A DNA stretch of 22,587 nucleotides from a virus. Lineage: Duplodnaviria > Heunggongvirae > Uroviricota > Caudoviricetes. Below the pieces are notes generated by a model. The model was given only the letters and a program-made list of their open reading frames with translations, made no database searches and was not told the DNA's origin. Shown here in pieces: positions 1-22,587 of this stretch. Positions within the stretch are counted from its first letter, which is position 1. Each line of letters opens with the position of its first letter. The DNA lies in IMG/VR virus record IMGVR_UViG_2547132415_000022, positions 1 to 22,587 of that record. One strand, 5' to 3'. The position numbers were made by a program, and so were the translations under genes.

Positions 1-1509
1 AGAACGGCGAAAAATAGCACCAAAAGATGAATTAAATATCCTCAGTGCATTGACTGTAGATATTTTTACTTCACTGCTGAAAAGGGCTTTAACAAGAACA
101 TACAGAGCATCCCATTTAAGATGCATCAGGTCTTTTGTTGTGGTGCTCTGGCGACTTCTCCATTTGAAATATTCATTGCCGTTGTCGCCTGTTTCAAACC
201 ACATATATGAATCAGTATCGCTGTCGGCATCATTTTTAAATCCAATCTTTGCCCAGTCAGTATTTCGAATCCAGGCAAGGATTGAGTCGTTTTCAAATGT
301 AAGCCCACCGGACAAGGTATCGCCATTCTTTTGCACCGCGTTCCTGGCTCGGTTTTCCGTTTCCTGTAAACCGAGATATTCGATAACGGCGGCAACGGTC
401 GATTTCGCAAGAATATCTCGCCCGACTTTTGTCAGGATTGCCAGGCTGGCAACATCATTCCCCGTAAAATACGGAAACCTGTCTGCCGCAGTAACAAGCC
501 CCGCCAGCGCCGTCAAAGTGGCATCTTTCGGTTGCTTACCCGCAAGCGCATTAGTCATGGTGGTAGCAAAATTCGGGTCATTGCCCAGCGCCGCTGCCAG
601 CTCGTTCAGCGTATTCAGTGCGTCAGGCGACGAGTCTACAAGGGCGGCAATCGCGGCCATAACGAAAGCCGTGTTTGCGATCTGAGTATTATTCGTTCCC
701 TGTCGCGCAGTTGGCGTCGTTGGCGTTCCGGTCAGTGCAGGGCTGTTTAATGGCGCTTTTTGGTTCGTTTCATCCATTACCGTCTTAACAGCTTTTGGTG
801 TTGCGGCGAGCGTTTCAGACATGCTGTTGGTCGCACTACTTAGCTGGACAAGACCTTTTCGCGCTGTGGTAGCGTCCTGTGCGGTATATTTCCCGTTAGC
901 AAGGTCATATGCGGCCTTAACCGCTTTCGGCGTTGCGGCCAGTGTTTCAGATATGCTGTTGGTCGCACTGCTTAACTGAGTAAAACCTTTTGCGGTCAGC
1001 GAGGCGTCAGGGTGACGTCGTGACTGTTCATGTTCTGCAATTTTGTCATCAACGTAATCCTGCGTTGCCATCACCGTTGTGGTGTCAATGGTCAGCGCCA
1101 CTGAGGCCACACTGCTGACGATGATGACCATGCGGCAGGTCTGCGAACGCCCTGAGCCTTCGGCAAGGGCAGGCTTATAACTTTCGGCCATGTTCGCCAC
1201 GGCAATTAACGTTCCCGCATCATCGTACAGGCCAAGCTCACGCATCCAGAAACCGCCCACCTCCGGCGGAATAACCAGCTCTGCGATAATATAATTACTG
1301 TTTCGTTTGTCCTGGCTGATTTTGTTCAGCGCATGTCGCCAGACTTCGTGGATAAGCCCGGTCTGTCCGGCATCCGGGACAGGCAATTTACCACCGCCAT
1401 CCCCGACGGCCATCGTGGTAATGTTGACCTTCCGCCTTCCCGGCGCGGTTGCCGCTGCCAGCTTTGCTGCACCGGCAGTGGTGATAACGGTTCTGAATTT
1501 TGTGCTCAT
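1..1509 (-). CDS. H: Tail fiber protein H, N-terminal ~503 codons; the gene continues past the left edge of the window (partial)
   Basis: Minus-strand ATG at 1507-1509 with a GAGGA RBS just upstream; translation begins MSTKF, matching the P2 gpH N-terminus as I recall it. Internal in-frame repeats encode QLSSATNS(M/I)SETLAATPKAVK-like units. Lies immediately downstream of I in P2 gene order. Not in the ORF track because no stop falls inside the window. Confidence 0.85.
   Translation of the reverse strand, partial: MSTKFRTVITTAGAAKLAAATAPGRRKVNITTMAVGDGGGKLPVPDAGQTGLIHEVWRHALNKISQDKRNSNYIIAELVIPPEVGGFWMRELGLYDDAGTLIAVANMAESYKPALAEGSGRSQTCRMVIIVSSVASVALTIDTTTVMATQDYVDDKIAEHEQSRRHPDASLTAKGFTQLSSATNSISETLAATPKAVKAAYDLANGKYTAQDATTARKGLVQLSSATNSMSETLAATPKAVKTVMDETNQKAPLNSPALTGTPTTPTARQGTNNTQIANTAFVMAAIAALVDSSPDALNTLNELAAALGNDPNFATTMTNALAGKQPKDATLTALAGLVTAADRFPYFTGNDVASLAILTKVGRDILAKSTVAAVIEYLGLQETENRARNAVQKNGDTLSGGLTFENDSILAWIRNTDWAKIGFKNDADSDTDSYMWFETGDNGNEYFKWRSRQSTTTKDLMHLKWDALYVLVKALFSSEVKISTVNALRIFNSSFGAIFRRS
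780..1010 (-). repeat. Two tandem, in-frame copies of a ~132 bp unit inside tail fiber gene H (approximate bounds)
   Basis: Read directly: cttaacagcttttggtgttgcggcgagcgtttcagacatgctgttggtcgcact (from ~784) recurs as cttaaccgctttcggcgttgcggccagtgtttcagatatgctgttggtcgcact (from ~916), ~85 percent identical by eye. Confidence 0.7.
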
Positions 1510-1519
1510 TATTCCTCAC

Positions 1520-2050
1520 TTATCCGGGGTAAACCGTAATTACATCGCCGTCGTAAGCCACACAACCGGCGAACAGGTAGCCGGGAATGTCCCGGGTAAT
1601 GTTCAGGCCAATAAGGTGGCGACTTGCAGGTTTGGCATCAGCAATCAGCCGTTCCATTTCCTGATACATTGCCTCTGTGATGCCGCTTTCCAGTACACCA
1701 ATATCAAGCCTGAAGGTGCCTGGCGGGTCACTGTTTTCCCACCACTCCGTCACGTTGATGAGATAGCCGAGCGGCTCCACCACACGCCGGATTGCGCCGA
1801 TAGTGCCTTTATGACAGTGGATGAAATAGGCATCGCGGATAACGGCGCGTTTTGTCGCTTCCGGCCACTTTTCATCCCACCTGTCGACCGAAAACGCCCA
1901 CGCCAGCCACGGCAGCAGATTTGCCGGGCAGGTGTCCGGGTTCCACAGCTCACGAATACTGACCGGCGTTTTTTCAATTTCCGCACAGGCTTTTGCGGCG
2001 GCGACTTCAAGCGGTGATGAGCCGGTCGACAGCAGTCGCGAATCACTCAT
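1520..2050 (-). CDS. I: Baseplate assembly / tail protein I
   Basis: 176 aa ORF, same length as P2 gpI as I recall it; position between J and H. Protein begins MSDSRLLSTGSSPLEVAAAKACAEIEKTP. Confidence 0.85.
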   Translation of the reverse strand: MSDSRLLSTGSSPLEVAAAKACAEIEKTPVSIRELWNPDTCPANLLPWLAWAFSVDRWDEKWPEATKRAVIRDAYFIHCHKGTIGAIRRVVEPLGYLINVTEWWENSDPPGTFRLDIGVLESGITEAMYQEMERLIADAKPASRHLIGLNITRDIPGYLFAGCVAYDGDVITVYPG

Positions 2051-2951
2051 CCGAGCCTCCGGTCACGACGCTGTATTCGGTGCAGAAAGACGCCTGCGTA
2101 CTGTTGAGCACAATGTCGGCCAGTGGTGCGGCCAGCTCGACACGCTGCACGCCTTCCACATGCAACGCGGCATAAATGGCAGACAGACGGATGTCGCGCC
2201 CCAGCCGGTGCTGTGCCGTGATGTACGCTTCCAGCTTTTTCACGGCAGCAGCGCGGATGGGTTCGCTTTCGGGACCAGGGTAAAGGTAAAGCGTGGCGTT
2301 TATCTGGTATTCAACGATGGCGGCAGACTGCACGGTCACGCGGTCGGCCACCGGCCTGACGTCCTCGCCATTAAGGGCGTTACGCACCACGGCCAGCAGG
2401 TCTTCGGATGCGACGCCGTTATTTTCACGTGACAGCACAGAGATAGTGACGCAGGCCGGAGACGGACTGGTGACAGAGATATCCGCGACACGCCCGTCGG
2501 CACTGCGGCCATGATACTGATAGGCTCCCACCGACCCGGCGACGCTTAAGCCCTCAAATGCCTGCTGAATACGCAGACGATAATCGGTGTCAGATTCCAT
2601 CACTGCCGGTGTCGGCGGAATGGTCGAATCATCTGCCGGGGTGATAATCAGGCGCGTGGTGTTGTAATTGGCACCAATTACATCAAGGTCATTACCGGCG
2701 GCACAAGCCAGCATCACCGCCCGTGCGGCCTCATTCACACGCTGACGCCAGATAAGCTCACGATAAGCATTTTCCTCCAGCAGTTTGACGAGAGGCTCAG
2801 ATTCCAGCGTCAGGGTACGGGCGACCGCCTCCTGCTGGTCTTCCGGGTAAAGGGAAATCAGTGTCGCCTTGCGTTCGGCAAGAATGGTTTCAAAGTCCAG
2901 CTCCTCGACCACATCCGGTGCGGGTAGCTGATTCAGGTCGATAATCGGCAT
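2043..2951 (-). CDS. J: Baseplate assembly protein J
   Basis: 302 aa ORF beginning MPIIDLNQLPAPDVVEELDFETILAERKA, recognised as P2 gpJ; overlaps I by a few nucleotides, typical of translationally coupled tail genes. Confidence 0.9.
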   Translation of the reverse strand: MPIIDLNQLPAPDVVEELDFETILAERKATLISLYPEDQQEAVARTLTLESEPLVKLLEENAYRELIWRQRVNEAARAVMLACAAGNDLDVIGANYNTTRLIITPADDSTIPPTPAVMESDTDYRLRIQQAFEGLSVAGSVGAYQYHGRSADGRVADISVTSPSPACVTISVLSRENNGVASEDLLAVVRNALNGEDVRPVADRVTVQSAAIVEYQINATLYLYPGPESEPIRAAAVKKLEAYITAQHRLGRDIRLSAIYAALHVEGVQRVELAAPLADIVLNSTQASFCTEYSVVTGGSDE

Positions 2952-2955
2952 GGTT

Positions 2956-3303
2956 TCAACTCACAGGAATGGTTAACGAAAGTGGCTGGCCGGTGTCGTT
3001 GTGCTGACCGGTTAACGTGACCGTCATTCGCCCGTCAAAACTGCGCTCAGTGGTGACGGATGACAGGGTGACGCGGGGTTCCCATTTCAGTACCGCCATG
3101 TAACAGGCGACCTTAATCTGCAACTCAAGCGCCAGGGTCTGCGGCTGGTCAATCATTGACGCCAGCAACGAACCGTAATCACGACGCATCACCCGTGAGC
3201 CGACCGGCGTGCGCAGGATATCGCCGATACTCTGGCTGATATGCTCAAGGTCAGTGACAGTCAGGCCATCACAGCGATTCATTCCGAGATAACGTGCTGT
3301 CAT
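2956..3303 (-). CDS. W: Baseplate wedge protein W
   Basis: 115 aa ORF, same length as P2 gpW as I recall it, between V and J. Confidence 0.85.
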   Translation of the reverse strand: MTARYLGMNRCDGLTVTDLEHISQSIGDILRTPVGSRVMRRDYGSLLASMIDQPQTLALELQIKVACYMAVLKWEPRVTLSSVTTERSFDGRMTVTLTGQHNDTGQPLSLTIPVS

Positions 3304-3935
3304 AGAGGACTCCCGGTTGTGCCGCCGCTGTCGCCGGGGTGTTTATGGGTATGCAGTACCTTACCGTTTGATGAGAGTTCACCGCCGGTGTGTTCAATGT
3401 TGCCGCGCATCGTCCCGCCCTTCTGTACTTCCAGCGTGCCGGTAATCAGCCTGTTGGTGCAGACCACCTCCGGTGTGTCCAGGGTGATGCGGGTTGGCGC
3501 TTTCACCATGACCACCGGCACCGTGGCGGTAACAGAATCAGAAGCCGTCACGCTGGCCGTTTTAATTCCGCTTACCGTGAGTGCACTGGTTTCAGGTTCA
3601 TACTCAATCACCGCCCCGTCAGGAAAACGGATATGCAGGGCATCCGCCGACGCAGACGGCGCGGGGTTATCGCCGGAATAAATCCCCGGCAGAACGAACG
3701 CCGTGTCGAGTTCACCACCCACGGCCAGAATCAGCACCTGCTCCCCCACGGAAGGTGCCCACCATGTGCGCGAACGACCGGCACGATGGGTCAGCCACTG
3801 AAGCCAGTCGGTGCACATGCCACCGGTCTGCACACGGCAGCGACCGGCTTTAAGGTCGGTTTCTACGACAAGGCCAGTACGAATCATGTTGCGCAGTGCG
3901 CGCGCGAGTTCCTGAATATTTGCGAGAGTGTTCAT
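3300..3935 (-). CDS. V: Baseplate spike / central hub protein V
   Basis: 211 aa ORF beginning MNTLANIQELARALRNMIRTGLV, recognised as P2 gpV; 4 nt overlap with W. Confidence 0.9.
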   Translation of the reverse strand: MNTLANIQELARALRNMIRTGLVVETDLKAGRCRVQTGGMCTDWLQWLTHRAGRSRTWWAPSVGEQVLILAVGGELDTAFVLPGIYSGDNPAPSASADALHIRFPDGAVIEYEPETSALTVSGIKTASVTASDSVTATVPVVMVKAPTRITLDTPEVVCTNRLITGTLEVQKGGTMRGNIEHTGGELSSNGKVLHTHKHPGDSGGTTGSPL

Positions 3936-4001
3936 AACGGGAAGGATGCCGCCGGGTCATACCGGCGGCAATGTGACGATGAGGTGTCGGGAATGGCACA
4001 A

Positions 4002-4454
4002 CTAACGGTCGAGGTGCGCCAGAATAATCTCTTCAATCATCTGCACATCCTCACCGGTAAAGCCGAGCAGGGGACGCGCCGGATAATCAATTTTCTTACC
4101 GTCTTTTCGGTTTTCTTCCGACAGACCAAACTGATGCACACTGGCGATTTTCGGCGACTTCCCGCCGTAAAATTCCATTGATGCCTGCTCCGGGCTGGCG
4201 CGGATATGCAAAAAACGACTGGTGATAAGTTTCGCAAACATTTTTCGCTTAACACGACCGGTCTTTTTTCTGGCGCTCTGCTGCTGGCGTGGCGCGTAGG
4301 GTGTGCCGTCCGGGGCTTTCTGTGCCATCACCCGACGCTGCTGACTCTGCCGCAGACGTTTTGCCAGTTCGGCACTCAGTCGCCGACGCCCTGACGGTGA
4401 CAGCGACTCAATCAGTCCGGTCAGCCGGTCTTCAAAACGCTTAAACTCATTCAT
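4002..4454 (-). CDS. S: Tail completion protein S
   Basis: 150 aa ORF beginning MNEFKRFEDRLTGLIESLSP, recognised as P2 gpS. Confidence 0.85.
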   Translation of the reverse strand: MNEFKRFEDRLTGLIESLSPSGRRRLSAELAKRLRQSQQRRVMAQKAPDGTPYAPRQQQSARKKTGRVKRKMFAKLITSRFLHIRASPEQASMEFYGGKSPKIASVHQFGLSEENRKDGKKIDYPARPLLGFTGEDVQMIEEIILAHLDR

Positions 4455-4914
4455 CCCACTTGCTCACCAGTTCGCCATTGATATAAAGCTCCATCGGGCG
4501 GGTGACCGGCTCCGGCGGCGGAGGTTCCGGGATATTCTTCACATGCAGCGCACCGTCCACCTCACTGACCAGCGTGCGCTCGGTCAGCATCAGGCTGATG
4601 CTGATATCAAAGCTGCTGTCATTGTTGATGTCTGCATAAAACGTGAAGCCCTTTTTCTGGCCTGCGTCGGTGGTCATGATGTCGGGCTGATTTTCCCGCA
4701 GCCACGCCAGCACCGGCACGATGAGCAGGTCAAAATCACCGGTAAAGTCGGTCACAATCACATTGAGCGTGTAACGCTTTTCGAATGACAACGACGCCGC
4801 CAGTGTGGAGGCAATACTCCCGTTATCCACGAATATCCGCAGCATATCGGGGTTAGTTTTCAGCACCGTGACGGCATCAGTCAGCGCCCTGCGCAGGCTG
4901 TCGGGTTTGAGCAT
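4447..4914 (-). CDS. R: Tail completion protein R
   Basis: 155 aa ORF beginning MLKPDSLRRALTDAVTVLKTNPDMLRIF, recognised as P2 gpR; overlaps S by 8 nt. Confidence 0.85.
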   Translation of the reverse strand: MLKPDSLRRALTDAVTVLKTNPDMLRIFVDNGSIASTLAASLSFEKRYTLNVIVTDFTGDFDLLIVPVLAWLRENQPDIMTTDAGQKKGFTFYADINNDSSFDISISLMLTERTLVSEVDGALHVKNIPEPPPPEPVTRPMELYINGELVSKWDE

Positions 4915-5167
4915 CGTTTTCGTCCTGACAGTGTTTAATCATTTTTACCTGGCTGGCACAGCGTGCCAGCGCGTTCTCAAGCTGCCGGATATCAGCACTT
5001 AAATCGCCGTTCGTCTCCGGGTCACTGCCCGGCATCGGGCAAAGGCTCACTTTCGGGCAGGCGTTATGGACAATCACTGGCGTCGGTGCAGGCGGGGCGC
5101 TGGTGCAACCGGCGCACAGCATCAGGCAGGTCAGCACCGTACCAGCGGCGAAAATCTTCGTTTTCAT
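4877..5167 (-). CDS. lysC: LysC, Rz1-like outer-membrane spanin (lipoprotein), embedded out of frame in the 3' part of lysB
   Basis: 96 aa ORF with lipoprotein signal and lipobox (MKTKIFAAGTVLTCLMLCAGC), proline-rich mature part; overlaps lysB in another frame, the classic embedded o-spanin arrangement. Confidence 0.8.
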   Translation of the reverse strand: MKTKIFAAGTVLTCLMLCAGCTSAPPAPTPVIVHNACPKVSLCPMPGSDPETNGDLSADIRQLENALARCASQVKMIKHCQDENDAQTRQPAQGAD

Positions 5168-5447
5168 TCAGTAACCTCGTGATGGTTTTCTCGCGCTGTG
5201 CTTCACGCTTCGCGGCGTTCTCCAGTTCCTGACGCAGTGCCACCTGCGCCAGCTCGTTTTTGTCTGCCCTGGTGAGTGCAACATGAAGCTGGTTTTTCAG
5301 CATGGTGATGGTCGTCTGCTGCCCGCTGGCGACGTTGTTCGCCCTGTCCAGCGAGGCGCGCAGGCTGGCATTTTTGTGTTTCACCAGAAACAGACCGGAC
5401 ACCGCCAGCGATAACAACACGACCAGCACAATCATCATCTTTGACAT
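5064..5447 (-). CDS. lysB: LysB, Rz-like inner-membrane spanin
   Basis: 127 aa ORF with N-terminal hydrophobic segment (MSKMMIVLVVLLSLAVSGLFLV) followed by a charged, coiled-coil-like region; position after lysA. Confidence 0.8.
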   Translation of the reverse strand: MSKMMIVLVVLLSLAVSGLFLVKHKNASLRASLDRANNVASGQQTTITMLKNQLHVALTRADKNELAQVALRQELENAAKREAQREKTITRLLNENEDFRRWYGADLPDAVRRLHQRPACTDASDCP

Positions 5448-5860
5448 GGTTCCCGCCCCTCAAAACGCTGACGGCAGGCCGTACGTATCAGCCGGAAGAA
5501 CACCGATGCCACGAGATAAATCAGCGCGGTAAAAATCCACCCGGCAGCGACCAGCGAGATAAACGTCGCCACCATCACCACCAGAGCCACCGCCCGTCTG
5601 CACCACGTCACCGGCTGCAAAAACAGCGACGTGACAATCTTCACAGCCAGCGATTCCGGCGGCAGCTCCCGCCCGTAGCGTTCCAGCACATACTCAGTGG
5701 CATACACGCCGACACCACCGGCAACCACACAGATAACCGTCGCCAGAATCGCCCAGGCGGCGACAAAATTGACGGCCACGCTCTGCGGGTAAATCAGGGA
5801 CAGTGCCAGCATCAGCGCCAGCGACACGTTCAGCATCAGTGAAAGGGATAATTTCTTCAT
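5435..5860 (-). CDS. lysA: LysA, lysis timing / antiholin-like membrane protein
   Basis: 141 aa ORF with multiple hydrophobic helices, sitting between K and lysB as in P2. Confidence 0.75.
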   Translation of the reverse strand: MKKLSLSLMLNVSLALMLALSLIYPQSVAVNFVAAWAILATVICVVAGGVGVYATEYVLERYGRELPPESLAVKIVTSLFLQPVTWCRRAVALVVMVATFISLVAAGWIFTALIYLVASVFFRLIRTACRQRFEGREPCQR

Positions 5861-5874
5861 GGTGTTTACTCCGT

Positions 5875-6372
5875 TTAAGCCGGTACGCCGCCAGCGGTAC
5901 GCCAGACGGTGACCAGTTTTTCCAGTGAATGCTCACGCTGACCGTAACCGGCACCCGGCAGGGACGCCCAGATATTGCGACAGCGTGAAATGGCGCGCTC
6001 AATGCGTCCCGCCCGGATGTCATCCAGTGCACCGCGTTCGCGGATCAACTGAATGGCGAGCCTGTCCTGTGACAACGGACTGAAATCCGGCAGGGCAAGC
6101 TGTTTGCGGTAGTGCGGCCAGAACAGGTAAAGCTGCTGATAGCGACCGGAGGCCGTGGATTTTTCACCGCGACGGTTAAACACCTTCGCCGGTCGGCCAT
6201 GTGCGAACGGGTGGTCACTGTAGTCGGTGAAAATTTCCGGCTTCCCGTCCAGTCCGGTGACTATCACGTCATAGCCCCGGTTTTTCGTCAGCGGATGATT
6301 CGCCGTCCCTTCGGACACTGCCAGCATGTCGAGAAAGGCCGCGATATTCTGATGCGTGTTAATTACCGGCAT
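5875..6372 (-). CDS. K: Endolysin (lysozyme) K
   Basis: 165 aa ORF beginning MPVINTHQNIAAFLDMLAVSEGT, recognised as P2 gpK; directly downstream of holin Y. Confidence 0.9.
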   Translation of the reverse strand: MPVINTHQNIAAFLDMLAVSEGTANHPLTKNRGYDVIVTGLDGKPEIFTDYSDHPFAHGRPAKVFNRRGEKSTASGRYQQLYLFWPHYRKQLALPDFSPLSQDRLAIQLIRERGALDDIRAGRIERAISRCRNIWASLPGAGYGQREHSLEKLVTVWRTAGGVPA

Positions 6373-6653
6373 TACGGTTTCCCCCTGCCCTTAAAACGGC
6401 GCTGAATGGCAATCTCAATCACCTGATAACCGGCGATACCCAGCATGGAGCCGATGCCGCACACCGCAGGCAGTGACAGGTCAGGAAACTGCACCAGAAC
6501 AACACCGGCAACCATCGAGACAAAACCACCGAGCAACATGCGCCCGATAAACAGACGCGGGGTGATGGGTTCACCACCGGCAAGCACCTTGCCGACAACA
6601 ATCAGCACCCCAATCATGAAAAGCGACAGGACGCTTTTTTCTTCTGCTGTCAT
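6372..6653 (-). CDS. Y: Holin Y
   Basis: 93 aa ORF with transmembrane segments (LSLFMIGVLIVVGKVLAGG, MLLGGFVSMVAGVVLV), same length as P2 gpY as I recall it. Confidence 0.85.
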   Translation of the reverse strand: MTAEEKSVLSLFMIGVLIVVGKVLAGGEPITPRLFIGRMLLGGFVSMVAGVVLVQFPDLSLPAVCGIGSMLGIAGYQVIEIAIQRRFKGRGKP

Positions 6654-6656
6654 GCG

Positions 6657-6860
6657 TTACTCCCACAGATTGACAGTTTCAGCCACGGGCGCGGTCTGAA
6701 CGTCGGGCAGTTCGACGGCGGTGCCGTGCGGCAGCACCGCCCCCAGTTCAGCCAGTCACGGATTTGCGGCGAGCACGGTCTCAACCACGCCCTCAGTGCG
6801 CCCGTAATACCGGACACAGATGGCGTCGAGCGTGTCGCCCTGTAGCGCAAAGGTCTTCAT
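6657..6860 (-). CDS. X: Tail protein X (LysM-like)
   Basis: Found by hand, not in the ORF track. Minus-strand ATG at 6858-6860 overlaps the L stop (ATGA); translation begins MKTFALQ and ends NLWE with TAA at 6657-6659; 67 aa, as P2 gpX. Confidence 0.8.
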
Positions 6861-7369
6861 CAGATTTGACTCACGATGCAGCGCGGCTTGTCCTGGATGC
6901 GCGCCACTGCCCAGCGCATATCCCGCCACAGCTCATCAATGGTGCTGTCAATGCTGTCAGCCTTCTTGTCGCCTTTCGCACTGGCATCCACGCCGCGATA
7001 ACGCTCATAAAGCGACGCGGTCGCCATCGCACACACGGCGCGCTCGTAGTAAAAAACTTTGATGCTTTCACCGTCGATGTCGTCCGCCGGGACGTCCGCC
7101 AGACGCGTAAAACCGGCGGCAATTTTCTGTTCGCGGTACTCGTACAGCTCCGCATTCGTCTCCGCCATGCCTGACTTGATGGCCTCACGCAGACGGGCGG
7201 GGGCGACGGTCTGCTCAAGGCGCATACGTTCCCGGACGCGCTTCGGGTCGATATCGGGAAAAAAGAACGTGTTTTTAATCACCGGCTCGTCGCCTGCCGG
7301 TTGCGGGATGACCACCGTACCCTCACCGGATACAGGAGCCTCCTTTCGCGGAATAATCAGCGTCATCAT
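6860..7369 (-). CDS. L: Head completion / stabilisation protein L
   Basis: The ORF-track frame 6860..7429 contains an internal start MMTLIIPRKEAP at 7367-7369 with a strong GAGGTGG RBS, giving 169 aa as in P2 gpL; the upstream 20 codons are probably not translated. Confidence 0.8.
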   Translation of the reverse strand: MMTLIIPRKEAPVSGEGTVVIPQPAGDEPVIKNTFFFPDIDPKRVRERMRLEQTVAPARLREAIKSGMAETNAELYEYREQKIAAGFTRLADVPADDIDGESIKVFYYERAVCAMATASLYERYRGVDASAKGDKKADSIDSTIDELWRDMRWAVARIQDKPRCIVSQI

Positions 7370-7468
7370 GACCACCTCTGAAAAGTCGGGCGGTGGACGC
7401 CGGTACAGTGTCAGGTGATTCACCCTCACTGACCGGCGTGCCGCCCTGGCGCGGGGCGCATTCGGTTG

Positions 7469-8212
7469 TTAACTGGCTTTCTTTTTCGGGCGTCCACGTT
7501 TTGCCGGTGTCGCACTCCGGGTCTTACGCGTGGCACGGGTGGCCGCTTTGGGTTGCGGCTCCGGCTTCGGTTTCAGCTCCCGCTCCAGTCGTTCAATCTC
7601 TTTTTTGACGCCTGCCTGACAGTCGAGCTGTGTCGCACGTTGCAGGTGCGCAAGCGCACCGGCGGCATCACCAGCGTCACGCAGAAACAGACCGGTGATT
7701 TTGTGCAGCTTTGCGCGCACTTCATCAGGCATGTCAGCCGTGGCGGTCAGTTCGAGGGTGTCCGTCAGCAGGCGGGGATTCACAGACTCACCGGCAGCGT
7801 GAGCGCGCATGGCCGCAAGCGCCACCTCCTCGGTGAACATGTACGGCGGGGTGCGGCGGTGTTTACCCGGCATGGTCAAACCGTACTTCAGGGCATAACG
7901 GGCAATCTCCAGCGCACCGGCAATATCGCCGGTATCCAGACGCCACAGCATGACCGTCATCAGAATGTCATCCTGTGCACCTTTGCCCTGCTCCAGCACG
8001 CCGTTCACCCACGGCAACCAGAACGGCAGCAGTTCGCGCTTTTTCGCGGCCTTCAGCTCTTTTGAATAAATCGCTTTCAGTGTGCGCTGGTCTGCGGCGA
8101 GCTTAACCAGCATCTGCTCATAGACAGTTGCATGTCGCAGCGGGGCGGCTTCCCGCTGCGCGGTCATCACTGCCGAGACCCGCATCATGTGGCGCTGTGC
8201 GGGACTCGTCAT
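7469..8212 (-). CDS. M: Terminase small (endonuclease) subunit M
   Basis: 247 aa ORF, same length as P2 gpM as I recall it; basic Lys/Arg-rich C-terminus; between N and L. Confidence 0.85.
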   Translation of the reverse strand: MTSPAQRHMMRVSAVMTAQREAAPLRHATVYEQMLVKLAADQRTLKAIYSKELKAAKKRELLPFWLPWVNGVLEQGKGAQDDILMTVMLWRLDTGDIAGALEIARYALKYGLTMPGKHRRTPPYMFTEEVALAAMRAHAAGESVNPRLLTDTLELTATADMPDEVRAKLHKITGLFLRDAGDAAGALAHLQRATQLDCQAGVKKEIERLERELKPKPEPQPKAATRATRKTRSATPAKRGRPKKKAS

Positions 8213-8215
8213 CGG

Positions 8216-9289
8216 TTACGCTCCCGGCTCTGCGGTCGCTTTAGCCGGTGTGGAAAAATCACCGACCTTAATTTTTTCCACCAGACAACCGGCGGCGTAG
8301 TCTTCCACCACGTAATCAATGTTCATTGACTCGTAGTTCTCCACGCGGTCGAGTTTCGGGTTTTCCACAATCACGCGGCGATGGCTGTCATCCATGTAGT
8401 AGATGGACAGGTTTTCCAGCTTCGTGATGAGCATCGCATCCGCCGGGAAGTACGGGACGCGTACCGCCGGCAGGTTACCGATGCGTTTCTGACTGATGAT
8501 GACGTCAGCGGCCAGCATTTCGCTGTTGTCCTGCTCTTTGTTGACGATGGGGAAATACTTGTCCGCCAGTAGCTGACGCCCCACAATCACCACAAGGTCA
8601 GGGTCTTCCTGATACCAAGGTTCAATCAGGTTGTTGGTCGCATCCATCACCAGTGCATCGAGGCTGGCATAATCACCGCCCTTACCCACGCGGATGACCT
8701 CAGAGGTCGTGTGACCTTCCTCGTCAGTAACCTTGCTCATCACGCGCGCCGGGGCTTCATTGCGGTATTTCTGCAGCCAGCCGACCGCCACATCCTGCAG
8801 CATCGGATTGCTGCTGCGGTCAGAGGTTTCGGCACGCTTCACGCCGTTAAAACCGGCCATGATGAAATCAAGGGACTGGCGTTTGATAATGGCGTTACGG
8901 ATACGGAGCTGGAAATCCTGATAACGCGCCCACAGGTCCAGCGTTTTGTAGCGGATATAAAAATCGAAGTTAATCTGGTCGCATTCGTACTTGTTTGACG
9001 CCAGCTTCGAGAAGTCCTTCGGCTGACGCTCGGTGCCACCGGCGGTGTCGGTGGTGCTGGCGATGGAGCCGGTGACACCGATGCCAATTTTTTCCCCTTT
9101 CATTTCGCTGACCGGCACAATATTGATGCGGGTCAGAAAGTCAGAGGACTCCTGCATGGTGTTCATCAGGGTCTGGGTGACCGACGGTTCAACGGTGAAT
9201 TTTTTCGACACATCACCGGCGTCGATGCCGTTCAGCTCGGCAACACGGGACAGGTAGGCATTAAATTTAAAGCGGGTTTCCTGGCGCAT
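8216..9289 (-). CDS. N: Major capsid protein N
   Basis: 357 aa ORF beginning MRQETRFKFNAYLSRVAELNGIDAGDVSKKFTVEPSVTQ, recognised as P2 gpN. Confidence 0.92.
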   Translation of the reverse strand: MRQETRFKFNAYLSRVAELNGIDAGDVSKKFTVEPSVTQTLMNTMQESSDFLTRINIVPVSEMKGEKIGIGVTGSIASTTDTAGGTERQPKDFSKLASNKYECDQINFDFYIRYKTLDLWARYQDFQLRIRNAIIKRQSLDFIMAGFNGVKRAETSDRSSNPMLQDVAVGWLQKYRNEAPARVMSKVTDEEGHTTSEVIRVGKGGDYASLDALVMDATNNLIEPWYQEDPDLVVIVGRQLLADKYFPIVNKEQDNSEMLAADVIISQKRIGNLPAVRVPYFPADAMLITKLENLSIYYMDDSHRRVIVENPKLDRVENYESMNIDYVVEDYAAGCLVEKIKVGDFSTPAKATAEPGA

Positions 9290-9347
9290 AGTTTTTCCTG
9301 AAATTAAGGGTTAATCGTGAAGGTTTTTCCGGACTGACTGACGCCGG

Positions 9348-10202
9348 TCAGCAGTTCGTCATCAGGGCGTCACCGCCACCGCCGGTGGCCTTGCTGCGGC
9401 GCTGCTGGGTCAGACTTTCGGTGTGGTCGAGACTGTTTTTCAGGCGGGTGAATGCCTGGCTGGTTTCATCCGCCCTGTTAGTCACCTCCTGCTTAAGTGC
9501 GGAAAAGGCGGTTTCCATCTCAGCGAGTCGCTGCTCAGTGGCGCTCAGCTTTTCCTGCACATGTTCAGCAACAGCGGTCACCGCTTCATGCACATCATTC
9601 AGACGGGCGTCATCGCTGGCCTGTTTGCGGCCAAAAATGGATTTCACCTTTTCGGTCAGGGCGGTGAACACGGTTTCAGGCAGGTCTTCAAATTCCAGCT
9701 CAACAGGCGTTGCCACTGAAATCAGGTTTTCAGGGCTTAATTTGAAGCGGTTCAGGGGGTTGTGTTTTGCCGTGCGGCAGAATTCCAGGTATTCCGTGCC
9801 GAGGCTTGCCGGGTCATCGGTGACGGCCAGACCCACCAGATAACATTTGCCGGTGTTGGCAAAGTTCGGCTGAATTTCCATTGAGGTGTAGACCTTCTGC
9901 GCGGCCTTGTTCATCGCGATAAGGTCATCGGTCGGGGTGATTTTCGCAAACAGCGCCCATTTGCCTTTCAGCGCCGAATCATCGTCAATCTTTTCGGCCT
10001 TCAGTTCGGCCACATCGCCATAACGCTTAAAAATACCGTCAGGCAGGATGCCGCGCAGATGTTCCAGGTTAATGCGGCAACCATAGACTCGCGGGTCAAA
10101 GGTTTCGGCCATTTCCTGAATATCCTGCGCACTGATGACACGCCCGTCACAGGTGTCACCCTCAACGCCGATACGAAAGAATTTTGAGACTTTTTTTGCC
10201 AT
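9348..10202 (-). CDS. O: Capsid scaffolding protein O
   Basis: ORF-track frame 9348..10268, with the probable true start at the internal ATG 10200-10202 (MAKKVSKFFRIGVEGDTCDGRV), giving 284 aa as in P2 gpO. Confidence 0.88.
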   Translation of the reverse strand: MAKKVSKFFRIGVEGDTCDGRVISAQDIQEMAETFDPRVYGCRINLEHLRGILPDGIFKRYGDVAELKAEKIDDDSALKGKWALFAKITPTDDLIAMNKAAQKVYTSMEIQPNFANTGKCYLVGLAVTDDPASLGTEYLEFCRTAKHNPLNRFKLSPENLISVATPVELEFEDLPETVFTALTEKVKSIFGRKQASDDARLNDVHEAVTAVAEHVQEKLSATEQRLAEMETAFSALKQEVTNRADETSQAFTRLKNSLDHTESLTQQRRSKATGGGGDALMTNC

Positions 10203-10375
10203 TGTCAGGAGTCCTGAATAGTGATTAGAGGAGTCACATGTCGGCATCAGTTTCCCGACGATGCGCATCCTCCGCCATCAGTCCCGGATGGCTTATCACT
10301 GACACAACAGCACCTTAGCGAATCGCGGGGCGCGACTCAGTAGCCTTGCCGTGTATTCATCACGGCGAGGTATTC
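10203..10375. promoter_or_regulatory. Divergent late-promoter region between O (leftward) and P (rightward)
   Basis: 173 bp intergenic region between divergently transcribed late operons, where P2 has its Ogr-dependent late promoters. Contains the perfect palindrome TCAGGAGTCCTGA at 10205-10217. I found no perfect TGT-N12-ACA Ogr site by eye, so the exact promoter elements are not assigned. Confidence 0.5.
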
Positions 10376-12148
10376 ATGACCATCACCACAGACACCACTC
10401 TTTTACACGACCCGCGTCGTCAGGCGGCGCTGCTGTACTGGCAGGGATTTTCCGTGCCGCAGATTGCCGCCATGTTGCAGATGAAACGCCCGACGGTGCA
10501 GAGCTGGAAACAGCGCGACGGCTGGGACAGCGTTGCCCCCATCAGCCGTGTCGAAATGAGTCTGGAAGCGCGGCTGACCCAGCTCATCATCAAACCGCAG
10601 AAAACCGGCGGTGATTTCAAGGAAATTGACCTGCTGGGACGCCAGATTGAACGACTGGCACGGGTAAACCGCTACAGCCAGACCGGCAACGAGGCAGACC
10701 TTAATCCGAACGTCGCTAACCGCAACAAAGGCGGGCGGCGCAAACCGAAAAAGAATTTTTTCAGTGACGAGGCCATCGAAAAGCTGGAGCAGATTTTCTT
10801 TGAGCAGTCTTTCGACTATCAGTTGCACTGGTATCGTGCCGGGCTTGAGCACCGCATCCGCGATATCCTGAAATCCCGCCAGATTGGCGCGACGTTTTAT
10901 TTTTCCCGCGAGGCGCTGCTGCGCGCCCTGAAAACCGGCCATAACCAGATTTTTCTGTCGGCCAGTAAAACGCAGGCGTATGTGTTCCGTGAATACATCA
11001 TCGCCTTTGCCCGTCTGGTTGACGTTGACCTGACCGGTGACCCGATTGTCCTGGGCAATAACGGCGCAAAACTGATTTTTCTCGGCACCAACTCCAACAC
11101 CGCACAGAGCCATAACGGCGACCTGTACGTCGACGAGATTTTCTGGATCCCGAATTTTCAGGTACTGCGTAAGGTGGCATCAGGTATGGCCTCACAGAGT
11201 CACCTGCGCTCGACCTATTTCTCCACCCCGTCCACGCTGGCGCACGACGCCTACCCGTTCTGGTCGGGTGAACTGTTCAACCGGGGACGCGCCAGCGCCG
11301 CCGAACGTGTGGAAATCGACGTCAGTCATAACGCCCTTGCCGGTGGTCTTCTCTGTGCGGACGGCCAGTGGCGGCAGATTGTCACCATTGAGGACGCCCT
11401 GAAAGGCGGCTGCACATTGTTCGACATTGAGCAGCTCAAACGCGAAAACAGCGCCGACGATTTTAAAAACCTGTTCATGTGTGAATTTGTTGACGACAAG
11501 GCATCGGTGTTCCCGTTCGAGGAGCTGCAACGCTGCATGGTCGACACGCTGGAAGAATGGGAAGACTACGCGCCGTTTGCCGCCAATCCGTTCGGCTCCC
11601 GCCCGGTATGGATTGGTTACGACCCGTCACACCGTGGCGACAGCGCCGGATGCGTGGTGCTGGCACCGCCGGTGGTGCCCGGTGGCAAATTTAGAATACT
11701 TGAGCGTCACCAGTGGAAAGGCATGGACTTTGCCACCCAGGCGGAGTCCATCCGCAAACTCACCGAAAAATACAACGTCGAATACATCGGTATTGATGCC
11801 ACCGGCCTCGGTGTCGGCGTGTTCCAGCTCGTGCGCTCGTTCTATCCCGCCGCGCGCGATATCCGCTACACGCCGGAAATGAAAACCGCAATGGTGCTCA
11901 AGGCCAAAGACGTCATCCGCCGTGGCTGTCTGGAATATGACGTCAGCGCCACCGACATCACCAGCTCGTTCATGGCTATCCGCAAGACCATGACCAGCAG
12001 CGGACGCAGCGCCACCTATGAGGCCAGCCGCAGCGAGGAAGCCAGCCACGCCGACCTCGCCTGGGCAACCATGCACGCCCTGTTAAATGAGCCACTCACC
12101 GCCGGTATCAGCACTCCGCTGACATCCACCATTCTGGAGTTTTACTGA
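10376..12148 (+). CDS. P: Terminase large (ATPase) subunit P
   Basis: ORF-track frame starts at 10346; the probable start is the ATG at 10376 (MTITTDTTLLHDPRRQ) with a GAGGT RBS, giving 590 aa as in P2 gpP. Its stop overlaps the Q start (TGATG). Confidence 0.9.
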   Translation: MTITTDTTLLHDPRRQAALLYWQGFSVPQIAAMLQMKRPTVQSWKQRDGWDSVAPISRVEMSLEARLTQLIIKPQKTGGDFKEIDLLGRQIERLARVNRYSQTGNEADLNPNVANRNKGGRRKPKKNFFSDEAIEKLEQIFFEQSFDYQLHWYRAGLEHRIRDILKSRQIGATFYFSREALLRALKTGHNQIFLSASKTQAYVFREYIIAFARLVDVDLTGDPIVLGNNGAKLIFLGTNSNTAQSHNGDLYVDEIFWIPNFQVLRKVASGMASQSHLRSTYFSTPSTLAHDAYPFWSGELFNRGRASAAERVEIDVSHNALAGGLLCADGQWRQIVTIEDALKGGCTLFDIEQLKRENSADDFKNLFMCEFVDDKASVFPFEELQRCMVDTLEEWEDYAPFAANPFGSRPVWIGYDPSHRGDSAGCVVLAPPVVPGGKFRILERHQWKGMDFATQAESIRKLTEKYNVEYIGIDATGLGVGVFQLVRSFYPAARDIRYTPEMKTAMVLKAKDVIRRGCLEYDVSATDITSSFMAIRKTMTSSGRSATYEASRSEEASHADLAWATMHALLNEPLTAGISTPLTSTILEFY

Positions 12149-13182
12149 TGAGCAAGAAAATAGGGAAAACACCGCGACCTGCGGCAAAAACAATCACCGC
12201 CAGCGCCCCGAAAATGGAAGCATTCACCTTTGGTGAGCCGGTGCCGGTACTTGACCGCCGTGACATTCTGGATTACGTCGAGTGCATCAGTAACGGCAGA
12301 TGGTATGAGCCGCCGGTCAGCTTTACCGGTCTGGCAAAAAGCCTGCGTGCTGCCGTGCATCACAGCTCACCGATTTACGTCAAACGTAATATTCTGGCTT
12401 CAACGTTTATCCCGCACCCGTGGCTTTCCCAGCAGGATTTCAGCCGCTTTGTGCTGGATTTTCTGGTTTTCGGTAATGCGTTTCTGGAAAAGCGTTACAG
12501 CACCACCGGTAAGGTCATCAGACTGGAAACCTCACCGGCAAAATATACCCGCCGTGGCGTGGAGGAGGATGTTTACTGGTGGGTGCCGTCCTTCAACGAG
12601 CCGACAGCCTTCGCGCCCGGCTCCGTGTTTCACCTGCTGGAGCCGGATATCAATCAGGAGCTGTACGGCCTGCCGGAATATCTCAGCGCCCTTAACTCTG
12701 CCTGGCTGAATGAGTCGGCCACGCTGTTCCGCCGCAAGTATTACGAAAACGGCGCTCATGCCGGATACATCATGTATGTCACCGATGCCGTGCAGGATCG
12801 CAACGATATCGAAATGCTTCGCGAAAACATGGTCAAGTCGAAAGGCCGCAACAACTTTAAAAATCTGTTTCTTTATGCCCCGCAGGGGAAAGCCGACGGC
12901 ATTAAAATTATCCCGCTCAGTGAAGTGGCAACGAAGGACGATTTTTTTAATATCAAAAAAGCCAGCGCCGCTGACCTGCTGGACGCGCACCGCATCCCCT
13001 TTCAGTTGATGGGCGGCAAGCCGGAGAACGTCGGGTCGCTGGGTGATATTGAGAAAGTGGCAAAGGTCTTTGTCCGCAATGAGCTTATCCCGCTACAGGA
13101 CAGGATCCGCGAGATAAACGGCTGGCTCGGTCAGGAGGTCATCCGCTTTAAAAACTACTCACTGGACACTGACAACGGCTGA
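12148..13182 (+). CDS. Q: Portal protein Q
   Basis: 344 aa ORF, same length as P2 gpQ as I recall it; last gene before cos, as in P2. Confidence 0.9.
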   Translation: MSKKIGKTPRPAAKTITASAPKMEAFTFGEPVPVLDRRDILDYVECISNGRWYEPPVSFTGLAKSLRAAVHHSSPIYVKRNILASTFIPHPWLSQQDFSRFVLDFLVFGNAFLEKRYSTTGKVIRLETSPAKYTRRGVEEDVYWWVPSFNEPTAFAPGSVFHLLEPDINQELYGLPEYLSALNSAWLNESATLFRRKYYENGAHAGYIMYVTDAVQDRNDIEMLRENMVKSKGRNNFKNLFLYAPQGKADGIKIIPLSEVATKDDFFNIKKASAADLLDAHRIPFQLMGGKPENVGSLGDIEKVAKVFVRNELIPLQDRIREINGWLGQEVIRFKNYSLDTDNG

Positions 13183-13187
13183 ACATC

Positions 13188-13209
13188 GCCGCCTGCGGGC
13201 GGCTTTTTT
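13188..13209 (+). terminator. Rho-independent terminator downstream of Q
   Basis: GCCGCC-TGCG-GGCGGC stem-loop followed by TTTTTT, starting 6 nt after the Q stop codon. Confidence 0.6.
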
Positions 13210-13338
13210 ACACCCTCACATGCTCACCACCGCACAAAACCCCCCGCAGACACACCAACGCCCCGGCGCACAACCCAAACGCCGTCACGACGCGCTGAGA
13301 CGCTGAAAAAATAAAATCAGCACCACCGCCAGCGCGCA

Positions 13339-13357
13339 GTGCTTTCCCCGCCTCGCC
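13339..13357 (-). other. cos site, 19-nt cohesive-end sequence
   Basis: gtgctttccccgcctcgcc is the reverse complement of GGCGAGGCGGGGAAAGCAC, which I recall as the P2 cohesive end; the adjacent ~60 bp toward Q also match my recollection of the P2 left end in reverse complement. Confidence 0.7.
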
Positions 13358-13687
13358 CGCCCGCTTCATGGGGCGGTTTTGATGCAATACATGAGCATCG
13401 TAATGCCATATCGTGACAGGATTATAGAACATGAAGGTATACTAACTTACACATGCAAAAAAACGCACACTCAGGCATTCTCTTTGGAATACAATATGGT
13501 AAAAATATGATCATTTGAAGCTGCATATCCGTGCAGATTGAAATCAATGATGCTGCCCCTTCGTTAAGACAGCCAGGCCGCAATCTCTTGAGCTCAAGTG
13601 GACATCTAAGACAGAAAAACAATTTAAAGGCAAAGTTTTCGTAATGGTATCTTTGTCACAGCACACGCTAAAAAGGAACTAAACCTC

Positions 13688-14752
13688 ATGAGCACTCAGC
13701 AAGTCCTCAACATCCCTACAGCCGTATCGCAAGCGACCATCGAAAAATGGTTGAAAGGACTGGAACAGACAACGGAATTAGCCTTTTTTCGCCGTGTTGG
13801 CGGGCGGCATGGCTTCAATGTTACGAGCCGCTGGGCAAGTACATTGGATAACTTGAATAAAACTCTGAATGACCCATCGAAGCAAGGTACGCCTGCAAAC
13901 TTTTCAAATCTCCGTTTGATTACGTTAAAAATAATCACTAGCGTAAACCATTATTATTCAATTGATGGTATTAAATCAGGAACCATTAATTTAATACCAA
14001 ATATAATCAACTACCCTCACCTCGATAAAACATTTAGCTCAGTATTTCCAATAAAACTTGATGATAATACAGGACTTCCTTCGACTCCTGGGCATTTCAT
14101 TACTTCCATCGAAAAAATGGGGGATGGTATTGCTGTAATATATTCCTATATTATTTTAAGAAAAATCCAAGGAAGGAGTAAGCTACGTAGCAATCAATAT
14201 CCAGAGCAGTACTTCAACACTGTTTTCATCCCTAATGATTTAAGCCGTATAGAATATCGGGTTGATAAATCACTAGGTAAAAGAGCGTCTGAAAAAGCGA
14301 TGGCAGATTTGCGCGCAAAATTTAATGAATTACTCGTGGAACTTAATATTAAGTTAGCTGTTGAAACTATAAATTTCTACAAAGCAATTTCCAATATTTA
14401 CCTTGACAAACAATATGGAAGACTTGTTCAGGTTAATTTCCTTGATCCAAATGGAGATGAGGATGCTGTTCTTCGTTGCAGAACAGACCCCAATTATGAT
14501 GCCCGTTATCGCGAGGTTGTATCTAAAACTCAGAACGGAACACCTCGCTCATTGACCCTTGAAGTTTCTGGCGTTGCAGTGCGATTAGATAGTAAAGTTG
14601 CAAACGAAACAATTTCAAATGAAATTGGTTTTGAACCCAGCAAAACTGATTGGTCTACAAACAAATTTTGTGGGGATTTTTATTTTACACAAACAGCAGA
14701 TCATCAGGTGCATTATGGGGTGATAAATGATTTACTCACAAGAGCGAAATAA
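13688..14752 (+). CDS. Hypothetical protein, 354 aa; first gene of an AT-rich cargo cassette; no recognisable catalytic motif
   Basis: ATG at 13688 with an AGGAA RBS 9 nt upstream; strongly AT-rich (roughly mid-30s percent GC by eye) against a >50 percent GC backbone; not a P2 gene; no Walker A or other motif found on inspection. Confidence 0.7.
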   Translation: MSTQQVLNIPTAVSQATIEKWLKGLEQTTELAFFRRVGGRHGFNVTSRWASTLDNLNKTLNDPSKQGTPANFSNLRLITLKIITSVNHYYSIDGIKSGTINLIPNIINYPHLDKTFSSVFPIKLDDNTGLPSTPGHFITSIEKMGDGIAVIYSYIILRKIQGRSKLRSNQYPEQYFNTVFIPNDLSRIEYRVDKSLGKRASEKAMADLRAKFNELLVELNIKLAVETINFYKAISNIYLDKQYGRLVQVNFLDPNGDEDAVLRCRTDPNYDARYREVVSKTQNGTPRSLTLEVSGVAVRLDSKVANETISNEIGFEPSKTDWSTNKFCGDFYFTQTADHQVHYGVINDLLTRAK

Positions 14753-15161
14753 AAAAATGCGCTCATTAGTGTATAAACAAAGAGTACTCCTGGAGAATGC
14801 CGGAAGCTCTTCTGTTTTCATAAATAATGATTCTCACATATATTATACAAATTTACTAGAATATGTAGAGGGTGATCTTGATCGTAATATTTATACAATC
14901 CCAGTATTACGAAAAGCCATAAAAACTGACAATTATGAACATTTGCTACGAGTTGTTCAATTTTTTAGTAGCAATACCTCCTGTTTATTTAACGTTAAAT
15001 ATTGCTACGAACTAGAAAACATGGAGTTTGAGGACATACAAGCTGATGAATATACCAACTATATATTAAACGGAGTTGAACCTGTAACTGCCAATGGTTC
15101 TGAAATTGAAGACTTCAATCCAAAATATCTTTCATTTTATTGCATAATAAACCTGGATTGA
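14727..15161 (+). CDS. Hypothetical small acidic protein, 144 aa (134 aa if it starts at the ATG at 14757); second cargo gene
   Basis: Overlaps the 3' end of the first cargo gene by 26 nt, suggesting translational coupling; same AT-rich composition; no recognisable motif. Confidence 0.6.
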   Translation: MIYSQERNKKMRSLVYKQRVLLENAGSSSVFINNDSHIYYTNLLEYVEGDLDRNIYTIPVLRKAIKTDNYEHLLRVVQFFSSNTSCLFNVKYCYELENMEFEDIQADEYTNYILNGVEPVTANGSEIEDFNPKYLSFYCIINLD

Positions 15162-15166
15162 CTGTC

Positions 15167-16027
15167 ATGAACAAACAACAAATCACATGTGAGTTAGGCA
15201 AAAGGGTTCATTTTGAAGATGAAGCGAGTTTTATTGAAACATTATACTCGGATATAGAAGTCATAATAAAACTAATGGAGCAATCTAGTGACAAGTATTA
15301 TTGTGATGATGAAGATAAACTAAGCCATACAATTGTAGCCTCTCTTGTACACCTAGGTTACGATGCAACCGAACAAACAAAAAAAAATGGAAGTGTGGAC
15401 ATAACCGTTCGTCCGAAAAATGGAGGATATACATGGATTGCTGAAGCAAAAATCGGATACGGGAACCAAAAAATATTCGAGGGGCTACTTCAGTTGCTTA
15501 CTCGCTATGTTAAAAGAGATAATCATGCAGGCATGGTTATCTATTATCAAAAATCAAAGTCATCTTATCATTTCAAACAATGGCTGAAATACATATACAA
15601 CCATGAGTGGAAGGATTATTGTACAAAGAAAGGGTCATTAAAAAAAGCGACTCCGCTACTTTCTCATTTAAAAAGTACGGTTTGTCCGAAAGTCAAACAA
15701 GGCTGTTGTTATGCTGACATTGATGTCATCCAACCTTCGACTGATGGTCTAAAACTTCGCTGCTTCTATATTGACGTGCATCATGACCCAATTGACAGTA
15801 GTGGTTTAAAGAATAAGTCAATCGCCTTTGGTCAAGCCCAAAATAGAATTAGAGATTTATATCACTTATGGAAGACAGGACAGTTCGACGGCAGTATGAT
15901 AGATGAATTATTTGAAGAAATAAAAATATATCATAGCAATGAACTTGACGAAGAATATGAAGATGAAGATGAAGATGAAGATGAAGATGAAGATGAAGAT
16001 GAAGATTCGAATATAAACTCAAAATGA
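15167..16027 (+). CDS. Hypothetical protein with a PD-(D/E)xK nuclease-like motif and a poly-acidic C-terminal tail; third cargo gene (ORF track starts it at a TTG at 15140)
   Basis: ATG at 15167 lies 5 nt after the stop of cargo gene 2. Protein contains GSVDITVRPKNGGYTWIAEAKIG, a D-x15-E-x-K pattern in a strand-like context resembling the restriction-endonuclease fold active site. C-terminus is EEYEDEDEDEDEDEDEDEDSNINSK. Confidence 0.65.
   Translation: MNKQQITCELGKRVHFEDEASFIETLYSDIEVIIKLMEQSSDKYYCDDEDKLSHTIVASLVHLGYDATEQTKKNGSVDITVRPKNGGYTWIAEAKIGYGNQKIFEGLLQLLTRYVKRDNHAGMVIYYQKSKSSYHFKQWLKYIYNHEWKDYCTKKGSLKKATPLLSHLKSTVCPKVKQGCCYADIDVIQPSTDGLKLRCFYIDVHHDPIDSSGLKNKSIAFGQAQNRIRDLYHLWKTGQFDGSMIDELFEEIKIYHSNELDEEYEDEDEDEDEDEDEDEDSNINSK
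15959..16006 (+). repeat. Perfect hexanucleotide microsatellite (GAAGAT)x8 inside cargo gene 3, encoding a poly-Glu-Asp tail
   Basis: Eight uninterrupted GAAGAT copies read directly from the sequence; in-frame. Confidence 0.95.
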
Positions 16028-16040
16028 ACACCAAGAATCA

Positions 16041-16074
16041 CCCCATTAAGTTTAGACATCCTAACTTGATGGGG
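16041..16074 (+). terminator. Hairpin downstream of cargo gene 3, possible terminator between the convergent cargo operon and gene A
   Basis: CCCCATTAAGTT / AACTTGATGGGG, a 12-bp stem with one G-U mismatch and a 10-nt loop, starting 14 nt after the stop; no strong U-tract follows, so terminator function is uncertain. Confidence 0.3.
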
Positions 16075-16161
16075 AATTGACTTTTAAGTCTGTAACCCTA
16101 GCCATCAAAAATAGATTCATTTTAAATAAAAATATATCCGTTACGCCCAAAAAAAATTGAA

Positions 16162-18432
16162 TTAATTAGGAAAAACACTCCCAGTTGGAATTTTTTTAAA
16201 TTTATATTTCCTCCCATCGAAACATACTGTCGCACCGCGTGCTAATACCTGTGGTTCCCATTGATTCGGCGTAATACCCTCCTGAGCCAACTCGAATCTT
16301 ATACGTGGCGTCTGTTCCCGTTCAGCTTTTGTCATTCGTCCTGAGGGCGCTATCTGATAAGGTTTTAATGGCTCACAGCTCTTTTGCTGGCGATTTGGTC
16401 GTGGCGCATCGTGTTTTAGTGCGCATCTGAGCACCGTCACGACTTCAGGGTCATCCCAGCCGATAACCCCGCGCTCAATCAGATTCAACACCGCTGCTGC
16501 TTGCTCAGAAGGTATGGATGTCATAGCAGGATCGCCACCGCTAGTTAGCTTTCCACAGTTATTGACAGGACTCCGAGGCGCGGCGATGCCGCTTTTTAAA
16601 GTCAAAGGCTCAACGACCGGAACTTTCGGCACAATGCGCCAGTCCGTCGTTCTGGTGATATGAATATGACGCGCGCCGAGATGCGGCGCGTAAATGCCGA
16701 CCACCCTCTCGACCTCTTCCTCGTACTCGTTAACGTCATCCGACGGGCTACGGGCGACTCTGACAGTCTGACAATCGCGCGGGACATTTGCCCCACCCTG
16801 CGCGCTGATATACAACGCAAAATCACCACTGTCTGCGGCGGCGCGTGCAGCCTCGACGCGCTCGTCAAACTCATCAGCAATGCTGACGCCGCGCGGCAAT
16901 TTGCGTAGTTCACGGTAAGCCCCCATTGTCGGCAGACCAACCGTTTTAAATTGCGGGATGCGCCACGTTGACGCCCATGCGGTAACAGCCGCAGCAGTGT
17001 CTTTCAGCGGCCTGCCGGTATCGTTATCGAGCTGACCATCCAGTGCATAGCCGTCGATGTTTTTTGAGATGTATTTCGCGATATACCCCGCAGCACCGCC
17101 CCGGTTAAGGTGTTTTGCCTGAAAACGGTTTCGCGCGGCTCCTCTTTCATCGCCATCCTCTTTGAGCGCATAGCGACGCATGATTTCGATAATCTGGTTA
17201 CGCTGGCGCGGATTACAAAAAAGCATCATATGCCAGTGCGGCGTTCCGTCGTGGTGTGGCTCGACGACACGCAAACCGTAGACCTGTAAATCATTATCCT
17301 TGAATGCCGTGCGCATCAGGCTCCAGATACGGCAGAGATAACGCTGCGCATCCTTTGGATTAAATGCCTCATCGTTCCAGCCGTGATTTAGCTGGACGGT
17401 TTTACTTTCGCCTTTTCTGACCTGACGTGTCGGGTGATACTTTGACGGCGCGGTCAGCGTGATAAACATCCCCACATCACCCTCTGCTGCGGCGTAACGC
17501 TCAATACCGGCAATGGTGTTCATCAGCTCCATCCGGCGAATTTCAGGATTAGAAATACTGCCCATCACCTTACTGATAAGGTCGATGCGCTCGCCGGTTT
17601 CCCTGTTTTCGAGATCACACGATTTAAGAAATTCCAGATTTGCCTGGCGGCGTGCACGCACATCACGAATGGCATGTTTACTGGCATAAGGAGAACGGTC
17701 TTTATTGACCTCCCCGACAGCAATCAGTAACGCCTCATGCCAGCGCATACGCTGGCCTTTAAGCTGATGGGTCCACCACTCATCGTTAAACAGACGGGCA
17801 ATGGCAGAATATGCCTGCCTCGTGGTCATCTGCCCTTTACGGTATTTTTTCCAGTAGAGCGGGGAAATATTGAAAGCACGTGCAGCACCAGCAACATGAC
17901 CATAGAGGTGAGCCTGCGCCTCATCCGTAAACAGCGATTCTTTTTCGCCATGCGCATCCCCCCAGGCATCGCAGAGTTCCTCATACATCATGAAAAGCTG
18001 CGATGAGATACGGGCGGCAAACTTTTTCAGCTCCTTGTCATTCATCCCCGGCAGACGCGCATAATGGTCACGCTCTGCCAGAAACAGCAACGACGCGTCG
18101 GTGTTCATTTTATGGCGCTGATTCACACGCTCAATGCGCGGCCATAAACGACGCTGAAAAGTGGATGTGAGAAAATAAAACCCGTGCACCGGGCTTTTAT
18201 TGCGCCGGATGTAGTCATAGCGTGACGTAAACAGCGAGCGCAAAAAGTAAGGCAGGCGGTTAATCGTGGATAAAACACCTTGCACCTGACGCATCTCGTC
18301 ACGTGTAAGGGGTCTTTCGCGCCCGACAGCCTCGCGTGGCGCGTTCCATGCATAAGCACCGGTAAACGCCTTACCGGTGCCTGCGGCAAATGCTGACGGA
18401 GGGACAAAACGCCCGGAGGCTTTAACGGCCAT
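16162..18432 (-). CDS. A: Replication initiation endonuclease A (rolling-circle initiator)
   Basis: ORF-track frame 16162..18474 (TTG start); probable start is the ATG at 18430-18432 (MAVKASGRFVPPSAFAAGTGK), as I recall for P2 gpA. Contains the HUH-like PHWHMMLF and the paired-tyrosine YIAKYISK motifs expected of this nicking enzyme. Confidence 0.9.
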   Translation of the reverse strand: MAVKASGRFVPPSAFAAGTGKAFTGAYAWNAPREAVGRERPLTRDEMRQVQGVLSTINRLPYFLRSLFTSRYDYIRRNKSPVHGFYFLTSTFQRRLWPRIERVNQRHKMNTDASLLFLAERDHYARLPGMNDKELKKFAARISSQLFMMYEELCDAWGDAHGEKESLFTDEAQAHLYGHVAGAARAFNISPLYWKKYRKGQMTTRQAYSAIARLFNDEWWTHQLKGQRMRWHEALLIAVGEVNKDRSPYASKHAIRDVRARRQANLEFLKSCDLENRETGERIDLISKVMGSISNPEIRRMELMNTIAGIERYAAAEGDVGMFITLTAPSKYHPTRQVRKGESKTVQLNHGWNDEAFNPKDAQRYLCRIWSLMRTAFKDNDLQVYGLRVVEPHHDGTPHWHMMLFCNPRQRNQIIEIMRRYALKEDGDERGAARNRFQAKHLNRGGAAGYIAKYISKNIDGYALDGQLDNDTGRPLKDTAAAVTAWASTWRIPQFKTVGLPTMGAYRELRKLPRGVSIADEFDERVEAARAAADSGDFALYISAQGGANVPRDCQTVRVARSPSDDVNEYEEEVERVVGIYAPHLGARHIHITRTTDWRIVPKVPVVEPLTLKSGIAAPRSPVNNCGKLTSGGDPAMTSIPSEQAAAVLNLIERGVIGWDDPEVVTVLRCALKHDAPRPNRQQKSCEPLKPYQIAPSGRMTKAEREQTPRIRFELAQEGITPNQWEPQVLARGATVCFDGRKYKFKKIPTGSVFPN

Positions 18433-18697
18433 ATGAGCCAAAAGCCTCTGAACAACGCTTGCTGAGTTGCTCAACCTGCACGTTTAAATCAGCAAAAGAC
18501 TTTGCGCTTCCGGTCAGAATATCGTGATGCATCAGGCCGGAAACGAGCTGGCTTAATTTCGGGTAATAACCAACCACCGACAGCCATTCCTGACCGGCGT
18601 TTTTACCGCTTTCCGCTCTCTTTTTCTCGTGGAGAATAAACTGAAAGCTGTCACTGGTAACGACATAACGTTCGCCAATTTCAATACGAATACTCAT
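18422..18697 (-). CDS. Small early-operon protein, P2 orf83-like
   Basis: 91 aa ORF immediately upstream of A, overlapping its start by 11 nt; occupies the orf83 position of the P2 early operon. Confidence 0.6.
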   Translation of the reverse strand: MSIRIEIGERYVVTSDSFQFILHEKKRAESGKNAGQEWLSVVGYYPKLSQLVSGLMHHDILTGSAKSFADLNVQVEQLSKRCSEAFGSYGR

Positions 18698-18918
18698 GCC
18701 GTTCTCCGGTAATGTTTGTTTTTTGCTTCAAAGACTGACTGACAGGAAACACAACGCGTGGCTGACGGATAAGCCGCACGACGGGCAGCAGGTATTGGCG
18801 CGTCACACTCTTCGCAAACCAGCGCAGAAGCACCGCAATGTTTTACCCTTGCCGCGTTAATCTGGCGCTCCAGTAATTCAGCCTGTTGCTCCTGAATAAA
18901 ATCTACGTTGTCCGGCAT
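18694..18918 (-). CDS. DksA/TraR-type C4 zinc-finger protein, P2 orf82-like
   Basis: 74 aa ORF with two Cys pairs (CEEC near the middle, CVSC near the C-terminus), as in TraR/DksA-family zinc fingers; orf82 position. Confidence 0.65.
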   Translation of the reverse strand: MPDNVDFIQEQQAELLERQINAARVKHCGASALVCEECDAPIPAARRAAYPSATRCVSCQSVFEAKNKHYRRTA

Positions 18919-18920
18919 TA

Positions 18921-19223
18921 TCAGCTCCTTTTATCGTTAAGTTTCCTGGATACATCAGCGCAATAACTGGCAAGTTCTGTCGTTAATTTTGTCAGTTCAT
19001 CCACGGAGGAAATTTGCTTGTGGAATACAGCGCGTTTAACAAGTAAATTGACCACATCAGACAGGAGGTTTAATTCATTCTGATAAATCGCGATAACAGA
19101 TTCAGTGATGTCGCGTTTTTCTTTATCAAGACAAAGTTGAATAAGAGACAAATCACCATTTTCCATAACGGCGATTTTTAAGGCGTTATTCAGTAATACA
19201 ACTGAATGAGAACAGGACATCAA
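18921..19223 (-). CDS. Hypothetical 100 aa protein at the orf81 position; markedly AT-rich
   Basis: ORF with ATG start; composition visibly more AT-rich than the flanking early genes; no motif recognised. Confidence 0.55.
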
Positions 19224-19444
19224 AGCACCTCCCCGCGAGACAATCCGATATTGTGAAATTTTTCCGACTCCTGACTGAGCAGCTCGACTATCTCCACGCG
19301 GGATAACTCCGCCTTTGTGATGTGGCGAATCATGGCGTCAAGATGAGAAGAAAAGCGCGTCGCTGCGTCGGCCTGTGCTTCGGTTCTGGCCTGTTGCAGC
19401 AGTAATGCGTATTTACCGCACTGATTTTCAGAAACTGTATGCAT
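19220..19444 (-). CDS. Small early-operon protein, P2 orf80-like
   Basis: ORF-track frame 19220..19477 begins with TTG; the ATG at 19442-19444 (MHTVSENQ) has a GGAGA RBS and gives 74 aa. Confidence 0.55.
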
Positions 19445-19507
19445 GACTTTCTCCAGGCAAAAAGAAGCCCCGCACAATTAAGTGCGTTAAAAACTCTGGT
19501 TAATTAC

Positions 19508-20008
19508 TTAATGCAGATATTGCTCTGGTTTTACCGACGTCAGAATTGTCGGTGCATACTCAAACAGGCTGAATAATTCACGTAATGCACGGAATAAGGC
19601 ATCACGCCAGTAACATGATTCTTCATTAATTCGCCAGTATGGCTGGTTGAATTCTTTTTCAGTCAATCCGGCATGCATAAATAAAGTACGGCGCTGACTG
19701 ACAGTTAAAAAGCTAATATATGCATACTCACTTGCACCGACCTGACGGCGTTTTGAGAATGCCCCACGCAGTTCATCAATTGCACAAACCAGCCGTTCAC
19801 GTTCGACGTCGTTCATTTCTTCAAAACGCATCGTTGCGTGACGTTGTTTTAACTGCGCATGAAAGCAAACCGTTAGCCGTTCGCGCTCCATCATCTGATT
19901 ATAATAATCACATGTCTCCTGCCAGCGAGGGACGGCAAGATGCTTGCCAATTATCCGGCGCATAGCTGCTGGCTGTTTTTCGACGAGATTGAGCGTCATC
20001 ACTGTCAT
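19508..20008 (-). CDS. B: Replication protein B (helicase loader)
   Basis: 166 aa ORF, same length as P2 gpB as I recall it; between the orf78-like and orf80-like ORFs in the early operon. Confidence 0.85.
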   Translation of the reverse strand: MTVMTLNLVEKQPAAMRRIIGKHLAVPRWQETCDYYNQMMERERLTVCFHAQLKQRHATMRFEEMNDVERERLVCAIDELRGAFSKRRQVGASEYAYISFLTVSQRRTLFMHAGLTEKEFNQPYWRINEESCYWRDALFRALRELFSLFEYAPTILTSVKPEQYLH

Positions 20009-20199
20009 TTCCAGACCCTCCGGCTTTTCAGAAAGGTCAGAGCCTTCTTTAACGGACTCTGTTTTTTGGTGCGGATAATGATTCCCTTACGCCCCTTACC
20101 GTGGGTGATGGTGAAGTCAATCGCCCTGGGGCTTTCGTTACGCAATAACTGAGCAATACAACGAGGCTCGTTCATACGGTTCTCCTTAACGTGGTTCAC
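20005..20199 (-). CDS. Small basic early protein, P2 orf78-like (start uncertain; GTG in the ORF track, with an internal ATG at MNEPRC)
   Basis: Short ORF between cox and B, overlapping both by a few nucleotides; Lys/Arg-rich. Confidence 0.45.
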   Translation of the reverse strand: MNHVKENRMNEPRCIAQLLRNESPRAIDFTITHGKGRKGIIIRTKKQSPLKKALTFLKSRRVWK

Positions 20200-20461
20200 C
20201 GAGACCTAACCACATCAACCAGCCGTCACGAATCTCTTTAGGGCGGCTTTCATAAGCCAGTTTTAGTCCGTTATTCCATGCCGGAAGGTATACCCAATAT
20301 TCACCTGCACGACCTGAAGCTGATTGTGGATCGGTCATATCAATTACAGGCAGCTTTCCTTTATCGATCATCCGACGAACCGCTCCTGTCGATTTTCCTA
20401 TTAGTTTTGCGAACTCCTGATAAGGAATCGCATCAGTCATGAGTGTTACTTGCTTGCTCAT
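20186..20461 (-). CDS. cox: Cox: excisionase and repressor of the Pc promoter
   Basis: 91 aa ORF beginning MSKQVTLMTDAIPYQEFAKLIGKSTGAVRRMIDKGKLPVID, recognised as P2 Cox; first gene of the early operon, divergent from C. Confidence 0.9.
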   Translation of the reverse strand: MSKQVTLMTDAIPYQEFAKLIGKSTGAVRRMIDKGKLPVIDMTDPQSASGRAGEYWVYLPAWNNGLKLAYESRPKEIRDGWLMWLGLGEPR

Positions 20462-20575
20462 GTCGTCCCCCAGCCCTCATGAATTGCGTTTAATGCCTTA
20501 TAATGCCTTTTAGTGCCCACATCCAAGCACTAAACAATCTACATCTAAACTAAATACTATTGAGATCTAAACACC
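20462..20575. promoter_or_regulatory. Immunity switch region: face-to-face Pe/Pc promoters and C-repressor operator direct repeats
   Basis: Intergenic region between cox and C. Direct repeats ATCTAAAC at 20543-20550 and 20565-20572, 22 bp centre to centre, match the two-turn spacing of P2 O1/O2 half-sites. TATAAT at 20499-20504 on the plus strand is a candidate Pc -10. Confidence 0.6.
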
Positions 20576-20875
20576 ATGTCAAACACGATAAGCGAGAAGA
20601 TAGTCTTAATGCGAAAATCAGAGTATTTGAGCAGACAACAACTTGCTGATTTAACAGGGGTTCCGTATGGCACGCTGAGTTACTATGAAAGTGGTCGTTC
20701 AACACCTCCAACAGATGTCATGATGAACATCCTGCAAACCCCACAATTCACCAAATACACTTTATGGTTCATGACCAATCAGGTCGCTCCTGAGTCCGGG
20801 CAAATTGCGCCCGCTCTCGCACACTTTGGGCAAAACGAAACAACGTCGCCCCACTCCGGTCAAAAGACTGGTTAA
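20576..20875 (+). CDS. C: Immunity repressor C
   Basis: 99 aa ORF, same length as P2 C as I recall it; divergent from cox and upstream of int. Confidence 0.9.
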   Translation: MSNTISEKIVLMRKSEYLSRQQLADLTGVPYGTLSYYESGRSTPPTDVMMNILQTPQFTKYTLWFMTNQVAPESGQIAPALAHFGQNETTSPHSGQKTG

Positions 20876-20990
20876 CAATTCATCGTGAATATATTCATCA
20901 CAAGTGCCTACTATTGGTGGCTAAATTTCAGCCACCACGAAAAAAGCGATTAGTAGTCGCAAAAAAACACACCACTCGGAGGGTTTTCTG

Positions 20991-22004
20991 ATGGCAATCA
21001 AAAAACTCGATGATGGTCGATATGAAGTGGACATCCGCCCTACTGGACGTAATGGAAAACGCATCCGTAGGAAGTTTGATAAGAAAAGCGAAGCTGTCGC
21101 TTTCGAGAAATACACGTTGTACAACCACCACAATAAAGAATGGCTATCAAAACCAACAGACAAGCGACGTCTGTCGGAGCTGACACAGATCTGGTGGGAT
21201 TTAAAGGGTAAACACGAAGAGCATGGGAAATCTAATCTTGGAAAAATTGAAATCTTCACAAAAATAACGAATGACCCATGCGCATTTCAAATTACGAAAT
21301 CGCTTATCAGCCAGTACTGCGCCACCCGAAGAAGTCAGGGTATTAAACCTTCGAGTATCAATCGTGATTTAACATGTATTAGCGGCATGTTTACAGCCCT
21401 GATTGAAGCGGAGTTATTCTTTGGTGAGCACCCTATCAGAGGGACAAAAAGGCTTAAGGAGGAAAAACCAGACACAGGCTATCTCACGCAGGAAGAAATT
21501 GCCTTACTGCTTGCTGCTCTTGACGGCGACAACAAAAAGATTGCGATTCTTTGCCTGAGTACTGGAGCACGTTGGGGAGAAGCAGCTCGTTTGAAAGCAG
21601 AAAATATCATCCATAACCGCGTCACGTTTGTTAAAACGAAAACAAACAAACCACGCACCGTCCCGATCTCAGAGGCTGTTGCCAAAATGATCGCGGATAA
21701 CAAACGAGGTTTTTTATTCCCTGATGCTGATTACCCTCGCTTCAGACGAACAATGAAAGCAATAAAACCGGATTTGCCAATGGGGCAAGCCACACATGCA
21801 CTAAGGCACAGCTTTGCCACTCATTTCATGATTAATGGAGGAAGTATTATCACGCTACAACGGATACTAGGTCACACGCGGATTGAGCAAACTATGGTTT
21901 ACGCTCATTTTGCGCCAGAGTACCTTCAGGACGCCATTTCTCTTAATCCGCTAAGAGGTGGTACTGAGGCCGAGAGTGTCCACACAGTGTCCACAGTAGA
22001 GTAA
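20991..22004 (+). CDS. int: Tyrosine integrase
   Basis: 337 aa ORF, same length as P2 Int as I recall it; GGAGGG RBS; contains the catalytic-region motifs HALRHSFATH and HTRIEQTMVYAH (His-x-x-Arg and the active-site Tyr). Confidence 0.92.
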   Translation: MAIKKLDDGRYEVDIRPTGRNGKRIRRKFDKKSEAVAFEKYTLYNHHNKEWLSKPTDKRRLSELTQIWWDLKGKHEEHGKSNLGKIEIFTKITNDPCAFQITKSLISQYCATRRSQGIKPSSINRDLTCISGMFTALIEAELFFGEHPIRGTKRLKEEKPDTGYLTQEEIALLLAALDGDNKKIAILCLSTGARWGEAARLKAENIIHNRVTFVKTKTNKPRTVPISEAVAKMIADNKRGFLFPDADYPRFRRTMKAIKPDLPMGQATHALRHSFATHFMINGGSIITLQRILGHTRIEQTMVYAHFAPEYLQDAISLNPLRGGTEAESVHTVSTVE

Positions 22005-22083
22005 CGTTTAAGGGCTTTCAGTGGTAATTTATGCCGCTCAAACCCGCATTGTACCGTTGAAAGCCCCTACTGGTGACACCCTA

Positions 22084-22110
22084 AATCTCCCTTACACGGG
22101 CTTATTTTTT
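22084..22110. other. Attachment-site core at the int-proximal prophage/host junction
   Basis: aatctcccttacacgggcttatttttt is the reverse complement of AAAAAATAAGCCCGTGTAAGGGAGATT, which I recall as the 27-bp P2 att core; it lies 80 bp after the int stop, followed by non-phage sequence. Confidence 0.55.
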
Positions 22111-22269
22111 TATGCATAAGCCCTATCTCTGGTAACCGTCTTCCATTGACCACATCGATAGAATCCTCCTTCATAGCACGATGCCTTTCACTTATCGGCA
22201 TCGTGCTCCCACAGGTTCCGGCTACGCACAGCCAGAACGCGCATATTTGACGCTTACCAAAAAATATTC

Positions 22270-22587
22270 TCACTCTCCACATTTGAATGTCAGACGAGCG
22301 ACACCATGTAATCCTACACCTTCTGTCTTCAGCTCAACTATTTGCATTTTTTTGCCCTGAGTAACACAGAAATGAGTTGCATCATTTTTTACTATATTTT
22401 CTGCACCAGATATTCTACCCCTGGCTAAAGAAGCTTCGGCTTCGGTGTAGTATTGGTTATCGAGTTTACGCTGAATATTACTTTTATATGCAAGACCAAA
22501 TTTACCGATACTTGTCTCATCATTATGCACAGCACAACCAGACATAATAAAAATACTAATTAATGATATAGCAGCTATCTTTTTCAT
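22270..22587 (-). CDS. Host-encoded small lipoprotein (105 aa); start codon at the last three bases of the window
   Basis: Signal peptide with lipobox (MKKIAAISLISIFIMSGC); AT-rich; lies outside the att core and so is presumed chromosomal. Not identified further. Confidence 0.55.
   Translation of the reverse strand: MKKIAAISLISIFIMSGCAVHNDETSIGKFGLAYKSNIQRKLDNQYYTEAEASLARGRISGAENIVKNDATHFCVTQGKKMQIVELKTEGVGLHGVARLTFKCGE

Follow-up and report, generated by a model that had tools for sequence, protein, structure and literature searches.

The DNA analysed here, a stretch of 22,587 nucleotides referred to below as the window, carries a P2-like (Peduovirus) prophage in the orientation opposite to that of the standard P2 map. 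Pfam assignments of Q, P and A, the layout of the open reading frames (ORFs) and the alignment of the terminator tQ placed cos between the portal gene Q, past tQ, and the variable region and replication gene A; C and int lie farther right than gene A (Table 1). The cargo ORFs are on the plus strand and gene A is on the minus strand, and the cargo reads away from cos. The first-pass annotation of this DNA had put the cassette at the P2 right-end position, and this was confirmed: cos and gene A flank the cargo, which takes the place that old, tin and orf91 have in P2. Homology to P2 restarts ~45 bp inward from the 3' end of gene A. The last ~15 codons of A (16162-16206), which differ from those of P2, lie beyond the P2-homologous region, indicating that the variable module extends into the 3' end of A. 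A 12-bp imperfect hairpin was seen downstream of the cassette (~16042-16075), and no clear T-run terminator was found between the converging cassette and gene A.

The cos-cassette segment of a prophage copy in E. coli ZH177 (L004, NZ_CM125652) is 100% identical to that of the window. The ZH177 copy carries internal deletions, seen at L004 positions 1495-2049 and 6062-7259, with the baseplate V gene fused to a terminase fragment and gene A truncated beside the repressor. Since these deletions occur despite the identical cos-cassette segment, the window derives from a different, more complete copy.

Table 1. Features between terminase P and gene A in window coordinates, with identity to the cassette copy of an Enterobacter prophage remnant (L144)
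Feature	Position	Strand	Composition or basis	Identity to L144
Terminase P	10346-12148		Pfam and ORF layout	
Portal Q	12148-13182		Pfam and ORF layout	
tQ, intrinsic terminator of the late P-Q operon	13188-13209	+	GCCGCC-TGCG-GGCGGC (stem 13188-13193/13198-13203), then T6 (13204-13209); terminator scan	
C-rich, G-poor spacer between Q and cos	13210-13331	+	P2 backbone, conserved; absent from P4	
GCGCGCA	13332-13338		sole Q-side sequence common to P2-like phages and P4 satellites	
19-nt P2 cohesive-end sequence	13339-13357		reverse complement of GGCGAGGCGGGGAAAGCAC	
Proximal cos core	13357-13386	+	GC hairpin (13357-13362/13371-13376), T4 (13377-13380), GATGCA (ATGCA word 13382-13386, offset +43)	
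Spacer of fixed length and variable sequence, between proximal and distal words	13387-13452			45%
Distal array, three words phased 10 bp	13453-13477		ATGCA 13453-57, ACGCA 13463-67, AGGCA 13473-77	92%
Predicted sigma-70 promoter	13484-13511	+	-35 TTGGAA 13484-89, 16-bp spacer, -10 TATGAT 13506-11	95% (promoter block, 13478-13515)
Long 5' untranslated leader (putative)	13516-13670	+		70%
Ribosome-binding site and ORF1 start codon	13673-13690	+	AAGGAA 13673-78; start codon at 13688	90% (ribosome-binding site to ATG)
Three-gene cargo	13688-16027	+		78-84% (coding regions)
ORF1, RdgC-like fold	13688-14752	+	fold comparison	
ORF2, 144 aa, no function assigned	14727-15161	+		
ORF3, BamHI-like PD-(D/E)xK nuclease, acidic tail	15167-16027	+	fold comparison	
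Replication gene A	16162-18474	-	Pfam and ORF layout	

An earlier account of the P2 cos-proximal hotspot was reportedly given by Dodd & Egan in 1996. A survey of 18,150 loci of the gpQ-cos-gpA type counted 1,650 gene arrangements and described the locus as a defence hotspot (Rousset et al. 2022, PMC9122126). Searches with the ORF1 and ORF3 sequences against Pfam, NCBIfam and PDB sequences returned nothing usable, and only fold comparison was informative. The three cargo proteins appear verbatim in Table S5B of Rousset et al. as system 145, 'DUF5939 | DpnII-MboI', with 14 occurrences; this system is absent from the evaluated systems of their Table S2 and has apparently never been tested (PMC9122126). 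Although that survey covers the same locus and lists the exact cassette, the cos/cargo boundary and the promoters are not dissected in the portion of it available to us (PMC9122126).

The cassette is rare in complete E. coli genomes (2 of 5,426). When its contexts were gathered gene by gene, it was found in at least nine P2-like prophages of E. coli, Serratia, Yersinia, Klebsiella, Rahnella and Enterobacter, and also in islands and prophage remnants. Among the individual contexts were a Citrobacter integrase island beside an EcoRII restriction-modification system (L012, 5001-7249), a Cronobacter chromosomal locus near a T6SS Hcp gene where the third gene is not called (L007, 5001-6474), a Providencia locus (L135, 4001-6292), and the Enterobacter prophage remnant of Table 1, where the cassette (L144, 3022-5337) lies beside an IS transposase and an AAA_15/21 gene. 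The Enterobacter locus is a decayed prophage fragment that keeps 55 codons of Q and has no gene A, and the cos core and the distal array are still present in it.

The cohesive end, the terminator tQ and the proximal cos core

The sequence GTGCTTTCCCCGCCTCGCC occurs once in the window, at 13339-13357, where the chance expectation is 0 even if three mismatches are allowed. It is the reverse complement of P2 cosL 1-19 and cosR 33575-33593 (AF063097), with 19 of 19 positions identical, and the match to deposited linear genomes that begin at cos stops exactly at window position 13357. The hairpin 3' of Q is identical in sequence to the one at P2 160-181, which the P2 record annotates as 'tQ; putative rho-independent terminator for P operon', and a matching hairpin with a T-run was found in 84 of 120 related loci. 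Thus, two statements of the first-pass annotation, that a 19-nt cohesive end is present here and that the terminator after Q is intact, were both borne out.

The spacer between tQ and cos contains 44% C and 16% G, and its part at 13210-13300 contains 48% C, 16.5% G and 5.5% T. This is the largest C-over-G excess of the whole window (0.40, as compared with a mean of 0.02 and a standard deviation of 0.08). The spacer is ~91% identical among P2-like phages, and alignment showed that the window lacks 12 bp just downstream of tQ relative to P2. In composition, the tract looks like a Rho-utilisation tract that might reinforce tQ.

On the cargo side of the 19-mer, we found a GC hairpin, a T-run and an ATGCA word. 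Together with the cohesive end and the GCGCGCA motif, these form a core (13332-13386) that is invariant or nearly so in comparison with P2, the cdt-carrying phage fiAA91-ss and P4; from P2, the hairpin, T-run and ATGCA part differs by one or two substitutions. A conserved cos core of ~55 bp has been reported (Ziermann & Calendar 1990, as cited in PMC5694545), and a conserved core of about this length is present around the cohesive end of the window. The segment at 13358-13386 is phage backbone with 62% GC, and therefore the AT-rich DNA that had been thought to start directly after cos does not do so. Beyond 13386, the window, P2 and fiAA91-ss are mutually unrelated by alignment. The P2 right-end alignment by which the breakpoint was to be placed thus gave an end of homology at ~13386, but cos elements locked in position were found to reach as far as ~13480, as described below.

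A 74-codon ORF on the minus strand (13208-13432) spans cos and is listed as a hypothetical protein in several deposited phage records. This ORF is probably spurious, since the variable spacer makes up its 5' part and the reading frame would be broken in two in virion DNA, and automated annotation pipelines should skip it.

Phased words at fixed offsets from the cohesive end

A recurring (A/G)TGCA cluster was first noticed in the cassette copies of different hosts, in P2 and in fiAA91-ss. The sample used to examine it comprised the IMG/VR loci returned by an exact scan with the 19-mer and a set of reference loci, giving 121 instances with 108 unique cargo-side sequences; these fall into 73 groups with unrelated DNA past +145, where offsets are counted from the first base of the 19-mer. 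RTGCA was present at +43 in 103 of the 108 right ends. Further peaks were found near +115, +125 and +135 (83, 70 and 66 right ends in the main bins), and the rest of the 450 bp was almost free of the word. In 56 of 67 representatives, the first distal word came 71-73 bp after the proximal one, and the step from one distal word to the next was 10 bp in 57 of 99 cases. Mean pairwise identity among the 73 right ends with unrelated cargo was 0.81 for +19 to +55, as compared with 0.34 in the spacer and 0.26-0.28 past +142, so that the spacer appears variable in sequence and fixed in length. The spacers of the window and of the Enterobacter copy are likewise unrelated (Table 1).

Phased distal words, a criterion derived in this analysis and not an established one, were found in the window at about +115, +125 and +135, the same offsets as in P2. 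Two of the three words are degenerate in the window (ACGCA and AGGCA), a difference from P2, and GCA is retained at all three phased positions. With a position weight matrix built from the other family members, the window array scored 16.7 bits, which corresponds to the 23rd percentile of 107 arrays, in comparison with a background maximum of 10.8 bits at 20,000 random sites in the window.

The same word positions were found in P4-type satellites. Thirty P4-type loci had no portal gene upstream, 18 of them with an explicit P4 marker, and the four positions were occupied in 30/30, 30/30, 25/30 and 28/30 of these loci. P4 itself (NC_001609) and P4-like satellites have GCGCGC, the 19-mer, the hairpin, AATGCAGTTGCA, the fixed-length spacer and three ATGCA words. 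In contrast to P2-like phages, the satellites carry their cargo on the opposite side of the 19-mer (gop-beta-cII in P4), and in P4 the array side meets the 3' end of psu with no cargo promoter beyond. The right end of phage 186 likewise has the core, a palindrome in the spacer and a triple ATGCA array, but its orf97 reads towards cos and ends at the terminator t95b, and no outward promoter is present; the words of 186-type cos variants are GTGCA. A further case is phiCTX (L141, NC_003278, 1-481), which has a different cohesive end and carries TTCTGCR words at offsets similar to those of the P2 TGCA words; its record annotates repeats R3-R6 and two IHF sites around cos. This likeness suggests that an architecture of a core plus spaced repeats may be old within the family.

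These data bear on the extent of cos. The first-pass annotation had treated cos as the 19-mer only and the following ~330 bp as cargo leader throughout, and a reading of this type, with the hairpin added to cos at most and the TGCA words incidental in a cargo-owned segment (13358-13687), would fit the observations that P2 and the other P2-like prophages of E. coli are homologous to the window only up to 13386-13401 and that the spacer and array sequence of the window occurs in E. coli only together with this cassette. We consider it quite improbable, because the words keep constant offsets across 73 unrelated cargo groups, P4 satellites and 186, because the window array scores well above the background maximum, and because phage pairs with a common spacer and array diverge at +130 to +170. 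About 120 bp (13358-13480) carry elements at fixed offsets whatever the cargo, and the earlier delimitation of cos was therefore not upheld. As the array is kept in P4 satellites and in 186, where no gene reads outward, we read 13332-13480 as an extended cos, i.e., a packaging site; judged from the sequence comparisons, the packaging signal would thus reach ~120 bp farther into the supposed cargo leader than had been assumed. The accessible literature cites just the 55-bp conserved core and yielded no description of a distal array in P2 or P4, and the distal phased array as part of the P2/P4 cos is the one element here that might be new. Overall, the initial finding described a known architecture correctly apart from one misjudged boundary, and the boundaries are now refined.

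The predicted cassette promoter and its leader

The interval from cos to the ORF1 start codon has 40.9% GC, as compared with 53.6% in Q, and RefSeq annotates no gene in it in the two E. coli genomes that have the interval. The earlier description of ~330 bp of AT-rich, non-coding DNA therefore holds in composition and in the lack of annotated genes, but not for the GC-rich segment at 13358-13386, and ~13358-13480 is cos-associated; only ~13481-13687 (207 bp) is without position-locked cos elements. The best plus-strand match of a promoter prediction run in the interval was a sigma-70 type promoter at offsets +145 to +172, directly past the third distal word, with a predicted transcript start at ~13511-13520 (~+172 to +181). 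An extended -10 element overlaps it (TG at 13497-98, g, and TAAAAA at 13500-05), and use of either of the two overlapping -10 hexamers is possible.

When the 207-bp leader was shuffled 1000 times with its dinucleotides preserved, 133 shuffles scored as high as the hexamer match, which is not better than chance, and hence the hexamers alone were not relied upon. Comparison with other cassette copies was more informative. The segment containing the array and the promoter (13453-13515) is 94% identical between the window and the Enterobacter copy, whereas the rest of the leader is 70% and the third codon positions of ORF1 are 63% identical; four differences in 64 columns have a probability of ~1e-8 at the third-position rate. 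Four cassette copies from E. coli, Serratia and Yersinia show no variation in the ATGrTAAArA block, which contains the extended -10 element (TGnTAAArA), and the invariant non-coding blocks of the four closest copies are the array, CTTT, ATGrTAAArA and the ribosome-binding site. Given the conservation of this block against the divergence of third positions, the comparative data best support a reading in which a promoter at 13484-13511 starts transcription near 13511-13520 and gives a ~170-nt leader, although a recent recombination tract, and not selection, could also account for the high block identity to the Enterobacter copy. The earlier proposal of a promoter between cos and cargo is thus reasonable; its coordinates are now sharper, and the support for it is comparative, resting on the phylogenetic footprint and not on the hexamer match itself.

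The predicted arrangement resembles that of P2, in which the first cargo gene also reads away from cos from a promoter abutting the third word. The old-tin mRNA starts of P2 are annotated at +167 and +169, as compared with ~+172 to +181 predicted in the window. These starts fit a promoter with TTGAAT, a 17-bp spacer and TAAAAA whose -35 element overlaps the third word, and the window promoter lies ~12 bp farther out. In the window, old, tin and orf91 are replaced by the unrelated three-gene cassette, and the leader is ~170 nt long in contrast to ~45 nt in P2. We also considered a promoter of the TGnTAAAAA type supplied by the phage backbone at a fixed offset. This was rejected, as such a site was found in ~7 of 78 P2-like phages and the best-site positions were scattered; since this -10 type is not a backbone feature, promoters appear to travel with their cargos.

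No gene separates the cassette from P and Q, which are encoded on the same strand as it is, and so the cassette might have no promoter of its own and be expressed by read-through of the late P-Q operon across cos. This is very improbable, because an intact tQ intervenes, as do the C-rich, G-poor tract and a further hairpin followed by a T-run, and because cassette copies outside intact prophages retain the promoter block. Late genes are, moreover, silent in P2 lysogens. An own promoter would permit expression of the cassette in the lysogen without late transcription, which would be blocked by tQ, as in the case of P2 old.

The leader itself is unusually long and contains a 12-bp palindrome, CTTGAGCTCAAG (13587-98), a TAAGACAG direct repeat, a 6-bp hairpin (13521-36) and a 12-codon upstream ORF (13644-82). 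With these features, the leader might specify a functional RNA (a riboswitch, an antitoxin sRNA or a retron-like ncRNA, for example) or carry an operator or a regulatory upstream ORF. Such a role is the most remote of the explanations weighed here. A Rfam scan of 12900-16400 at E values up to 1 gave only two irrelevant weak matches, the fold energy of the putative 5' untranslated region was no better than that of shuffled sequences (z = +0.6), and no conserved structure was found in the leader. The hairpin, the palindrome, the first TAAGACAG copy and the upstream ORF are all disrupted in the Enterobacter copy. A segment of ~105 nt (roughly 13567-13671) that is present in the E. coli and Enterobacter copies is absent from those of Serratia and Yersinia. 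The palindrome and the upstream ORF belong to this segment, and all four elements are inside it or adjacent to it; we rejected the hairpin, palindrome, repeat and upstream ORF as functional elements on account of their lack of conservation in these copies. The leader was also rejected as a repeated or mobile element, as it was found in just the two E. coli genomes with the cassette and had no match in 50,697 phage records. The AAAAGGA sequence at the ribosome-binding site is invariant in all aligned cassette copies.

The proposed packaging site beside the predicted cassette promoter, and the cargo joints

Taken together, we favor the reading, with a probability of roughly 70%, that the region comprises a P2-like packaging site followed by the cassette's own sigma-70 promoter, in a cos-proximal accessory hotspot. 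The late P-Q operon would end at tQ. Cos proper would extend from ~13332 to ~13480 and consist of GCGCGCA, the 19-mer, the GC hairpin with its T-run, the ATGCA word, the fixed-length spacer and the three TGCA-type words. Terminase would nick the 19-nt cohesive-end sequence, and the three distal words, lying on one face of the helix, would be read by terminase in a manner analogous to cosB beside cosN in lambda. Directly past the third word, the sigma-70 promoter would give a transcript from ~13511-13520 with a ~170-nt leader leading to the AAGGAA ribosome-binding site and ORF1.

In the cos of lambda, the nicking site cosN is flanked on one side by spaced repeats (cosB with its R sites, and an IHF site) that position terminase. 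The analogy is a working one only: both have a nicking site with spaced repeats on one flank, but lambda cos has no sequence similarity to the P2-type cos, and binding of terminase to the P2 words is inferred. We propose from the conserved positions that the TGCA-type words may be recognition sites for the P2 terminase. The terminase protein gpP has an N-terminal helix-turn-helix by Pfam, and this domain and the small subunit gpM are candidate readers of the words. P4 borrows the P2 terminase, and P4 and P2 have essentially only cos in common for this reason (PMC9122126). If the array were a terminase site, this would explain why no cargo is inserted nearer to cos in P2-like phages, and also why the P4 cargo lies on the other side of cos.

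The array could instead serve mainly in transcription, as an operator for a phage or host regulator or as an UP-like element for hotspot promoters, and not in packaging. The -35 element of the P2 old promoter overlaps the third word, the window promoter abuts the array with an A7 tract ~45-60 bp upstream of the predicted start, and even the decayed Enterobacter remnant retains the array and the promoter as a single conserved block. As that remnant has no gene A and only a fragment of Q, selection for packaging should be gone there, and the conservation of its array hints at a promoter-linked role, or merely at recent decay. We nevertheless regard a mainly transcriptional role as unlikely. P4 satellites keep the array facing the 3' end of psu while having essentially only cos in common with P2, the array of 186 lies beyond the terminator t95b at the end of an inward transcript, and promoter-like sites are not locked in position across cargos. 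The preferred reading of a packaging site next to a promoter leaves room for overlap between the two, as the A7 tract of the distal array may also be the upstream part of the cargo promoter. A broader and more tentative proposal, of which we are doubtful, gives the helically phased array (+115 to +140) several roles at once. It would be a second half of the P2/P4 packaging signal that has so far gone undescribed, set off from the cos core by the spacer of fixed length and free sequence, and it would also bound the hotspot on its inner side, serve as a second recombination anchor in the exchange of cargo modules and be reused as the upstream flank of cargo promoters.

For surveys of the P2 hotspot, the distal end of the array (+140), and not the 19-mer, is usable as the inner cargo boundary. 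Cloning of the cassette with its native promoter is best started from ~13478, since an upstream start would include the packaging signal.

The joints between cargo modules were also compared among the right ends. Most right ends with identical cargo have the spacer in common. Eighteen pairs with a common spacer and array diverge, mostly between +130 and +170, and 51 pairs have cargo-side DNA in common with different spacers; these two patterns indicate that both the 55-bp core and the distal array behave as exchange points. E. coli relatives with other cargos diverge from the window at 13387-13401, and the cassette relatives from other genera have DNA in common with the window from the array onwards.

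Follow-up and report, generated by a model that had tools for sequence, protein, structure and literature searches.

A three-gene cassette in the P2 cos-to-A hotspot, probably an anti-phage defence operon of the DS-21 superfamily

Gene content and composition of the cos-to-A interval

Analysis of the window (the whole stretch of viral DNA under study, 22,587 nucleotides) placed an exact copy of the 19-nt P2 cohesive-end sequence GGCGAGGCGGGGAAAGCAC (cos) on the minus strand at 13339–13357, with no matches in any of 100 shuffled sequences, and this site forms the left border of the hotspot. The first base past cos is 13358, at which an earlier sequence-only reading of this DNA had started its cassette. 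The right border is the open reading frame (ORF) of P2 replication gene A (16162–18474, minus strand), which carries the annotation 'replication endonuclease' in matching genomes and belongs to the phage backbone rather than to the cargo. Three co-directional plus-strand ORFs, convergent with gene A, fill the interval from cos to the gene A stop codon and are referred to below as genes 1, 2 and 3 (g1, g2 and g3), in positions A, B and C of the cassette.

The first of these, g1 (13688–14752, plus strand), encodes a protein of 354 aa with a pI of 9.1, identical to WP_004016844. It is overlapped by 26 nt by g2 (14727–15161, plus strand), the product of which is a small acidic protein (144 aa, pI 4.7) identical to WP_024166900; translation from Met11 (14757) instead would shorten it to 134 aa. 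The PD-(D/E)xK nuclease gene g3 (15167–16027, plus strand; 286 aa) begins 5 nt past the g2 stop codon, at an ATG which is the PGAP start and is conserved in homologues, while an alternative TTG start at 15140 would give a protein of 295 aa.

Upstream of g1, the promoter scan returned a single plus-strand promoter-like site, a putative sigma-70 promoter identified by consensus match (TTGGAA-16-TATGAT, 13484–13511), and a Shine-Dalgarno-like AAGGA could be read from the sequence on the plus strand at 13673–13677, 10 nt ahead of the g1 start codon (ATG). At the other end, a 12-bp inverted repeat (16041–16074) separates the convergent ends of g3 and gene A. Its predicted RNA fold (−20.5 kcal/mol, z = −3.9) was equalled by none of 200 shuffles, and the repeat may act as a bidirectional terminator hairpin, albeit one with no clear U-tract.

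GC content was 0.32–0.37 over positions 13750–16250 (approximately 0.35 for the cassette), compared to 0.53–0.60 in the structural genes and gene A (backbone approximately 0.55), which puts figures on the earlier by-eye impression that the cassette is richer in AT than its surroundings.

Relationship of the three proteins to DS-21 and other known systems

Searches of Pfam and NCBIfam produced no match for the cassette proteins, and PDB profile searches with all three families likewise found nothing. The sole match in PADLOC v2 was a weak and partial alignment of g3 to PDC-S54, in agreement with the earlier statement that no named family could be recognised. Identity with PDC-S54 was rejected, as only positions 219–369 of its 410 aligned to g3 residues 13–156 (E = 1.6e-7); the N-terminal half of this single profile has no counterpart here, and what the two have in common is the nuclease superfamily. 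A type II restriction-modification system was also rejected, with no methyltransferase domain found in g1 or g2 by Pfam or NCBIfam.

Two occupants of the same hotspot were compared with the cassette. The old, tin and orf91 genes of P2, which have an exclusion function, sit in this same interval, but PADLOC, Pfam and NCBIfam detected neither OLD (ATPase-Toprim) nor Tin nor ASCH/DUF3850 domains in any of the three proteins; the earlier reading had proposed that the cassette stands in place of old and tin. Rst_3HP (pFR109, Hp1–Hp3; 'hp + hp + hp' in Rousset 2022) resembles the cassette in its location in the P2 hotspot of P2-like prophages and in having three genes without recognisable domains. 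However, its gene sizes are different (~333/359/227 aa versus 354/144/286 aa here), and nine profile-sequence pairings gave hhalign probabilities of 0.1–1.0% (E ≥ 0.055), indicating that the two are unrelated.

Homology was found instead to DS-21 (working id TOXO), which was discovered with DefensePredictor in an E. coli ECOR strain and likewise has three genes (DeWeirdt et al., Science 2026, PMC13092281). DS-21 protects E. coli against phages Bas1 (~4.5 log) and Bas11 (2 log) and reduces plaque size for Bas3, Bas9, Bas67 and T3 (PMC13092281). This validation is by phenotype only: the paper gives no mechanism and does not mention the system in its main text (PMC13092281), and a search for later literature on DS-21 found none. 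Like the cassette, DS-21 consists of three co-directional, tightly packed genes, in the same order and with products of comparable size (365, 140 and 211 aa, as against 354, 144 and 286 aa here).

The strength of the relationship varied between positions. For position C, hhalign against DS-21C gave 99.2% (E = 1e-19, 185 columns). For position A, widened profiles compared with the DS-21A clade gave 98.9% (E = 2e-17, 241 columns), the initial profile having matched the single DS-21A sequence weakly (E = 0.0026). The same two proteins could also be linked stepwise by significant matches, by way of proteins P0113, P0117 and P0118, with a library-wide E of 3e-10 from the g1 profile to P0113 and 1e-13 from P0113 to DS-21A. 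For position B, hhalign against the DS-21B clade gave 80% (E = 1.4e-5) over 61 colinear columns, compared with E values of 0.19–0.78 in cross-position control comparisons and 0.027 for the best of 40 column shuffles. A phmmer chain through proteins of loci L005, L011 and L008 joined the two ends with E values of 1e-5 to 4e-7. Judged by these alignments, the link to DS-21 is least secure at position B.

Sequence identity between DS-21 and the cassette amounts to 22% (A), 25% (B) and 31% (C), which leaves room for differences in target range or even in activity. Taken on sequence homology, the cassette is a divergent branch of DS-21 and not a new kind of system. The sequence-only reading had put it forward as a candidate for a new, uncharacterised system, and its being uncharacterised holds only in part: exactly these proteins are catalogued in Table S5A of Rousset 2022 as a P2 hotspot locus ('hypothetical x3'), g1 and g2 are predicted defence genes in DeWeirdt 2026, and the homologous DS-21 has been validated. 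In the part of Table S10 of the latter paper covering these two genes (PMC13092281), g2 has DefensePredictor log-odds of 9.39 and g1 of 5.66, under the label 'Predicted novel defense gene' and with no homologue named. The reading had said that the novelty would go if all three proteins were confidently homologous to a characterised system (or to ordinary phage functions); such homology was largely found, although the system in question is characterised by its phenotype only.

At position C, the PD-(D/E)xK-like motif picked out in the earlier reading proved to be real. The motif D78...E93-A-K95, together with E49 and Q109, is invariant in 41 homologues, and the same five residues are invariant across 14 triads of the superfamily, DS-21C included; DS-21C and g3 are both PD-(D/E)xK nucleases with the same catalytic residues. 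The AlphaFold2 (AF2) model of g3 (pLDDT 85) has an alpha-beta-beta-beta-alpha-beta core carrying the D...(D/E)xK motif, the combination that defines the PD-(D/E)xK superfamily, and beyond it a helical extension at the C-terminus that leads into the acidic (ED)n tail. Resemblance of the fold to BamHI and BglII is limited to the nuclease core, and g3 also matches phrog_9664 (E = 2.6e-74). Unlike DS-21C, g3 has an extra C-terminal helical segment of ~75 aa as well as the (ED)n tail. DS-21C in turn matches the Lamassu profile LmuA_effector_PDDEXK (94.7%) over the nuclease domain only, and the LmuB and LmuC partners of Lamassu are absent here.

At position A, the AF2 model of g1 (pLDDT 87, pTM 0.87) falls into the RdgC/RexA/Iml3/Chl4 fold class, a DNA-binding type that forms rings or horseshoes, with structural similarity to RdgC and to the kinetochore proteins Iml3/CENP-L and Chl4/CENP-N at Foldseek TM-scores of just 0.36–0.41. 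On the basis of this model, the likeness to RdgC is one of fold only. With E values of up to 10 allowed, the RdgC Pfam family PF04381 still had no match in g1 or in five diverse members of the position A family, and hhalign comparisons of that family with lambda RexA and with two further proteins resembling it gave a probability of 0.1%, that is, no sequence link. The position A family itself is rare, with 27 clusters in a set of 1.84 billion representative proteins. Residues of g1 that are conserved over the superfamily include Q174, E189, R191, G244 and R273. The basic character of g1 would fit a DNA-binding protein; however, DS-21A is acidic (pI 4.96), so the positive charge is not conserved and a simple argument for DNA binding is weakened.

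RexA, which has the RdgC fold, is the sensor of the lambda Rex exclusion system. The likeness of the cassette to lambda RexAB lies in its being encoded by a prophage and, as proposed for the cassette, in using one protein as a sensor to license another as effector. Membership of the RexA family was rejected, given that g1 has no sequence homology to it and no membrane protein is annotated as a partner in the cassette. RexAB pairs the RexA sensor with RexB, a membrane effector with four transmembrane segments, whereas the cassette has a soluble nuclease and a third small component.

Occurrence in E. coli and distribution of the triad

Among 5426 complete E. coli genomes, 2224 matched the portal and gene A flanks, and just two had the cassette. 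The same site in other E. coli genomes is occupied by retron Ec48, by Panacea-domain or AAA ATPase genes, or by DUF3850 or DUF7380 genes. These counts agree with the description of the P2 cos-to-A locus as a defence hotspot (Rousset 2022) and confirm that the cassette is swappable cargo, as the earlier reading had supposed. The cassette is absent from the systems tested in Rousset 2022 (Tables S2A and S2B, both in whole) and from the tested-systems table of DeWeirdt et al. 2026 (PMC13092281), and the assays in the NAR 2026 paper on P2 and P4 hotspots are on P4 loci only. The accessions of DS-21 do not occur among the rows examined of the P2 table of Rousset 2022.

Beyond this cassette, the triad of A, B and C genes was present and intact in 15 of 15 further loci with sequence upstream of the nuclease gene. 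Together with the 26-nt overlap and the 5-nt gap, this supports the tightly packed operon convergent to gene A that had been proposed from the sequence. Conservation at the protein level extends over Enterobacterales, Vibrionaceae, Aeromonas, Shewanella and Acinetobacter, with gene order kept and catalytic residues invariant. The triad was seen in the P2 hotspot of Serratia and Rahnella, beside a lambdoid prophage integrase, in a Mu-like region, in Stx1a-converting phages (one copy lying between Q and stx1) and in a PM2-like Vibrio prophage. In other genera it further occupied defence islands and chromosomal sites that do not belong to a phage. Its neighbours included DarT with an integrase, a type II restriction-modification pair, HsdR with a Schlafen-like gene and an AAA_15/21 ATPase gene. 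DS-21 represents a rare but widely travelled gammaproteobacterial triad, carried on at least five unrelated temperate phage types.

This distribution bears on three explanations other than defence. Recently acquired AT-rich genes without current function, hitch-hiking in the prophage as inert DNA, would be expected to show the foreign composition and the very low frequency (2/5426 genomes) seen here, and to be named by no curated family. Three intact ORFs and the wide conservation of gene order and catalytic residues make this explanation very improbable, to the point of being close to refuted.

A role in the life cycle of the prophage was also considered, in which the RdgC/RexA-like protein would modulate RecA, SOS or the lysis-lysogeny decision and the nuclease would take part in recombination or turnover of host DNA. 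Such activities are known from proteins that share the fold of g1: RdgC is an inhibitor of RecA functions, and RexA, without need of RexB, biases the lambda switch. The cassette moreover adjoins replication gene A. Against this, the presence of the triad at non-phage sites, in defence islands and in unrelated phages (P2-like, lambdoid, Mu-like and PM2-like) would be unexpected for a module serving one phage, all but two of the 2224 E. coli genomes that carry the P2 backbone do without the cassette, and DS-21 was protective when expressed without any prophage. We consider a life-cycle role decidedly unlikely.

The remaining alternative draws on strain ZH177, where a decayed P2 prophage retains the cassette intact and 100% identical. 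Retention of this kind is expected of an addictive module, and the cassette could be a toxin-antitoxin system in which g3 is a toxin checked by g2 and/or g1, stabilising the prophage or island, with any effect on phages being incidental abortive infection. Small overlapping genes, among them one for a short acidic protein and one for a nuclease, and association with mobile elements throughout, also fit such a module. Decaying prophages, however, retain many defence systems too, so the ZH177 prophage does not discriminate between the two; a conserved third component of 350 aa with a DNA-binding fold is atypical for two-part modules, and the cloned homologue DS-21 gave phage-specific protection, not general toxicity. 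Overall, addiction appears rather unlikely as the primary function.

Proposed function of the cassette

The earlier reading had named the locus as a candidate defence system. With all three genes homologous to the validated DS-21, a defence role is now strongly indicated, and on this homology the cassette is probably a three-gene anti-phage defence operon of the DS-21 superfamily, carried as swappable cargo between cos and gene A. Its position in a known defence hotspot and, independently, the DefensePredictor scores of g1 and g2 speak for the same role. A locus catalogued as three hypothetical proteins thereby gains an identity as a divergent DS-21 branch, and represents a further case in which unannotated hotspot cargo turns out to be defence.

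By analogy, we infer a division into sensor, adaptor and effector. We propose g1 as a DNA-binding sensor or scaffold, g2 as an adaptor or regulator and g3 as the effector nuclease. In such a scheme g1, probably as a dimer, would sense phage DNA or a replication or recombination intermediate, as has been proposed for RexA; the small acidic g2 would couple or restrain the complex; and g3, once licensed, would cut phage DNA, or host DNA with an abortive-infection outcome. The RdgC/RexA-type fold at position A and the invariant nuclease active site at position C provide the first structural handles on the mechanism of DS-21.

A more general and tentative possibility is that the DS-21 superfamily as a whole performs Rex-like surveillance, in which a dimer of the RdgC/RexA fold, closed around or bound to phage DNA ends or replication or recombination intermediates, would signal through a small acidic adaptor to a restriction-fold nuclease acting independently of methylation marks. 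If this were true, phage DNA would be sensed by the RdgC/RexA fold as a general and modular device, coupled to membrane channels in Rex and to nucleases here, and the polymorphic (ED)n tail of g3 would be a tunable brake that mimics DNA. For g3 itself, an autoinhibitory DNA-mimic role of this variable tail is speculative. The tail is encoded by a (GAAGAT)9 microsatellite on the plus strand at 15953–16006, the length of which varies by strain, with nine copies here (by TRF) and six in E. coli A23, where the protein is 280 aa long.

Cargo between cos and gene A

The window was identified as a P2-like prophage, running from a partial tail-fibre gene through baseplate, lysis, capsid, terminase (10346–12148) and portal (12148–13182) genes to gene A (16162–18474, minus strand), early genes, repressor, integrase (20991–22004) and the host gene yegR (22270–22587, minus strand). 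The 19-nt P2 cos sequence was matched exactly at 13339–13357. With cos ending at 13357 and the edge of gene A at 16162, the cassette at 13358–16161 is exactly the cos-to-gene A interval. Its three plus-strand ORFs run convergent to gene A: g1 (13688–14752, 354 aa), g2 (14727–15161, 144 aa, overlapping g1 by 26 nt) and g3 (15167–16027, 286 aa). The ATG giving 286 aa for g3 is used by RefSeq and kept in homologues; starting instead at the TTG at 15140, further upstream, would lengthen the protein to 295 aa. Over the cassette the GC content was 0.32–0.37, versus 0.53–0.60 in the backbone. Both the operon-like layout and the AT-richness proposed in a sequence-only reading were borne out. An AAGGA motif precedes the g1 ATG by 10 nt, with the sole promoter-like site noted (13484–13511) further upstream. 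Where g3 and gene A converge, their stop codons are separated by a strong hairpin with a 12-bp inverted repeat (16041–16074; -20.5 kcal/mol, z = -3.9), which may be a bidirectional terminator, though it has no clear U-tract.

Variability of this interval, also anticipated by that reading, was evident when a 5-kb query covering portal gene, cassette and gene A was compared with 5426 complete E. coli genomes. The flanks were matched in 2224 of them and the cassette itself in only two (ZH177 and A23), with retron Ec48, Panacea-domain, AAA ATPase, DUF3850 and DUF7380 genes occupying the same interval elsewhere. The only 100%-identical copy of the cassette, in ZH177 (NZ_CM125652.1), is intact within a decayed P2 prophage whose baseplate V, terminase, gene A and regulator genes have become pseudogenes. 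PIN-domain and SIR2 genes lie beyond the tail-fibre assembly gene of the same element, a position known as the second P2 hotspot. Integrase adjoins yegR in the window (20991–22587), and the attachment region is the same in ZH177, there with yegS next. The variable cargo agrees with the work of Rousset et al. 2022 (PMC9122126), in which the P2 cos-to-A locus was defined as a defence hotspot.

Homology to DS-21

By profile homology, the closest known system is DS-21, a three-gene anti-phage system validated in E. coli. Phages Bas1–13 of the BASEL collection belong to the T1-like Drexlerviridae, Bas67 and T3 to the T7-like phages. In the DefensePredictor screen (DeWeirdt et al., Science 2026, PMC13092281), DS-21 (working id TOXO, Table S6), comprising hypothetical genes A (365 aa), B (140 aa) and C (211 aa), was scored defensive, with ~4.5 log protection against Bas1, 2 log against Bas11, and smaller plaques with Bas3, Bas9, Bas67 and T3.

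Alignment of g3 to DS-21C was strong (hhalign 99.2%, E 1e-19, 185 columns), and the nuclease active site of g3 is conserved, its catalytic residues being common to both. For position A, the first g1 profile gave a weak but colinear match to the single DS-21A sequence (hhalign E 0.0026), and widened profiles reached 98.9% (E 2e-17, 241 columns). Among 1.84 billion representative proteins, a full HMM search for position A yielded just 27 relatives, three of which bridge to DS-21A: P0113 (library-wide E 3e-10 with the g1 profile, 1e-13 with DS-21A), P0117 (5e-6 and 4e-16) and P0118 (2e-4 and 2e-25). The match of g2 to DS-21B (hhalign 80%, E 1.4e-5, 61 colinear columns) compared with E values of 0.19–0.78 for cross-position controls and 0.027 for the best of 40 column shuffles, and phmmer chains via intermediate triads gave 1e-5 to 4e-7. 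No relatives of g2, a small acidic protein (pI 4.7), were detected outside triads in our searches.

The features of DS-21 that can be assessed in silico, a three-gene triad with homologues at A, B and C, are present, position B being the weakest link; the protective phenotype is that of DS-21. Pairwise identities of 22% (A), 25% (B) and 31% (C) place the cassette within the DS-21 superfamily, as a divergent branch and not as DS-21 itself, and DS-21A is acidic whereas g1 is basic (pI 9.1). Structural modelling predicts an RdgC/RexA-type fold for component A, a likeness that is structural only. An RdgC signal was absent for position A in the Pfam search, a sequence link from g1 to RexA was sought and not found, and RdgC is not among the annotations given for DS-21A in the DefensePredictor supplementary tables (PMC13092281).

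The three proteins are identical to WP_004016844, WP_024166900 and WP_004016846. In Table S5A of Rousset et al. (PMC9122126) they appear, along with near-identical variants, among P2 loci labelled 'hypothetical + hypothetical + hypothetical', and they are absent from that study's tables of validated and tested systems. Rows of DefensePredictor Table S10 (PMC13092281) carry g2 (log-odds 9.39) and g1 (5.66) as 'Predicted novel defense gene'. These entries, together with a validated homologue, run against the initial description of the cassette as uncharacterised. The proposal of a new anti-phage system survives in part: on sequence homology and hotspot location this is very likely a defence cassette, but not likely a new kind of system, since DS-21 is homologous. 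What is new here is the explicit link of the P2 hotspot locus to DS-21, the assignment of an RdgC/RexA-type fold to component A, and the range of temperate phages bearing the triad. Rst_3HP (pFR109), a validated system of the same P2 hotspot, likewise consists of three hypothetical proteins, but these are unrelated to the cassette (hhalign probability <=1% in 9/9 profile-sequence pairings). A 2026 NAR study of P2/P4 hotspots tested P4 loci only.

Carriers of the triad

The A-B-C triad was found in every locus with sequence upstream of the nuclease gene. In three Cronobacter malonaticus loci (8001–10346), a 73%-identical triad occupies a chromosomal position outside any prophage, with an Asp-Al_Ex transporter gene on one side and, on the other, small unknown genes adjoining a T6SS Hcp gene. 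Further triads adjoin the integrase of an E. coli lambdoid prophage, were confirmed in Aeromonas, and occur on two metagenome contigs, one with HsdR, a Schlafen-like gene and ParAB alongside, the other with an AAA_15/21 ATPase gene. Eight loci, all gammaproteobacterial, came from 185,579 species-representative genomes; the triad was present in 7/8, the eighth being cut by a contig end. Serratia and Rahnella bear it in P2-like prophages at the same portal-to-A hotspot, Rouxiella in a primase-helicase element and Enterovibrio in a Mu-like region. DarT and an integrase flank it in Photobacterium phosphoreum (2470–3075 and 7098–8399), and in Acinetobacter sp. (7070–10299) it is flanked by a type II restriction-modification pair made up of an MvaI/BcnI endonuclease and a C5-methyltransferase; both are typical defence-island neighbourhoods. 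An unannotated gene (329/355 aa) lies between the portal gene and triad in Serratia proteamaculans (3011–4000) and Rahnella ecdela (2264–3331), and the latter has an FRG-domain gene between triad and gene A (6941–7714).

Vibrio phage 10N.247.311.62_PE001 (PQ189315.1, Vinavirales) is a non-tailed PM2-like temperate phage of 14.8 kb. The triad it carries (339/140/276 aa) adjoins its integrase (1351–3626) and was confirmed by position-specific HMMs; the cassette is thus mobile between unrelated virus realms. The same HMMs placed a DS-21-like triad (350/130/221 aa) between Q and stx1A, on the opposite strand, in seven Stx1a-converting phages, comprising Stx1_499 (LC567825.1, 1993–4100) and six further records. 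This is a defence-type cassette directly adjoining Shiga toxin genes.

Proposed mode of action

Taken together, the operon-like triad, conserved nuclease site, RdgC/RexA-type fold, association with defence hotspots and islands, and phenotype of the homologous DS-21 suggest that g1 would sense or bind phage nucleic acid, g2 would couple or restrain the complex and g3 would be the effector nuclease. The same genes could be read as a toxin-antitoxin or addiction module, as serving the prophage life cycle, or as inert cargo; each is less likely, because of the DS-21 phenotype, the carrier range and the conservation observed. Within the proposed defence complex, the acidic (ED)n tail of g3 is possibly regulatory. 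It is encoded by a (GAAGAT)n microsatellite of nine units (15953–16006), which could be a slippage-prone tuning element; E. coli A23 has six units (2796–2831 of its locus), while its g1 and g2 proteins are identical to those of the window.

Follow-up and report, generated by a model that had tools for sequence, protein, structure and literature searches.

What does the small acidic protein encoded in the middle of a three-gene block of phage cargo do, and how is it tied to its neighbours? The gene in question, here called gene 2, lies at 14727..15161 on the plus strand (as do all features given below) of the window, by which we mean the whole 22,587-nucleotide stretch of Caudoviricetes DNA under analysis (IMG/VR record IMGVR_UViG_2547132415_000022). 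The initial annotation had described a small acidic protein whose tight coupling to both neighbours suggested a fixed stoichiometry, as for an antitoxin-like or adaptor subunit, and had left its start codon undecided between 14727 and 14757.

All coordinates behind that description proved correct when re-derived. Gene 2 opens with an ATG at 14727 and overlaps gene 1, which ends at 14752, by 26 nt; its TGA at 15159-15161 is followed by CTGTC, so that the gene 3 ATG at 15167 comes 5 nt later, and a TTG in frame with gene 3 is present as well at 15140. The product is indeed small and acidic: it has 144 amino acids and a pI of 4.74 (4.52 for a 134-aa form), with 21 D+E against 13 K+R residues and a net charge of -8. 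Its family is similar, the medians being 4.73 for pI and -10.5 for net charge.

A mobile three-gene cargo cassette

The cassette sits in the P2 gpQ/cos-gpA hotspot between gpQ and gpA, as an island of 35% GC against 55% in the flanks. This gpA-gpQ locus was defined as a defence hotspot by Rousset et al. 2022; some of its cargo, namely partition systems and toxins, is not defensive. Upstream of gene 1, past both the cos region and the gpQ terminator (13188-13203), lies a promoter-like site, TTGGAA-16-TATGAT (13484..13511), seen by consensus scan only, which could serve as the promoter of the cassette. No terminator-like sites were found between genes 1, 2 and 3.

Related triads occur in P2-type prophages (L001-L010, L022), in a lambdoid prophage (L011) and a PM2-like Vibrio prophage (L026), both adjoining int, in a prophage adjoining CI (L025), on a Pantoea megaplasmid (L029), in Pseudoalteromonas (L013) and next to resolvase genes (L016, L017). 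In all complete loci recovered, the genes stand in the order gene 1-gene 2-gene 3 and their junctions are coupled: the P2-type loci all preserve the tight gene 2/gene 3 junction, and the junctions of distant triads lie between an overlap of 23 nt and a gap of 2 nt. Divergence is shared by the three proteins, whose distance matrices correlate with r of 0.94-0.96; since all three co-diverge, a mirror-tree and partial-correlation test does not discriminate between gene 1 and gene 3 as the partner. The cassette is rare and patchy, being present in 2 of 5426 complete E. coli genomes, and it is kept intact in a decayed prophage. Gene 2 is the middle member of a conserved, horizontally mobile three-gene cargo cassette of temperate phages. 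From the fixed stoichiometry originally read into the tight coupling, we retain that gene 2 has a fixed partnership with the genes on either side.

A divergent form of the triad lies between Q and stx1 (stx1AB) in Stx1a phages. There, genes resembling gene 2 and gene 3 are kept, and the first gene is not detectably related to gene 1. The persistence of this pair behind such a first gene suggests that gene 2 and gene 3 form the core pair. A few lone gene 2-like genes are found in phage-like contigs (P0086 and P0091 types).

The same three proteins, in the same hotspot, appear in Rousset et al. 2022 as system #145 (labelled 'DUF5939' and 'DpnII-MboI'), present in 14 of 18,150 loci; its gene 3 product differs from ours only in the Glu-Asp repeat tail, which is slightly shorter. 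System #145 is an unnamed catalogue entry there, with no assay, note or statement on gene 2, and its domain labels fit the nuclease but have no bearing on gene 2. The validated 'hp + hp + hp' system Rst_3HP of E. coli E1114, active against P1 (Rousset et al. 2022), is likewise made of three hypothetical proteins from the P2 hotspot. However, its proteins measure about 336/360/226 aa against 354/144/286 in the present cassette. We rejected the identification of the two, as the published E1114 sequences are unrelated and no PADLOC model of known systems matches genes 1 or 2. The literature yielded no characterisation of the WP accessions, of the PADLOC candidate PDC-S54 discussed below or of RdgC-like defence systems.

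Coding status and start codon of gene 2

Gene 2 is a genuine, strongly conserved protein-coding gene under purifying selection. Its homologues share 54-88% identity and 42 invariant positions, and dN/dS over unsaturated pairs is 0.035-0.089. Homologues are spread across Gammaproteobacteria and also occur in phages. Out of 1.84 billion representatives, the family accounts for only 24 clusters; PGAP calls the identical 144-aa CDS (WP_024166900). Could the frame still be a chance or mis-called one, untranslated, or relevant only downstream of 14757? Codons 1-10 are shaped by the gene 1 frame, and several gene callers choose Met11 as the start. Against this stand the low dN/dS, the invariant residues, the confident predicted fold and the breadth of homologues, together with the fact that an ATG-ORF of at least 134 aa arose in only 8 of 2000 six-frame shuffles of the 35% GC cargo (probability 0.004). 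We therefore regard such a reading as extremely improbable, and for the body of gene 2, start choice aside, a chance ORF is ruled out.

The start itself is most likely ATG 14727. A Shine-Dalgarno-like GGGGTGAT can be read at 14717..14724, its GGGG core 6 nt upstream of this ATG and within gene 1 codons Y-G-V-I. The alternative in-frame ATG (Met11, 14757..14759) lies 4 nt past the gene 1 stop; as a re-initiation start it could possibly yield the 134-aa form, which gene callers often pick. Both ATGs and the 26-nt overlap are conserved in all P2-type loci, with GTG as the equivalent of ATG 14757 in P0003/L022; since codon 11 of P0003, read as Val, is this GTG, a second start may operate there too. 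In several distant homologues the Met11 equivalent is missing, and five distant homologues (L013, P0074, P0081, P0084, P0085) have only an upstream Met, about 14 residues before a KQR motif. Moreover, residues 2-24 form a single helix in the AF2 model.

Conservation of the overlap itself has to be read with care. All divergent P2-type loci have GGGG or GGAG as the Shine-Dalgarno-like core, but the coding needs of gene 1 confound this pattern. In gene 2, residues 2-10 vary radically (codon 5 encodes Q, L, P or K) where the changes in gene 1 are synonymous, so the overlap is constrained by gene 1, and conservation of ATG 14727 and its Shine-Dalgarno does not count as independent evidence for that start. 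We also discarded conservation of the Gly codon (GGG/GGA) within the Shine-Dalgarno as an independent argument: it is too weak, 55% of the Gly codons in the cassette being GGR. Altogether, the GGGG(T)GAT Shine-Dalgarno, the Met of distant homologues and the predicted helix narrow the choice of start towards 14727 but do not settle it.

Predicted folds of gene 2 and its neighbours

Gene 1 (13688..14752) encodes a basic protein of 354 aa (pI 9.06) with an RdgC/Iml3/CENP-L-type DNA-binding fold, shared with the RdgC/RexA family and relevant to DNA binding and phage exclusion (PMC11077077). It has no RdgC match in Pfam, and a PDB sequence search returned nothing. We rejected sequence homology between it and lambda RexA (hhalign probability 0.1%), which leaves only similarity to RdgC at the level of the fold. 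Lambda Rex differs further in that its effector is the membrane protein RexB, in place of the soluble PD-(D/E)xK nuclease predicted here, and in that it has no counterpart of gene 2. We propose that gene 1 is a DNA sensor or clamp.

Gene 3 (15167..16027, 286 aa) is assigned to the PD-(D/E)xK nucleases by alignment and profile matches. Across 35 homologues the residues E49, D78, E93-A-K95, Q109 and Y114 are invariant, giving the catalytic core E...D...(D/E)xK. The protein matches phrog_9664 (E 7.5e-74) and PDC-S54, a single-gene defence candidate of PADLOC (E 2.8e-7). The latter is one longer protein: residues 13-147 of gene 3 align with positions 230-369 of its 410-position profile, a match to a domain only, in gene 3 and not in gene 2. 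Gene 3 does not reach a curated Pfam threshold, the sub-threshold matches being to PDDEXK_9 in 8 of the 35 members (best E 0.013) and to Mrr_cat in 2, and a PDB profile search came back empty. A kinship with P2 Tin, in which a D..ExK-like motif can be seen by eye as in gene 3, was dismissed (hhalign probability 0.07%). The nine-fold GAAGAT tandem repeat at 15953..16006 encodes a poly(Glu-Asp) tail that varies and is no conserved feature of the family. We propose gene 3, as a predicted nuclease, to be the effector of the cassette.

The AlphaFold model of gene 2 is confident (pLDDT 88.7) and has no segment below pLDDT 50, the protein being predicted as fully ordered. It comprises an N-terminal helix, a canonical winged-helix core (residues 34-104) with the topology a1-b1-a2-a3-b2-b3, and a C-terminal helix and strand; a conserved acidic loop reads G124-x-E-I-E-D-F-N-P. 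In helix 3, positions 73, 74, 76, 77, 79 and 80 are hydrophobic (including V76, V77, F79 and F80), and most residues at positions 71, 72 and 78 are acidic. Among surface-type motifs, the best conserved is acidic as well (E126, E128, D129), and only R62 in helix 2, found in 21 of 30 members, is a frequently conserved basic residue. Gene 2 has no match in PADLOC or Pfam, and those in NCBIfam and PHROGs are at chance level; its 30 family members share no common Pfam family and match no Pfam HTH. A fold search of BFVD gave one borderline match, to an uncharacterised Paenibacillus phage protein (E 7.7e-4, TM 0.5), the remaining matches being generic winged helices.

Role of gene 2 within the cassette

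A winged helix could bind nucleic acid, which would make gene 2 a transcriptional regulator of the cassette or a module that gives the nuclease its DNA or RNA target specificity. We looked in the family for a recognition helix with conserved basic or polar residues and for sequence signs of a general DNA-binding capacity, and found neither: beyond the negative charge of the protein and its family, the helix that would do the recognising is hydrophobic and acidic, R62 stands alone as a frequently conserved basic residue, and no HTH family of Pfam is matched. A nucleic-acid binder is hence quite unlikely. Because the family is acidic, helix 3 is hydrophobic and acidic, and the best-conserved motif is acidic too, we infer that gene 2 probably does not read DNA and would act through protein-protein contacts.

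The antitoxin-like role raised at the outset corresponds to a type II toxin-antitoxin logic, in which gene 2 would be a labile antitoxin of gene 3, autoregulating through its winged helix, with gene 1 as an accessory. As in type II systems with nuclease toxins, gene 2 is small, acidic, placed directly upstream of a potentially toxic nuclease and translationally coupled to it. The winged-helix fold would suit this role, as would the gene 2-gene 3 pair of Stx1a phages, kept behind a first gene of undetectable relatedness, and the lone copies carried by phage-like contigs might serve as neutralisers in anti-defence. Nevertheless, gene 2 matches no antitoxin family in Pfam, NCBIfam, PADLOC or PHROGs and has no recognisable antitoxin domain. 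A disordered arm that binds the toxin is usual in type II antitoxins, whereas gene 2 is predicted to be folded throughout. In addition, its helix 3 has no conserved basic residues, a search for operators found no inverted repeats of at least 8 nt upstream of gene 1, and the unit consists of three genes, gene 1 being conserved in the triads as strictly as gene 2. On balance, we consider this logic unlikely. It is even harder to see the cassette as a DNA-metabolism module of benefit to the phage, pairing an RdgC-like modulator of RecA or recombination with a nuclease and using gene 2 as an assembly factor. E. coli RdgC does modulate RecA and replication restart (PMC11077077), and the P2 hotspot does hold non-defence cargo; but the cassette occupies moron or cargo sites of unrelated temperate phages, near int, CI, Q-stx and resolvases, is rare and patchy, has a foreign GC content and persists intact in a decayed prophage. 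Such a module appears very unlikely, as features of this kind typify defence cargo and not core phage functions.

The fixed order, the coupled junctions and the co-divergence make an adaptor or regulatory subunit the most reasonable predicted role for gene 2. The adaptor half of the first proposal is thereby upheld, while a classical antitoxin (no family match, fully folded, three-gene unit) is not supported, nor is a transcription factor. As a separate observation, a neutraliser-like role is favoured by the gene 2-gene 3 pair of Stx1a phages and by the gene 2-like genes that occur alone.

We lean, if only modestly, towards the mobile triad being an anti-phage or exclusion candidate with a DNA-sensing gene 1, a nuclease in gene 3 and gene 2 as a regulator or tether working through protein contacts. 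The case for defence comes from context, namely the hotspot, the cargo sites and the domain match of gene 3 to PDC-S54. In this scheme, gene 1 would sense DNA, be it phage DNA, ends or replication and recombination intermediates, and gene 3 would cut nucleic acid as the effector. Helix 3 and the G-x-EIEDF loop of gene 2 would restrain the nuclease, tether it to gene 1, or both, until a trigger arrives. Coupled translation, with the gene 2 start inside gene 1 and the gene 3 start 5 nt past gene 2, would ensure that gene 2 is made alongside the nuclease. A more specific version, which we put forward only tentatively and think rather unlikely, has the RdgC-like clamp sensing phage DNA that invades or replicates and licensing the nuclease, and gene 2 serving as an acidic latch that would block the nuclease, or the basic pore of the clamp, until displaced by DNA. 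The lone gene 2-like genes would then be captured copies of the latch that keep the nuclease off, a regulatory subunit stolen by phages for anti-defence.

In the narrower and more modest sense, gene 2 is a real gene with identified neighbours, and a specific, testable adaptor or latch hypothesis has taken the place of the antitoxin idea. If the cassette defends, it would represent a new architecture of prophage immunity, built from an RdgC-fold sensor, a small winged-helix latch and a PD-(D/E)xK effector. The RexA/RdgC fold, which is poorly understood, would then be connected with a nuclease effector, and the gene 2 family, so far devoid of any annotation, would gain a function. The lone gene 2-like phage genes offer a testable case of a regulator captured for counter-defence. 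Finally, because a divergent copy lies between the Q antiterminator and stx1AB, the family may affect phage competition in Shiga-toxin-producing E. coli.

Layout and expression of the cargo genes

The window contains a P2-like prophage. Its scaffold gene gpO (9348-10268, minus strand), terminase gene gpP (10346-12148, plus strand) and portal gene gpQ (12148-13182, plus strand) are followed by a terminator and cos region and then by three cargo ORFs on the plus strand: gene 1 (13688-14752), gene 2 (14727-15161) and gene 3 (ATG at 15167). The replication endonuclease gene gpA (16162-18474) lies beyond them on the minus strand. The cargo forms an island of 35% GC, as opposed to 55% in the rest of the phage. 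The initial annotation had placed gene 2 in tight contact with both neighbours, and its coordinates are all correct: gene 2 overlaps gene 1 by 26 nt and ends 5 nt before gene 3, with an alternative TTG start for gene 3 at 15140 and a second in-frame gene 2 ATG at 14757. A short palindrome (GCTGCA-n5-TGCAGA, 13521-13537) follows closely on the promoter-like -10 element that precedes gene 1.

Gene 2 is not a chance frame but encodes a real, constrained protein. When the cargo sequence was shuffled 2000 times, an ATG-initiated ORF of at least 134 aa arose in only 8 cases, 42 residues are invariant among the homologues, dN/dS amounts to 0.035-0.089 for the pairs with unsaturated dS, and PGAP calls the same 144-aa CDS (WP_024166900, "hypothetical protein").

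Translation probably starts at ATG 14727. This codon has a strong, well-spaced Shine-Dalgarno sequence; the distant homologues P0074, P0081, P0084, P0085 and that of the Pseudoalteromonas locus L013 possess the upstream Met only, some 14 residues before a conserved KQR motif; and residues 2-24 are modelled as a single, unbroken helix. In L013 the upstream start likewise overlaps gene 1. Both ATGs are kept in all P2-type loci. Conservation of ATG 14727 and of the preceding GGGGTGAT is, however, confounded by gene 1, because the former is made from the codons of its invariant Asn347-Asp348 (AAT GAT, 14726-14731) and the latter sits within its Y-G-V-I codons. Wherever gene 1 changes are synonymous, gene 2 residues 2-10 alter radically. 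ATG 14757, placed 4 nt past the gene 1 stop and found as GTG in homologue P0003 (locus L022), could serve for re-initiation, and both starts may be in use. The substitution T14728C is silent in gene 1 and turns the first gene 2 ATG into ACG.

The gene 2 protein and its partners

The product of gene 2 had been described as acidic, which is borne out by its pI of 4.74 (4.52 for the short form); its family of 30 members has a median pI of 4.73 and a median net charge of -10.5. From a 13-sequence alignment, AlphaFold2 gave a confident model (pLDDT 88.7, pTM 0.79) that comprises, from the N-terminus, a long helix (residues 2-24), a winged-helix unit of canonical a1-b1-a2-a3-b2-b3 topology (H34-49, E55-56, H58-65, H70-81, E88-95, E101-104), an additional helix (106-115) and a C-terminal strand (135-141). 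Even so, its features are not those of a protein that reads DNA: besides the charge, the would-be recognition helix bears hydrophobic V76, V77, F79 and F80 and acidic positions 71, 72 and 78, and, among motifs of exposed type, an acidic loop, G124-x-E126-I-E128-D129-F130-N/D-P132, is the best conserved, both across the 30 family members. A role as a transcription factor is a weaker reading.

Gene 2 has no Pfam, NCBIfam or PADLOC family, and its 30 family members share no common Pfam match. In an exhaustive HMMER search of 1.84 billion representatives, its profile matched only 24 clusters, all of 101-148 aa save one 32-residue fragment, the majority being 133-148 aa long. The 156-aa homologue P0008 carries a 12-residue internal duplication within winged-helix helix 1, where the segment LLDYLE..IE.. 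occurs twice, and is otherwise colinear.

Gene 1 encodes a basic protein (354 aa, pI 9.06; family median 8.69), whose confident predicted structure (pLDDT 89.2, pTM 0.88) shows the RdgC/RexA/Iml3-Chl4 fold. This fold binds DNA non-specifically and is also adopted by the lambda exclusion protein RexA (PMC11077077). By sequence, no RdgC or RexA family membership was detected with Pfam, a PDB sequence search or hhalign against lambda RexA.

The core of gene 3 (286 aa) reads as a textbook PD-(D/E)xK nuclease, predicted from its motifs to be catalytically intact: E49, D78, E93-A-K95, Q109 and Y114 are invariant across 35 homologues. The PADLOC defence candidate PDC-S54 matches it across the nuclease domain (E 2.8e-7); matches to PDDEXK_9 and Mrr_cat are sub-threshold only. 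Its poly(Glu-Asp) tail is encoded by nine GAAGAT repeats (15953-16006). As the tail differs in length among strains (six residues, or 18 nt, shorter in the 280-aa protein of E. coli A23) and is missing from most homologues, it is a slippage-prone, non-conserved appendage.

Co-inheritance across temperate phages

The cassette occupies cargo slots in many temperate phages. All P2-like prophage loci recovered with gene 2, from hosts that include Escherichia, Serratia and their relatives, are arranged as gpQ - gene 1 - gene 2 - gene 3 - gpA. Distant trios (20-39% identity) preserve the gene order, the sizes and the coupled junctions at cargo sites that differ widely: next to the integrase of an E. 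coli lambdoid prophage (L011), CI of another prophage (L025), resolvase genes (L016, L017), a tail-fibre gene on a Pantoea megaplasmid (L029) or the integrase of Vibrio phage 10N.247.311.62_PE001 (PQ189315; L026, 11223-13498), and also in Pseudoalteromonas (L013). The Vibrio phage is a temperate PM2-like one (Vinavirales) that gives about 2.3 of its 14.8 kb to the complete triad; a MazF-like toxin gene lies at the opposite end of the record. The three proteins diverge together (r 0.94-0.96). Gene 2, with its winged-helix-like fold, is a co-inherited and translationally coupled partner of its neighbours. The initial interpretation is partly supported: the fixed partnership holds, and the antitoxin role suggested alongside is a possibility.

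The cassette is rare: of 5426 complete E. coli genomes, 2 have a copy, and one of these copies belongs to a prophage that has decayed around a still 100% intact cargo. In E. coli ZH177 (NZ_CM125652; L001, 3995-9759), terminase, gpV, gpA and a regulator of the P2-like prophage are annotated as truncated pseudogenes. All three cargo genes nevertheless match the window with 100% identity, so the cargo seems to have been kept after prophage decay.

Stx1a-converting phages carry a more divergent trio (350/130/221 aa) in the interval from antiterminator Q to stx1AB, on the opposite strand, as in phage Stx1_499 (LC567825 13614-15721; L028 1993-4100); 7 Stx1a phage records contain this cassette. The third protein is clearly homologous to that of gene 3 (E 1.6e-42) and the middle one resembles that of gene 2 (hmmsearch E 9e-10; hhalign probability 77.6%), while the first has no detectable likeness to gene 1, hinting that genes 2 and 3 are the core pair.

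Gene 2-like genes also occur singly in some loci, lacking any relative of gene 1 or gene 3 within 4 kb: P0091 beside SLT, tail and HNH genes in phage-like contigs (L018 4001-4405, L019 1912-2316), P0083 as two tandem ORFs (L023 2598-3029 and 3162-3566), and P0086 within a run of small ORFs (L020 2208-2654, L021 2481-2927). Homology is backed by hhalign for P0086 (96.7%) and P0091 (93.2%); two further candidates, P0090 and P0075, are on contigs too short to judge. Such lone genes may be anti-defence copies or reflect an independent function of the fold.

Possible role of the cassette

The gpA-gpQ interval is a hotspot of anti-phage systems, occupied in P2 itself by old and tin (Rousset et al. 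2022). The same survey lists, in Table S5B, system #145 ("DUF5939 | DpnII-MboI"; 14 of 18,150 loci), with neither note nor test; its genes 1 and 2 are identical to ours, and gene 3 differs only in a slightly shorter Glu-Asp tail. The P1-validated system of three hypothetical proteins in pFR109 (E. coli E1114) from that work is different and unrelated, and is ruled out as the window cassette. Among the papers searched, none mentions the three cassette WP accessions or reports a comparable RdgC-like component in phage defence. The cassette is catalogued yet uncharacterised and unlike any named system in composition; judging by context and structure prediction, it would belong with prophage-hotspot nuclease systems.

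How gene 2 would act can be pictured in two ways. Being acidic where gene 1 is basic, it could plausibly be a latch on the gene 1 DNA-binding surface. Equally plausible is a latch directed at the nuclease, given that genes 2 and 3 go together in Stx1a phages and that lone copies occur in phage-like contigs. A classical antitoxin and a non-defence module are weaker readings. We infer that the cassette would constitute a defence or exclusion system, in which gene 1 would bind or sense DNA, gene 3 would be the effector, and gene 2, via protein contacts, would keep the nuclease in restraint or link it with the sensor.

Follow-up and report, generated by a model that had tools for sequence, protein, structure and literature searches.

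The hotspot of P2 was defined by Rousset et al. (2022; PMC9122126) as the cos-proximal interval between gpA and gpQ, occupied in P2 by old and tin, and by the count of these authors about one third of the cloned hotspot systems were active. The same work describes Rst_3HP ('hp + hp + hp', pFR109), a set of three genes without recognised domains that lies in this hotspot and protects against P1 (Rousset et al., 2022; PMC9122126). The three-gene cassette analysed here has its niche in common with Rst_3HP and with old/tin of P2, namely the gpA-gpQ hotspot adjoining cos. Identity with Rst_3HP was rejected in a comparison with pFR109 protein 1, the one pFR109 protein compared in full, which is unrelated to the products of gene 1 and gene 3 (BLASTP E 0.15; hhalign probability 0.2-0.3%). 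The cassette itself, with the same accessions and sequences, is entry 145 ('DUF5939 | DpnII-MboI', shown with the number 14) of Table S5B in Rousset et al. (2022; PMC9122126), where the label is HHpred-based and agrees with the reading of gene 3 as a nuclease; it is absent from the systems cloned in that study. As these proteins are listed in Table S5 of Rousset et al. (2022), neither the locus nor its nuclease-like annotation is new. The supplements of Vassallo et al. (2022) lack the proteins, and a literature search found no paper with the cassette accession numbers, PDC-S54 or DUF5939, and no paper linking RdgC to anti-phage defence. What is new here is the conserved active-site constellation, the partner with a predicted RdgC fold, a three-gene order that is strictly kept in distant bacteria and in phages of unrelated types, the fusions to STAND proteins, and the recognition that the acidic tail of gene 3 is a polymorphic repeat and not a conserved feature.

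On the side of protein structure, the best neighbours of the gene 3 model are the type II restriction enzymes BamHI, BglII, BstYI and OkrAI, yet identity to them is 9-11% and there is no sequence-level match. Gene 3 differs from these enzymes by a PxDxSG motif, a helical extension, an acidic tail and two unrelated conserved partners. A type II restriction-modification system was rejected for the cassette because no methyltransferase gene was found in the cassettes examined. Compared with Hachiman HamA, the nuclease domain of CBASS Cap4, McrC, CdiA-CT (EC869) and CinB, the gene 3 cassette lacks a HamB helicase, a SAVED domain and McrB. The PADLOC models of Hachiman, CBASS and similar systems with PD-(D/E)xK effectors gave no match, nor did any validated PADLOC system. 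The sole PADLOC match of gene 3 was the candidate PDC-S54 (residues 13-147 against profile positions 230-369 of 410; E 2.8e-7, 28 bits), a model that is also matched by a STAND fusion relative. PDC-S54 is a single larger protein and not a three-gene cassette, and the match covers the nuclease core, about one third of the profile, so that it falls short of a full-length match.

The window, i.e., the whole stretch of 22,587 nucleotides that was analysed, is a P2-like (Peduovirus) prophage with the following features around the cassette:

10346-12148, plus strand (rightward): terminase gene
12148..13182, plus strand: portal gene of P2 type (gpQ), which bounds the hotspot on the left (open reading frame; the corresponding gene is a 'phage portal protein' in RefSeq for ZH177 and A23 and matches Pfam Phage_portal in Enterobacter)
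13339..13357, minus strand: GGCGAGGCGGGGAAAGCAC, which we take to be the P2 cos cohesive-end sequence (single exact match, 0 expected in shuffles)
13484..13511, plus strand: candidate sigma-70 promoter 5' of gene 1 (weak consensus match only, 9/12)
13688..14752, plus strand: cassette gene 1, basic protein of 354 residues with a predicted RdgC-like/TBP-like fold
14727..15161, plus strand: cassette gene 2, acidic protein of 144 residues with no recognisable family (26-nt overlap with gene 1)
15167..16027, plus strand: cassette gene 3, protein of 286 residues, predicted PD-(D/E)xK-fold nuclease with a helical C-terminal extension and an acidic tail
16162..18474, minus strand: P2-type replication endonuclease gene gpA, right border of the hotspot (open reading frame; RefSeq 'replication endonuclease'; Pfam Phage_GPA in the equivalent locus)

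The three genes lie between gpQ and gpA, next to cos, and vary among related prophages, as is typical of hotspot cargo; in the sequences that Rousset et al. give in Table S2, the cohesive-end sequence likewise adjoins the hotspots. The GC content of the three-gene block is 32-41%, as against 52-59% in the flanks that belong to the phage backbone. The P2 flank at about 13200-13390, which includes cos and makes up the first 190 or so bases of the query, is common to more than 2000 E. coli genomes and is the only part of the query shared by thousands of P2-like prophages, whereas the cargo was found in two of 5426 complete E. coli genomes, ZH177 (100% identity) and A23 (99.1%). The earlier note on this DNA had treated gene 3 as cargo and as a possible effector, and this framing is supported by its location in the P2 hotspot, with gpQ on one side and gpA on the other; as a sign of a defence role, the position is only suggestive. 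The spacer between the portal gene and gene 1 (13183-13687, 500 bp) contains cos, the weak promoter match and two terminator-like hairpins at 13188-13203 and 13357-13376. A scan of the window against Rfam found no RNA family.

The ZH177 prophage carries identical cargo, yet its baseplate V, terminase and gpA genes and one regulator are annotated as truncated pseudogenes. Set against its degraded regions (L001 4395-4949 and 8962-10159), the terminase and gpA reading frames of the window (10346-12148 and 16162-18474) have their full length. In ZH177 the cargo has thus survived the decay of its phage, and the window represents a different, more intact copy.

Gene 3 begins with an ATG, identical to the start of RefSeq WP_004016846, and its product can be divided as follows:

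15311..15547, plus strand: predicted nuclease core, residues 49-127 (secondary structure of the model and invariant columns)
15389..15457, plus strand: motif segment GSVDITVRPKNGGYTWIAEAKIG, residues 75-97, read from the sequence and containing D78, E93 and K95 (G75, V77, D78, W90, E93, A94 and K95 invariant)
15788..15802, plus strand: second invariant motif, P208-x-D210-x-S212 (PIDSS; family consensus PxDKSG)
15944..16024, plus strand: acidic disordered tail, residues 260-286 (pLDDT about 50; 19 D/E of 27)
15953..16006, plus strand: (GAAGAT)n tandem repeat encoding (ED)n (TRF, 9 copies; length-polymorphic between strains)

The nuclease signature that had been read from the letters alone, an Asp followed after 15 residues by Glu-Ala-Lys, is present as D78, E93 and K95; the figure holds in the sense that E93 stands at position 15 after D78, whereas the residues lying between the two number 14. 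The bare pattern D-x(8-30)-[DE]-x-K is uninformative, occurring no more than expected by chance, with seven instances in the gene 3 protein and at least one in 95% of shuffled sequences. D78, E93 and K95 were singled out from the other instances because of their conservation and their place in the modelled structure. In an alignment of 38 homologues that are 24-83% identical to the gene 3 protein, the invariant residues are F22, E38, E49, G64, G75, V77, D78, W90, E93, A94, K95, E105, G106, Q109, R113, Y114, Y126, P208, D210 and S212. A profile search of 1.84 billion representative proteins recovered 691 relatives at E <= 1e-3, and among 145 of the best of these, mutually <=50% identical, E49, G75, D78, E93, K95, Q109, R113 and Y114 are kept in 144. 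The PxDKSG motif occurs in 146 of 201 relatives, where it marks the end of the short-form proteins, and might contribute a further element to the active site or serve as an interface with a partner; in gene 3 it lies, as PIDSS, outside the canonical nuclease core.

An AlphaFold2 model of the gene 3 protein (m97a81270b18a), built on the family alignment, reached a pLDDT of 85 and a pTM of 0.80. Its elements (alpha49-62, beta66-71, beta77-82, beta90-96, alpha100-114, beta120-127) form the alpha-beta-beta-beta-alpha-beta core of the PD-(D/E)xK superfamily, with the Asp on beta2, the (D/E)-x-K on beta3 and an acidic residue on the preceding helix. E49 is located on alpha1, D78 at the start of beta2 (77-82), E93-A-K95 on beta3 (90-96), and E105, Q109, R113 and Y114 on alpha2, so that the strands which the earlier note had expected around the motif residues are found in a confident model. 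The best structural neighbours score modestly (BamHI 7.8, BstYI 7.4, OkrAI 7.3, CinB nuclease 6.8, BglII 6.5) and are followed by SwaI, the CdiA-CT DNase toxin, Hachiman HamA, McrC, EcoT38I, AspBHI, BglI and EcoRI. The structure prediction and fold search proposed in that note gave a PD-(D/E)xK core and BamHI-type neighbours on the one hand, and on the other a Foldseek search against the PDB in which no match was significant (best E 8e-3, acetyl-CoA carboxylase; nucleases only at E 0.08-0.3). Sequence searches of gene 3 against solved structures, as a single sequence or as a profile, gave no true match; the acidic regions of WASP, which did appear, were discarded as a low-complexity match of the acidic tail only. 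Pfam and NCBIfam had nothing above threshold for the products of genes 1, 2 and 3, and below threshold the 38 members matched PDDEXK_9 in nine cases (best E 0.013) and Mrr_cat in two. In PHROGs only families of uncharacterised function were matched (phrog_9664 for gene 3, phrog_12777 for gene 1).

The assignment of gene 3 to the PD-(D/E)xK nuclease fold is supported by the catalytic constellation, conserved in 38 of 38 homologues and 144 of 145 distant representatives, and by the canonical core of the model. We regard it as well supported but not proven, because the neighbour scores are modest, Foldseek was null and no curated sequence family reached threshold. In the model, the predicted active site would comprise E49, D78 and E93-x-K95, with Q109, R113 and Y114 of the next helix in support. 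We infer that gene 3 is an active nuclease and that DNA is its substrate.

The gene 1 protein is basic (pI 9.06) and the gene 2 protein acidic (pI 4.74). The predicted structure of gene 1 resembles E. coli RdgC in fold only, identity being 9% with no match to the Pfam RdgC family. Sequence searches of genes 1 and 2 against solved structures returned nothing, and no recognisable fold or family was found for gene 2. Synteny was examined at 22 loci from elsewhere with DNA upstream of the gene 3 homologue, drawn from E. coli, Enterobacter, Serratia, Rahnella, Rouxiella, Citrobacter, Aeromonas, Shewanella, Enterovibrio, Photobacterium, Pseudoalteromonas, Methylobacterium, Vibrio and an Stx1a-converting phage. 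At all 22, genes of the size of gene 1 and gene 2 precede gene 3 in unchanged order, usually overlapping or tightly packed, and HMM searches confirmed gene 2 at 22 of the loci and gene 1 at 21. Genes 1 and 2 have orthologues in Pseudoalteromonas, Photobacterium and E. coli that can be aligned with one another. For the first gene of the Stx1a phage, homology to gene 1 was not shown (hhalign E 0.013, probability 3%) and only position and size agree. Short-form relatives keep the gene sizes, as seen in Methylobacterium and at the P0105 locus (363, 141 and 213 residues). Since the order is kept at 22 of 22 loci and at the short-form P0105 locus, the three-gene cassette seems to be the general context of free-standing family members. 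In the Enterobacter P2-like hotspot (L018/L019, 8995-9666), two extra small genes of 102 and 119 residues without Pfam matches lie between the cassette and gpA; they are absent from the window.

The mobile settings of the cassette are diverse. It occupies the P2 hotspot in E. coli and Enterobacter, the integrase-proximal ends of lambdoid prophages and an integrase island, and one copy adjoins a type I hsdR gene outside prophages. In the Stx1a-converting phage Stx1_499 (L023, 2493-4600), a short-form cassette of 350, 130 and 221 residues lies between Q and stx1A, on the strand opposite to both the antiterminator gene and stx1A, and seven Stx1a phage records carry the cassette. This position between Q and stx1A could couple cassette expression to prophage induction in pathogenic E. 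coli. In the Vibrio phage 10N.247.311.62_PE001 (L024, 1351-3626), the cassette stands beside the integrase of a 14.8-kb PM2-like temperate element of the Vinavirales. The Vinavirales belong to the Varidnaviria, another viral realm than that of P2 and lambda. Moreover, the gene 3 nuclease domain forms the C-terminus of STAND proteins of 700-1200 residues with NACHT/NB-ARC and HEAT repeats (P0102, P0108, P0115, P0128, P0131, P0165, P0200 and P0103), where it follows the repeats. To our knowledge, a C-terminal, post-repeat effector is an unusual placement in bacterial NLR-like proteins.

We propose, with a probability of roughly 0.6, that gene 3 encodes a metal-dependent PD-(D/E)xK nuclease which is the effector of a three-gene, prophage-borne cassette, most likely anti-phage, and that the acidic tail stands outside the conserved mechanism. 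The cassette would thus most likely be an as yet uncharacterised nuclease-effector anti-phage system. The roles given here to genes 1 and 2 are conjecture. Gene 1, with its predicted RdgC fold and basic charge, would probably bind DNA, and the products of the tightly packed or overlapping genes would presumably be co-translated into a complex. Gene 1, to which gene 2 would serve as adaptor or inhibitor, might recognise a phage protein or else phage DNA that is invading or replicating; such recognition would license gene 3 to cut DNA, and the lysogen would be protected against other phages. The (ED)n tail would at most tune activity, e.g., by electrostatic self-inhibition or by binding the basic gene 1 protein.

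An addiction or toxin-antitoxin-like module would likewise have a gene for a small acidic protein directly 5' of the nuclease gene, tightly packed or overlapping, and would likewise always move as a unit on mobile elements; gene 3 would then be the toxin and the acidic gene 2 and/or gene 1 the antidote, the module would stabilise the prophage and not sense phages, although the two roles can overlap, as they do in toxin-antitoxin systems that act by abortive infection. This seems quite unlikely to us, as the conserved genes are three and not two, it is hard to see where a 350-residue RdgC-fold protein would belong in a simple pair, the PADLOC and Pfam searches revealed no antitoxin or HTH domain, and the fusion of the nuclease domain to STAND sensors is what one would expect of an immune effector that is triggered. 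RdgC binds DNA and is associated with recombination, and a cassette whose first gene has an RdgC fold and which is found in phage genomes of several kinds might instead serve the DNA metabolism of its carrier, in recombination or in processing or degradation of host DNA. However, the cassette occupies accessory (moron) positions and not replication or recombination modules, it differs in GC content from the backbone of the phage, it is rare in E. coli although the flanking P2 sequence is common there, and one copy lies outside prophages beside a type I restriction-modification gene, which together make this explanation highly improbable. The most improbable reading is that gene 3 has a restriction endonuclease fold without being a DNase, acting as an RNase or as a non-catalytic binding module. 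PD-(D/E)xK folds do include RNases and inactive members, and Foldseek gave no significant match, but catalysis is favoured by the acidic residues and the lysine, which are kept in 144 of 145 representatives, and the closest structural neighbours are DNA endonucleases.

The remaining alternative concerns the tail, in which the earlier note had seen a possible DNA mimic or autoinhibitor. The run of alternating Glu and Asp on which this was founded is real: the protein ends in LDEEY(ED)8SNINSK, with 19 D/E among the last 27 residues, and the pI is 5.1 for the whole protein as against a near-neutral 7.6 for the core without the tail. The tail might therefore be pictured as occupying the DNA-binding surface of the nuclease itself, or that of the basic gene 1 protein, until infection releases it. 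Every E. coli allele retains at least (ED)4, and C-terminal charge is non-random family-wide: in 69 of 70 cases the short-form relatives (about 210 residues), which end about 11 residues past PxDKSG, have a basic tail, and the long forms have about 50 extra helical residues and a net charge of <=-3 over the last 20 residues in 40 of 76. However, public E. coli alleles that are otherwise identical carry (ED)4, (ED)5, (ED)6 or (ED)8, the short ones being commonest, and the A23 allele has three GAAGAT units fewer, a variation generated through a slippage-prone hexanucleotide repeat. The tail of the window is the longest and most acidic in the family. Among the 38 homologues of the same clade, 23 have <=8 residues after the last helix, 16 tails are net-acidic and 6 are basic; no tail sequence is conserved, and in the model the tail takes no fixed position. 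Because it is polymorphic in length and short, absent or basic in most homologues, the tail is not part of the conserved machinery but a lineage-specific, disordered, slippage-generated appendage, and as a family feature the DNA mimic or autoinhibitor is not supported. That the tail acts as a built-in inhibitor in the present protein we consider unlikely. On compositional grounds the C-terminal charge of the family may nevertheless matter, and a modulatory role is possible because long forms tend to be acidic and short forms basic at the C-terminus.

If the anti-phage nuclease cassette preferred here is a working defence system, it would represent a new three-component architecture for nuclease-based phage immunity and the first immune role for an RdgC-fold protein. 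As the family comprises 691 representative clusters (E <= 1e-3), matches nothing in Pfam above threshold and recurs in STAND/NLR-like proteins, naming and characterising it would annotate many genes at once. A wider proposal, which we hold tentatively and at rather less than even odds, is that of a widespread unnamed three-gene system across P2-like, lambdoid/Stx1a and Vinavirales phages and defence islands, in which DNA would be sensed by an RdgC-like clamp and the nuclease thereby licensed, with a small adaptor, in which the nuclease module would have been recruited as the C-terminal effector of NACHT-HEAT STAND proteins, and in which C-terminal charge (basic in short forms, acidic in long ones) would set autoinhibition. 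The natural allelic series from (ED)4 to (ED)8 already provides the variants needed to ask whether nuclease activity is tuned by a disordered acidic tail. The same repeat gives rise to antisense reading frames at 15931-16059 and 15849-16034 (both on the minus strand), which would encode poly-Ser and poly-(HL) and are by-products of the GAAGAT repeat, not genes.

Follow-up and report, generated by a model that had tools for sequence, protein, structure and literature searches.

Does a perfect array of a single hexanucleotide within a prophage gene vary in length between strains, and if it does, is that variation put to use or simply tolerated? The question is raised by a 22,587 nt stretch of viral DNA (Caudoviricetes; IMG/VR record IMGVR_UViG_2547132415_000022, positions 1 to 22,587), which is referred to here as the window and is a P2-like prophage. 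Between its structural and replication genes lies a cassette of three genes (g1, g2 and g3), and the array, (GAAGAT)x8, is found close to the 3' end of the last of these. The coordinates of the relevant features are given in Table 1.

Table 1. Features of the window that bear on the GAAGAT array, in order of position.
Feature	Position	Strand	Description
Terminase and portal ORFs	10346-13182		From the ORF list
gpQ, P2-type portal gene	12148..13182	+	Left border of the hotspot; from the ORF list; PF04860 in related loci
g1	13688..14752	+	354 aa, basic (pI 9.1); putative RdgC-like protein, putative DNA-binding or sensing component
g2	14727..15161	+	144 aa (or 134 aa from ATG 14757), acidic, pI ~4.5-4.7
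g3	15167..16027	+	286 aa; predicted PD-(D/E)xK / restriction-endonuclease-like fold, putative nuclease effector
Tail coding region of g3	15932..16024	+	Residues 256-286, HSNELDEEY(ED)8SNINSK, mostly predicted disordered
Degenerate ninth unit, GAATAT	15953..15958	+	Glu-Tyr; constant in every allele as the left edge of the array
(GAAGAT)x8, perfect hexanucleotide repeat	15959..16006	+	Variable tract; (Glu-Asp)x8, g3 residues 265-280 (E265-D280)
Hairpin	16041..16074	+	Possible operon terminator with a weak U-tract, 14 nt after the g3 stop codon
gpA, P2-type replication gene A	16162..18474	-	Right border of the hotspot; PF05840 Phage_GPA, E 4.4e-123
Integrase	20991-22004		From the ORF list

The repeat tract and its reading frame

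A first-pass annotation, made from the sequence alone, had described eight uninterrupted GAAGAT hexamers at 15959-16006 that encode an acidic tail. Both points were confirmed, the first by reading of the sequence and by Tandem Repeats Finder, and the second by the translation, in which (Glu-Asp)x8 lies near the C-terminus of the 286 aa g3 protein and is followed by SNINSK and the stop codon. Tandem Repeats Finder reports an array from 15953 to 16006 (period 6, 9.0 copies, 97% matches, score 101), which includes the degenerate unit on the left, and it is the only strong array in the 22.6 kb window. At every locus compared, the triplet TAT is found directly 5' of the array. With eight perfect copies and one degenerate copy of a short unit (1-6 nt) arranged head to tail at high identity, the tract is a microsatellite.

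The regularity of (GAAGAT)x8 is far beyond chance. Self-matching at period 6 extends over as many as 44 bases in a single run, whereas in 500 shuffles, of either the window or the AT-rich island in which the cassette lies, no run exceeds 10-11. The codons of the tract are also uniform, with 16/16 being GAA or GAT, an outcome that has a probability of ~0.006 given how the three genes of the island use these codons (GAA 34/GAG 12, GAT 35/GAC 14), and the regularity is therefore a property of the DNA and not merely of the protein.

Two minus-strand ORFs run across the tract (15849-16034 and 15931-16059), with poly-HL and poly-S translations, and are considered to be by-products of the repeat rather than genes, while the remaining plus-strand frames give either KM repeats or an immediate stop. 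The possibility that the tract works as DNA or RNA, or through the complementary strand, was considered and rejected, as the minus-strand ORFs are artefacts of the repeat and the gene that contains the tract is under purifying selection.

Prophage setting and the gpQ-gpA hotspot

The cassette forms an island of 2.6 kb with ~35% GC, compared to ~55% in the flanks, and its three genes are co-directional. It is bordered by gpQ, the counterpart of which is annotated as a phage portal protein at the equivalent relative position in E. coli ZH177 and A23, and by gpA, the longest ORF, with homologues annotated as 756 aa. The location between gpQ and gpA and the foreign composition go together with similar use of this slot in E. 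coli, Serratia and Rahnella. The interval between gpQ and gpA corresponds to the old/tin hotspot of P2, which was shown by Rousset et al. (2022; PMC9122126) to act as a reservoir for systems directed against phages.

The cassette corresponds to system #145 of that study, 'DUF5939 | DpnII-MboI', which is listed with 14 loci between gpQ and gpA (Table S5B, PMC9122126), and the RefSeq proteins WP_004016844, WP_024166900 and WP_004016846 are present in its Table S5A. The three proteins are the same as those described here, g1 and g2 being identical to the proteins of the window, while the representative g3 of Rousset et al. carries 6 ED units compared to 8 in the window. Table S2 of the same study, which covers the cloned systems, holds no sequence or accession of the cassette. 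The validated P2 system 'hp + hp + hp' (3HP), which protects against P1, was rejected as a match to the cassette because its proteins are unrelated (pFR109, E. coli E1114, Table S2A). A study of the P2/P4 hotspot (PMC13586616, NAR 2026) makes no mention of DUF5939, DpnII or tandem repeats, and, apart from a partial match to PDC-S54, PADLOC matched the cassette to no described defence system model. Given its location, the cassette is a candidate anti-phage defence system, one that had been catalogued earlier, and this conserved trio within a proven defence hotspot may turn out to be more interesting than the repeat itself. The cassette remains intact even in decayed prophages.

The cassette genes and their products

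In Pfam, NCBIfam and PADLOC, no match to g1, g2 or g3 passed the threshold, and those to DUF7164, TiaS_TCKD and CAS_III-E_sigma were dismissed as sub-threshold noise. For g1 there is a confident AlphaFold-type model (pLDDT 87, pTM 0.87), and g2 shows no recognisable domain. The g3 protein matches phrog_9664 (E 7.5e-74), a PHROG without an assigned function, and has a partial, weak match in PADLOC to the candidate system PDC-S54 (E 2.8e-7), with none for g1 or g2. Its start codon is taken as the ATG at 15167, as in RefSeq relatives, and an upstream TTG at 15140 is a possible alternative.

In an alignment of 53 g3 homologues, there is little or no variation at E49, D78, E93-A94-K95 and Q109, and D50 is nearly invariant. 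The pattern E49...D78...E93-A94-K95 reads as a PD-(D/E)xK signature, and in the confident AlphaFold model of g3 (pLDDT 87, pTM 0.81) the predicted fold contains the alpha-beta-beta-beta-alpha-beta core of restriction-endonuclease-like proteins. When PDB sequences were searched with a profile of the g3 family, there were no matches even at E <= 10. It is the motif and the predicted fold that point to a putative nuclease. The core shares both the predicted fold and the E...D...ExK pattern with type II restriction endonucleases of the BamHI/BglII/BstYI/OkrAI group and with PD-(D/E)xK defence nucleases (McrC, HamA and NucC). It differs from both sets of enzymes in having no sequence-level match to any solved structure, and in having as its partners a putative RdgC-like protein and a small acidic one in place of a methyltransferase. 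We know of no poly-ED tail in that group of enzymes, or in McrC, HamA or NucC.

The genes g1-g2-g3 are co-linear in Serratia and Rahnella, in the equivalent P2 slot, and also in Rouxiella, Atlantibacter and Shewanella, where they are found elsewhere in the genome. Compared to the Enterobacter copy, the cassette genes have dN/dS values of ~0.05 (0.05 for g2), and g1 to g3 are functional and under strong purifying selection. Among E. coli copies, the g1 and g2 proteins are identical across tail lengths, and there is therefore no sign of co-adaptation between them and the tail. Downstream of g3, the hairpin at 16041-16074 is stable, with a predicted RNA folding energy of -20.5 kcal/mol (z = -3.3 compared to shuffles), and it was not called by a consensus terminator scan.

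The acidic C-terminal tail

The tail of g3 (residues 256-286) has a net charge of -19, compared to a net charge of +2 and a pI of 8.0 for residues 1-255. In the AF2 model, pLDDT values for successive blocks of 10 residues from residue 251 fall from ~79 to 52, 50 and 44; the last helices span residues 242-255 and 259-263 (a short ELDEE helix), and from about residue 264 onward there is no structure and pLDDT is ~50 or lower. The tail is therefore predicted to be strongly acidic and intrinsically disordered.

The region past the last conserved helix is the most variable and least conserved part of the g3 family, ranging from 2 to ~28 residues, and the tail encoded in the window is the longest in the alignment. 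In the closer clades the tail is acidic but irregular, while the proteins of distant clades finish with ...HPEYFV or with the basic ...KVKK. Most of the close homologues keep some acidic tail, although several stop after only ...DD. Since an acidic tail of some kind is present in most close homologues, it may have a function. The first-pass annotation had proposed that a role for tail length would be contradicted by homologues that lack the tail altogether with no functional difference. The first part of this was found, in that the non-acidic ends ...HPEYFV and ...KVKK do occur; regarding the second part, what can be said is that these members keep the three-gene cassette.

Copy-number variation among E. 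coli copies

A census of alleles could not be based on complete E. coli genomes by themselves, as just 2 of the 5426 contain the island. DNA sequences were therefore gathered by exact-protein contig look-ups and by pattern scans, with most of them coming from short-read assemblies and metagenomes, and removal of the A23 and ZH177 duplicates left 24 independent E. coli copies. These are not a random population sample: the look-ups are biased towards long contigs and towards neighbourhoods that differ from one another, and the allele counts should not be read as population frequencies. The pattern scans of metagenomes and IMG/VR added only three loci. The GTDB species representatives contained six loci, none from E. 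coli, and so are informative on conservation of the cassette but not on alleles, and a near-identity search of a phage genome collection with the island gave no match.

Six tract lengths were found. Perfect arrays of 4, 5 and 6 units come from 5, 7 and 4 independent sources, respectively; 7 units are found in 5 sources, of which 2 are perfect and 3 have one mutated unit (AAACAT, GAAAAT or GAAGAC); 8 units are found in 2 sources, the window and ZH177; and a perfect array of 9 units is found in a single source. In every case, the 24 independent copies differ in length by whole 6 nt units. No alleles of 0-3 or of more than 9 units were seen among them, nor was any truncated g3 allele found, all of them finishing in frame with SNINSK or TNINSK. 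The interrupted 7-unit alleles keep the register of the repeat.

The two complete genomes carry different alleles, 8 units in ZH177 and 5 units in A23, and an alignment of A23 with an 8-unit copy shows a clean gap of 18 nt, the remaining sequence being identical. At the protein level, the 90% cluster includes g3 members of 278, 280 and 284 aa that are identical apart from the tract, and the 4-unit and 5-unit alleles are found on 35 and 31 contigs, respectively, from several sources. Earlier suggestions that the tail might differ in length between strains, and that steps of 6 nt would keep the reading frame, are thus supported by alleles of 4 to 9 units, all in frame, in near-identical E. coli copies. 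The contrary outcome, an identical copy number in all homologues, is clearly not what is seen.

The sequence surrounding the tract is far more uniform. From the start of g1 to the tract, 2271 nt are of equal length in 26 sequences, without a single indel, and 25 of these 26 sequences show only 7 variable sites across the same stretch. The sequence identical to the window in its SNP haplotype occurs with tracts of 5, 6, 7, 8 and 9 units; haplotype 14981T, which is one SNP away from the window, occurs with 4, 5, 6 and 7 units; and haplotype 15415T occurs with 4 and 5 units. Given this distribution of lengths over the haplotypes, at least five length changes are required under any scenario, and at least eight if there has been no recombination. 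This gives a minimum of 5-8 length events, to be set against 7 substitutions in 2271 nt over the same history. Comparison of SNP haplotypes suggests that the 48 nt locus alters about as often as the whole of the surrounding 2.3 kb, and that its rate of length change exceeds the per-site substitution rate by roughly three orders of magnitude as a lower bound. The tract has the attributes of a variable number tandem repeat (VNTR), namely whole-unit polymorphism among near-identical copies, along with hypermutability and homoplasy as deduced from the haplotypes. A run of nine A residues (15379-15387) lies within the indel-free stretch of 2271 nt.

Lineage and origin of the array

Outside E. coli, the site of the tract looks different. 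The Enterobacter orthologue (83% nucleotide identity) carries a different 9 nt repeat, (GAAGATGTC)x2.7, at the equivalent position, and in Cronobacter the site reads GAT GAT GAA GAT GAA GAA AAT GAT, a series of irregular acidic codons. No repeat is present at the site in Serratia, Rahnella, Phytobacter, Rouxiella, Atlantibacter or Shewanella. The GAAGAT array is confined to the E. coli lineage, and this restriction, taken together with the uniform codons, points to a recent expansion from a short GAA-GAT seed. The array would then be young, having grown from such a seed within the E. coli lineage, and the tract illustrates the birth and fluctuation of disordered, low-complexity tails.

Explanations for the length variation

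We consider it probable that the tract is a slippage-driven, in-frame coding hexanucleotide VNTR, situated in the disordered and non-conserved tail of g3 within a hotspot cassette, and that its length is mostly near-neutral. Whole GAAGAT units would be gained and lost, most likely by slipped-strand mispairing at replication. As the unit is two codons long and the tail lies outside the folded domain, such changes would never cause a frameshift and would be tolerated, so that many alleles could coexist in the species. VNTRs of E. coli O157 with 6-7 bp units mutate by whole units at rates of 4.4e-5 to 1.8e-3 per generation (PMC3777172). Variation that is mostly near-neutral is more likely than variation that is adaptive, since the poor conservation of the tail and the lack of co-variation with g1 and g2 favour weak constraint. 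The bounds of 4-9 units could stem from selection acting on the length of the tail and also from the dynamics of mutation.

Two other explanations concern how the differences in length arise. That they are assembly or sequencing artefacts is worth raising because most of the census sequences derive from short-read assemblies and metagenomes, and assemblers can collapse tandem repeats, yet this is very unlikely, to the point of being negligible: at 24-54 nt the tract is below typical read length, the two complete genomes differ (5 compared to 8 units), the 4- and 5-unit proteins are each found on 31-35 contigs from several sources, and the differences are clean, whole-unit changes between identical flanks, with the interrupted alleles holding register. 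Homologous recombination or gene conversion among alleles in co-resident P2-like prophages might also be the main source of variation in place of slippage. Equal lengths do occur on several SNP haplotypes, P2 hotspot cassettes are swapped between phages (PMC9122126, PMC13586616), and contraction of the tolA repeat is RecA-dependent (PMC3477136), so recombination between alleles could explain part of the homoplasy. As the main source we give it only a slender chance, because recombination reshuffles existing alleles and the six lengths would still need at least five length-creating events, while whole-unit change in a 6 nt array is a classic signature of slippage (PMC3777172), and the flanks are virtually identical, with no mosaic signal.

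A further explanation accepts slippage as the source of variation and gives the length itself a function. The poly-(Glu-Asp) tail would act, within one molecule or between molecules, as a DNA mimic that covers the DNA-binding surface of the slightly basic g3 domain or of the basic g1 and holds the nuclease in an autoinhibited state. The length of the tail would set the threshold of activation, with slippage as the source of heritable and reversible variants that balance the strength of defence against toxicity to the host itself. The charge of the tail (-19) compared to that of the folded domain (+2, pI 8.0) and the basic g1 (pI 9.1) is consistent with this, as are the persistence of some acidic tail in most close homologues and the bounded range of 4-9 units. 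Parallels can also be cited: disordered segments that occlude DNA sites autoinhibit defence complexes, such as the trigger loop of DISARM DrmA (PMC9142583), nucleases are blocked by negatively charged DNA mimics (PMC12904381), and the number of in-frame repeats in E. coli tolA alters phenotypes that include infection by phage fd (PMC3477136). We nevertheless regard an adaptive setting of this kind as unlikely, because no part of the family is less conserved than the tail, which distant members lack or replace by a basic end while retaining the cassette; because several close homologues stop after only ...DD; because neither g1 nor g2 co-varies with the length of the tail; and because the uniform codons suggest that the ED tract expanded recently by mutation and was not the object of long-term selection. 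The more specific proposal of an ED tract that works as a rheostat of a prophage-borne immune nuclease, graded in its effect, heritable and reversible, with slippage generating sub-clones of different thresholds, is quite improbable; by analogy, it would hypothetically be an in-frame equivalent of contingency loci, balancing phage defence against autoimmunity. If tail length were to modulate nuclease activation, the locus would provide a simple natural system for the tuning of a defence threshold.

Comparison with other repeats and acidic tails

As an in-frame VNTR that is probably tolerated, the g3 tract shares several features with the hexanucleotide VNTRs used in MLVA of E. coli O157 (PMC3777172), including short tandem units, gain and loss of whole units, many alleles among close strains and a rate of change far above that of point substitution. 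It differs from the O157 loci in being part of a rare accessory cassette of prophages (2/5426 complete E. coli genomes) and in its low copy number of 4-9. Literature searches found no description of the g3 tract as a typing marker, and it could be used to follow the P2-like prophage cassette at a fine scale.

In-frame repeats within E. coli genes have been described in tolA (15/18 bp), mutL (CTGGCG x3) and ahpC (TCT x4) (PMC3477136), and the g3 tract resembles them in having a unit that is a multiple of 3, in changing protein length without a frameshift, and in being polymorphic among isolates. The repeats of tolA, mutL and ahpC have a measured effect and lie inside a functional domain (PMC3477136), whereas that of g3 lies in a disordered C-terminal appendage. 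On the most probable explanation, the g3 tract adds a clean and well-documented case to the in-frame VNTRs of E. coli, and its natural series of 4-9-unit alleles represents ready-made experimental material.

Contingency loci of Haemophilus, Neisseria and Campylobacter switch on and off by frameshift or by changes in promoter spacing. The g3 tract is similar to these in being a hypermutable simple repeat, within a gene that is probably involved in host-parasite conflict, where slippage would lead to population heterogeneity. It is not a contingency locus in the usual sense, however, as its two-codon unit keeps all alleles in frame and there is no on/off switching. With a 6 nt unit and all alleles in frame, the tract could therefore act only in a graded manner, and not as a switch.

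Acidic, disordered tails that regulate DNA-binding proteins are found in HMGB1 and SSB. These tails, together with Ocr-type DNA mimics of phages (PMC12904381) and the trigger loop of DISARM DrmA (PMC9142583), resemble the g3 tail in that a negative, flexible segment acts on or is attached to a DNA-binding or nuclease module. In all of them a regulatory contact has been demonstrated, while for the g3 tail such a contact is purely hypothetical. They also differ at the level of DNA, as none of these segments is encoded by a perfect, length-polymorphic repeat such as that which specifies the tail of g3.

Retention of the cassette and variation in the nuclease gene

The three-gene cassette is intact and identical in sequence within three visibly decayed prophages, those of E. 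coli ZH177 and of the cassette-bearing loci L003 and L030. In the ZH177 prophage (L001, 1095-1649 and 5662-6859) the genes for baseplate V, terminase, gpA and the regulator are all truncated, while the portal is shortened to 315 aa in both L003 and L030, and in the former adjoins an ogr-like gene. The integrity and identity of the cassette in such surroundings suggest that selection has retained it after the death of the phage.

At the site of the hexamer tract, the g3 (nuclease-fold) orthologue of Enterobacter sp. ECC-019 carries a different short repeat, (GAAGATGTC)x2.7 (L018, 4780-4837), which translates to EDVEDVED. This cassette lies outside the P2 slot; it is preceded by an IS3-family transposase and followed by a protein kinase gene. 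The tail position of g3 seems prone to independent repeat birth. Outside the window, the product of another P2-hotspot gene, protein 1 of the 2TM+1TM+TIR system of phage AC1, begins with MGKQGKGKGKGN, encoded by GGCAAAGGCAAAGGCAAAGGCAAC (Rousset et al. 2022, Table S2A, PMC9122126). Together with the g3 tract, this makes two hotspot cassettes with an in-frame hexamer repeat. Short hexamer repeats within coding sequence may recur among the AT-rich accessory genes of the P2 hotspot.

The A9 homopolymer within g3 can be set against the hexamer tract, which varies freely in frame, as an internal contrast. Its length was the same in all 26 copies examined (26/26), and in the divergent E. coli lineage (L008) the run is broken by an A to C change at 15379. 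A slip of +1 or -1 in this run would truncate the nuclease. Over the g3 core (15167-15955), this lineage and the window differ by 11 nonsynonymous and 6 synonymous changes, giving a dN/dS of 0.43 (small numbers), versus 0.03 for g1 and 0.06 for g2. These values, again from small numbers, hint that at short range the nuclease protein evolves faster than its partners.

Flanking features and attachment site

Features of the window
Feature	Position	Strand	Remarks
Non-coding stretch	13183-13687		between portal gene and g1
Strong GC-rich hairpins resembling terminators (two)	13188-13203 and 13357-13376		in the non-coding stretch
Best candidate -35/-10 pair upstream of cassette	13484-13511	+	candidate cassette promoter
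A9 homopolymer	15379-15387		in g3, codons for the conserved motif QTKKNG, shortly before catalytic D78
Integrase	20991-22004		within 20991-22587
105-aa ORF	22270-22587	-	beyond integrase

The non-coding stretch upstream of g1 matches the conserved cos-proximal region of cloned P2 fragments (Rousset et al. 2022, Table S2A, PMC9122126). The start of g2 is ambiguous: an ATG at 14727 gives a protein of 144 aa and a 26-nt overlap with g1, and an alternative ATG at 14757, 4 nt past the g1 stop codon, gives 134 aa; both occur in public gene calls. At the opposite end, the integrase and the 105-aa ORF equal in size and spacing the integrase and yegR of ZH177 (L001, 6975-8570), which suggests that the window prophage occupies the yegR-side attachment site of an E. 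coli chromosome, as in ZH177.

Follow-up and report, generated by a model that had tools for sequence, protein, structure and literature searches.

AT-richness of the early gene orf81 in a P2-type prophage is an inherited trait of a fast-diverging DUF5405 branch

Introduction

Does a small, AT-rich reading frame inside the early operon of a temperate phage mark a gene that was acquired separately from its neighbors? The question is raised by one such frame in a stretch of 22,587 nucleotides of viral DNA (IMG/VR record IMGVR_UViG_2547132415_000022; hereafter the window). The initial annotation, made from the sequence alone, took the composition of this frame as a sign of separate acquisition and speculated that its product is an anti-defence or host-takeover factor. 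Small genes of this kind are familiar in temperate phages. The exo-xis region of lambda contains small early ORFs, including the TraR-like Orf73, that are dispensable in the laboratory and mostly of unknown function; the resemblance to the interval between orf80 and A of P2 is an analogy of organisation rather than a claim of sequence relationship, with a DksA/TraR-type zinc finger in both. In P2 itself, the old, tin and fun genes have promoters of their own and are expressed in the lysogen. The lysogenic-conversion or accessory genes of P2 (old/tin, in the A-Q interval and at one other locus) are AT-rich, non-essential and lineage-variable, as is orf81. Such variable genes of P2-like phages have been described at two loci, A-Q and one other, which turn over rapidly and carry defence systems (PMC9122126). 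Unlike the accessory genes of the A-Q interval, orf81 is part of the lytic early operon, occupies a fixed position in all Peduovirus and lacks its own promoter-like site.

Results

The AT-rich reading frame is P2 gene orf81

The window carries a P2-type prophage. Positions 18400-20500 are 97% identical to the P2 region from cox to A and are matched by 75 phage records, and the plus strand of the window carries the repressor gene C and int. The reading frame runs without interruption through 18921-19223 on the minus strand, and its original placement at the orf81 position proved correct. The frame is a real gene, but the 100 residues first assigned to it included an artefactual start: TTG 19223 is merely the first start-like codon past the upstream stop, as an ORF-listing program would report it, whereas the gene begins at ATG 19220, whose equivalent is annotated as the start in P2, and encodes 99 residues (Table 1). 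The product is the counterpart of P2 Orf81 (NP_046792; PHROG 265), with which it has in common the position between orf80 and orf82, the overlapping start and a low GC content (0.373 in P2). The two proteins are 88% identical, and the roughly 12 substitutions in the window protein fall in two clusters, the N terminus and the final 12 residues (contrasted with DEFKKLNDKRNW). At the DNA level divergence from P2 peaks at the 3' end of the gene (87% of positions match over 18900-19000, compared with 97-100% on either side), and the difference in length, 99 residues against 100 in P2, arises because the last codon of P2, for Trp, is replaced in the window by a TGA stop.

The TGA stop of orf80 (19222-19220) and the ATG of orf81 have one base in common, as they are annotated in P2, an arrangement that suggests translational coupling. 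Downstream, the ATG of orf82 lies two bases past the orf81 stop in the window, whereas the two genes overlap in P2. By its position, orf81 is predicted to belong to the Pe early operon and to be co-expressed with it; the cluster from orf80 to A lies downstream of the terminator-like hairpin in the gap between B and orf80. Pairwise gene-wide dN/dS values of 0.12-0.32 indicate purifying selection, and the flagged ORF is a real protein-coding gene. It is also a catalogued one, annotated in the P2 reference record and belonging to a family that already has a Pfam entry.

Table 1. Features of the early region of the window (coordinates are positions in the window).
Feature	Coordinates	Strand	Description and basis
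cox	20186-20461	minus	comparison with P2 record
orf78	20005-20175	minus	comparison with P2 record
gene B	19508..20008	minus	replication protein, interacts with DnaB helicase; P2 annotation
terminator-like hairpin, B/orf80 gap	19471..19486	minus	coincides with the annotated putative rho-independent terminator of P2
orf80 (DUF2732)	19220..19444	minus	upstream neighbor, 74 aa from the P2-equivalent ATG; Pfam PF10809, P2 annotation
orf81 Shine-Dalgarno GGAGGT	19227..19232	minus	six bases 5' of the ATG, within the 3' end of orf80; read from sequence
orf81	18921..19220	minus	99 aa, ATG start, TGA stop at 18923-18921; DUF5405-family small early protein
orf82 (DksA/TraR-type C4 zinc finger)	18694..18918	minus	downstream neighbor; Pfam PF01258 E 3e-11, PHROG 54
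orf83 (second DUF5405 protein of the operon)	18422..18697	minus	Pfam PF17399 at 52.9 bits
gene A (rolling-circle replication nickase)	16162..18432	minus	last in cluster; start overlaps end of orf83

orf81 is conserved throughout the P2 lineage

All 75 Peduovirus isolates in the phage collection carry orf81, at 75-100% amino-acid identity, and alleles identical to that of the window occur in Yersinia phage L-413C, Salmonella phage FSLSP004 and vB_YpM_50. Among complete E. coli genomes, the gene was found at 1838 places (in 1605 of 5426 genomes), close to one for one with orf83 (1858 places); gene B was found at 1958. A phmmer search against 1.84 billion cluster representatives returned only 19 orf81 clusters at 50% identity, at least one of which was a spurious ankyrin-repeat protein, and the named sources of the matches (Escherichia, Citrobacter, Scandinavium, Klebsiella, Serratia, Edwardsiella and Edaphovirga) are all Enterobacterales. 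A narrower orf81 alignment, searched against species-representative genomes, yielded 5 loci. The full order cox-orf78-B-orf80-orf81-orf82-orf83-A was recovered from called genes in Klebsiella, Edwardsiella, Scandinavium and Serratia, and in Kosakonia, E. albertii and E. ruysiae the gene matches follow the P2 operon order; W-phi likewise carries orf81 in P2-like synteny. A short and degraded Edaphovirga contig has orf78-B-orf80-orf81, then truncated orf82 and A, with neither cox nor orf83. Across the six further enterobacterial genera examined, amino-acid identity of the syntenic orf81 proteins goes down to 37-38% (Serratia 38-41%). Based on gene content and order, orf81 is fixed in the P2 (gene-B-containing) lineage across Enterobacterales, always in the slot from orf80 to orf82 or orf83.

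Absence of the gene was seen only outside Peduovirus, in 186 and SW9 (both Eganvirus) and in ENT4 (Table 2). Because these three phages do without it, orf81 is lineage-specific and dispensable at the level of the family. To that extent the suggestion of an accessory gene stands, but the separate acquisition read from its composition is not supported. Comparison of the gene orders suggests that orf80 and orf83 are the constant elements between orf80 and A, with orf81, orf82 and various enzymes behaving like cassettes over a long timescale. Across Peduoviridae the interval is a cassette site that changes slowly. Among isolates, gene B co-occurs with orf81 except in ENT4 and vB_YenM_31.17, the latter having been compared without the orf81 family profile. 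This co-occurrence had been considered as a functional link between B and orf81, and it is weakened by ENT4, in which B is accompanied by neither orf81 nor orf82.

Table 2. Gene order between orf80 and A in phages and prophages of the comparison.
Phage or prophage	Order	Remark
P2 type	orf80-orf81-orf82-orf83-A	
186	orf80-orf82-exonuclease-orf83-PAPS-reductase-like-A	record marks all as not essential
SW9	orf80-orf82-orf83-(extra gene)-A	
Enterobacter phage ENT4 (loci L108 and L105)	orf80-orf83-A	gene B present; neither orf81 nor orf82
Citrobacter-type prophage (locus L095)	orf80-orf81-orf83-A	no orf82
Yersinia phage vB_YenM_201.16 (locus L107)	orf80-like gene, two adjoining DUF5405 genes, then A	

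Low GC content is shared by all lineages and is largely set by the protein

The composition that drew attention to the gene was confirmed. The GC content of orf81 is 0.377 (GC1 0.47, GC2 0.30, GC3 0.36), compared with 0.51 for orf80, 0.52 for orf82, 0.46 for both orf83 and B, 0.53 for A and 0.515 for the window as a whole. Although 9% of 303-nt segments are as AT-rich as orf81 or more so, these are confined to the A-Q accessory hotspot (13763-16034) and the host flank (22250-22284), and orf81 has the lowest GC content in the conserved phage backbone of the window. The same gene is the AT-richest of the operon in all 15 of the lineages compared, at 0.355-0.44 against 0.44-0.60 for the other genes.

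We estimated the GC content expected of each gene by resampling codons from the operon usage of its own lineage with the protein sequence held constant. The amino acids of orf81 alone predict a GC content of 0.40-0.46 across lineages, below the 0.51-0.55 of the operons; in the window the expected value is 0.436 and the observed value 0.377. The protein is poor in Gly, Ala, Arg and Pro (together only 11% of residues) and rich in Leu (16%), Ile, Asn and Lys. In addition, third positions in the window gene are more AT-rich than the resampled codons (GC3 0.364 versus 0.517 expected; p = 0.0005). A synonymous AT excess of this kind is significant in 8 of 13 lineages (p 0.0000-0.023), namely the window, P2, W-phi, vB_YpM_117 and the LSJC7, Citrobacter-type, Serratia and Edaphovirga loci (including L092, L095, L085 and L087, of which L095 is the Citrobacter-type locus), and is absent or non-significant in the other five (E. 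albertii, Kosakonia, Klebsiella, Edwardsiella and Scandinavium). A similar GC3 deficit is present in cox and B of the window phage. About half or more of the AT-richness of orf81 is therefore attributable to amino-acid composition, and the remainder is a lineage-dependent synonymous bias.

Low GC content recurs in every lineage and is largely predicted by the protein; it is therefore a long-standing, inherited trait of the family and not the mark of a recent import. Compared across P2-like phages, the slot holds a conserved gene of similar composition (75 of 75 Peduovirus isolates; low GC in 15 of 15 lineages). This is the outcome that the initial annotation had itself named as telling against its reading, and the earlier step from AT-richness to separate acquisition is not sustained. 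More generally, local AT-richness within a phage operon is not, by itself, evidence of horizontal acquisition.

orf81 diverges faster than its neighbors and has mosaic alleles

Of the conserved genes in the stretch orf78 to A, orf81 ranks last in protein identity and first in dN in nearly every pairwise comparison. Identity to the Kosakonia protein is 67%, against 76-83% for the other genes, and to the Serratia protein 41%, against 42-72%. Copies in E. coli mostly match the window allele at 90-95% of DNA positions, whereas orf83 and B mostly match at 95-99%. A 96-residue allele, very common in E. coli and present in more than 1000 contigs, joins a different N-terminal half to a C-terminal half of the P2 type; it also occurs in vB_YpM_117 and E. 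albertii. In these latter two, an extra ORF of 81 residues (GC 0.41, with weak hints of a winged helix) is located between a shortened orf80 and the 96-residue orf81. This arrangement (positions 2523-3282 of locus L003, from vB_YpM_117, and locus L090, from E. albertii) corresponds to a cassette swap at the orf80/orf81 junction.

orf81 is a DUF5405 protein remotely related to orf83

The window protein matches the Pfam family DUF5405 (PF17399) at 104 bits (E 5.9e-30; residues 10-94 on profile positions 1-87 of 88), well above the gathering cut-off of 21.6 bits for the whole-protein score, and PHROG 265 along its full length (residues 1-99; E 1e-52). Precomputed PF17399 matches are also present on database homologues of orf81. 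An AlphaFold model (pLDDT 84.6, pTM 0.71) has an antiparallel sheet of four strands (residues 7-9, 14-18, 24-32 and 37-46) followed by a two-helix hairpin (49-66 and 73-98). Within the orf81 clade, conservation is highest at the end of strand 4 and in helix 1, and the region from strand 3 to strand 4 and the C-terminal helix are variable. Foldseek comparison with viral models (BFVD) gave matches, all at probability 1.00 with TM scores of 0.56-0.70, that include the DUF5405 proteins of Salmonella phage TR2 and Morganella phage MP1 and proteins of Lactobacillus phages; none of them is characterised. The homology and structure searches proposed at the outset thus supplied a family but no characterised relative, either among PDB sequences or among the Foldseek viral models: a profile search of PDB sequences returned no credible analogue of solved structure, NCBIfam gave no match, and no PADLOC family matched orf81 or orf83. 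In the literature on orf81, DUF5405 and the neighboring orf80, orf82 and orf83, we found only a comparison table that lists Orf81 as 'unknown', and no experiment.

BLASTP detects no similarity between orf81 and orf83. Alignment of the two families with hhalign, in contrast, gave a probability of 84% (E 7e-6) over 84 columns from end to end, which identifies orf81, at the level of profile comparison, as a remote paralogue of the gene two positions downstream. Orf83 of P2, CP83 of 186 and the wider DUF5405 group (PF17399, PHROG 154; for example Sf6 gp24) fall in the same Pfam family as orf81, and Orf83-type proteins have in common with it the length class, the predicted strand-strand-strand-strand-helix-helix topology and the location in an early operon. 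The two branches differ in range and in rate. Orf83-type proteins are found in P22-like, N4-like and T4-like phages and in phages of Bacillus and Lactobacillus, whereas the named sources of the orf81 branch are Enterobacterales only; within Peduovirus, Orf83 is well conserved (95-99%), and the orf81 branch diverges faster.

An intermediate between the two branches appears to exist in Yersinia phage vB_YenM_201.16, where gp10, the upstream of two DUF5405 genes, scores about equally against the two family profiles (8e-9 for orf81, 9e-10 for orf83) and adjoins the orf83 orthologue. This pair, together with the Citrobacter-type prophage in which orf81 stands directly beside orf83, suggests that orf81 is most likely an old tandem duplicate of an orf83-like gene, the upstream copy of which would have diverged fast and become fixed in the P2 lineage. 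A second DUF5405 gene may instead have been imported; since all close relatives of orf81 belong to its own clade, the two origins look alike in these data, and duplication fits at least as well.

Gene neighborhoods hint at a possible role in replication or recombination

To search for clues to function, we examined the neighbors of DUF5405 genes in other phages. In P2, the neighbor is the replication nickase gene A. A gene for a DnaQ-like exonuclease takes this place in two phages, 186 and Pseudomonas phage UF_RH7, and the set in Sf6 comprises erf, ssb and abc2; Morganella phage MP1 has genes for a gp46/47-like nuclease and a sliding clamp. The neighborhoods in Pylas, Eldridge and yong1 were uninformative. 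The adjacency to DnaQ-like exonucleases (UF_RH7, positions 2501-3648 of locus L103; 186, positions 4891-5747 of locus L002) occurs in two unrelated phage families and may be a functional link for DUF5405 as a whole; the UF_RH7 protein has 179 residues, and its N-terminal part is the DUF5405 domain. Because the neighbors in unrelated phages are replication or recombination genes, we favor a role for Orf81 as an accessory to one of these processes. As a guide to Orf81 itself this clue is weak, since it concerns the orf83-like majority of the family and not the divergent orf81 branch.

We tentatively propose that Orf81 is a non-enzymatic and dispensable adaptor, an assignment that we regard as possible but short of probable. 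Under this proposal, Orf81 would be made together with the replication proteins B and A and would bind a protein that takes part in DNA replication or recombination of the phage or its host; helix 1 and the end of strand 4 would provide the structural or interaction core, and the region from strand 3 to strand 4 and the C-terminal helix would tune specificity.

This proposal differs from the names carried by database records. The name 'replication initiation protein', given to Orf81 and in some cases also to Orf83 in NC_001895, NC_004745, NC_005056 and other records, comes only from PHROG 265 and 154 and RefSeq re-annotation. We found no support for it: Orf81 has no detectable homology to characterised initiators or helicase loaders, the sole related Pfam match being DnaB_2 at E 0.19, and the label conflicts with the record of 186, in which the DUF5405 homologue and its neighbors are non-essential. 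The lack of orf81 in ENT4 likewise speaks, indirectly, against a requirement for it in phage DNA replication. Several re-annotated records call the gene at the orf81 position 'minor tail protein' or 'tail fiber protein', for which no support was found either. A link to RecBCD inhibition through Sf6 gp24, a DUF5405 protein considered as the possible equivalent of P22 Abc1, was also rejected; Abc1 is a helix-turn-helix protein (sigma-70 region 4-like) and not a DUF5405 protein, and it is located on the other side of abc2.

Discussion

Taken together, these observations support, at a probability of about 0.5 for the explanation as a whole, the reading that the flagged frame is the DUF5405 gene orf81 of P2, that its AT-richness is inherited, that it arose as a duplicate and that its product is a replication-linked adaptor. 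The recent version of the reading that prompted this analysis, in which orf81 is a recently and separately acquired moron whose AT-richness marks a foreign origin, appears highly improbable. It can draw on the lowest GC content in the phage backbone (0.377), on a GC3 of 0.36 where operon codon usage predicts about 0.51, and on the phages 186, SW9 and ENT4, which lack the gene. Cox and B, however, have a similar GC3 deficit, the amino acids already predict a GC content of 0.40-0.46 everywhere, and both the slot and the low GC content persist even where synonymous sites are saturated and protein identity between lineages is only 37-67%. A recent arrival is also difficult to reconcile with the presence of the gene in every Peduovirus isolate and its near 1:1 ratio to orf83 in E. 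coli, with a start codon that overlaps the orf80 stop and no promoter-like site of its own, with homology to the nearby orf83, or with the published variable loci of P2-like phages, which are elsewhere (A-Q and one other; PMC9122126). Another alternative, that the AT-rich DNA itself is functional as a nucleoid-protein patch or regulatory site and the ORF secondary, we consider barely credible. The synonymous AT excess in the window, P2, W-phi, vB_YpM_117, L092, L095, L085 and L087 would be expected under it, and a terminator-like pattern, made up of a long but weak hairpin and a T-rich run behind it, does occur within the gene (19150-19177, minus strand; 11 pairs, only 3 of them G-C). In coding sequence this rich in A and T, the match is probably fortuitous. 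Against a function of the DNA, the synonymous bias is absent or non-significant in 5 of 13 lineages, the protein is under purifying selection and its fold is predicted with confidence, a consensus scan found no promoter-like site in or before orf81, and Rfam gave no match within it; an embedded promoter or RNA element was dropped as a candidate on these last two results.

The remaining alternatives accept orf81 as an old resident and differ from the adaptor proposal in the partner of its product. Orf81 could be a host-interface protein, with an anti-defence or host-takeover function, that co-evolves with a variable host target. Its protein identity, which in nearly every comparison falls below that of the other conserved genes in the stretch orf78 to A, its dN, the highest of the compared genes, the E. 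coli alleles at mostly 90-95% where orf83 and B are at 95-99%, and the mosaic 96-residue allele with a replaced N-terminal half in more than 1000 contigs are all as would be anticipated for such a protein, as is an early, small and dispensable gene beside a TraR-like regulator. Gene-wide dN/dS is nevertheless well below 1, neither sequence nor structure searches found similarity to characterised proteins, and there was no PADLOC match; the charge is approximately neutral (12 K+R, 13 D+E), so Orf81 is not a DNA mimic; and the very broad range of DUF5405, which includes virulent phages of Gram-positive hosts, points to a general role for the fold. On balance we regard a host-interface function as rather unlikely. 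A more specific version, which combines it with the duplicate origin, is less likely again: Orf81 would be a neofunctionalised duplicate of a pan-phage DNA-metabolism accessory of the Orf83/DUF5405 type, now a P2-lineage host-interface factor such as an inhibitor of host defence or of a replication-associated host protein, with the variable region from strand 3 to strand 4 and the mosaic alleles tracking host diversity. Finally, the adjacency of orf81 and orf82, 2 bases apart in the window and overlapping in P2, and the DUF5405 genes on both sides of orf82 raise the question of whether Orf81 works specifically with the TraR/DksA-like Orf82, as its partner or modulator, the two acting jointly on RNA polymerase. 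We consider this very unlikely, given the independent distribution of the two genes: orf82 is present without orf81 in 186 and SW9, the Citrobacter-type prophage and vB_YenM_201.16 carry an orf81-like gene without orf82, and no DksA/TraR neighbor is annotated for the DUF5405 genes of Sf6, Pylas, Eldridge, MP1, UF_RH7 and yong1. An obligate pairing, at least, is ruled out, as each gene is found without the other. The replication-linked adaptor is the reading that we retain. DUF5405 proteins are very widespread in phages, whether the hosts are Gram-negative or Gram-positive, and once a function is assigned to them, P2, whose early operon contains two diverged copies, would be a convenient model.

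Other features of the window

Three consecutive AT-rich ORFs of 354, 144 and 295 residues occupy 13688-16027 on the plus strand, between the portal gene Q and A, at the published defence hotspot of P2. This region holds nearly all of the lowest-GC segments of the sequence. None of the three ORFs has a Pfam match, and the last matches weakly (E 1.6e-7) the PADLOC candidate system PDC-S54; the region is probably an uncharacterised defence cassette. Beside it, the final 140 or so codons of gene A, at its 3' end (16162-16600, minus strand), match P2 and W-phi at only 60-70%, whereas the rest of the gene matches at 95-100%, which looks like a recombination boundary running into the adjoining hotspot. 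Just past int, an AT-rich ORF with a lipoprotein-like signal, MKKIAAISLISIFIMSGCAV, extends to the end of the window (22270-22587, minus strand), and this segment is presumably the host flank of the prophage.
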